64,000 bases of DNA from Mustelus asterias (taxonomy: Eukaryota). Location of the stretch: contig NW_027590123.1 of assembly GCF_964213995.1 (NCBI RefSeq), positions 1,984,001-2,048,000 on the forward strand. Reading direction: 5' to 3'. Shown piece after piece: positions 1-64,000 of this stretch (its first letter is position 1; every line of letters begins with the position of its first letter). The notes beneath the pieces are model-generated. The model was not told the DNA's origin. It made no database searches and saw nothing but the letters and a program-made list of their open reading frames with translations. A program made the translations under genes and the position numbers.

Positions 1-2
1 AG

Positions 3-452
3 GAGAACAGTGACCATGACACCACACAACCCTGCCACAGCAACCTCTGCAAGACGTGCCGGATCATCGACACAGATGCCATCATCTCACGTGAGAACAC
101 CATCCACCAGGTACACGGTACATACTCTTGCAATTCGGCCAACGTTGTCTACCTGATACGCTGCAAGAAAGGATGTCCCGAGGCATGGTACATTGGGGAA
201 ACTATGCAGACGTTGCGACAACGGATGAATGAACACCGCTCGACAATCACCAGGCAAGACTGTTCTCTTCCTGTTGGGGAGCACTTCAGCGGTCACGGGC
301 ATTCGGCCTCTGATATTCGGGTAAGCGTTCTCCAAGGCGGCCTTCGCGACACACGACAGCGCAGAGTCGCTGAGCAGAAACTGATAGCCAAGTTCCGCAC
401 ACACGAGGACGGCCTCAACCGGGATATTGGGTTCATGTCACACTATTTGTAA
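3..452 (+). CDS. PLE ORF C-terminus, GIY-YIG endonuclease (5'-partial)
   Basis: Translation ...PCHSNLCKTC...SCNSANVVYLIRCKKGC..AWYIGET..LRQRMNEH...E..LIAKF.T...GLN. This is the VVY/YIG-R-E-N pattern of PLE GIY-YIG domains. Confidence 0.85.
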   Translation, partial: ENSDHDTTQPCHSNLCKTCRIIDTDAIISRENTIHQVHGTYSCNSANVVYLIRCKKGCPEAWYIGETMQTLRQRMNEHRSTITRQDCSLPVGEHFSGHGHSASDIRVSVLQGGLRDTRQRRVAEQKLIAKFRTHEDGLNRDIGFMSHYL

Positions 453-656
453 CTCCCACAGTTGCGTGGACCTGCAGAGTTTCACTGGCTGTCTTGTCTG
501 GAGACAATACACATCTTTTTAGCCTGTCTTGATGCTCTCGCCATTCACATTGTTTTGTTTCGTAAAGACTTGATTAGTTGTAAGTATTCGCATTCCAACC
601 ATTATTCATGTAAATTGAGTCTGTGTCTTTATAAGCTCTGTTTGTGAACAGAATTC

Positions 657-701
657 CCACTCACCTGAAGAAGGGGCTTAGAGCTCCGAAAGCTTGTGTG
701 G
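657..701 (+). ncRNA. Minimal type I hammerhead ribozyme in PLE pLTR
   Basis: CTGAAGA (665-671), stem II ggggc/gctcc, GAAA (688-691), palindromic AAGCTT in place of stem III, and stem I cac/gtg plus cca/tgg. Confidence 0.7.
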
Positions 702-793
702 CTTTTGCTACCAAATAAACCTGTTGGACTTTAACCTGGTGTTGTTAAACTTCTTACTGTGTTTACCCCAGTCCAACGCCGGCATCTCCACAT

Positions 794-2345
794 TATATAA
801 CCTTACCATAACACTCCAACTTTTATACTCAATATTCCGATTTATAAAGGCCAATGTACCAAAGGCACTCTTTATGACCCTATCCACCTGTGACGTCACT
901 TTTGGGGAATTCTGTCCCTGTATTCCCAGATCCCTCTGTTCAACTGCACTCTTCAGAGTCCTACCATTTACCCTGTACGTTCTTCTTTGGTTTGTCCTTC
1001 CAAAGTGCAATATCTCACACTTGTCTGCATTAAATTCCATTTACCATTTTTCAGCCCATTTTTCTAGTTGGTCCAAATCCGTCTGCAAGCTTTGAAAACC
1101 TTCCTCACTGTCCACTACACCTCCAAATTTGCTGATCCAATTTACCACATTATCAGCCAGATCATTGATATAGATGACAAACAACAATGGACCCAACACC
1201 GATCCCTGCGGCACACCACTAGTCACAGGCCTCCACACAGAGAAGCAATCCTCCACAACCACTCTCTAGCTTCTTCCATTGAGCCAGTGTCTAATCCAAT
1301 TTACTACCTCCCCATGTATACGTAGTGACTGAACCTTCCTAACTAACTTCCCATGAGGGACCTTGTCAAAGGCCTTGCTGAAATCCAGGTAAACAACATC
1401 CACTGCCTTCCCTTCATCCACTTTCCTGGTAACCTCCTCGAAGAACTCTAATAGATTGGTTAAACATGACCTACCACGCACAAAACCATGTTGACTCTCC
1501 CTAATAAGTCCCTGTCTATCCAAATATTTGTAGATCCTATCCCTTATCACACCTTCCAATAACTTGCCCACCACCGACGTCAAACTTACTGGCCTATAAT
1601 TTCCCAGATTTCTTTTGGAACCTTTTTTAAACAACAGAACCACATGAGCCACCCTCCAATCATCCGGCACCTCCCCCATGAATACTGACATTTTAAATAT
1701 GTCTGCCAGGGCCCCTGCAAGTTCAACACTAGCTTCCCTCAAGGCCCGTGGGAATACCCTGTCCGGTCCTGGGGATTTATCCACTCTGATTTGCCTCAAG
1801 ACAGCAAGCACCTCCTCCCCTTTAATCTGTAAAGGTTCCATGACCTCCCTACCTGTTTGCCCTATTTCCGTAGACTCCATGCCCGTTTCCTTAGTAAATA
1901 CGGATGCAGAAAACCCATTTAATATCTCCCCCATTTCTTTCGGTTCCATACATAGCCGACCACTCTGATCTTCAAGAGGACCAGTTTTATCCCTCACTAT
2001 CCTTTTGCTCCTAACATACCTATAGAAGCTCTTTGGATTTTCCTTCACTCTGCCTGCCAAAGCAACCTCAAGTCTTCTTTTAGCCCTCCTGATTTCCCTA
2101 TTAAGTAGCTTCTTGCACTTTTTATACTCCTCAAGCATCTAATCTGTTCCTCTGCTGCCTGTACATTTCATACAACTCTCTCTTCCTCTTAATCAGTGTT
2201 ACAATCTCCCTCGAGAACCAAGGTTCCTTATTCCTATTTACTTTGCCTTTAATCCTGACAGGAACATACAAACTCTGCACTCTCAAAATTTCTCGTTTGA
2301 AGGCCTCCCACTTTCCATTTACATCCTTACCAGAGAACAGCCTGT
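794..2345 (-). mobile_element. CR1-clade LINE ORF2 fragment (RT), disrupted
   Basis: ORFs with [32 protein letters not shown]; FADD deleted. Highly similar to 53490-55040. Confidence 0.9.
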
Positions 2346-2359
2346 TGTGTTGAACATGA

Positions 2360-3475
2360 TGCCAAATTGAACTATTCCTTTCTGCCTGCCCTTGGTCCAT
2401 ATTCCTCTATTCCTTGCATATTCATGTGCTTATTTAAAACCCCCTTAAATGCCCCTATCGTATCTGCCTCCACCACCACTCCGAGCAGCGCATTCCAGAC
2501 ACCTACCACTCTCTGTGTAAAAAAACTTACCTCTCACATCTCCTTTGAACTTTGCCCGTCTCACCTTCAGTGCATGCTCCCTGGTGTTAGACATATCAAC
2601 TCTGAGGAAAAGATTCCATGTCTCTCATTTTATAGACTGCTATCAGGTCTCCCCTCACCCTCCGCCGCTATCGAGAAAACAACCCTTGTTTGTCAGTCGC
2701 TCATACCCTCCAATCCAGGCAGCATCCTGGGAAACCTCTTCTGCACCCTCATCAAAGCCTCTGCATCCTTTCTGTAATGTGGCGACCAGAATTGAACGCA
2801 ATATTCTAAGTGCGGCCCAAACAAAGTTTTATAAAGCTGCAACATGGCATGCTGACTCTTGTACTCAATAAAGGCAAGCATGCCATATGCCTTCTTTACC
2901 GACTAAATATTTGTGTGGCTAATTTCAGGAAGCTATGGACTTGAACCCCAAGATCCCTCTGTACATTAACTATATACTTATCTTTAATATTTGATCTCCC
3001 AAAGTGCAGCACCTCACACTTGCCCGGATTAAAATCCATCTGCCATTTCTCCGCTCATATCTGCAGCTGATCTACATCCCACTGTATCCTTTGACAACCT
3101 TCTACACTATCTACAACTCCATCTAGCTTTGTGTCGTCTGCAAGCTTACTAACCCACCCATCCACGTTTTCATCCAAGTCATTGATATATATCACAAATA
3201 GCGCAGGTCCCAGTACAGATCCCTGCAGAACACCACTAGTCATGGACTTCCAGTCAGAAAAACACCCTCCACCACTACTCTCTGACTTCTATGGGCAAGT
3301 CAATTCTGAATCCAAGTGGCCAAGTCACCGTGAATCCCATGCATCTTAATCTTCTGGATGAGCCGACCATGAGGGACCTTGTCGAAAGCCTTCGAAAAAT
3401 CCATGTTCACAACATCCACTGCTCTACCTTCATCGATCACCTTCGTCACCTCCTCGATAAAATCGATCCAGTCAG
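2360..3475 (-). mobile_element. CR1-clade LINE RT/3' fragments
   Basis: [13 protein letters not shown] and HLEYCVQFWSP motifs with deletions and frameshifts. Confidence 0.8.
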
Positions 3476-4119
3476 TAAGATGTTGACGGTGCTCCCACTG
3501 CAGTCCTGTGATGAAAATATAGACTGGTTGGTGAAATGTAGATAACAGGTAGAATTGATATCTAATGAGGACTTTATACTTTAGAATTGAATACAGGGCT
3601 CATTGTTACTAACGGGGAAAGAAGGGTTAAAACCCTTACCCAGAACCCTTTTCACACACACGTGGACATCTCTGAATCTGACGCACACCAAATGGAACGT
3701 TACACAAGGGGCTGGAATTCACTGGAATTTCTTAACAACCTTTCAATAGAAATGTCCTGGTACAGACTGTGACAAAGGACACAACAGACAGCAAGAACCA
3801 GGAGGAACCTTTAACCCAGAGAATGTTAATAACCTTGTTCAGGACACCGGTGCCAGGCACAGGAGGATCCCAGGAAAAACGGAACATTTAATTTCTGTCT
3901 GTTTCACAATTCTAAATGACTGATTCTTTAACAAAGGAATGTTTAAAAACAGCATTGTGATATTCCAAGGTCAATGTGTCTGGGAAAGGGACACACTGAT
4001 GTGTTTTTATTTTAAACAGGAGGATCCATTGAAAAGCAGCTCTGGACGATACGAGCACCTCCTGACCTACTTTCAATTTATTTCAAATCACCCATCACTT
4101 TCTGTGGAATATTCTTTAT

Positions 4120-4488
4120 TCTTCCCTGGGATGTGGACACTGCTGCCAAAGCCCCAGCACACGTTGCTCAGCTCCTAATTGCCCTTGAATGGAGTGACTT
4201 GCTCGGCCATTTCAGAGGGGCAGTTAAGAGTCACCCACATCGCTATGTGGGTCTGGATTCACATGTAGGCCAGACCGGGTAAGGATGGCAGATTTCCCTC
4301 CCGAATAGGGAGCATTAATAGGGTGAACTGGACAGGTTTTTACAACAATCGATGATAGTTTCATGGTCACCGTTACTGAGACTAACTTGATATAATTCCA
4401 GATTGATTCACTGAATTCAAATCCCACCAGCTGCCTGTCCCCAGATCTGTTGCTAGGTCTCTGCATTACTCGGCCAATGACACTCCCA
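4120..4488 (-). mobile_element. DeuSINE-like (SacSINE1-type) SINE
   Basis: Deu-domain-like text (aaatctgccatccttacccggtctggcctacatgtgaatccagacccac on the minus strand). A related copy lies at 59815-60110. Confidence 0.6.
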
Positions 4489-4688
4489 CTGTGAACCAGC
4501 TGTGGGAGCGGGAGCTGTGAACCAGCTGTGGGAGCGGGAGCTGTGAACCAGCTGTGGGAGCGGGAGCTGTGAACCAGCTGTGGGAGCGGGAGCTGTGAAC
4601 CAGCTGTGGGAGCGGGAGCTGTGAACCAGCTGTGGGAGCGGGAGCTGTGAACCAGCTGTGGGAGCAGAAGCTGTGAACCAGCTGTGGG
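4489..4688. repeat. 26-bp minisatellite (ctgtgaaccagctgtgggagcgggag), about 7.7 copies
   Basis: Direct reading; a 26-aa periodicity in the minus-strand ORF confirms the period. Confidence 0.95.
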
Positions 4689-5871
4689 ACTGGAAGCCTC
4701 GAGGATCATGAGGGACCAGGGCTGTTCCTAATGTTTAAATCCCTCAGCAAGAAGGCAGTGAAGCTCAGGCTTGGACTGAGGAGTTCCACAGTTTTGAGGC
4801 CTTAAAGGAAAGTTGGAGGGTTATTCAGCCAAAAGTTAATGAAAGGACCCCGATGAAATCTTGGAGAATAGCTGGAATACTGAGGAGAATTAAAGTGAAT
4901 TCTGGGGAGCTTTGACGTACCTTCCATATGTTCACAGGAACAGAAGTGAATGAACCTTCAAGATATCGTTTAGAAGGGAAATCTTGGGGGTAGAAGTTAA
5001 AAAGTAGAACTGTGTTTATAACATAAGTCTTTCTAAACTACAGTGTTACGTTTGTCGTATTGGTTTTTAATTTTCTTTTGTTTTTCATATCCAATAAAGT
5101 TTGTTTTTGTTTACATGCATAGAATTTTGTGGCGTAATTCTTTGTTACTCACTGGGTGTTCAAATTTCTCTATCAACAGTCCCAATCAGGATCATAACAA
5201 TACGCACAAACAATAATTCAAAACAAATCAAAGATCAAAAAATCAAATGTCCCTTATTTTGTGTGGCTTAACCAGCTCTGCCTTCAGACCCTTTATTTAG
5301 ATTTAAAACACTGGTCTTAGACCCACATTTCTCCCCTTCAAACAGAATGTGAAATTCTATCCTATTGTAAGATCTGGGTTTGGCTCCAATCTCAATTGTA
5401 ACAGTCAAGTCAGTTACCCATTGGAATAAGTTGTGAAAGGAATCTGCAGCTCCTGACTAGTTACAGACCATTCCAGGTACAAGAATGTTGTCACAGAATT
5501 TATTAATTCTAATAAGTAGAAAATCACAATATTTAAACACAGTGGATCAGTCCACTCACTCTGGAACACCAGCTCTCGGCTTCTGGTTGACTGTGGCTGT
5601 CGGCTGTTCTGTTGACCAAAGTCTATCTTCTTACTTCATGTTGTGTTGTGTTGTGCACCGAGCTCCGGAAAATTGTCACTCATTAACCCTCGCTCACAAC
5701 TATCTCTGTGCGGTATTCGCTCATTCAGCTTTGTCGCTCGTCTGCTGTGGTTCTGATTGGCCTCAGCAGCACATGATCAATCCCTGATTGATAAAATGGT
5801 GCATGATCAATGTTTGATTGGTCCCTGAAGGATATTGGTCATCTTGCTGATGTCACTTTCCATTAACGCAT

Positions 5872-6189
5872 CGAAATCATCGAATCCCTACAGTGCAGAA
5901 GGAGGCCATTCGGCCCATCGAGTCTGCATCGACCACCCCAGACCCTATCCCCATAACCCCATGTATTAACCTTGCTAACCCCCCGGCACTAAGGGCAATT
6001 TAGCACAGTCAATCAACCTGACCCACACATCTTTGGAGTGTGGGAGGAAACTGGAGCACCCGGAGGAAACCCACGCAGACACGGGGAGAATGTGCAAACT
6101 CCACACACAGTCACCTGAGGTTGGAATTGAACCCGGGTTCCTGGTGTTGTGAGGCAGCAGTGCGAACCACTGTGTCACCGTGCTGCCCC
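5872..6189 (-). mobile_element. tRNA-derived V-SINE (HE1-like)
   Basis: Head ggggcagcacggtgacacagtggttcgcactgctgcctcac, V-domain gtgtggagtttgcacattctccccgtgtctgcgtggg, and a CR1-like 3' tail. Confidence 0.85.
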
Positions 6190-7029
6190 GGTCACCTTGC
6201 TGATATCACTTCCCATTAACTCCTAACTGAGTTAATCCAGGATCTCAGTCACTTGCAGCAACATCCTTTTCTTTATTGCTTTTCCCTGCTGCTGTAGTAA
6301 GTTCAAAGCTTTTCCACTGAGATAACAAGGCAGCACAAGGTCATTTGTGTGTCTGCTTCCTTGTAATAAAAGGACGTGTGGTGTCACTTCCTAATGATTG
6401 ATGTTCGTCAGGCTCATCGACCTCACTGATACATCTGAGGTGTGATGTTTCATTTCTTACTGGCTGCTGATGCCTGAAGCAAGTTACTTAAAGACAAATA
6501 ACTAAAAGTACAAGAGATACACAAACTAATACAGCAATTACTACAGAACATAGAAAATCCACACAGAAAGGTGACAGGTGTGCTAAAGCTCAGGAAGCAA
6601 TTACAAAATACCATTTTTATTTTTTTTCATAAGGAATAAAAGTCACAGAAAATGCATCACAACAACACCATCACAGAAACTGATAATCAAACCCACACTA
6701 ATCTGTGTGTATGTTGAAGGAAAGTGACTATTTCTCTTTAAGTTAAAAAGCGAATACAATTTAAGAAATAATATTTCTCCCGCATTGACATTCACAATTA
6801 AACTACAAGAATCTTCACATGTATCCTCTAATCCTGCCATCAAATGTGGATCATTTCAATGGAAATGTGCTCTCCCAGGCTCAAAGAGCACTAGCCACTG
6901 GAAGCAAAGTTGTGGGACCGGCCAGTCCACGAGAAAGAAACTCTCCCACTTCACCTACTGTCAGAATGAACATGGTTCGGGCCTGGATGCGATTAACCAC
7001 AGCAATAACAGCAGAATCCAACCCTGTCA

Positions 7030-7788
7030 TCATTTGTGAACTCGCTGGTGTCTCTGCAAGTTGCATAACAATGTGAATCCCTTCCCACACATGGAGCAGG
7101 TGAACGGTCTCTCCCCGGTGTGAACTCGCTGGTGTTTCATCACGGTTGCTGAATGTTTGAATCCCTTTCCACACACAGAGCAGTTGAATGGCTTCTTCTC
7201 AGTGTGAACTCGCTGGTGTGTCAGCAGGTTTGATGAATCACTGAATCCTCTCCCACACTCAGAGCAGGTGAATGGTTTTTCCCCTGTGTGAACCCGCTGG
7301 TGTGTCAGCAAGTGGGATGACTGAATGAATCCCTTTCCACAGTCAGAGCAATTGAACGGTCTGTCTCCAGTGTGAACTCGCTGGTGTGTCAGTCGTGTGG
7401 ATGAATTACTGAATACTTTTCCGCAAACAGGGCAGGTGAATGGCTTCTCCCCAGTGTGAACTCGCTGGTGTGCCAGCAAATGGGATGATTGAATGAATCC
7501 CTTCCCACAGTCAGAGCAGGTGAATGGTCTCTCCCCACTGTGAATTCGCTGGTGTCTCCGCAGTGTGGGTAAATCACTAAATCCCTTCCCACACTCAGAA
7601 CAGGCGAACGGCCTCTCCCCGGTGTGAACTCGCTGGTGTGTAAGCAGAAGGGAGAATTGACTAAAACCCTTCCCACACTGAGAGCAGGTGAATGGTCTCT
7701 CCCCGGTGTGACTGCGTCGATGAGTTTCCAGCTTTGATGGGTAATTGAATCCCTTCCCACAGTCCCCACATTTCCACCGTTTCTCCAT
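7030..7788 (-). CDS. C2H2 zinc-finger protein, 9 tandem fingers (XlCGF/gastrula ZNF-like)
   Basis: [14 protein letters not shown] followed by nine CxxC...HxxxH fingers with TGE(R/K)PF linkers. Likely acceptor at 8143/8144, degenerate fingers upstream, AATAAA near 6616-6621. The start codon is inferred. Confidence 0.85.
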
Positions 7789-8784
7789 GGTGCAGGTGCC
7801 CTTGTGACTCTGCTGGTTCCACGATCTGCTGAAGACTCGTCCACACACACAACACAATTAATTTCTCTCCCTGATGTGAATGATGCAATGTTCTTTCAGA
7901 CTGTGTTAAAGCTCTTTCCACAGTCCGTGCACTGGAACACGCTCACTCAGGTGTGTGTGTGTTTCAGTGCTTTTCCAAGCACACTGGTATTTTAGATCTC
8001 CTGAAAAAGACAGAACAGACAAAAATGTATCCTTCTAAATTGAAAGACTGATGATATTCAGGTTCCGATAGAGTGAATTTGTGAGATCTTAGTGTGACAT
8101 TTGGTTTGACATTTCTGCCTGAAAATCTTCACCTTCTGATATCCTGTAAAAGGAGTTTACAAAATTCATCACTGTCAGTACAAGATAGAAATTCAGAACA
8201 GATAATTCTAGTTTCCATGGAACATTCTTTCCTCTCTCATTCCCCAAAAGCTGTAAATCTTCACCCCACACACTGTCCCTCCATTCTCACTCTGCTGTAT
8301 CTAATATTCACCCTCCCAATTCTCCTGAAGGTGCTGATTGAGGCTGATTGACAGATCCATGCTCACTGCTTCCAGAACTAAGAGACTTTTACCAAGAGTC
8401 AGGATGGACTTGTGTGGCTGAAAGGACCCCTTTGCTGTAATGACTCTATAACTGGAAGTATAGAACATAGGTACAGTACAATATTAAAAGAGTATAAATA
8501 AGAATAAATTACTTCATTGCAGAACCATAAATAATTTATCTAATCTGTGACAAAAATAATCATGAGATATATCTCTGTCCTATATTAATTTACTGTCCCC
8601 TTAAATGTCAGCCATCTCCTGGGGAAAGCAGCCCTTTAATTCTGAACATTAGGAAAGAGAACATCCTCTTAACCAGACAAATCAATGTGTCAAGCTGAGG
8701 GAGCAAAGAATGTCAATGTCTTTAAGAGAGAGAGAGAGACCTGGGCCAACCTTTCCAGAGTCTGCACACTTCCTGGATTCACTT

Positions 8785-9370
8785 CATAGAATCATAGAAT
8801 CCTATAGTGTAGAAGAAGGCCATTCGGCCCATCGAGTCTGCACCAACCACAATCCCACCCAGGCCCTATCCCCATACCCCTCTGCATTTACCCTAACTTG
8901 TCCCCCTGGCACTAAGGGTCAATTTAACATGGCCAATCCACCTGACCCATGTGGTAAACCACTGTTATCTGTTGTGGTTAACCACTGTTAGTTAGTATTT
9001 ATTATTACCTGTATATGTGGCACATCCCTGTCGGTTCCACCCTAGACTCCTCCCCCTGGTCCGGGTATAAAGGCAGTGGCTCCTCCCCCTAGCCTTTAGT
9101 ACAGACCAGATCTCCGACAGGGATGGCTCCAAGTTCTTGCTAATATAAGCCTATTTGTCTTGCTTACAACTAGTCTTAACTTGATTGATAGTGCATCAAC
9201 CCACACATCTTTTGGACTGTGGGAGGAAACCGGAGCACCCGGAGGAAACCCACGCAGACATGGGGAGAACATGCAAACTCCACACAGACAGTGGCCCAAA
9301 CCAGGAATCGAACCTGAGTCCCTGACGTTGAGAGGCAGCAGTGCTAATCACTGTGCCACCATGCCACCCT
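8785..9370 (-). mobile_element. V-SINE (HE1-like) interrupted by a solo LTR
   Basis: Same family as 5872-6189; the two halves rejoin across 8950-9198. Confidence 0.85.
8950..9198 (+). mobile_element. Solo LTR (249 bp)
   Basis: TG...CA termini, 5-bp TSD ACCCA (8945-8949 / 9199-9203), internal TATAAA. Confidence 0.8.
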
Positions 9371-9481
9371 AAAGTCGACTACACCTGGCATTCCCAGGAG
9401 GTCTCCTATTCAAGTACTGACCAGGCCTGAGTCTGCTTAGCTTCCGGGATCAGGCGTTTTCAGACTAGTATGGTTGGAGGC
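9371..9481 (-). pseudogene. 5S rRNA pseudogene or 5S-derived element
   Basis: Matches the reverse complement of vertebrate 5S (ttcccaggaggtctcc..caagtact.accaggcc...tgcttagcttccg) with an internal deletion and many substitutions. Confidence 0.8.
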
Positions 9482-9512
9482 ATTGGCTGATTCTTTTCAC
9501 TTCCTTGAGTCT

Positions 9513-9986
9513 GTCTGGAGCTCAATCTTCATTCAGAAAGAGAGCAGCAGCAGCCGCTTCGCTGGGCAGGAATGAGCAGCTGAACAAGCTCATTGTCCAG
9601 ATTCCGCATTCAGACAATGGGGGGCTCTGATTGGCTGGAGGACCATGGAACTTCCGGTCCTCCAGAGTTTCCATTGGTTAATCCCCGCAGACAGACAATG
9701 AGGGGCGGAGCCCTACGTGGGGGTGGGCGGGACTTTGTCCTCCAGCCGCGCTGAGCTGTTGTCCAATGGGAAAGGCTGGAAGAGCCGGACAGACAATGGT
9801 CAGTGCGCCGGCTCTGTCCCGGGCCCCGCCCCACATCCGCACTCCCCCCAGAATCCGCACATGCGCACCTTTGATTCACGGCCCCTTACCAGCTCTGGCC
9901 AATAGGAAGTGTTGGAGGACCGGAAGGACTCTGGTCCCAGCCATTGAAAGCGCGGGCCTTGTGTGAATGAAGATGGAGTTTCAGAC
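9513..9986. promoter_or_regulatory. Quasi-palindromic, probably bidirectional promoter of the ZNF gene
   Basis: CpG-rich with several CCAAT/ATTGG boxes, two CCGGAAG ETS sites in inverted modules (about 9627-9680 vs 9895-9947), GC boxes and inverted 23-bp terminal motifs. Confidence 0.6.
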
Positions 9987-10112
9987 CTCTTTTTAGGTCA
10001 AACCAAGTAAACAAACTCAAATTAAATCAGGACAAAGTAAAAGGGGCAGCTCCCCAAAAAGGAGGGGGAACAGCCCGAACAGAAATCAAAATGCAAAGGA
10101 AACTTAAAAACA

Positions 10113-13100
10113 TCAAATTAAAATGTGATTATTAGGGTCAATAATGCACCCCAACCCCTGCGGTGCCCAGCGGGCGCGGAAAGCGTCAGCCTCGCCCGTG
10201 GACACCGCATGCTCCCTCTCCAGGGACACCTGGCCGCGAACGTAGCCGCGGTAGAGGGGAAGACAGTCAGGATGGACGGCCCCCTCGATCGCCCGCTGCC
10301 TGGACCGGTAAATGGCGCGTTTCACCAGGCCCAGGAGCAGGTTCACGAGGAGGTCGCCATCCCGACCCTCCCCTCTCCGCACCGGGTGTCCGTAGATCAG
10401 GAGCGTGGGACTGAAGTGCAAACAAAACATCAATAAAAGGTTCTTCAGGAAAACATAAAGGGAGTGCAGCCTAAGACACTCAACATAGACATGGTCCACG
10501 GACTCCACAAGGCCACAGAAAGGGCAGTCTTCGGAGCCCGTGAACCAGTGAATCCTACGGTTGTGCGGAACTGCTGCATGCATCACCCTCCACCCCAGGT
10601 CCCCGACGTAATTGGGGGAGATCCCTCCGTAGAGGGACCTCCAGCGGGGACCTCCGCCGCCCGGCGGCAACAAGGCCCGCCAAGGTGTATCCGGGCGACA
10701 GGCGAGGAGGCAGTAGTGGAAGGTGTGCAGCAGCAGCCCGCACAGGAAACGCCTCCGCGCGGTAGAAAAAGGCACGGAGGGCATTTCCGCGAGGCGGCTC
10801 AGGCTGTGGGGCACCTCACCCAGGGGAGGGGGCTGAGGCTTTGGGCCAATGTGGAATTCCGCCCGAACAGGGGAACGCTCGGGCGGGATCCCACCGCACG
10901 CCTGCGCCGTCTCAAGTTTGCGTGCAGTTTCGGGGCCGAGCACGACCGTCCTAAGGTCTAGGATGGCTTTGGCCGCGCGCCGGACGGACGTCCCCGCGCG
11001 CTCAGCCAGCACGCGGGGACTCATCCAGCCCGCTCCTCTGCCATCGAGCACGTCCCCGATTCTGGTCACCCTGGCGTCCACAGCCCCCCTCTCCGCCAGC
11101 CACCTGAAGTTATACGGCTGGAGGAGCGGATTCCTGAGCAGCGGCTCTCGCACGAGAGCCGCTACTCCTGACGGGGGAGAGCTGCGTCGCGAGGCGACCT
11201 TGTTCCAGACAGTGAGGAGGTCCTGGTAAAAGACGGGCAACTCCTGCAGGGCGGTCGAAGCACGCCCCAGTTCGATATGCAGGAGCTGCACGTCATAATT
11301 GAGGCCGTGCCACTGGCGGAAGAAATACGTCGCCATGGCACACCACTGTGGAGGGGGCTCAACGTAAAGGTACCTCTGCAGGGCCTGGAGGCGGAAGGTC
11401 GCTATCTGAGTGCGGAGGGACACCAGACCTTGTCCGCCCTCCTCAAGCGGGAGATACAGGACCGCAGCAGGGACCCAGTGCAGTCGATTGCCCCAGAAGA
11501 ACCGCACGAGGGTTCTCTGGATATCGGTGACAAAGCCAGGGGGAGGGGTCAAAGGGACCAGCCGGTACCACAGCATGGAGGCGACCAGCTGGTTTATGAC
11601 GCGAGCTCGCGCCCCGTAGGACAGCACTCGGAGCAGTCCTGTCCAGCGACCCAGGCGGGCGGAGACTTTGGCCTCCAGCTCCCGCCAGTTCGCCGGCCAG
11701 GATTCCTCGGCTGGGCAGAGATGGGCCCCCAAGTAGAGGAGGTTGGTCCTGCTCCAGGTGAAAGGCCTGAGCTCCTCCGGAAGGGGGTCCGTCTCCCAAG
11801 GACCGACAAGGAGTCCGGAGCACTTGGCCCAGTTGATCCTGGCGGAGGACGTGGCGGAGTACACCGCCTGGCATTCTCGCATCCTCCGCAGGTCAGCCGG
11901 GTCCGTGAACATGAGGAGCACGTCGTCGGCGTAAGCTGACAGGACCACCCCTACGTCCGGTCCGCGCAGGACCAAACCTGACAACCTCCTCCGCAAGAGG
12001 CGCAGGAATGGCTCCACGCATACGGAATACAGTTGGCCGGACAAGGGGCAGCCCTGCCGTACTCCTCTCCCGAAGCGAAGGGGCGCCGTCAGGGACCCGT
12101 TAACCTTAATCAGACACTCTGCGGCAGAGTACAGTCATCGGATCCGGGCGACAAAATGCGTCCCGAACCCGAATGCCCGCAGAGTCCCGAGTAAATACTC
12201 GTGCTCCACCCTGTCGAACGCCTTCTCCTGATCTAATGACAAGAAGGCGCCCGACAGACCAGCCCTCTGGGTGTGATGGATTAGGTCCCGGACCAGGTGG
12301 AGATTGTCATGTATGCAACGGCCCGGGACCGTGTAGGACTGGTCAGGGTGGATCAAGTGGTCCAGCACGGATCCAAGGCGTGAAGCCATAGCCCTGGCAA
12401 AGATTTTATAATCCGTGCTGAGGAGGGAGACCGGGCGCCAGTTCTTGAGCAGGTGGAGATCCCCCTTCTTGGGCAGCAGGGCAATGACGGCCCTGCGCCA
12501 CGAAAGGGGCATCTCCCCGGTAGCGACGCTCTCCCCCAGGACCCCCGCGTAGTCGCTCCCCAGGACGTCCCAGAACGCCCTGAAGAACTCTACTGTCAGC
12601 CCGTCCAGCCCAGGGGCCTTGCCCCGGCTGAGGCCATTTAGGGCGCCGGTCAGCTCGGCCATGGTGGTAGGGGCCTCGAGCCTGCCGACGCCCTCCGGGC
12701 TGACCTGCGGCAGGTCCTCCCACAGAAGTCTGCGGGCATCCTCGCTGGACGGATCCGGAGAGAAGAGCGAGGTGTAATACTCGCGGGCAATGGCCCGGAT
12801 GCCCTCCGGATCCGAGACGGGGGAACCGTCGTCGGCCAGCAGCGTAAGGAGCTGCTGACGGTTAGCCCGCCCTCTTTCCAGCGAGTAGAAGAAGGGGGAG
12901 CCGCGGTCCAGGTCCACCTGGAACTGGAGCCGCGACCTCACGTACGCGCCGCGAGACCTGGCAAGCTGCAGGTCCCGCAGCGCGTCCTTCTTCTCCCTGT
13001 ACTCCGAACGCAGGGCCGGGTCCGCGTCAGGCCGACTGAGACGTGCCTCCAGGTCGAGCACCTCCTTCTCCAACTCCTCGAGCCTGGATTTCCGCCTCTT

Positions 13101-14006
13101 TGTCGACCCCCTCGCGTACCCCTGACAGAAGGTACGGACGTGAGTCTTGCCCACATCCCACCAGAGCCTCAAGGAGGGGAAGCCTCCCCGCTTCCTTCTC
13201 CAGCCGGCCCAGAATCGACGGAACGAGTCCAGGAAGCGCTCGTCCTCCAGCAGCGTGTTGTTAAAGTGCCAGTACGCGGACCCCCGCCGGATGCGAGACG
13301 GCGCAAAGTCCGCCCACACCAGGCTGTGGTCCGTGCTCGACACCGGCCGCATGGAGACCGAGGACACGCCGGACACGTGCGCCTTCGAAATGTAAAGGCG
13401 GTCGAGCCTGGACGCTCCGACTCCAGGCCTCACGAAAGTGAAGGCGCTGGAGCCAGGATGGAGATGTCTCCAGACGTCCACCAAGTCGTGGGACCCGATC
13501 AGGTCCCGCAACTTCACCACCGCCGGAGTGCGCAGCCAGGGGCCGGTGCGGTCCCGTGCCTCGAGGATGCAGTTGAAATCTCCCCCGAGGATAATGCATT
13601 CGCCCCCCGCGATGGTGTCGATGTGAGCGGACACTTTCTCGTAGAAAGTCGTTTGCTGCGGTCCGGCGGTCGGGGCGTAGACATTCAGCAAGTGAATGAC
13701 CACGCCCCCCTCACGGACCGTCAAGTGCAGCAACCGGCCTGGCACCGGCTCCTTGACCCCCAAGATCTCCGGCTTATAACGCGGGGCCAACAAGATAGCC
13801 ACCCCGCAAGAAGCGAGCGTGAGGTGGCTCATGTAGACCCCCCCTCGCCACTCCAGGAGCCATTGGGCTTCGTCTCCCGGAACGGTGTGGGTTTCCTGCA
13901 GGAAACACACCGCATACTTCCCGTCACGGAGGACCGAGAAGTTCTGGAACCTGCGGTGTGGCCCACTGCTGCCGTTGATGTTGAGGCTGGCTATGGTCAC
14001 CTTCAT
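10113..14006 (-). pseudogene. Tx1 copy 1 ORF2 with a single in-frame nonsense codon
   Basis: Collinear with the copy 2 ORF2 (1297 aa); TGA at 12135-12137 where copy 2 has TTA (Leu). Confidence 0.9.
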
Positions 14007-14034
14007 GTCAGCAGCTTTGTGCCACCGTCACCAC

Positions 14035-16137
14035 TTAACTAGGTGTGTGGGGGGGCGCTGGCGCAATTCTCACCAGTCCACCCCCCACCTTTTCGAGCCT
14101 GTGGAGGAACCGCAGTACCCAGCGCCGCTCTATTTTCTCCAGGCCCGCGGAGGCATGCGAGCATGCCTTCACGGACCGGACGAGCCGCGCCAGGTCCGGC
14201 CAGCGGCCGAGGGCTAGCCGGATTATGTCGGAGCGACCGGAATGGTTACGGATAAAGACCCTGAGGTCCTTGGAGGGGATGAGGGACGACTCGGTGGGGG
14301 GCACGAGGGAGTCCCCCGCCTCGCTCTGGGCAGACTCTGAAAGTGTCCCCGTGCCCTCCACCGAGCCGCTGACCTCCTCAGGGCGGTCGCCCCTCGACTC
14401 CGAGTCCCCCGCCGCAGGACGTACGGCGGGCGGCACGGAGCCACCAACTAGCCCTAGCCCCTCCCCGATCCCACCCCCAGGATCGGTGGAGGAGGGGTTC
14501 CCCCCGGGCTCACCTTTCCCGGATTGCGGGCCCCCGTGCGACGGCGGCCCAGCCGCCCCCCCCACCCCAGACGCTTGGACACCCCCCAGGTCCGGTGTAT
14601 CCTTCGGACTGAGGTTGGGGATGTCCAGCGTCCAAGGTCGGGACGGAGAGGACGAGTGGATCGTCTCTTCGCCGCCGCCGCACGAGGACATGAACATTGG
14701 AGTGTCGCCCCAGTCCCCCGACAGACTGAAGAAGAACTCCGGGTTGTAACCGGCCGGGTGGAACGGAACCGTGGGGGCCCCGCTGCCACCCGGCCCCGGA
14801 GACTCCTCGCCGGGGGACTGAGGCAACACATGCTTGGATTTACAGGGTGCCTTGCCCCCTTTTTTCTGGGGACAAGGCACAAAGACAGGTGGGGGCACGG
14901 CAGGAGATGACTCACAAGGGGGGAGGGGCACGCAGACCTCGAACTCTACGGTGCCCGAGGGGCCCCGCCTCTTTTTGTTAACCTGCCCTCGGGCAGGCGA
15001 GGCCCCTCGCCCTCCGCCCCTCTTCGCCTTGCCGCGCCCCCCCTGCTCTCCCGTCACTTCCCCCCGAGGTGGCGGCGTCGCCAGTTTTGCCGGCTCGGGG
15101 TCGCTTACCCCCCCATGCTCGGGCCCATGATCCCGGGCGCCGGACCCAGCACTAGGCCCCGGAGAGCCCACGGGCCCGGCAGATGGTGGTGGTGGTGGTG
15201 GTGGGGGGGGGGCGCAGGTGGAGACTGAGGCGGTCCCCGAGCCGGCTGCCGGGGTGGTTGGGGTGTTTTCCCTGGGGGCCGGGGTTCCGGTACCCCCCTT
15301 CTTTTTTGTAGGTCCCTTATGGGCCTTTTGGCCGCGCGGGGGCTCCGCTCCCCCCCCGCCGGCAGCTGAGGTGGCAGCTGCTGCCGGCGTGGCCTCCCCT
15401 CGCGGGGGGGCAGATGGTACTCGCTTGGGGGGAGAGGGGGCTGCGGTGCCAGCTGCGGCCGCCTTGGGTTGGTGGTCGGCGGCCTTGGAGACGGGGCAGT
15501 TTTTTCTCACGTGCCCCGCCTCCTTACAGGCATGGCACCGCACACCGTCCGCGGACCAAAAGACCCGGTACGTGGTCCCCTCGTGGGGGACATTGAAACC
15601 TCCCTCCAGTTCCTCCTCCCGGGCCAGGCGGACAAAAACCTGGCGCCGGAAGGAGTATATGTGGCGGAGGGAGGGGTCCCGAAGGCCGAGCGGGATCGGC
15701 TGCACCCCGGACCTGACCTCCCCCAGTAGATGGAGGTGGGGGAGGAGGAGCTCACTCGGTAGGAAGGGCGGGACGTTCGATATTACTATCTTGTGGGCGG
15801 TGGCCTCCAATGGGTCCACCGCCAGGAACGTCCCGCCCACCGTGAGCCCCTTTTCCAGGGCGAGGCGAACCGCCCGCTCGGCCTTCAGGAAGAATACGGC
15901 CCGGCCGTACATCTTTGAGGCCGCGACAATGGCTGAGGGGCCGACAACCCCAGCCATTGCCTTAACGCAGGCCTCGATAGACATGTCGGGGTGGGCGTAG
16001 CACTTCACCCCGAGCTGCCGCGTGATTAAAGAGAATGGCGGCAGGGCCTTGGGAGCGGCGGGGGCTCTGGCAGCCGCCACGCCCGCATAGGTGGGCCGAG
16101 AAGGCCCTGCCACCGGCGACGCTGGTGATGTCGCCAT
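14035..16137 (-). CDS. Tx1 ORF1 protein (700 aa; RRM-like region, CCHC knuckle, Pro/Gly-rich tail)
   Basis: ISNVPPFLPSE..L, SFRRQVF and CHACKEAGHVRKNC are typical of Tx1 ORF1. Confidence 0.88.
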   Translation of the reverse strand: MATSPASPVAGPSRPTYAGVAAARAPAAPKALPPFSLITRQLGVKCYAHPDMSIEACVKAMAGVVGPSAIVAASKMYGRAVFFLKAERAVRLALEKGLTVGGTFLAVDPLEATAHKIVISNVPPFLPSELLLPHLHLLGEVRSGVQPIPLGLRDPSLRHIYSFRRQVFVRLAREEELEGGFNVPHEGTTYRVFWSADGVRCHACKEAGHVRKNCPVSKAADHQPKAAAAGTAAPSPPKRVPSAPPRGEATPAAAATSAAGGGGAEPPRGQKAHKGPTKKKGGTGTPAPRENTPTTPAAGSGTASVSTCAPPPPPPPPPSAGPVGSPGPSAGSGARDHGPEHGGVSDPEPAKLATPPPRGEVTGEQGGRGKAKRGGGRGASPARGQVNKKRRGPSGTVEFEVCVPLPPCESSPAVPPPVFVPCPQKKGGKAPCKSKHVLPQSPGEESPGPGGSGAPTVPFHPAGYNPEFFFSLSGDWGDTPMFMSSCGGGEETIHSSSPSRPWTLDIPNLSPKDTPDLGGVQASGVGGAAGPPSHGGPQSGKGEPGGNPSSTDPGGGIGEGLGLVGGSVPPAVRPAAGDSESRGDRPEEVSGSVEGTGTLSESAQSEAGDSLVPPTESSLIPSKDLRVFIRNHSGRSDIIRLALGRWPDLARLVRSVKACSHASAGLEKIERRWVLRFLHRLEKVGGGLVRIAPAPPHTPS

Positions 16138-16533
16138 GGTATCAAGGGAGTGCTACACCCACCCCGAGACTGCCCAGATGCACGGCAGGGCGTATATGTG
16201 GAGGGAAAAATAAGGGAGGGTGGGGTCGGTGGGTAGGGGTGTAGGTGTTCTCTCCCCGGAGTGAGAGAGGGAGAGAGGAGGTCGGAGCAGTGGGAGGGAG
16301 ATGAGGCACAAGGCCGGTGCCCCAGTCAGGAGGGAAAAAGGGGAGGGTGCACCAATCTTGGGGGCAGCAGCAGTGGGTAGGGGAATTAGGAAAAAAAGGT
16401 CTTCACCCCCCCACTGCAGATGGAGAAGAGACAGTCCAAACGCCTTCGCCCCCCCCCCCCTTCTCCTCCAGTCACTCCCTGTCCTCTCTTCCTCCCTCCC
16501 CCCGGGGAGAGCGCACCCTCCAGAGGCCGAATG

Positions 16534-17050
16534 GCAGGCAAGCAGGCAGTCAGGCAGTCCAGACGGCAGGTAGGCCAAACGGCAAGCAGGCAGGCAGGCA
16601 GTCCAGACGGCAGGCAGCCCAGACGGCAGGCAGTCCAGACGGCAGGCAGGCAGGTAGGTAAGCAGGCCAGACGGCAGGCAGGCAGGTAAGCAGGCCAGAC
16701 GGCAGGCAGGCAGGTAAGCAGGCCAGACGGCAGGCAGGCAGGTAAGCAGGCCAGACGGCAGGCAGGCAGGTAAGCAGGCCAGACGGCAGGCAGGCAGGTA
16801 AGCAGGCCAGACGGCAGGCAGGCAGGTAAGCAGGCCAGACGACAGGCAGGCAGGTAAGCAGGCCAGACGGCAGGCAGGCAGGTAAGCAGGCCAGACGGCA
16901 GGCAGGCAGGTAAGCAGGCCAGACGGCAGGCAGGCAGGTAAGCAGGCCAGACGGCAGGCAGGCAGGTAAGCAGGCCAGACGGCAGGCAGGCAGGTAAGCA
17001 GGCCAGACGGCAGGCAGGCAGGCAACAGGCAGGCCGGGCAAGGCAGGCAG
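16534..17050. repeat. 28-bp tandem repeat in the Tx1 5' UTR (acggcaggcaggcaggtaagcaggccag), 13 regular units plus degenerate flanks
   Basis: GGTAAG recurs every 28 bp from 16657 to 16993. Confidence 0.95.
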
Positions 17051-17462
17051 CAGCTCACCTCCCTCCTTCCTCCCCGCAGGGAGCGAAAAACAAACAAACC
17101 CAACAAAACAAAAACAAAAACCGGGCGTCTCCGTGAGCAAAAACGAGAAAAAAAATAAAGGTACTCACAAAAAAAGAAAAGAAAACAAACCCACAGTTTC
17201 CGCCCGGCTCCGACCCGGGGCCCCCCGCTACTCGGGCGAACGTGAACTCACCCCACCCCGGAAACAAAGTGCAGGCGCTGCCCCAGAGGAGGCACGTTTC
17301 AGGCCGTCTGAAGCTCAATCTTCATTCAGAGAGACCTCTTTTTAGGTCAGACCAAGTAAACAAACTCAAATTAAATCAGGACAAAGTAAAAGGGGCAGCT
17401 CCCCAAAAAGGAGGGGGGAACAGCCCGAACAGAAATCAAAATGCAAAGGAAACTTAAAAACA

Positions 17463-20400
17463 TCAAATTAAAATGTGATTATTAGGGTCAATAATGCACC
17501 CCAACCCCTGCGGTGCCCAGCAGGCGCGGAAAGCGTCAACCGCGCCCGTGGACACCGCATGCTCCCTCTCCAGGGACACCTGGCCGCGAACGTAGCCGCG
17601 GTAGAGGGGAAGACAGTCAGGATGGACGGCCCCCTCGATCGCCCGCTGCCTGGACCGGTAAATGGCGCGTTTCGCCAGGCCCAGGAGCAGGTTCACGAGG
17701 AGGTCGCCATCCCGACCCTCCCCTCTCCGCACCGGGTGTCCGTAGATCAGGAGCGTGGGACTGAAGTGTAAACAAAACATCAATAAAAGGTTCTTCAGGA
17801 AAACATAAAGGGAGTGCAGCCTAAGACACTCAACATAGACATGGTCCACGGACTCCACAAGGCCACAGAAAGGGCAGTCTTCGGAGCCCGTGAACCAGTG
17901 AATCCTACGGTTGTGCGGAACTGCTGCATGCATCACCCTCCACCCCAGGTCCCCGACGTAATTGGGGGAGATCCCTCCGTAGAGGGACCTCCAGCGGGGA
18001 CCTCCGCCGCCCGGCGGCAACAAGGCCCGCCAAGGTGTATCCGGGCGACAGGCGAGGAGGCGGTAGTGGAGGGTGTGCAGCAGCAGCCCGCACAGGAAAC
18101 GCCTCCGCGCGGTAGAAAAAGGCACGGAGGGCATTTCCGCGAGGCGGCTCAGGCTGTGGGGCACCTCACCCAGGGGAGGGGGCTGAGGCTTTGGGCCAAT
18201 GTGGAATTCCGCCCGAACAGGGGAACGCTCGGGCGGGATCCCACCGCACGCCTGCGCCATCTCAAGTTTGCGTGCAGTTTCGGGGCCGAGCACGACCGTC
18301 CTAAGGTCTAGGATGGCTTTGGCCGCCCGCCGGACGGACGTCCCCGCGCGCTCAGCCAGCACGCGGGGACTCATCCAGCCCGCTCCTCCGCCATCGAGCA
18401 CGTCCCCGATTCTGGTCACCCCGGCGTCCACAGCCCCCCTCTCCGCCAGCCACCTGAAGTTATACGGCTGGAGGAGCGGATTCCTGAGCAGCGGCTCTCG
18501 CACGAGAGCCGCTACTCCTGACGGGGGAGAGCTGCGTCGCGAGGCGACCTTGTTCCAGACAGTGAGGAGGTCCTGGTAAAAGACGGGCAACTCCTGCAGG
18601 GTGGTCGAAGCACGCCCCAGTTCGATATGCAGGAGCTGCACGTCATAATTGAGGCCGTGCCACTGGCGGAAGAAATACGTCGCCATGGCACACCACTGTG
18701 GAGGGGGCTCAACGTAAAGGTACCTCTGCAGGACCTGGAGGCGGAAGGTCGCTATCTGAGTGCGGAGGCACACCAGACCTTGTCCGCCCTCCTCAAGCGG
18801 GAGATACAGGACCGCAGCAGGGACCCAGTGCAGTCGATTGCCCCAGAAGAACCGCACGAGGGTTCTCTGGATATCGGTGACAAAGCCAGGGGGAGGGGTC
18901 AAAGGGACCAGCCGGTACCACAGCATGGAGGCGACCAGCTGGTTTATGACGCGAGCTCGCGCCCCGTAGGACAGCACTCGGAGCAGTCCTGTCCAGCGAC
19001 TCAGGCGGGCGGAGACTTTGGCCTCCAGCTCCCGCCAGTTCGCCGGCCAGGATTCCTCGGCTGGGCAGAGATGGGCCCCCAAGTAGAGGAGGTCGGTCCT
19101 GCTCCAGGTGAAAGGCCTGAGCTCCTCCGGGAGGGGGTCCGTCTCCCAAGGACCGACAAGGAGTCCGGAGCACTTGGCCCAGTTGATCCTGGCGGAGGAC
19201 GCGGCGGAGTACATCGCCTGGCATTCTCGCATCCTCCGCAGGTCAGCTGGGTCCGTGAACATGAGGAGCACGTCGTCGGCGTAAGCTGACAGGACCACCC
19301 CTACGTCCAGTCCGCGCAGGACCAAACCTGACAACCTCCTCCGCAAGAGGCGCAGGAATGGCTCCACGCATACGGAATACAGTTGGCCGGACAAGGGGCA
19401 GCCCTGCCGTACTCCTCTCCCGAAGCGAAGGGGCGCCGTCAGGGACCCGTTAACCTTAATCAGACACTCTGCGGCAGAGTAGAGTAATCGGATCCGGGCG
19501 ACAAAATGCGTCCCGAACCCGAATGCCCGCAGAGTCCCGAGTAAATACTCGTGCTCCACCCTGTCGAACGCCTTCTCCTGATCTAATGACAAGAAGGCGC
19601 CCGACAGACCAGCCCTCTGGGTGTGATGGATTAGGTCCCGGACCAGGTGGAGATTGTCATGTATACAGCGGCCCGGGACCGTGTAGGACTGGTCAGGGTG
19701 GATCAAGTGGTCCAGCACGGATCCAAGGCGTGAAGCCATAGCCCTGGCAAAGATTTTATAATCCGTGCTGAGGAGGGAGACCGGGCGCCAGTTCTTGAGC
19801 AGGTGGAGATCCCCCTTCTTGGGCAGCAGGGCAATGACGGCCCTGCGCCACGAAAGGGGCATCTCCCCGGTAGCGACGCTCTCCCCCAGGACCCCCGCGT
19901 AGTCGCTCCCCAGGATGTCCCAGAACGCCCTGAAGAACTCTACTGTCAGCCCGTCCAGCCCAGGGGCCTTGCCCCGGCTGAGGCCATTTAGGGCGCCGGT
20001 CAGCTCGGCCATGGTGGTAGGGGCCTCGAGCCTGCCGACGCCCTCCGGGCTGACCTGCGGCAGGTCCTCCCACAGAAGTCTGCGGGCATCCTCGCTGGAC
20101 GGATCCGGAGAGAAGAGCGAGGTGTAATACTCCCGGGCAATGGCCCGGATGCCCTCCGGATCCGAGACGGGGGAACCGTCGTCGGCCAGCAGCGTAAGGA
20201 GCTGCTGACGGTTAGCCCGCCCTCTTTCCAGCGAGTAGAAGAAGGGGGAGCCGCGGTCCAGGTCCACCTGGAACTGGAGCCGCGACCTCACGTACGCGCC
20301 GCGAGACCTGGCAAGCTGCAGGTCCCGCAGCGCGTCCTTCTTCTCCCTGTACTCCGAACGCAGGGCCGGGTCCGCGTCAGGCCGACTGAGACGTGCCTCC

Positions 20401-21356
20401 AGGTCGAGCACCTCCTTCTCCAACTCCTCGAGCCTGGATTTCCGCCTCTTTGTCGACCCCCTCGCGTACCCCTGACAGAAGGTACGGACGTGAGTCTTGC
20501 CCACATCCCACCAGAGCCTCAAGGAGGGGAAGCCTCCCCGCTTCCTTCTCCAGCCGGCCCAGAATCGACGGAACGAGTCCAGGAAGCGCTCGTCCTCCAG
20601 CAGCGTGTTGTTAAAGTGCCAGTACGCGGACCCCCGCCGGATGCGAGACGGCGCAAAGTCCGCCCACACCAGGCTGTGGTCCGTGCTCGACACCGGCCGC
20701 ATGGAGACCGAGGACACGCCGGACACGTGCGCCTTCGAAATGTAAAGGCGGTCGAGCCTGGACGCTCCGACTCCAGGCCTCACGAAAGTGAAGGCGCTGG
20801 AGCCAGGATGGAGATGTCTCCAGACGTCCACCAAGTCGTGGGACCCGATCAGGTCCCGCAACTTCACCACCGCCGGAGTGCGCAGCCAGGGGCCGGTGCG
20901 GTCCCGTGCCTCGAGGATGCAGTTGAAATCTCCCCCGAGGATAATGCATTCGCCCCCCGCGATGGTGTCGATGTGAGCGGACACTTTCTCGTAGAAAGTC
21001 GTTTGCTGCGGTCCAGCGGTCGGGGCGTAGACATTCAGCAAGTGAATGACCACGCCCCCCTCACGGACCGTCAAGTGCAGCAACCGGCCTGGCACCGGCT
21101 CCTTGACCCCCAAGATCTCCGGCTTATAACGCGGGGCCAACAAGATAGCCACCCCGCAAGAAGCGAGCGTGAGGTGGCTCATGTAGACCCCCCCTCGCCA
21201 CTCCAGGAGCCATTGGGCTTCGTCTCCCGGAACGGTGTGGGTTTCCTGCAGGAAACACACCGCATACTTCCCGTCACGGAGGACCGAGAAGTTCTGGAAC
21301 CTGCGGTGTGGCCCACTGCTGCCGTTGATGTTGAGGCTGGCTATGGTCACCTTCAT
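17463..21356 (-). CDS. Tx1 ORF2 protein (1297 aa): APE endonuclease, reverse transcriptase, C-terminal Zn motif; intact
   Basis: SLNING, LQETH, GGDFN, SRLD, TDH (APE); NWRPVSLL, LDQEKAFDRV, GVRQGCPLS, YADD (RT); CPFC...H...C. Confidence 0.95.
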   Translation of the reverse strand: MKVTIASLNINGSSGPHRRFQNFSVLRDGKYAVCFLQETHTVPGDEAQWLLEWRGGVYMSHLTLASCGVAILLAPRYKPEILGVKEPVPGRLLHLTVREGGVVIHLLNVYAPTAGPQQTTFYEKVSAHIDTIAGGECIILGGDFNCILEARDRTGPWLRTPAVVKLRDLIGSHDLVDVWRHLHPGSSAFTFVRPGVGASRLDRLYISKAHVSGVSSVSMRPVSSTDHSLVWADFAPSRIRRGSAYWHFNNTLLEDERFLDSFRRFWAGWRRKRGGFPSLRLWWDVGKTHVRTFCQGYARGSTKRRKSRLEELEKEVLDLEARLSRPDADPALRSEYREKKDALRDLQLARSRGAYVRSRLQFQVDLDRGSPFFYSLERGRANRQQLLTLLADDGSPVSDPEGIRAIAREYYTSLFSPDPSSEDARRLLWEDLPQVSPEGVGRLEAPTTMAELTGALNGLSRGKAPGLDGLTVEFFRAFWDILGSDYAGVLGESVATGEMPLSWRRAVIALLPKKGDLHLLKNWRPVSLLSTDYKIFARAMASRLGSVLDHLIHPDQSYTVPGRCIHDNLHLVRDLIHHTQRAGLSGAFLSLDQEKAFDRVEHEYLLGTLRAFGFGTHFVARIRLLYSAAECLIKVNGSLTAPLRFGRGVRQGCPLSGQLYSVCVEPFLRLLRRRLSGLVLRGLDVGVVLSAYADDVLLMFTDPADLRRMRECQAMYSAASSARINWAKCSGLLVGPWETDPLPEELRPFTWSRTDLLYLGAHLCPAEESWPANWRELEAKVSARLSRWTGLLRVLSYGARARVINQLVASMLWYRLVPLTPPPGFVTDIQRTLVRFFWGNRLHWVPAAVLYLPLEEGGQGLVCLRTQIATFRLQVLQRYLYVEPPPQWCAMATYFFRQWHGLNYDVQLLHIELGRASTTLQELPVFYQDLLTVWNKVASRRSSPPSGVAALVREPLLRNPLLQPYNFRWLAERGAVDAGVTRIGDVLDGGGAGWMSPRVLAERAGTSVRRAAKAILDLRTVVLGPETARKLEMAQACGGIPPERSPVRAEFHIGPKPQPPPLGEVPHSLSRLAEMPSVPFSTARRRFLCGLLLHTLHYRLLACRPDTPWRALLPPGGGGPRWRSLYGGISPNYVGDLGWRVMHAAVPHNRRIHWFTGSEDCPFCGLVESVDHVYVECLRLHSLYVFLKNLLLMFCLHFSPTLLIYGHPVRRGEGRDGDLLVNLLLGLAKRAIYRSRQRAIEGAVHPDCLPLYRGYVRGQVSLEREHAVSTGAVDAFRACWAPQGLGCIIDPNNHILI

Positions 21357-21384
21357 GTCAGCAGCTTTGTGCCACCGTCACCAC

Positions 21385-23416
21385 TTAACTAGGTGTGTGG
21401 GGGGGCGCTGGCGCAATTCTCACCAGTCCACCCCCCACCTTTTCGAGCCTGTGGAGGAACCGCAGTACCCAGCGCCGCTCTATTTTCTCCAGGCCCGCGG
21501 AGGCATGCGAGCATGCCTTCACGGACCGGACGAGCTGCGCCAGGTCCGGCCAGTGGCCGAGGGCTAGCCGGATTATGTCGGAGCGACCGGAATGGTTACG
21601 GATAAAGACCCTGAGGTCCTTGGAGGGGATGAGGGACGACTCGGTGGGGGGCACGAGGGAGTCCCCCGCCTCGCTCTGGGCAGACTCTGAAAGTGTCCCC
21701 GTGCCCTCCACCGAGCCGCTGACCTCCTCAGGGCGGTCGCCCCTCGACTCCGAGTCCCCCGCCGCAGGACGTACGGCGGGCGGCACGGAGCCACCAACTA
21801 GCCCTAGCCCCTCCCCGATCCCACCCCCAGGATCGGTGGAGGAGGGGCTCCCCCCGGGCTCACCTTTCCCGGATTGCGGGCCCCCGTGCGACGGCGGCCC
21901 AGCCCCCCCCCCCGCCCCAGACGCTTGGACACCCCCCAGGTCCGGTGTATCCTTCGGACTGAGGTTGGGGATGTCCAGCGTCCAAGGTCGGGACGGAGAG
22001 GACGAGTGGATCGTCTCTTCGCCGCCGCCGCACGAGGACATGAACATTGGAGTGTCGCCCCAGTCCCCCGACAGACTGAAGAAGAACTCCGGGTTGTAAC
22101 CGGCCGGGTGGAACGGAACCGTGGGGGTCCCGCTGCCACCCGGCCCCGGAGACCCCTCGCCGGGGGACTGAGGCAACACATGCTTGGATTTACAGGGTGC
22201 CTTGCCCCCTTTTTTCTGGGGACAAGGCACAAAGACAGGTGGGGGCACGGCAGGAGATGACTCACAAGGGGGGAGGGGCACGCAGACCTCGAACTCTACG
22301 GTGCCCGAGGGGCCCCGCCTCTTTTTGTTAACCTGCCCTCGGGCAGGCGAGGCCCCTCGCCCTCCGCCCCTCTTCGCCTTGCCGCGCCCCCCCTGCTCTC
22401 CCGTCACCTCCCCCCGAGGTGGCGGCGTCGCCAGTTTTGCCGGCTCGGGGTCGCTTACCCCCCCATGCTCGGGCCCATGATCCCGGGCGCCGGACCCAGC
22501 ACTAGGCCCCGGAGAGCCCACGGGCCCGGCAGATGGTGGTGGTGGTGGTGGTGGTGGTGGTGGGGGGGGGGCGCAGGTGGAGACTGAGGTGGTCCCCGAG
22601 CCGGCTGCCGGGGTGGTTGGGGTGTTTTCCCTGGGGGCCGGGGTTCCGGTACCCCCCTTCTTTTTTGTGGGTCCCTTCTGGGCCTTTTGGCCGCGCGGGG
22701 GCTCCGCTCCCCCCCCGCCGGCAGCTGAGGTGGCAGCTGCTGCCGGCGTGGCCTCCCCTCGCGGGGGGGCAAATGGTACTCGCTTGGGGGGAGAGGGGGC
22801 TGCGGTGCCAGCTGCGGCCGCCTTGGGTTGGTGGTCGGCGGCCTTGGAGACGGGGCAGTATTTCCGCACGTGCCCCGCCTCCTTACAGGCATGGCACCGC
22901 ACACCGTCCGCGGACCAAAAGACCCGGTACGTGGTCCCCTCGTGGGGGACATTGAAAACCTCCCTCCAGTTCCTCCTCCCGGGCCAGGCGGACAAAAACC
23001 TGGCGCCGGAAGGAGTATATGTGGCGGAGGGAGGGGTCCCGAAGGCCAAGCGGGATCGGCTGCACCCCGGACCTGACCTCCCCCAGTATATGGAGGTGGG
23101 GGAGGAGGAGCTCACTCGGTAGGAAGGGCGGGACGTTCGATAATACGATCTTATGGGCGGTGGCCTCCAAAGGGTCCACCGCCAGGAACGTCCCGCCCAC
23201 CGTGAGCCCCTTTTCCAGGGCGAGGCGAACCGCCCGCTTGGCCTTCAGGAAAAATACGGCCCGGCCGTACATCTTTGAGGCCGCGACAATGGCTGAGGGG
23301 CCGACAACCCCAGCCATTGCCTTGACGCAGGCCTCGATAGACATGTCGGGGTGGGTGTAGCACTTCACCCCGAGCTGCCGCGTGATTAAGGAAAATGGCG
23401 GCAGGGCCTTGGGAGC
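21385..23416 (-). pseudogene. Tx1 copy 2 ORF1, lacking its start and frameshifted
   Basis: AAAA at 22955-22958 vs AAA in copy 1; the N-terminal codons are missing. Confidence 0.85.
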
Positions 23417-25002
23417 TGTGGTACCGGCTGGTCCCTTTGACCCCTCCCCCTGGCTTTGTCACCGATATCCAGAGAACCCTCGTGCGGTTCTTCTGGGGCA
23501 ATCGACTGCACTGGGTCCCTGCTGCGGTCCTGTATCTCCCGCTTGAGGAGGGCGGACAAGGTCTGGTGTGCCTCCGCACTCAGATAGCGACCTTCCGCCT
23601 CCAGGCCCTGCAGAGGTACCTTTACGTTGAGCCCCCTCCACAGTGGTGTGCCATGGGACGTATTTCTTCCGCCAGTGGCACGGCCTCAATTATGACGTGC
23701 AGCTCCTGCATATCGAACTGGGGCGTGCTTCGACCGCCCTGCAGGAGTTGCCCGTCTTTTACTAGGACCTCCTCACTGTCTGGAACAAGGTCGCCTCGCG
23801 ACGCAGCTCTCCCCCGTCAGGAGTAGCGGCTCTCGTGCGAGAGCCGCTGCTCAGGAATCCGCTCCTCCAGCCGTATAACTTCAGGTGGCTGGCGGAGAGG
23901 GGGGCTGTGGACGCCGGGGTGACCAGAATCGGGGATGTGCTCGATGGCGGAGGAGCGGGCTGGATGAGACCCCGCGTGCTGGCTGAGCGCGCGGGGACGT
24001 CCGTCCGGCGCGCGGCCAAAGCCATCCTAGACCTTAGGACGGTCGTGCTCGGCCCCGAAACTGCACGCAAACTTGAGACGGCGCAGGCGTGCGGTGGGAT
24101 CCCGCCCGAGCGTTCCCCTGTTCGGGCGGAATTCCACATTGGCCCAAAGCCTCAGCCCCCTCCCCTGGGTGAGGTGCCCCACAGCCTGAGCCGCCTCGCG
24201 GAAATGCCCTCCGTGCCTTTTTCTACCGCGCGGAGGCGTTTCCTGTGCGGGCTGCTGCTGCACACCTTCCACTACCGCCTCCTCGCCTGTCGCCCGGATA
24301 CACCTTGGCGGGCCTTGTTGCCGCCGGGCGGCGGAGGTCCCCGCTGGAGGTCCCTCTACGGAGGGATCTCCCCCAATTACGTCGGGGACCTGGGGTGGAG
24401 GGTGTTGCATGCAGCAGTTCCGCACAACCGTAGGATTCACTGGTTCACGGGCTCCGAAGACTGCCCTTTCTGCGGCCTTGTGGAGTCCGTGGACCATGTC
24501 TATGTTGAGTGTCTTAGGCTGCACTCCCTTTATGTTTTCCTGAAGAACCTTTTATTGATGTTTTGTTTGCACTTCAGTCCCACGCTCCTGATCTACGGAC
24601 ACCCGGTGCGGAGAGGGGAGGGTCGGGATGGCGACCTCCTCGTGAACCTGCTCCTGGGCCTGGCGAAACGCGCCATTTACCGGTCCAAGCAGCGGGCGAT
24701 CGAGGGGGCCGTCCATCCTGACTGTCTTCCCCTCTACCGCGGCTACGTTCGCGGCCAGGTGTCCCTGGAGAGGGAGCATGCGGTGTCCACGGGCGCGGTT
24801 GATGCTTTCCGCGCCCGCTGGGCACCCCAGGGGTTGGGGTGCATTATTGACCCAAATAATCACATTTTAATTTGATGTTTTTAAGTTTCCTTTGTATTTT
24901 GATTTCTGTTCGGGCTGTTCCCCCTCCTCTTTGGGGAGCTGCCCCTTTTACTTTGTCCTGATTTAATCTGAGTTTGTTTATTTGGTTTGACCTAAAAAGA
25001 GG
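23415..25002 (+). mobile_element. Tx1 copy 3, inverted 3' fragment (1.6 kb)
   Basis: ORF2 C-terminus (LWYRLVPL...NNHILI) with a 1-bp deletion near 23656 and a stop near 23763; same 3' UTR ending cctaaaaagagg. Confidence 0.92.
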
Positions 25003-25319
25003 GCAATGGTCCCACAAAAATGCTCACGTATATCTTTCAATTTCAAAAATCCACCAACCTCATCCCCGTGGTTCCGGTGAAACATACAAGACAACACAAA
25101 ATAGAAACACAAAGCAACTTACACACATTTCGCTTAAACTCCTTACGTTCCAATTCAGAATTTTGCAATGTAAAAATGCCATTCTGGTCAATGTTTAAAT
25201 TTGTCCTGATTATACTGATCATTGCCGACTTGTTGTTTCTTTTACGTTGTTATAAAGCCATATTAAAAACTGTAGATGATGGAAATTCTCAGCAAGTTTG
25301 GCAGCATCTGTGGTCATAT

Positions 25320-25950
25320 CACTGTGCTGTATCTCTGTGTACCACTATGTCTGTGTGCATGTGTATGCCTGTGTGTGTGTGTGTGGGTGGCTGTGTGTGT
25401 GCGTTTGTGCCTGCGTGTGTGCCTGTTCCCGTATCTGTGTGTGTAATGTATCTGTGACTGTGCCTCTGTGTCAGCGTGCGTGTGCCGCTTTATCAGTGTC
25501 TGTATCCCTGCATCTGTTCGTGTCCCTGCACCTGTGTGTGTCCCTGTATCTGTGTGTGTGTCTGTATCAGTGCCTGTGCTCCTATATCTATGCGTGTGTG
25601 CCCCATATGTGTGTCTGTGCCCCTATATCTGCGCGTATATCTGTGTACCCTGCATCTGAGTGTGCCCCTGTATCTGTGTGTGTGTCCCTCTATCGGTGAG
25701 GTTTTCAGTTTCTCACTGTCTGCATCCCTGTGTGTGAGTCTATGCTTCTGTTTCGTTAATGGCGTGTGTGCGTGTGTGTGTGTGTATAGATGTGTGTGTA
25801 GGTGTGTGCGTGGATGCATGTGTGCGTGGTTTATGAGATGTGTATGAGAGAGTGTGTATGACAGCATGTGCATGTGAGAGAGTGTTTGAATATGACAGCG
25901 TGCGCTTGTGAGGACATGCTTGTGCTTGAGTGAGTGTCAATGTCTCTGTG
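25320..25950. repeat. TG-rich degenerate microsatellite
   Basis: Interrupted (TG)n and tgtatctgtg-type units. Confidence 0.85.
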
Positions 25951-26289
25951 AGATTGAGTTGGTTTAACAGAAACAAATTTCACCTTTGAATCAGAATCAC
26001 TTCAACCAACCTGTCCATCCTGGAAGTTCACAGTTCCAGAAACAATTGTAATATCATTTAGCCTCTGTGTTGACCTGTGTTAGCGAATGGCCCACCTGTT
26101 TCACAAGAGGCAACACCAAACCCTCCCGTTAAAGGAGCTCAAAAAACTTTGGGATTTAAAATACTCATAAAGACTCTGAGAACAGAATGGATTACCTTAG
26201 GATAAGAATGCCAGACTGCCTTATATATATTTTACAGATGTGCTCTCAGCATAGAAAGATATATAACGACAGTTAGAAAATTTAAACAT

Positions 26290-26364
26290 TAGCCAAGATG
26301 TATACATGTTCAATAATACACTATTTTTGAAAGTGTATTATTGAACATGTATACATCTTGGCTA
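26290..26364. repeat. Perfect 33-bp inverted repeat with 9-nt loop
   Basis: tagccaagatgtatacatgttcaataatacact / agtgtattattgaacatgtatacatcttggcta. Confidence 0.95.
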
Positions 26365-27759
26365 CTCCCACAGGGGTCTAACGTTTCATGGACAGTAGGC
26401 CAGTAAAGTCAACCACCGTCGTTATAACAATACACACATCAAAGCATAGCTCTTGTCAGCATGGGTACCAGACAGCTCAGTGAAAGAGACATTGAGCAAG
26501 GACAAACTAGTGGTTCCAGACAGCTTAAAAAATAGGCCAGATAAAAGCCAAGACAGGTGGCCGTAGGAATATCAGGCAAAAACCGCGAGAACTTATTGTA
26601 TCCATGCTGTCAGAGAATATCTGCAATTGGCCAAGGTACATTACATTTACTAATAATGATTGACCTGTTCGAAAGATGATTCGCTCATGATGAATCAGGA
26701 GGCGCGTAAAATTACTTTTGAAATTTGTATAATTGAATTGCCACTTCAGAGAAGAGTTGGACTGCACAGCCCTTCTCTCCTGGCATGTGTTCGTGAATAG
26801 AGAATAGTCTTTCACCAGGAAAGTGCGTGAGTCTTTGTATTAGCAAAGGTTCAGCTCCGTGCATAGCCTCTAAAAAAAACCCTATACCTCCCCTGATGTG
26901 TGAAACTTGTTGAGGTCATGGAATAATGACTCTACGACTCTATAAATGGTAGGTCAAATTGGGGCAAGAATAGAAGTTTAGCATTTAGATTCCAACTCAA
27001 GTGTTTATCCTGTATCACGATATGGCCATAGTTTGTTTAACTCTTTCTTTCTGAAAGAGCACGGACAGAATGTGAATAACGGATATGTGTGTGTGTGTAT
27101 ATATATATCTTAATATATACACACATATACAAAAAATATATATATAAATGAATCTGTCCTTAAAATGATTGCGTCTTCAATTTTCGAAGAATAATTCTGA
27201 GAAATTTGCGCAATTATAATGGAATCATTAAAATGTATGTTTTAGTGTAACAAATAGGCTTACATTAACACTGCAATGAAGTTATTGTGAAAACCTTTTT
27301 AGCAGGACCTGTGTGTGTGTGTGTGCGCGCACACCCCTGCAACTGTCTGTCTCTGTGTGTATGCCCATGTATCTCTGTGCATGTGTGTGTGCCCATATAC
27401 TTGTGTGTGCCCCTAAATTTCTATGTGTGTGTGTGTGTGTGCCCCTATTAATATCTCTGTATTTTGGGTGTTCCGCTAAGCTGAAACATTGACAATGTCT
27501 GGCAGAGGAATTACAGAGGGCAGCAAAGTTTACTTACTCCCATTCTGAGTGTGATTTATATTTGATAACTGTTTCAAATGTATACATCGCAGCCTGAAAT
27601 AATTCCACCTTCTATCTCAAGGCAATATCTTCCAATGGGTCATGAGGAACAGAGTACATGTACAGTGTCTGCTTATAAAAAGGGCGAATACGCCCTCCGA
27701 GCTCCTGCTGTAAACTTCAATCCCAGAAAATATTGTTCAATCTTCACATTTCAGGAACC

Positions 27760-28283
27760 GGTCCTCTACTTTCTCAGGAGGCTAAGGAAATGTGTCGTGT
27801 CAGCTATGACTCTAAACAACTTTTGCACATGCAACATAGAAAGCATTATTTCTGAATGTATCACAGCTATGTACGGCTCCTACTCTCTCCAAGCCTGCAG
27901 GAAACTATAAAGTGTCCATGACGCCAAACTAGCCTGTCATCCGTTGGGACTGTCTACTCTTCTCGCTGTCGCGGAAAAGCAGCCAGCATAATTAAGGGCC
28001 ACACACATCCCGACATTCTCTCTTCCACCTTCTGTTGGGAAAAAGATACAAAAGCCTGAGGCCACGTACTAACAGACTTAAGAACAGCTTCTTCCATGTT
28101 GCCATCAGAGTGTTGAATGGACCAAAGTTGATCTTTCTCTCCATCCTACCTATGACCGTAGCCATACATGCTGTACTTTCTCCTTTCCTTCTTTAAGTAC
28201 AATATGTTTATTCGGATAGCATGCAAGAAACAACACTTTTCACTGTATGTTAATACATGTGACAATGATAAATCAAATCAAAA
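27760..28283 (+). mobile_element. Rex1/Babar-like LINE 3' fragment
   Basis: YFLRRLRK...IESI...CITA.YG motif and (aaatc)n tail. Related 3' pieces lie at 43045-43398 (+) and 37170-37335 (-). Confidence 0.6.
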
Positions 28284-29588
28284 ATGCAGTCTCGAGTTAC
28301 TGAACTTTTCTGAGACTCACAAAGACCAGCGTCTGCAGCAGTTGTGGGTTGTCAGCAGATGGTGGCATTGTATCATTTGTAAGCTCAAGATAAATAAACA
28401 GTTTTGAGGTGATTTTCAATATAAATTTAATACCTTGCTTCCCCAAAAAGGAAACAATTAGCAAAGCAACGGCATCCGCATCCCTCTCAATAATATCCAC
28501 AAGGAAATCTGGCCCAAGGATAGGGAATTTAATACTTGATTTATATTCATCCACTCGCGAATAAATGTGTCTCTTAACTGCTAATTATTTCTTTACATTC
28601 ACTTTAATTTTTTTTGAAGAGCTGGCTGCTTTTTAAATCCAGATTTTATTAAGTATTATTTCATTATAATTGGACACAAATCTAATTTTCTCTGAATTTT
28701 CCATTATTGAGTTCTCATGTGTTCCAGAGACCCTTCACAACCCTGCCTGTACTCTGTTCCATCTATATTAAAATGTGTTTGCTTATTTGAAGATTACACT
28801 CCGGCACATTTGAGGCCTTACGTCACTCTGACCTATAACACACACTGCAAAATTCATGGGCGCATTGGAATGATTTGCTGTGCAGTTATTTGAGTTCTCA
28901 GTGAATTGAATCAAGTGCGCTGTCGAATGCTGGCACTGGATTTTATTAAATGTCGTCGCAGCTGCAACATGACTCTGATTTCAACTGTATGGATGTTTCG
29001 GGCTAATATTTTATGGACATTGTCGTCTCAGCACACGACAAATGACTCGCAACGCCCACCACCCCCCCCCCCCCTTCACTTCCTCTTCCCCAATACCAGC
29101 CTTCATTAATCTCACATCCACTTCTTCAATTCACCATCACGAGATACAATAGTGAATATTTCCCGAACGGGGTTGGGGGTGGCGGCGGGGCGGGGGGGGG
29201 GGGGGGGCGTGCGCAGGGGGACGTGTGATGTGAGAGATCGGGTGGTGGGGCCGGTACCGTGAGGTTGGTAGGGGTGGTGCTGGCAGATATTTTCGTTGTG
29301 GGATGAGTGTTGATGTAAAATGCTAAGGTCAGTAACCTCCTCCCGAATTTGACAGGCGAATATTTTATTCTGGAACTCAATGTGTCCAGCCCATGTTAAA
29401 TCGCTGATTTTAACTGATTCAAATCCAGACAGCTTTGGATCTGAAGTCGTTTCCTTTTGAATTTCTACAATTGTTGTTCATGGATTTATCGGGATGAATA
29501 AAGCAAAATCGACATCACTGTGTTTCTAATTGCGATGAGTTTCTGTGCAAAACATCAGATAAATACGTTGTGGTGATAGAATAGCTTA

Positions 29589-30490
29589 TTACTGTTTAAT
29601 GAATTTCAAAATTCCAGTTACTGGAAACATCACCACATTTTTCAGATCCTCTCTGAACTGTGTCTGTGTCACTGCATAGATGCATGTGTTGGTGCAGCAA
29701 CTCAGGAGTTGGAGCATAAATCCTAATTCCTGAAGAAAATGTGGTAAACGCGACAGAACTAATTTAAACATGTACAGTCGTTCATAAAAACAATAGAAGA
29801 GGAACACCGACCATAACAGGAGAAAATTTCCCGATATTGCAAACAGTATGATGATAGATTTTCTTCTTTTCTCTATCTCTGGGTCACTTGGACTTTCCCC
29901 ATTCTTGTGGGTCCGAAGTCTCCTGCGGACTTTACTCAACACTACAATGTATTTAACGGTTAAAACGTTGAACAGCACAACCAACAAAAAAGGAATAGTC
30001 GGGGTTAAAATATAGTGGAGACTTTCAGCTGCTGCCCATGCTGGTGAGGAGGCGACATCAAAATCTACAGAACAGAAATAGGGAGTATTGGAAAGCCAAT
30101 AGCTATTCTCACACATAAAGTACCAGAAAGTGTTTTTTACAGTGAATAGCACACTCACTGTTCCTAGAACCACAGTTGCCGTTTCCTCAGTGCAGTATTT
30201 TATTTTCAGCTTCTGACAAGTAATGGCCACGAATCGATCAAAGGTAAAAGTGACAGTGAACCAGACAGAACAGTCAGTGACTGCGTAAAGCAGGACGGCA
30301 TGGATATTGCACACTTCAATGTGATACATGAAGACAAATTGAGCTCTGAAACTGATGGGAATTTGCCTCAATAGGAGGTCGATGATGACGACGAGTAGAT
30401 CCGCCACTGACATGGAAATTAGGTAACGTGAGACACATTTGGAAAGTCCACACCTTCCTCGAGACAGGATAAGAATCGTCAATAAGTTCA
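29589..30490 (-). CDS. GPR139/GPR142-like class A GPCR, coding exon 2
   Basis: ttccctgcag acceptor, then (V)NLLTILILSRGRCGLSKC, ADLL, TFDRFVAI, LLSCCTNTCIY; open to the stop. Spliced product is 332 aa. Confidence 0.88.
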
Positions 30491-31169
30491 CTGCAGGGAA
30501 GAGAGAGACAATTAACTCATATTTCAGACTGAGAACAGGAGCAGTAATCTGGCAGGTTCCTGGAGAACAGCTACAGGATTTTGTTTTACAGAGTCCAGCC
30601 TCAGAAAAACATGGATTCACCTGTTCTGCTGAGACTGGGTTCACAGTAAGAAAGCATCGCACTGAGGTATCAAGAAACTAAATTTACCAACAGAGCAGAT
30701 CTCCAATTCCCTGCCTTCTCTTTATTTGTATTTGGGAGACACAATGGTGCCAATGGGTTTGGACGAAAAGTTCCTGGTCTGGGTCATTCTGCTGTGACTG
30801 TGCTGCAGACTGTGCATCTGAAGATATTGCATAAGTTGATTTGGAATTGGTTGTAAATCACAAAACTGGAAATTATATATTTTATTTTACTGAGGCAGGA
30901 CCCTGTAGATATTAAGGCAGGAATAGTGGAAGTGGCCGGTGAAGGTGTGGTGGGAGTGGGGGGAGTGAGGAGAGGGGGTTGGTAGTGGGGAGGGGGGAGA
31001 TTGGGAAATAGAGAGCAACCACCAGGCAAGAGTAGGGAAAATGTCTGCTGGGAAGATAGAGAAATTTTCCAATTGCATTAGCACATATGCAACATGAAGT
31101 TTGCACATTATAAAATTATTAACTGGGTCTCATGGACAAGTGCAATCAACAGAGTGAAATTTAACTCAC

Positions 31170-31266
31170 CAGCTACACCAACTGCAGCGAGGAGTGGGTA
31201 GTAAATCCTTTGGATATCGTGAAGTACCCAAGCAACACGAAGCTCAAGTGGAATAATCCAGAACAT
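31170..31266 (-). CDS. GPR139-like GPCR, coding exon 1
   Basis: ATG, MFWIIPLELRVAWVLHDIQRIYYPLLAAVGVA, then G|GTGAGT donor. Phase 1 joins exon 2 in frame. Confidence 0.82.
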
Positions 31267-34200
31267 GGTTTAGTGACTCTGAGATTCAATGATCACTGGT
31301 TGTACTGGAGACCACTCTCACTTTTAACACTGATGCGCACAATGAAAACATTCTATATTTACCAAGTGAGGAAAGTCCCTGGTGAAACAATTAAATGATG
31401 TGCGGAATGACATTAATCACGATCAATGAACAAACATGATTACTTCGGCTTTTATTGCAAAATATATGTTTATTGAAAGTCTTTTGCACTCATAGTACAG
31501 GAACTGACTGAAGGCAAACAGATTTGTCCAGCAGTTTGGTGAAAAAAGATGAATATTGATTAACACTATGTACTGAACTGAAGTGAATTAAAGGAGTTAC
31601 GAATATTTCTATCACATAATGTCAGCCTACAATTTCAGAATTTGAATGAAATTGTAATCATGAAATTAGTGCAGATTCGGGATTCTTCTGTTCATGCAAG
31701 AGAGGTGTCAGAAGCAGGATGATTGGAAACATTGCACTGCTGCTATTCAGCAAGAAACAGTTTAAAATCAATAAGACAGACATTTACCCTCAAGTTGTTC
31801 ACAGATAATATTTTATGGAGATTACTCCGAGAGTGGGGTAAATCACGTGTCCAAACTACTTTCGGAAACACATGTAAAATTTCTGGTATCTTTGGAGATA
31901 AGTGAGGATGTGCCCTGTATTATTCATTCAAACTTTCATCTTCTTCCTTATGCCATGTTCCCTGCAGTCTGTGTGGAAGCTATTCCTTCGATCTTCAACA
32001 GTTGCATTCTCGAAAAGTCTTGGAATTTCAACTAACTTATCCTGGTAATATTCAAAGCCTTCGATTACTTTTGATTGGTAGATTGAAAAAGAAAGTATCA
32101 GTCCAGAGTTTTTGTAAAACTGGCAATAAAATATTATTTAATCTGAAATATACCCGATATAATTTTATAAGTACCCTCTGGTGAAAAATAGAACAGTAGA
32201 AAATCGATGGTGCGAACAGTGGTCATTCAGCTGATCGTGTGGCGCTGGACACAACTGTGACAAATGGAGCTAGTAGCTCCTTTTAATACCACACTCTAAC
32301 AAGTGACCCGAGGCTTTGACGGTTGCAGCACTGTGGATGGAGAACCCATATTAGAAATAATGTGTATACTCCTGCCTCTCGTTATTTTATGGGAAATATA
32401 ATTGCAGTCGAGGCGGTCCAGTTCAGATTTTCCAGATGATTAACAGGAATCGGTGGGTTTCCTTTTGGAGATGATTGGCTAGGTTCTCCCTGCACAACCA
32501 CTAAACCTCCTCACGCCTGGACTAGTGCTGTATGTACATTCAGCATCAGCAATTGAGCTCCAACTTCTATCAGTCACCTCTCCCCACTCCAACTCTGTAG
32601 AGAACTACAGAACCTTTGCCTCTCTTAATAAACCGCCCCACATCAACATCGTCCTCATACTCCTATCTTCTCCGCCTCTCTCTCATTCTGTTTTTCATCG
32701 GCCAGATTGTGGAGAGCCAAAGGGAGAGAGAAAAATCCACATTCAGTCCTTCAATAAATTGCAATCAAAACGTTTCCTGCACATTCCACTCGTCCCATCA
32801 GTTGACTGTGAAGTCTAAAACTGCCAGCGTTGTCAGAGAATACAGATTGAAAGATGACCACTTTCATTTGGCGAGTGGTTAACACTGAGGTTGAGTCTCT
32901 TTGACGACAAGAGGATATGGATGGAATGTTCAAATGGGCCGGTAAGTTGCAGATGGAATTTAACCCTGAAAAGAGTGTGGTGATAAAATTTAGAAGGAGT
33001 AATTTGACAACGAAGTATTCAACGAATGGCATGAAACTAGGAGGTTCTGTAGAACAAAGGGGGCTTGTCGTGTTCCCCATGTTGAAATTCATGAAATGCT
33101 GAGTAAATTGTGTTATAATTCTCTGGAGTCAGACGAAAGACATGAGATTGTTTCCGCTAGTCAGGGAATCTAGAAAAAGGTGCACAGTCTCAGGATGTGG
33201 GGCTGATCATTTAGAACTGGGTAAGATGATATATCAAAGAGTTGGTTCAAAATTGATGGGCCGCATGTCCTGATTCTTCACTGCAGGGACGCTGTGATAG
33301 GATTAGATTTAGCAATGTCGAATTCAAATAAAATTAGACAAGTTATATCAGCCCTGCACATACTATCAAACCTAATGCCATTCTCAGTAACTGATCGAAA
33401 TTGATGCAGTCGTTCTAGATATAGAATTGTAACCCACCATCGCACCAAGTAAACCAATGTCCTTTTAAATGTTGATCAGTGAACTTTTAGTCAGCTTCCG
33501 CTATGGAACATACGGGAACTGAGTCAAAAATGTCTCCACTCAAAAAGAAACAGAAAGTGTCAGTTCCTCTTACAACTTCAAAACTTTTGTTATGTTTTGT
33601 ACCATTTACCGTGAAGATTTATACAGTAAGTGAACAGAGGTTTTGATGCTAAAAATGTGTTCACACCCTCCGGGTACATAACCACAGTGACGCACGCAGG
33701 AGCAAACGTAAATATAGACAGTGAGCGTGACAGGCGCTTGAGGAACGACAAAGGCGGAGGCTTGACGCTCAGTTGTCGAGCATTTGACTGCATATCTAGA
33801 GGTTCCTTGTTCAATTCGTGATGTCCTCTTCAGTATTTAACTCGATTTCTTTTTTCAATTATGACAGTCCTTCAGTGGTTGGAAAGTTCTTTGTGACGTC
33901 CGCTGGTAGGAAGAGGCTCTATATAAATGCAAGTCTCTCTGTCTTTAATGATCTTCAATCCCAGTCCTCTGTTTCCGGACTCAAGTCAATGGAAGTAGTT
34001 TGTCCGTATCTGCTCTATCAAACGGCCCTTTTTCCCATTTTTGGCAGAAGGATTTAACCACTGCATCAAAACAACACTGTGGAGGTAAAGTAGTCCAAGG
34101 AACTTGTTTAGATTTGTCAACTATATCATCATGTGGTCTTCCTATATCAGGTTTGGTGCAAATAGAACTGGCGTCAAATTTGCAGAGAAAACGCTTCCAG

Positions 34201-46029: not shown

Positions 46030-47086
46030 TAGAACATAGAACATAGAACAGGCCCTTCGGCCCACGATGTTGTGCCGAGCTTTATCTGAAACCAAGATCA
46101 AGCTATCCCACTCCCTATCATCCTGGTGCGCTCCATGTGCCTTTCCAATAACCGCTTAAATGTTCCTAAAGTGTCTGACTCCACTATCACTGCCGGCAGT
46201 CCATTCCATACCCCAACCACTCTCTGCGTAAAGAACCTACCTCTGATATCCTTCCTATATCTCCCACCATGAACCCTATAGTTATGCCCCCTTGTAATAG
46301 CTCCATCCACCCGAGGAAATAGTCTTTGAACGTCACTCTATCTATCCCCTTCATTATTTTATAAACCTCTATTAAGTCTCCCCTCAGCCTCCTCCGCTCC
46401 AGAGAGAACAGCCCTAGCTCCCTCAACCTTTCCTCATAAGACCTACCCTCCAAACCAGGCAGCATCCTCGTAAATCTCCTCTGCACTCTTTCCAGCGCTT
46501 CCACATCCTTCTTATAGTGAGGTGACCAGAACTGCACACAATATTCCAAATGTGGTCTCACCAAGGTCCTGTGCAGTTGCAGCATTGCCCCATGGCTCTT
46601 AAACTCCAACCCCCTGTTAATAAAAGCTAACACACGATAGGCCTTCTTCACAGCTCTATCCACGTGAGTGGCAACCTTTAGAGATCTGTGGATATGGACC
46701 CCAAGATCTCTCTGTTCCTCCACAGTCTTCAGAACCCTACCTTTGACCCTGTAATCCACATTTAAATTTGTCCTACCAAAATGAATCACCTCACATTTAT
46801 CAGGGTTAAACTCCATCTGCCATTTTCCAGCCCAGCTTTGCATCCAATCTATGTCTCTTTGCAGCCTGCAACAGCCCTCCACCTCATCCACTACTCCACC
46901 AATCTTGGTGTCATCAGCAAATTTACTGATCCACCCTTCAGCCCCCTCCTCGAGGCCATTAATAAAAATCACAAAGAGCAGAGGACCAAGCACTGATCCC
47001 TTTGGCACTCCGCTAGCAACCTGCCTCCAGTCCGAAATTTTTCCATCCACCACCACCCTCTGTCTTCGATCAGATAGCCAGTTAGC
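46030..47086 (-). mobile_element. CR1 LINE, 5'-truncated, young
   Basis: [28 protein letters not shown] and (ttctatg)n tail at 46030-46050. Confidence 0.9.
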
Positions 47087-47501
47087 AATTTAAACCAGAA
47101 TTCGGAGGCGAGAGGCCAGAGTGAGAACCATTACACCATGGAATCGACAGCAGTCTGACCGAAGACAGTAGACTTTTCTCCCAAAACACACAGACGCACC
47201 GACTCTCTTTCTCTCTCTCACGCACTCACACGCACAAACGCACACAGCCACACTTGCACAGTAATTGCCAGACTCTAATCGAATTGTTATTGTGTGACAC
47301 CAACTGCTTCTATCTTTCAACAGAGGAGCTAAAGAGTCGCGAGAAGATGAAAAGCACTGAAGTTGCAAGCATCTGGCGCCAGTGGTTCAGTAATGTGCAT
47401 TGCAACAGCAGCTGAACAGGCTGCCAAATTGTCCTCTCGATTCTGACTTGGTCAGAAAATTAAACGCCCTTCAGCATATCCATCATCGGCAAATTAAAGC
47501 A

Positions 47502-47573
47502 AGGTTCCGCCGAGATTTGAACTCGGATCGCTGGATTCAGAGCCCAGAGTGCTCACCATTACACCACGGAACC
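47502..47573 (-). tRNA. tRNA-Gln(CTG)
   Basis: ggttccgtggtgtaatggtgagcactctgggctCTGaatccagcgatccgagttcaaatctcggcggaacct; the stems pair, with one G-U in the anticodon stem. Confidence 0.88.
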
Positions 47574-47986
47574 CAGCATATGGGGAAAGTCTGAAAATGG
47601 TCGCTCAGTACCAGTGCCAATTTGAACAGCAGGGTGAAATATCAGTCCCATTGCACAATTCCGTCAACCACCCACAGCAATTCATATTTACATTACCCCT
47701 CCTGACTCCGCTTGCAAAAATGAGTAAGCTACCTTCAACTGCATTATATTTCACTGCAGTTCACCACGTCTAAAGAGTAATGTTAGCATCGAACTTTTAT
47801 AAACCTGTTGTGTTAAAAATGCTGAACAACATCAGCTTATCACAGCTCTGCTTTCGTCACACTGGAAACCAGTGTGAAAATATGAACAATTTAATGTCTT
47901 AACAGACAGGAAGGAGTGTATGAATGTCGAGAATTGGCACTGTGCACATTCCTGTCATAAGTATTTGGGAGAATCAGGAAGATGAG

Positions 47987-48045
47987 ATCCTGGTGATCCA
48001 GTGGTTAGGGTTCAGCCGTTTCAGGGTCGCAGACTGGCTTCGATA
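47987..48045 (+). pseudogene. tRNA-Glu-like remnant
   Basis: tcctggtgatccagtggttagggttcagccgtttca...ttcgat. Confidence 0.5.
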
Positions 48046-48738
48046 TATTAAGATTTAAATGGTTTGATAAAGAAACCTGCAATACTTTCTGCTCGAAAGC
48101 AGCTCTGCCAGAAACAGTGGAGTGAGATTTGTGTTTTTGCTTCCGAGTTGGAAATGTCATATGGGCAACAGGTCAGGTCGAGAACAAATACTGATAGTGA
48201 AAGGCAGTGATAGCCTGCAAAGCACTGACGATGGAGATGTTGATACAAGGTAAAATCTGGGTGGTAATGGGTCAGATTTAACCGTTTGCATTAAGACAAA
48301 TATCACTCATTTCTGGGTAAAAATATCGTGCTGAATGACAAGAAACTTCTCACTGAATTAAGAAGTAATCTATTTGACTTAGACAGATCCCAAGCAGTCT
48401 TCATTCAGAAAGCAGTAACTGTGAGATTAACAACGTGGGATAGAGAAAGACTCAGTTTGATTGGTGACGCTGCCGGAGGAATGGATGGCTGGAGTTCACC
48501 CAGAAAAGCAGCAAAGTTTAAAAATAATGAGTACCAGACAATGTTGCCCTTGTCCATTATTCCTTGGGTCAGTGAATCCATCCTGTTATGCTCTCCATCA
48601 CAGACCTTCCATTCTAACCTCTTCGCTGAGTGATTGCCGTCTTAAATGTCGCAAAAACTCAACAGCTCAATTAATGTTTCGTGACAAACGAGAACAATTC
48701 TGAAATCTGAATCATTTTGAAATAAAACTATTCTAAAA

Positions 48739-48810
48739 TGTTTCTACCCGGTCTTGAAGCGGAAACTTTCGCGTGTGAGGCGGACATGACAACTACTACA
48801 CTACAGAGAC
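48739..48810 (-). pseudogene. tRNA-Val(CAC) pseudogene
   Basis: gtctctgtagtgtagtagttgtcatgtccgcctCACacgcgaaag...accgggtagaaaca. Confidence 0.75.
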
Positions 48811-49699
48811 AGAGAAATGCATGCTTTTGAAGCAGTTCCAGTTTACTGGTGGAGCAACTGAACTCGTCCGACAAACCCATGTGCTGTTCATTTTCCATTC
48901 TGTCTGCTGGTTCCTCGAAGTAAAATGAATGATGATGTATGCCACTAAATTCAATTTTAGTGATCACATTATGCGCAATTGTGTTTGTAACGTTTAAAGT
49001 AACTGTAGTGAAAATCTGACACTGGGAGAATTTGATCCCACTCCTCCATAAATGTCACATTCCTAAATTTAGTGCCTTAAACTTCCCATCAACCGCACCA
49101 GCAGAAGTCATTGCTATCAGAGCTGGTATGGGCAGTGAACAGAATCAATGGAATGGGATTGGATCACATGTCCCATTGAGTCTCCTCCGCCATTTAAAAT
49201 CAGGGCAAATCCCCAGCTCAACAATCGCCTCATTTCAGGAATCAATTCAATGAAACTTTGCTCCATCCAAACAGCGAGAGAATAGAAGGAACAAAAACAA
49301 AAGAGAGGAAATGATAGTAAGACTGAGGGAAGGACTGAGGAAGATCTACAGCGAGAAAGAAAAAATGGAGCCAGAGTGGGGTCGAAACTGAACGGAACAG
49401 ATAGACTTCTCTGTTCCGTATGATCTCCAGAAAAAAAGCCTTGAAGTCATTGGAAAGAGCAAATGTTATGGCCCTGGAAAATATTCTGGCAGTGGTGCTG
49501 AAGAATTGTGCTTCAGAATTGCCGCAACCTTAGCGAAGCTGTTCCTCAGCAACAACACTGGCATCAAACCACAAATGCTACTTTTGCCCATGATTGCCCG
49601 GTATACAAAAATCAGGTCAAATCCAACGCCACCAATTACCACCAGTCTACACTTGATCATCAGTAATTGGTTGGAACAGGCAATAAAGAATGTTATGAA

Positions 49700-50310
49700 A
49701 AGGCACTCCAATGCAAACTGGAGGAACATTGCCCCATCTCCCGGTTCGGCAATTACTGCGTTCGGGACTTAACATTGAGTTCAACAACTTCAGAGCATCT
49801 CCTCTCCTCCATCTTCATCCAATTTCCATTTATTGTGCTTTATTTTATTTTATCTCATTTATTTATTTATTATTTCATACCATTTATATATTGTTTTAAT
49901 TTCCATTTTCTCATTGTTTATTTAAAATCTCACTTTCCATCTTGTTGCCCCCTCTTCCTCCACCCCACTCGGGCCATCTCTTACATTTCCTTTGTCCTGC
50001 CATTTCCACATTCTGACCTCTTAACGGGCAGTCAGCAGCATCCTTCTTAGCCATGACGACCACCATTTAATTTGCCTTTGTTCCTGTATTTATATGTGAC
50101 AGCTTTGTTACCCACCCCACACCCATGTCCCTCACTGTTACAGTATAAATCTCGTCCAAATTTCCTTGTCTTCAGCTCTGACGAAGGGTCATCCAGGCTT
50201 TGAACGTTAGCTCCATTCTCTCTTCACAGAGGCATTTAGACCGGTTGAGATTTTCCAGCATCTTCTGTTCTTGTTTCAGATTCCAGCATCCGCAGTAAAT
50301 TTGTTTATAT
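49700..50310 (+). mobile_element. Old PLE 3' remnant with degenerate hammerhead (about 50170-50215)
   Basis: KLEEH...GLNIEFNNFR end of GIY-YIG; CTGACGAagggtcatcc...GAACGTT. Confidence 0.6.
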
Positions 50311-50349
50311 CAAGATATTTGTGAAAAAAATCGGAGGTTTTTTTCCAAA

Positions 50350-53300
50350 ACAGGAAGTAGGCCCAGCAGCAGCCGGGGAAGGTTTGGAGGGTTTAAAAGT
50401 AGGCTGCACCTTTGAGCGGGCAGCGTCGTTAGCGGGCAGCAGAGTGAGCAGGGGGCAGAATGAGAGCTGAAGGGCTTTGGCTCAAAACGGCTTCGGCGAG
50501 AAGAGGCAGAGGCGAGAGTAGTTTTTTTTTCTTTTTCAGAAAGTTTATTCCTGTATTTTCTCAGAGGAAAAAAAAATGCCAGGCAAGATGTTGGAATGCT
50601 CCTCTTGCAGGATGTGGGAGATCAGGGAGACCTCAGGTATCCCTGACGACAGCACCTGCAAAAGATGCATTCAGCTGCAGCTGCTAGCAAAGCGTGTTAG
50701 GGAATTGGAGAAGGAGCTTGATTAGTGCTTTGGATCAGGAATTGGCTAGCTGTAATAAAACAAAGGTTGGTGGTTGATGGGAAATATTCATCCTGGAGTT
50801 CAGTTAATAGTGGTGTACCGCAAGGATCTATTTTGGGGCCACTGCTGTTTGTCATTTTTATTAATGACCAGGATGAGGGCGTGGAAGGATGGATTAGTAA
50901 ATTTGTGGATGACACTAATGTCAGTGGAGTTGTAGACAGTGCGGAGGGAAGTGGCAGGTTACAGAGGGACATAGATAAGCTGCAGAGCTGGGCTGAGAGG
51001 TGGCAAATGGAGTTTAATGTGGAAAAGTGTGAGGTGATTCACTTTGGAAGGAGTAATAGGAATACAGAGTACTGGGTTAATGGTAAGATACTTGGTAGTG
51101 TGGATGAACAGAGGGATCTGGGTGTCCATGTGCATAGATCCCTGAAAGTTGGCACCCAGGTTGATAGGGTTGTTAAGAAGGCGTACGGTGGGTTAGCTTT
51201 TATTGGTAGAGGGATTGAGTTTCGGAGCCAGGAGGTCATGCTGCAACTGTACAAAACTCTGTTGCGGCCGCATTTGGAGTATTGCGTACAGTTCTGGTCG
51301 CCGTATTATAGGAAAGATGTGGAAGTGTTGGAAAAGGAGCAGAGGAGATTTGCAAGGATGTTGCCTGGTATGGTGTGAAAATCGTATGAGGAAAGGCTGA
51401 GGGGCTTGAGGTTGTTTTCGTTAGAGAGAAGAAGGTTAAGAGGTGACTTAATAGAGGCATACAAGATGATCAGAGGATTAGAAAGGGTGGATAGTGAGAG
51501 CCTTTTTCCTCGGATGGTGTTGGCTAGCACGAGGGGACATAGCTTTAAATTGAGGGGTGAGAGATATAGGACAGATGTTAGAGGTAGGTTCTTTACTCAG
51601 AGAGTGATGAGGGCGTGGAGTGCCCTGCCTGCAGCAGTAGTGGACTCGTCAACATTAAGAGTATTCAAATAGTTATTGGATAAACATATGGATGATAATG
51701 GGATAGTGTAGATTAGCGGGGCTTTAGATTGGTACCACTGGTCGGCGCAACATCGAGGGCTGGAGGGCCTGTACTGCGCTGTAATGTTCTATGTTCTTGT
51801 TCTACCTCCATCTAATTCGGGAGAATGAGAAGTATATAGACAGTAGCTTTCGGGCGATAGTTACACCTAAGCAGCAGAGCACAGGAAATTGGGTTACTGT
51901 AAGGAGAGGAAATGGCAGTGTGAAAGGACAGGCAGAGCAGGGTTCACCTGTGGCCATACCCCTCCACAACAGGTATACTGAATTGGATACTGTTGTGGGA
52001 GATGCTTTACCTGGGACAAGCTGCAACAGCCGGAACTCTGATACTGAGTCTAGTACTACAGCGCAAAAGGGTGGTATGAAGAAGAGGAGAGCAGTAGTGA
52101 TAGGAGACTCAATGGTCAGAGGTACGGACAGGAGGTTCTGTGGTCGGGACATGGTTTGTTGCCTCCCAGGTGCCAAGGACAGCGATGTCTCTGATCGCGT
52201 GCACAGCATTCTAAAGTGGGAAGGTGATCAGCCAGATGTCGTGGTACACATCGGTGCCAATGACGTGGGAAGGAAGAGTGAGGAGGTCCTAAAGAGTGAG
52301 TACAAAGAGCTTGGAAGGATGTTAAAAAGCAGGACCCCGAGGGTAGTAATCTCAGGATTGCTACCTGAGCCACATGCCAGTGAGGGCAGGAGTAGGATGC
52401 TTGGGCGGATGAACACATGGCTGAGGAACTGGTGCAGGGAGCAGGGTTTCCAATTCTTGGATCATTGGGACCTCTTCTGGGGCAGGTGGGACCTGTACAA
52501 GAGAGACGGGTTACACCTAAACTACAAGGGGACCAATATACTTGCAGGGAGATTTGTTAGTGTTATTGGGGAGCGTTGAAACTAGATTTGCAGGGGGATG
52601 GGAACCAGAGTGCCAGAGCAGATAGTGGAGCAGGGGTAAAAAGACAGGTTAGTTCAAGCAAAATCACAAATGGAAGGGTAGAGTGTGGTGGAAATAATCT
52701 TTTGATGTGTGTCTATTTCAATGCCAGGAGTATTGTGCGGAAGGCAGATGAGCTGAAGGTGTGGATAGACACATGGAAATATGACATTGTAGCCATTAGT
52801 GAAACTTGGCTACAGGAGGGGCAGGACTTGGCTACAGGAGGGGCAGCTCAATGTTCTAGGGTTCAAATGTTTCAGGCGGGATAGAAGCAGAGGGATAAAA
52901 GGTGGGGGGGGGGAGGTGGTGGGCGGGGGGTGGCATTGTTGGTCAGGGAAAATGTTACAGCGGTACTCAGGCAGGATAGATTAGGGAGCTTGTCCTCAGA
53001 GGCCCTGTGGGTGGAGCTGAGAAACAAGAAAGGTATGACCACATTAATGGGGTTGTATTATAGACCACCCAATTGTCAGCGAGAATTGGAGGAGCAAATC
53101 AGCGGAGAGATAGCTGACAACTGCAAGAAATACAAAGTTGTGATAGTAGGGGATTTTAATTTTCCACATATAGATTGGGACTCGCATACTGTTAAAGGTT
53201 TAGATGGGGTAGAGTTTGTAAAATGTGTTCAGGAGAATTTTCTACATCAGTATATAGAGGTGCCAACTCGAGAGGATGCGATATTGGATCTCCTATTGGG

Positions 53301-55602
53301 AAATGAGTTAGGGCAGGTGATGGATGTGAGTGTGAGGGAACACTTCGGATCCAGTGACCATAATGCCATTAGTTTCAACCTGATCATGTCTAAGGATAGA
53401 TCTGGCCCTCGGGTTGAAGTTCTGAACTGGAAAAAGGCGCAATTTGATGAAATGAGAAGGGATCTGGGAAGTGTGGATTGGCACAGGCTGTTCTCTGGTA
53501 AGGGTGTAAATGGAAAGTGGGAGGCCTTCAAAGGAGAAATTTTGAGAGTGCAGAGTTTTTATGTTCCTGTCAGGATTAAAGGCAAAGTTAATAGGAATAA
53601 GGAACCTTGGTTCTCGAGGGAGATTGAAATACTGATTAAGAGGAAGAGAGAGTTGTATGAAATGTACAAGCAGCAAGGAACAGATCAGATGCTCGAGGAG
53701 GATAAAAAGTGCAAGAAGCTACTTAAGAGGGAAATCAGGAGAGCTAAAAGAAGACATGAGGTTGCTTTGGCAGACAGAGAGAAGGAAAATTCAAAGAGCT
53801 TCTATATGTATGTTAGGAGCAAAAGGATAGTGGGGGATAAAATTGGTCCTCTTGAAGACCAGAGTGGTAGACTGTGTATGGAACCAAAGGAGATGGGGGA
53901 GATACTAAATGGTTTTTTTGCATCCGTATTTAGTGAGGAAACGGGCATGGAGTCTACGGAAATAGGGCAAACTGGTAGGGAGGCCATGGAACCTTTACAG
54001 ATTAAAGGGGAGGAGGTGCTCGCTGTCTTGAGGCAAATCAGAGTGGATAAATCCCCAGGACCGGACAGGGTATTCCCACGGACCTTGAGGGAAGCTAGTG
54101 TTGAATTTGCAGGAGCCCTGGCAGACATATTTAAAATGTCAGTATTCACGGGGGAGGTGCCGGATGATTGGAGGGTGGCTCATGTTTTTCCGTTGTTTAA
54201 AAAAGTTTCACAAAAGAGATCCGGGAAATTATAGGCCAGTACTTTTGACGTCGGTGGTGGGCAAGTTATTGGAAGGTGTGATAAAGGATAGGATCTACAA
54301 ATATTTGGATAGACAGGGACTTATTAGGGAGAGTCAACATGGCTTTGTGCGTGGTAGGTCATGTTTGACCAATCTATTAGAGTTTTTTGAGGAGGTTACC
54401 AGGAAAGTGGATGAAGGGAAGGCCGTGGATTTTGTCTACCTGGATTTCAGCAAGGCCTTTGACAAGGTCCCTCATGGGAGGTTAGTTAGGAAGGTTCAGT
54501 CGCTAGGTAGACATGGGGAGGTAGTAAATTGGATTAGACACTGGCTCAATGGAAGAAACCAGAGAGTGGTTGTGATGGATTGCTTCTCTGAGGCCTGTGA
54601 CTAGTGGTGTGCCGCAGGGATCGGTGTTGGGTCCATTGTTGTTTGTCATCTATATCAATGATCTGGATGATAATGTGGTAAATTGGATGAGCAAGTTTGC
54701 TGATGATACAAAGATTGGAGGTGTAGTGGACAGTGAGGAATGTTTTCAAAGCTTGCAGAGAGATTTGGACCAACGAGAACAATGGGCTGAAAAATGGCAA
54801 ATGGAATTTAACGCAGACAAGTGTGAGATATTGCACATTGGAAGGAGAAACCAAAGTAGAACGTGCACGGTAAATGGTAGGACTCTGAAGAGTGCAGTTG
54901 AACAGAAGGATCTGGGAATACAGGTACAGAATTCCCTAAAAGTGACGTCACAGGTGGATAGGGTCGTAAAGAGTTCCTTTGGTACATTGGCCTTTATAAA
55001 TCGGAGTATCGAGTATAAATGTTGGAGTAAGGTTATATAAGGCATTGGTGAGGCCGAATTTGGAGTATTGTGTACAGTTTTGGTCACCTAGTTACAGGAA
55101 GGATGTAAATAAGGTTGAAAGAGTGCAGAGAATGTTCAGAAGGATGTTGCCCGGACTTGAGAAGCTGAGTTACAGAGAGAGATTGAATAGGTTGGGACTT
55201 AATTCCCTGGAGCGTCGAAGATTGAGGGGAGATTTGATAGAGGTGTATCAGATTTTGATGGGTATAGATAGAGTGAATGCAAGCAGGCTTTTTCCGTTGA
55301 GGCTAGGGGAGAAAAAAACCAGAGGGCATGGGTTAAGGGTCAAAGGAGAAAAGTTTAAAGGCAATATTAGGGGGGGCTTCTTCACGCAGAGAGTGGTGGG
55401 AGTGTGTAATGAGCTACCGGATAAAGTGGTAAATGCTTTTAACATTTAAGAAAAACTTGGACGGGTTCATGAATGAGAGGGGTGTGGAGGGATATGGTCC
55501 AAGTGCAGGTCAGTGGGACTAGGCAAAAATGGTTCGGCACAGACAAGAAGGCCCAAAACGCCTGTTTCTGAGCTGTAATTTTCTATGGTTCTGTGGTTCT
55601 AT
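50350..55602 (+). mobile_element. Near full-length CR1-clade LINE (ORF1 Zn-finger/SGNH esterase; ORF2 APE-RT), inactivated
   Basis: ORF1 CSSCRMWE..., GDSMVRG, GANDV, DGLHLN; ORF2 YFNARS, ETWL, GDFN, SDH, FADD. Frameshifts include a 22-bp duplication at 52804-52847. Confidence 0.9.
50721..51800 (+). mobile_element. 5'-truncated CR1 copy nested in ORF1 of the larger LINE
   Basis: RT C-terminal half plus ttctatgttct tail; host ORF1 resumes near 51805. Confidence 0.85.
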
Positions 55603-55604
55603 TT

Positions 55605-57075
55605 GCCTGCCGTTTGTATTTAAGATTTTGCGTTTGTGTACGTGTGCATGAGCATCTCGTGGTCTGCATTAATCTTTGGTCCTGAGTTAATATGTGTGTA
55701 TGAGGGTTAATGAACGTGTTCGTTTGCCTGTGTTTGTTGATTTGTGTAGTTGTGTGTCTGCGTCTGTGTATATTTTATTCTCCTGTCATTGTGGATGAAT
55801 TACTATGATTGTGTGAAGTCTATGTAGATTTATTAATGCCACTCTTAACGTGTGCACGTGTTCATGCCTATTTCAATGTGTTAGTTTCTGTCACGCGAGT
55901 AATGTTTCCTTCCCTTTCTGTGTGTGTCAGTTCCTCCGTGTGTTTGTGTGCATGTCTGTTAACATGTTAGTGTATGTATATCAGTGTTGATAGTTATTTA
56001 TAACGATGTGTTAATGTATGCTTGTGTTTCCATGTGTAGTAATTTGTGCTGTGGTGTTCTGTTCTGTATGAGCATGTTAATGTTTGCGTCCACATGTTTC
56101 CGTGAAAAGGTTTTGCTGTCTGTTCATTTATATGCAGCCTGTTAATGTGTTTATATGTATTTCCCTGTCTGTGTGTTAATGTGTATAACATTGTGTGTCT
56201 CTATATCTATATTCCTGTGAGAGTGAACGTGTGATAATATGTATTTGTTTGAGTGTATGTGTGTGTTTGTGTATGTGTGTGGATTTGCATGCGTGTATAT
56301 CTGTCTGTATTGTGTGCATGCATGTATGTGCTTGCGTTTGGGTCTGTGTACCTAGTCAGGTATGTTTAGGTATGTGTGTACTTGTGTGCTTGCATGTGTA
56401 TATTTGTGTGTTTGTACATATTTGATAATTTGTGTGCATGCTTTTGCTTTTGTGCCTGTATGTCTATGTGTGCATGTGGTGCCTGGGTGTATGCACGTGT
56501 GTGTGTGTCTGTGAGACAGAGAGAGAGAGAGAGATAGATAGATAGAGAGACAGAGAGAGAGACAGAGAGAGAGAATGAATGTGTGTGTGTGTGTGCCTCT
56601 GTATATTTGTGTATGGCTGTATTTCTGCCTGTGTCTGTTTGGGTATGCGTGTTTTTTTGTTTGTGTACGTGTTGTCCATGAGTGTATTTGTGTGAGCGTG
56701 CCTGTTTGCGTTCGTTTGTGCATATATTGTGTGTACTTATGGTCCGTGAATGTGTATTAGTATGTATGCATGTATCTGTGCTTTTCTGTGTATGTCTTTG
56801 TGTGTGTTGTGTATTTGTGTGATTCTGTGTCTGTATTTGAATGTGCCTGCCCATATTTTTCCATATGTATGTGTGTGGGGGTATGTGTATGCTTTTGTGT
56901 GTGTGTATTTACATGCGTCTTTCTGTATTTGTGTGCATATGTATGAGTATGTGTATTTGTGCGTGTATTTGTGCAATTGTGCCGATGTGTGTGTGTGTGA
57001 GTGTGTGTATGTGTACGCCTATATGTGTATTTATAATTCTGACAGTTTTGTGCAGTATTGTCAGTGTGTGTATTT
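55605..57075. repeat. TG/GA-rich low-complexity tract
   Basis: Degenerate (TG)n with (GA)n at 56512-56575. Confidence 0.85.
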
Positions 57076-58175
57076 GTTTAACTGTTGCTCCAAGTTTCAC
57101 CGGCAATCATGAACTGAACATGATCCAGTCAATACGAATAATGGAGCATATTTTCAGTGTTTGCTGTATAAATTTATTTTATGTGAGTGGCACGGTGATA
57201 TCAGGAGAGCGAATGACATCATTCATTGATGTATGTCAGAAACATCAGGGACAGAACAGTGAAAACCGGGGAGGATTATATTATTTGTTTAAATTTGCAT
57301 TATGGAAAATCAATGCCAGGACATGATTAACAGGAACGAGTGCTGAAACATTTTAAAATTATGTTGCATAAGTATATGTGTGTTACACTGATTAAGATAA
57401 TGATACTTCAAACTCTGCAGCAAGTAAACCGGAAGCTAATTTGTACTGTTGGCAACTGGGTCCTGATCGTCAAGATTCTTTCTCTTCCAAACACGCTACT
57501 TGGGGACAGGGAGGAGAGTGAGTTCATAATTTCCCTCTCTCTACGCGGTGAAGCAATGTACCTGACCACTTCTAACCACTGAGGAGATGGACTTACAGTG
57601 GATTAAATAATGACATTCCTCCTCTTTTCATTGAGGAAGTGGTGGTATATGGGTTAGCTACTGCTCTCCCCTCTCTTTGTTGGGTGAGTAGGAATCCAGT
57701 ATGTTAACAATTTCCCTTTCCCTGTCTCTGATGGGGGGATTGTTGCTCCATGTCTCTGTGTGACCCTCACTCCAGTTCCCAGTGGGTGTGGTGCAGCAGC
57801 TTAAAGCTGACATCAATATTAAAAACATGGACAATGAGAGAAGCAGGAACACCGAGATATAAATGTTGTGTTTGTTTGTCAGAAATGTTGAAATTGTCAG
57901 ATTTCTCCTCAGTGGGAGGAAAGTCGGTGAAGATATTTTGCTGAATCCAGTAATGAATGTGCTCTAACCTGTCTCTAACCCAGGGTGTATCTGAGCAGGG
58001 TACACTGGTTCAACAAGGCTTGGGCCCGAGACGTGAAAATATCTGACTCAAACCAAAGATATATAATGGAAGTGAAACTGAAAAACAATCAATTAAGCGA
58101 TTGGCCATTTCATTTTTCGTTAGAGGAAAAAGATTTTATTATTTTATTGAAGTTTTTAATGTAACCGAGTGATTC

Positions 58176-58567
58176 TCATTGACATGAATTAACGGTGTCT
58201 ATCGGTGCAAGGGAAATGTTCACAAAACTGGGTTTACCGCTGGATTTGTCAACTGTTCTGTTGATGATCTTCAAGGACATCGCTTCATGTCCCACCACAC
58301 AGGAGTAAGAAGCGCCGCTGGACCATTCCTCTGCTGCAATGGATAACAGGCTGTACATGAAGAAGGAGCTATTGCCGTTCTCCGCGACCACCTCGGTGTT
58401 CCTGTAGTTCCCGGGATTCACCAGCTTGTCGTTGACGGTCCACTTGACGAAGATCTCTCGGGGGGGAGAAACCTCTCACTAAGCAGCTGAGGGAGACGAA
58501 TCTCTGAGCGGAGACTTATTCTGCCGAGGGCAGGAGGACAGCGACAACGGTTCCCGTGGATGTGGAT
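58176..58567 (-). pseudogene. IgM heavy chain CH4 plus secretory tail exon, disrupted
   Basis: ...[24 protein letters not shown]...[20 protein letters not shown]. Lesions: 1-bp deletion near 58547, TAA at 58516-58518 and an extra base near 58460. AATAAA at 58135-58149. Confidence 0.9.
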
Positions 58568-59045
58568 CTGCAGGAAATGTACAATAAATGTCAATAAACT
58601 GGAGAATTCCTGATACAATTAAACTGCTGGCGAGACATCAGAAAAATGTACTTCGCTTTCGATTTTAAATGTTTCCATTTTGACTTCCAGCTTGGAGGAG
58701 AGGGGTACATAATCGTTTTCTCAAATAACTTAGGGTGTTGGCCTGGAACTTTTCAGGAAGTTTACAGCACAGAATCAGGCTATTCGGTTCTTATGGGTTT
58801 TATGCTGCACACCAGGCTGCTCCCTCCTTATTCGATCTAAACCCAATATCATTGCCTTAATTCATTTTTTATTCATCAACACATCAAATTTTCCCCGTAA
58901 AAATATCTACAGACCCAGAGACTTTAGTTCGTAGAGTTACCACTCAGAGGAGTCCATTAATGCACTTAATACTAAATATTGACCATTACACTGACATTAG
59001 AAATAGACACACTACTGCATTTATTGATTCAATCTCTCAGCTCAC

Positions 59046-59354
59046 CTGTTTCCTTGTGGGTGGATTTTCGTAAAGGAGTCGGCAGATCCTGATGGCTCAC
59101 CACGCAGTCAAACACAGCCGCACTCAGCCAGGCTTGTGTCGAGATGTTCAAGTTGCTGACCACGCTGTCAGGATCCTCTCCAGCCTTTTCGGCAATCTCT
59201 GATTTCAAATAATTCCTGTCTCGGATCCAGGACACATTGACTCCATAAGGAGCATTAGAAATGATGCAGGTTAAGGTCACGGTCGCCTCCGGTAAGACCT
59301 GTTCTATTGGTGGTGGCTGTATCGTCACTGTGGAATCATGGCACTGGGAAGGAT
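59046..59354 (-). pseudogene. IgM heavy chain CH3 exon (frame intact)
   Basis: [27 protein letters not shown]...[13 protein letters not shown]; AG/GT boundaries, 309 nt. Confidence 0.9.
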
Positions 59355-59814
59355 CTGTGTATGAAAAATGAAAATCAACCCAAGTTCCCTCTTCAGAAGC
59401 AGGACAGCAGTATTCACCCTAAAGGAGAAAAGGTCGCCCTGGAGATATCAACTTGTAACTATCGCCTTTAGACTTCTATAGACGATGGCAAACCAGCTTG
59501 CCCTGTAAAATTATTCTCTTTATTAAAATATTTTAGCAGAGGTATCATTCTCATGAATCAGCATTGATTCGTGAGATTCATGAATCAGCATTCCCACACA
59601 AATATACCATTCCCGAACTCAGGAACACAGTACTTGACATTGATTTATAAATAGGATGAATGCACTTTCCAACATTTTACCCCGACGCTGTGAACTGTGA
59701 AACAGTCCAACACCTACTGTCTCTCCAAGACTTACCAGCTGTCTCAGGAAAAAGCTGACATCAAGACCAGCTCGCTCACTATGTTACTTCAAAATAGAAA
59801 AAAACCCCACTCTT

Positions 59815-60110
59815 TCAAGGGAGGCAGGGGTATTGTCAATAGACTTGTAATCCAGAGACCTCGGACAATACTCTAATTGCAGAGACACAGATTCGAATCT
59901 CACTACTGCAAATGGCGAAATTTGAATTTGATAAATGTCAAATGATCATCATGAAGCCATTGTTGTAAAAGTCCACCTGGTTCACGAATGCCGTTTAGAA
60001 AAGTAAATCTGCTGTCTTTATCTGGCCTGGCATGCATGTGACTCCAAATCCACAGCAATGTGTTTGACACTTTTAAGTGCCCTCAGGAATGGGAAATAAA
60101 TGCACATCTC
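59815..60110 (+). mobile_element. DeuSINE-like SINE
   Basis: Similar to the reverse complement of 4120-4488. Confidence 0.55.
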
Positions 60111-60289
60111 ATGAAGGAATAACAAAAATTGCTGTTGTGATGAAATTCTGAATGGGGCACTGTCCTAATGCAGCAAACCACATGACAATAACTTAGAAGT
60201 TGTTCCATGCTTTGTACTAATTTGAATAGATCCCTTATTCCGAATAACATCGGAATGATTTATTTTTTTCTTCGGTTTGAGTCTCTTAC

Positions 60290-60631
60290 CCAGAGATCCG
60301 CTGATGTTCTGACTCTGGGTGAATCCTTGATGAGTGACCTGGCAGGTATAGACCGCTTTGCTGAACCACTCCCGAGCTGAGACTGTCAGCTAACTGCGAG
60401 CCGAGAACATAGAACATAGAACATAGAAAGCCACAGCACAGAAGTTCCCATTCACTTGACAGGCGGGAGAGGTGACAATTCCAGATTCCATGGGTTGTCC
60501 ATTCTTCAGCCACTTCACCGTCATTGACTTTGGCTGGAAATCGATGATTGAACAGACGATGTTTGCAAATTTCCTGCTTGTGATTTCGTCACTGGAACTC
60601 ACGGTGAGGATAACGGTTGGGGAGATGTCGC
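60290..60631 (-). pseudogene. IgM heavy chain CH2 exon with 36-bp insertion and in-frame stop
   Basis: [29 protein letters not shown]...[16 protein letters not shown]...[17 protein letters not shown]; TAG at 60390-60392. Confidence 0.9.
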
Positions 60632-60739
60632 CTTCAACAAACAGACGTTTAGACGTTACTTGAAGATTCAAGTGACAACAATTAAAATTAATTCTTTTAT
60701 TTTGGCACCAGAGCGGCCGATTTGAGAATTCTATCCATG

Positions 60740-61470
60740 GTTTGGTTGAATTTGTAGGGAAATGGCGAATGGAATTCAACCGTCAAAAGTGCCACGCAAT
60801 GCATTTGGGGAGGGCAAACAAGGCAAGGGAATAGTCAATAAAATGGAAGATTGAGAGGGATTGAGGAAATGCAAGATCATGGAGTGCATCTCCACATGTC
60901 CTTGTAGATGGTAGGGCAGCTGGACAAGTTGATCAAGAAAGCATATGGGATTAGTTCCTCTATTATGTGAGGTATTGAATACAAAAACAATGATGTAATG
61001 ATGGAGCTGTATAAAACGCTAGTTAGGCCACGTTTGGCGTTTGCTGGACAGTTCTGGTCACCACGTTGCAGGAATGACGTAATGACTCTGGAGAGAGACG
61101 AGGTTTACAAGAATATTGCCAGGGCCTGAACATAGCAACCATGAGGCGAGATTGGATAGGCAGGGGCTATTCTCCTTAGAAAAAGGAGGCTGGGGCGTGA
61201 CTCAATTGTGGTTCACAAAATTATAAAAGACAGAGGCAGAAATAATTCATTCCCCAAGTGGAGGGCTCAAATACCAGGGAGCATGGTCATTTAAAAGGCA
61301 TCTGGGTCTGCATCTCAATTGCTTTAACCTGCAAGGCTCCGGCGCAAGGGCTGGAGAATGGGCTTAAAATGCGTGGATGGTTTATTTGCTCTCCCTTTTG
61401 TCCAGCACAACATGATGGGCTAAGTGGCCTCATTTTGCACAGTAACATTCCTGTTGTTCTTTGATTCTGA
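60740..61470 (+). mobile_element. Degraded CR1 LINE 3' fragment
   Basis: W.MEFN, LYKTLVRP, QFWSP remnants. Confidence 0.7.
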
Positions 61471-61608
61471 GCAACTTAACGGTCAATAGACCCTTTTCTG
61501 GATTTTGCATAATTCAATTTGTTCAGAGTGCGACCAATCAGTTATAACAAAGGTCTTGTACAGTTCAATCAGAGCGTCCCAGTCTTGCCCGGGTTCCACA
61601 ACACTTAC

Positions 61609-61908
61609 ATTGCATTCCAACGCTCTTGACTGAGCCTCTGTGTCGAACCTCACACTTAATTTTGGGGCAATCTCCCTCTGAGTCGGTGACGGTTAACTCG
61701 CTGCTCAGGGTACAGGTTCGCTTCGCGTTTCTCACTGACGGGTAAGTCTTAAATCCAGTGGTAATCGGCTGCCCATTTTTCTTCCAGATCAGTTTAGAGA
61801 CATCTGGAGAGTAGTCCATCGCCAAACAGCCATAGGTGACAGAACCGTCGGTGTTGTGTTGCTGACAGGAGGAGACCAGGCTGTAGAGAGTGGGCGGAGA
61901 CGGTGTCA
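61609..61908 (-). pseudogene. IgM heavy chain CH1 exon (frame intact)
   Basis: [14 protein letters not shown]...[28 protein letters not shown]; tttcccag acceptor, gtaagt donor, 300 nt. Confidence 0.92.
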
Positions 61909-62749
61909 CTGGGAAAAAAAATAGCCGAATGAAAAACTTAGACTTCGATTTGTGTTTATTAATGAATCAAACATGTTTATACAAATATATTTTTCTATCA
62001 GATATAGTGCTTGGGGCTAAAGGGATCAAGGGATATGGGTAGTACGTGCGGTCAGGATATTGATGAGCCATGATCAAAGTGAATGGCGGAGCAGGCTCAA
62101 AGGGCCGAATAGCCTACTCCTGCTTCTATTTTCTATGTTTCTACATCACGATTTGACTAGAATTATGAACTTATCACAATATTTCCCGGTTAAAACCGAT
62201 ATCCATCTTTGAGATTCTGTTCCTTCTATCATTTGGGAATCGTCATCTCTGCATAACATCCCTGTCTCCACCTCTATCAGATTAGAAAGAAAAAACATTC
62301 TGATGCGATCGAAATTACATACCATTGCTTGGTATAAAATAAAAGAGCAACCATTTTCTCCATTATTGCAGCCACTATTTATTTCTCAAACAACAGCTCT
62401 TTGTGATGAAGAAGTTGCCTCTTCATTCATATCATCCACTCACCCGCAGCGCTCCGAAATCTCGCGATTCCAAATAAACCTGGATAGTGACTTTGCTTCA
62501 AAAATACCTCCGGAATGAATACTTACAGAATGACGAGGAAAGTCTAAATGTGATTACCAATTCAAATAATTGCAACATTGACTCTTGGAGGATCATGCAT
62601 TAATAGCAGGAGATGGCCAGTCGGGCCCTAAATTCTTTTCCATCATGTAATTAGATTATGGTTGAGCTGATTGTGGTCATAGCTCAATATTCCACTTCCC
62701 AGCGATAACCCACTCTCTGCCCCAATCCCCCGGCTCTCTGACCTTCTCT

Positions 62750-63370
62750 GTGGCACTTTTCCCCTTTCACCCTTCTCTCTGCACTCCCCCCCCCCCCCCA
62801 GATCTCCGCCCTCTCCCCCGGCTCTGTGCCCTCTGTCCCAGCTCCCTACCCACTTCCCGAGCTCTTCGCCCTTTCCCCCGGTTCACTAACCTTTCCCCGG
62901 GCTCTTTGTCTTTTCTCCCAGCTCTCTGCCCTCTGCCCCGGCTCTCTACCCTTTCCCCCAGCAGTTTACCCTTTCCCGGGCACTTTGCCCTTTCCCCTGG
63001 CTCACCGCACTTCCCCGCAGCTCTCTGCACTTTTCCCTGGCTCTCTACCCTTTCCCTCAGCTGTCTACCCTTTCCCGGGCTCTTTGCCATTCCTCCTGGC
63101 TCTCTGCACCTTCCCCCGGCTCTCTGCTCTCTGTCCTCACTCTCTGCCCTTTTCCCTGACTCTCTGCTCTGTTCCCAGTCTCTCTGCCCTTTCTGCTGTC
63201 TCTCTGCTCTTTTGCCCGCTTCTGCTCTTTCCGCCGCCTTTCTTCCCTTTCCCACATCTTTCTGCCCTTTCACATGCATCCTGTCCGCCCCCTGCCTCTT
63301 TGCCATTTTCCCTGGCCCCGAGCCCCAGCGATTTCCTCTAGCTCTCTGCACTCCCAGGGCAGCTCCCACA
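62750..63370. repeat. Degenerate ~20-bp CT-rich tandem repeat (gctctctgccctttccccg-like)
   Basis: Recurrent gctctctgccct and ccctttcccc units. Confidence 0.8.
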
Positions 63371-63429
63371 TTTGAACACCAAGTATCACTTCAGTTCTCT
63401 CTGCTCTCTCGTTGCAGTCATACTCACAC

Positions 63430-64000
63430 TGAATTAGTGAGTGTGAGTGAGAGAATATGAGTGCATGAGGGTGAGTGACTGAATGAATGTGAGTGGATCA
63501 GTGATGGAAGGTGGATAAGTGAGAGTGAGTGAGTGAGGCTCTTTGAGTGAGGATGAGTGATTGAGGGTGAGTGAGTAACTAAGGATGAGGGTGAGAGGGA
63601 GTAAGTAAATGAGGGTGTGTGAGAGAGACTGTGTGAGTGAAGGTGGCTGAATGGGTGAGTGAGGACGTGTGAGTGAGGGTGTGTGAGTGAAGGTGGGTGA
63701 GTGAGGTTATGTTAGTGGTGGTGAGTGTATGAATGAGTGTGAGGGTTAGGGAGGGTGGGTGAATGAAGGAGAGTGAGTGAAGGTGTTTGAGTGAGGCTGA
63801 GTGATTGTGGGTAAGGGTGAGTGAGAGTGGGTGAGTGAGTCTGGGTAAGTGGGTGTAAGTGAGAAAAGGTGAGTATGAGGATTGGTGCGTGATTGAGGCT
63901 GTGAGTGTGTGAGTGAGGGTGGGAGAGTGAGGGCGAGTGAATGTGAGTGAACAGGTGAGGGGGAGTGAGTCAGGGTGTGTGATGGAGGGTAACAGAGTCA
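63430..64000. repeat. (GTGA)n-like low-complexity tract
   Basis: gagtgagtga and gggtgagtg repeats. Confidence 0.85.

Follow-up and report, generated by a model that had tools for sequence, protein, structure and literature searches.

Organisation of the locus

The window, the whole 64,000-nucleotide stretch of Mustelus asterias DNA analysed here, holds on its minus strand the C2H2 zinc-finger (ZNF) coding exon of a left-hand host gene (7030..7857; 275 amino acids from stop to stop), whose nine Pfam zf-C2H2 stretches (E 1e-61) agree with the original prediction of such a gene to the left of a promoter. The predicted start of this gene is an empty host leader (9513..9545, minus strand), made of a pyrimidine tract and TGAATGAAGATTGAGCTCCAGAC, which is an unoccupied sense target and is identical to the 3' flank of loci L014 and L024. 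Just behind it lies a degenerate 5S rRNA copy (9400..9481, minus strand; Rfam RF00001, 40.9 bits), which continues below 9400 and was clipped at the edge of the searched stretch. The multicopy segment at 9546..9963 is a predicted bidirectional promoter, as suggested by its CCAAT and GC-box-like words, and C2H2 exons flank both sides of its paralogues (40 scored of 789 first-look candidates). Next to it, a truncated right-hand host leader (9964..9985, plus strand) carries the target core on its antisense strand; its empty paralogue is GACTCTCTCTGAAACTCC.

Copy 1, a full-length young Tx1 element, occupies 9986..17305 on the minus strand and ends at its 3' side in AAAAAGAGG, without poly(A). Its ORF2 (10113..14006, minus strand), encoding an APE endonuclease and a reverse transcriptase (RT), has an in-frame stop at about 12135 that leaves two in-frame reading frames (12135-14027 and 10113-12134). 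ORF1 (14035..16137, minus strand) is open over about 700 amino acids and gave no Pfam match; one CCHC-like knuckle was read by eye from its translation. The 5' UTR, likewise on the minus strand, includes a 28-bp tandem repeat (approximately 16530..17050) whose length varies among copies, a degenerate tRNA-Val-derived segment (17195..17265) and, at the very 5' end, a captured first-exon-like segment (17266..17305) that was aligned by eye with the exon-1 ends of L385, L387, L396 and the host variant L071. Element-specific sequence had been expected right after TCAGAC at this end; what stands there is the first-exon homologue of about 40 nt, followed by the degenerate tRNA-Val. The leader motif at the 5' junction of copy 1 (17306..17334, minus strand) is at the same time the sense target of the 3' end of copy 2 (17335..23416, minus strand), which is 5'-truncated, 98.9% identical to copy 1 and intact in ORF2 (21356-17463, 1297 amino acids; Pfam RVT_1 and Exo_endo_phos). 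Copy 3 (23415..25002, plus strand) is a 3' fragment of 1.6 kb in inverted orientation, and its flank is of the GCAA type. That flank had been regarded as unrelated, yet its GCAATGG fits the RCAA/CCAA preference of older lineages.

The three predicted motif copies (9513-9535, minus; 9964-9986, plus; 17306-17328, minus) are all present, against 0.02 matches expected at three or fewer mismatches and with three reached in 0 of 100 shuffles; copy 1 also lacks a bracketing TSD, as had been stated. The motifs that form the inverted repeat around copy 1 are therefore real, but they do not mark the two ends of a single, simple insertion: the motif at 17306-17334 is the target of the tandem copy 2, and window positions 17252-43043 recur as an inverted duplicate of 25.8 kb at C91:1106920-1081175 with 98.3% identity. 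The claim that both junctions fall on the same base after CAGAC fails as well: L062 and L063, the two closest empty paralogues (matching over positions 1-206 of 207), read CAGAG|AGAGTCAAAC there, and some more distant paralogues have CAGAC instead of CAGAG. Since AAAAAGAGG closes the element, C9986 most likely represents its terminal G.

The window is a rearranged locus. The junction of copy 3, together with its flank, is found again at C91:1099191, and twin priming of copies 2 and 3 is not favoured, since both 3' ends are complete, their flank classes differ and the junction is common to the duplicate. The C91 duplicate itself could be an uncollapsed haplotype or an assembly artefact.

Target site and orientation across the genome

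Across the family, sense insertion of the young Tx1L-clade LINE takes place where the leader motif starts, at AAAAAGAGG|TCTCTCTGAATG, and not at the base after CAGAC. The motif starting with TCTCTCTGAATG is predicted to be the leader of multicopy C2H2 zinc-finger genes. Genome-wide, a sense leader follows 132 of the 296 TC-flanked 3' ends, a count that includes at least 15 ends from one 132-bp array and about 50 tandem ones; with tandem junctions and that array removed, about 67 of the 296 ends lie on the leader. This census bears out the central proposal of a Tx1 element specific for a ZNF promoter-leader motif. A sense leader also follows 23 of the 30 best 3' matches; the DNA searches list best-scoring copies, and the locus samples are therefore biased to young ones. 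According to PMC4494074, a Tx1 family is target-specific when >20% of its flanks are of one sequence type; the young lineage, at 132/296, lies above this value, and all 3' ends pooled lie below it. The TCTCTCTGAATG 12-mer has 1540 genomic copies, 74 of them on C1 alone, and all 61 ends on TCTCTCTGAATG sit on contigs C71 and above. Within 5.4 kb of 12 sampled leaders, a C2H2 exon in sense was seen in eight cases and one in antisense in none, and four leaders have no such exon in range; none was found in 60 off-target loci of 3 kb, a control of unmatched length.

About half of the TC-type ends are elsewhere than on the leader; beyond TC, the 12 of these that were sampled have little in common. 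A (TC)n microsatellite element resembling Kibi, which would hit leaders only for their TC repeats, might be suspected, given that the target opens with TC repeats, that the junction shifts by TC units and that Kibi targets (TC)n (PMC4494074). Six TC units, (TC)6, follow only 3 of the 296 ends, which also speaks against Kibi membership by target; moreover, the RT groups with that of Xenopus Tx1L at 100/100, and sister lineages use CAA-type sites within the same exon. We regard this explanation as highly improbable. Mutsu and Dewa have their targets among RNA-gene arrays (U2, 5S or tRNA). Membership in Keno, Mutsu or Dewa was rejected because the junction is in the leader and not in U2, 5S or tRNA arrays; a 5S or tRNA copy occurs downstream of the site after some leaders only.

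Antisense ends on the leader number two in the whole genome, the one in this window and C88:440665. They resemble what the original prediction had proposed, namely daughters inserted in antisense at the base after CAGAC with the RNA leader displacing the priming strand. As a family rule this is refuted by the 132 sense ends, and the model as a whole is very unlikely: the normal core TCTCTCTGAA is already present on the empty antisense strand, and the 5' side of the window copy recurs in a sibling locus, where the array has an on-target end in sense. The RNA leader was thought to be complementary to the top strand of the target; in typical insertions it matches that strand, so the strand-displacement model is inapplicable to them. 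Nor is there any sign of a templated GUCU tail, as the base after GAGG is target-derived in 21 of 22 TSD-bearing copies, which leaves an RNA-templated 3' tail for one. The proposed geometry was wrong.

Independence of the insertions

The family shows the signature of TPRT, with a fixed 3' end (1401 exact 3' ends), variable 5' truncation and a TSD. Among 179 distinct 3' ends, 22 non-tandem ones have an apparent TSD of 10-16 bp (14 bp in eight cases, hence about 14 bp). A reading of the motif as a 29-bp TSD was rejected in view of these lengths and of the element-borne 5' motif described below. None of 13 internal deletions has GT..AG boundaries, which gives no hint of spliced retrocopies.

The pattern could in principle stem from a few chance insertions multiplied by segmental duplication of zinc-finger genes, and duplication does occur, as seen from the filled locus pairs L014/L218 and L124/L125, the 1.6-kb and 0.7-kb groups and the 25.8-kb duplicate of the window. 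This account is largely refuted by the divergence of the flanks, which is about ten times that of the elements (90.7% against 99.0% identity): the flanks are older than the element, and the insertions are therefore independent. The 24 on-target junctions in host sequence fall into 22 flank clusters at 98%, and the promoters form 21 clusters among 25. In addition, empty and filled paralogues occur side by side in the genome, and truncation points vary among copies at the same insertion base. There is very little room left for duplication as the general cause.

The leader at the 5' end

The prediction that the element carries the leader at its own 5' end was confirmed in all 30 sampled 5' ends. 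Of 113 full-length 5' ends, about 108 stand behind a ZNF promoter or another copy; 63 are tandem junctions and 45 distinct ones follow the GCTGCT run of the promoter, which places source copies in sense behind ZNF promoters, as had been proposed. The 5' motif is element-borne and not a target duplication: the variant GAGAATT is found in 20 of 25 promoter-anchored 5' ends against 1 of 46 host-continued leaders, and in seven of eight solo copies it distinguishes the 5' motif from the 3' one. As judged from the alignments, captured pieces of exon 1 and of tRNA-Val form layers in the 5' UTR. A candidate splice donor, GTRAGY, occurs within 300 nt in 52 of 53 young 5' ends.

The leader copy at the element's own 5' end suggests that the element is likely transcribed from the host promoter behind which it lands. 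A contig of run X20 joins the leader to the element and in run X1 the leader continues as host sequence, but these are contigs of guessed or unknown kind that show neither start nor strand and were given no weight; the contigs of X1-X3, the three runs guessed to be RNA, do not reach element-specific bases. Alternatively, targeting may be real while the element uses a promoter of its own, either an internal Pol II promoter or the segment derived from tRNA-Val, with the leader copy serving solely as homology handle and self-target. Older copies do have a near-intact tRNA-Val right behind the captured exon, and some copies lie deep in tandem arrays, at least 7 kb from the host promoter. In the young lineage, however, the tRNA copy has decayed: the segment in the window has no Rfam match of its own and is identical in 54 of 73 columns to the tRNA-Val copy of the older element L389, which scores 60.6 bits on RF00005. 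T runs, which stop Pol III, occur throughout the 5' UTR, and the captured 5' end starts at the predicted host start, as read-through predicts. An own promoter is thus unlikely, although it deserves more weight than any other rival considered here.

Relationship to known elements

ORF2 matches Pfam PF03372 at residues 6-227 and PF00078 at 512-760 and is preceded by the open ORF1; its APE domain matched L1 endonuclease structures (E 1e-18). The RT groups with Tx1L and with turtle and sturgeon sequences at 100/100 in a midpoint-rooted tree of 17 rows with no non-Tx1 outgroup; this tree places BAC82609 and BAC82603 outside the Tx1L clade. Tx1L of Xenopus laevis (P14381, YTX2_XENLA) likewise encodes APE and RT and has two ORFs (48% identity over ORF2, 60% in the RT), and it inserts sequence-specifically (PMC4494074, PMC1950540). 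Its target, however, is the Tx1D DNA transposon, whereas the Mustelus element targets the fronts of protein-coding ZNF genes and carries their leader. Keno (U2 snRNA), Kibi/Koshi (microsatellites) and Tx1-Mar and Tx1-9_AMi (DNA transposons) are also Tx1-clade families with a multicopy target. The available part of PMC4494074 names RNA genes, satellites, microsatellites and transposons as targets, and not first exons of a protein-coding family. Outside Repbase reports, most subscription journals and the PMC4494074 supplements (Tx1 target lists), the literature searched held no paper on a ZNF-leader target.

R2, with its fixed sense insertion in the transcribed multicopy 28S rDNA, offers a functional parallel, and its 5' end is joined through upstream homology. 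Unlike R2, which has one ORF, a restriction-like endonuclease, Pol I transcription and an HDV-like ribozyme, the present element has an APE endonuclease and a predicted Pol II promoter; no ribozyme family match was found with Rfam in window positions 9400-17500. R2 is co-transcribed from the host unit (PMC12203849, PMC4494074), and the genomic context of the Mustelus element would suit such co-transcription. Host exon sequence was also gained by transcription from an upstream promoter in the 5'-transducing SVA subfamily (MAST2 promoter) and in the 5' extensions of SINEU-2 (PMC4494074). Those are single captures with no homing to the promoter; in the Mustelus element, capture goes together with targeting, and both occur repeatedly.

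Older lineages and the endonuclease

Older lineages use a second target about 50 nt downstream in the same exon. Their VCA-flanked ends (n=1113) are mostly dispersed, with an exact exon-end flank in 32 as a lower bound; on this exact count the class does not reach the >20% of flanks given in PMC4494074. No promoter preference was seen among older off-target copies, CpG-rich sequence being present at 1/60 near against 3/60 far, and the 60 sites are not CpG-island-like.

Young copies have C67/T113/A114 in the endonuclease, where the sister lineage mostly has S67/G113/G114. T113 aligns with L1 N118, which we take to be the position that PMC1919474 links to R1Bm Tyr-98. A residue switch behind the target change would be a weak lead only: T113 also occurs in several older CAA-type copies, L385 has T113/A114, L397 has C67 and Tx1L has T. 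The hairpin loop is unchanged, and there is one switch event. With near-identical endonucleases (~98% alike) and different junction preferences, target choice by an APE enzyme becomes directly testable.

Proposed mechanism and its significance

We consider it probable that a young Tx1L-clade LINE homes in sense to the pyrimidine tract of ZNF leaders, carries a leader copy and is likely transcribed from the host promoter. The APE endonuclease would nick the bottom strand at TC and prime reverse transcription, with extra specificity perhaps coming from wider sequence context or promoter chromatin. The cDNA end may then anneal to the host leader in an R2-like manner, by which full-length copies would finish almost only at leaders, and repeated read-through from the promoter may have supplied the 5' UTR with its pieces of exon 1 and tRNA-Val. 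In the window, a look-alike core in the right-hand leader, on its antisense strand, presumably primed the 3' end of copy 1; the 5' side of this copy could have become linked to another leader, either during insertion or through recombination afterwards, with removal of the right-hand gene. A bolder and more tentative version, which we hold to be possible but not the likelier case, is a LINE lineage living in ZNF promoters. It would home to active starts beyond local sequence, through a promoter-bound factor or open chromatin, complete full-length insertions only by leader homology, have walked its cut site upstream in exon 1, and rearrange or silence transposon-policing genes.

The site-specific LINEs described reside in RNA genes, telomeres, microsatellites or other transposons, and with a lineage at the starts of hundreds of protein-coding ZNF genes the safe-haven idea would come to include gene families transcribed by Pol II. 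Zinc-finger proteins repress transposons in other vertebrates; if those encoded here do so too, host and element would be in direct conflict. The young element puts about half of its copies, forward-facing, at one spot at ZNF gene fronts; a copy in antisense, like that of the window, is rare. That the element shapes cluster turnover is suggested by junctions that join different loci and by some 67 filled host leaders, compared with a few hundred leader motifs; at L220 and L228, the promoter 5' end is likewise joined to an unrelated TC site.

Target of the young lineage

The original prediction had placed three copies of the leader motif, the predicted start of multicopy C2H2 zinc-finger genes, in the window; their positions were correct, and three matches against 0.02 expected exclude chance. 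The first leader (9513-9545) belongs to the left-hand C2H2 gene (minus strand, zinc-finger domain match) and is followed by a promoter-like stretch and then by the right-hand leader, which copy 1 of the Tx1 element adjoins (9986-17305, minus strand; in-frame ORF2 stop near 12135). Another leader motif, between 17305 and 17335, separates it from copy 2 (17335-23416, minus strand), in which ORF2 is intact; copy 3 (23415-25002) is inverted relative to both. Elsewhere in the window, several inverted LINE-like fragments (704-3264, 46132-47083, 50740-55276) are 71-97% alike and unrelated to the Tx1 copies.

Among the best 30 matches to the 3' end of copy 1, 23 run on in sense as GG|TC(TC)nTGAATGAAGATTGAG, and the remaining seven, the window among them, likewise start with TC. 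Whole-genome counts in the 3.68 Gb assembly gave 1401 exact 3' ends, with TC after 296, VCA (older lineages) after 1113 and six TC units after 3. The original prediction, an antisense daughter insertion at the base after CAGAC, had the geometry wrong, having taken it from an atypical locus: genome-wide, the leader follows 132 ends in sense (102 under a stricter pattern) and only 2 in antisense. Of the 132 sense cases, a single 132-bp array contributes at least 15 and tandem junctions contribute about 50; setting both aside leaves about 67 host-continued leader sites by manual count. The system is real and site-specific.

The leader motif has 332 exact occurrences, and the 100 matches listed lie mostly on contigs C71, C87-C91, C23 and C12. 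A sense C2H2 exon was found within 5.4 kb of 8 of 12 sampled leaders, an antisense one near none of the 12, and a C2H2 exon at 0/60 off-target loci (3 kb each, a control not length-matched to the 5.4-kb leader scan). Paralogous predicted promoters appear to drive genes on both sides. Local sequence is insufficient for site choice, because the 12-mer TCTCTCTGAATG is widespread (1540 occurrences, 74 on C1, 290 in leader context), yet all 61 3' ends on it are restricted to contigs C71 or higher-numbered. Twelve sampled off-leader TC sites have little in common beyond TC. Something further must add specificity, whether bases upstream of the site, the chromatin at promoters or local hopping. A cluster of 12 TC-flanked ends lies at C8:15-40 Mb; three of five sampled have CpG o/e 0.8-0.9 and lack the leader.

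Leader carried at the 5' end

All 30 sampled 5' ends have the leader motif, 12 after a promoter and 18 after another copy. Genome-wide, 63 of 113 5' ends are tandem and 45 (manual count) are distinct promoter-anchored ones, or approximately 108 of 113, since the search patterns were slightly unlike. Twenty fetched regions yielded eight solo copies with a leader at both junctions, seven of which have GAGAATT in the 5' motif and GAAGATT in the 3' motif; the GAGAATT variant is present in 20 of the 25 5' ends anchored to a promoter, against 1 of 46 host-continued leaders. The 5' leader motif is part of the element. That it is a target duplication was ruled out: in the 22 non-tandem cases identified among 179 3' ends, the true duplication is shorter, at 10-16 bp.

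The insertions at leaders are independent. Grouped by their flanks at 98%, the 24 host on-target junctions give 22 clusters; median identity is 90.7% for flanks and 99.0% for elements. The 25 5' ends anchored to a promoter separate into 21 clusters.

Identity of the element

The element belongs to the Tx1 clade: its ORF2 shares 48% identity with Xenopus Tx1L, with which it groups in the tree (support 100/100), and has a 69% partial match to a stingray protein. The endonuclease domain, 97-100% identical among young copies, nests inside that of older copies. Young and sister lineages differ at residues 67, 113 and 114, adjoining the catalytic tyrosine, which is only a weak lead because exceptions exist. 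A turtle gene model (P0019, CAM2110706.1) joins a Tx1 reverse transcriptase with KRAB and C2H2 domains; the turtle relative may also be located in zinc-finger genes.

The mode of working is like that of R2 and Keno, from which the element differs in having a protein-coding gene family as its home, as compared with parts of PMC4494074, PMC1919474, PMC1950540, PMC12203849 and PMC9341512. No description of a zinc-finger-targeting Tx1 system was found in the literature searched (Repbase and supplements outside scope).

Older lineages

Thirty-two older 3' ends, about 12 distinct structures by manual count, lie at CCAACATCTG, immediately upstream of the predicted exon-1 donor GTGAG. VCA ends are mostly dispersed, only 1 of 30 on C1 using this exon-end site. 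At their 5' ends, 7 of 20 longer old copies lie directly on promoter and exon-1 sequence, 6 finish at the exon-end site, 5 elsewhere and 2, at overlapping loci, in tandem. The element is probably transcribed from the host promoter, mainly because sequence beginning at the predicted host start was captured repeatedly.

Old 5' UTRs have a tRNA-Val copy after the captured exon, and a decayed version aligns in the young 5' UTR (17195-17265). At two loci, located on or close to exon-end-type sites, a pre-tRNA is joined to the last bases of the element, which suggests entry of the tRNA by template switching. At L207 (minus, ~1550-1750) the 3' trailer of a tRNA, Arg-like by eye, is fused to these bases between exon-end duplications; at L250 (961-1033 plus flanks) the pre-tRNA is tRNA-Val, similarly fused through its trailer. 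Such fusions are similar to U6-L1 chimeras.

The exon-end target duplication can take in the predicted splice donor (5' junctions of L382 and L389; the 5' copy of L382 lacks it), in which case the older element would lie within intron 1 and the host mRNA would be spared. In the right-hand exon 1 of L063, L064, L065, L067 and other promoters, a 15-nt piece left from the element's 3' end stands between duplicated exon-end sequences; common to many paralogues, it is an old insertion amplified along with the gene family. One off-target copy (L399), in CCAAT-rich sequence, has an apparent duplication of ~46 bp.

Origin of the window arrangement

The closest empty paralogues run CAGAG|AGAGTCAAAC into exon 1, so that their antisense strand carries the normal core TCTCTCTGAA; the 3' end of copy 1 is therefore a rare look-alike-site insertion. 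The 5' side of copy 1, copies 2 and 3 and an 18 kb flank recur as an inverted duplicate with 98.3% identity (98.1% for the flank by itself) at C91:1106920-1081175, where the array finishes on-target in sense (L022). The duplicated flank also holds a 362-aa stop-to-stop frame (29589-30677, minus). The right-hand exon and gene of the paralogues are absent from the window. The cDNA end could have been captured at insertion by a second, convergent leader, or copies could have recombined later. The same kind of join, promoter 5' end to stray site, was found at L220 and L228, and the C71 paralogue has convergent genes ~18 kb apart. An assembly artefact is possible.

Leader and 3'-fragment arrays

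One leader subfamily (window 9400-9481, minus; L198, L202, L203, L210) has a degenerate 5S rRNA copy ~25 nt on, replacing the usual exon end. At L250 (C89:2431500-2434100), ~20 copies of a 132-bp unit stand head to tail, every one made up of the final 104 nt of the element and the leader motif. L027, L020 and L258 (C71:14.94 Mb; C91:1.94 Mb) hold arrays built from 255-bp 3' fragments, with the junction TCGCGGCC in the element's own ORF2 end.
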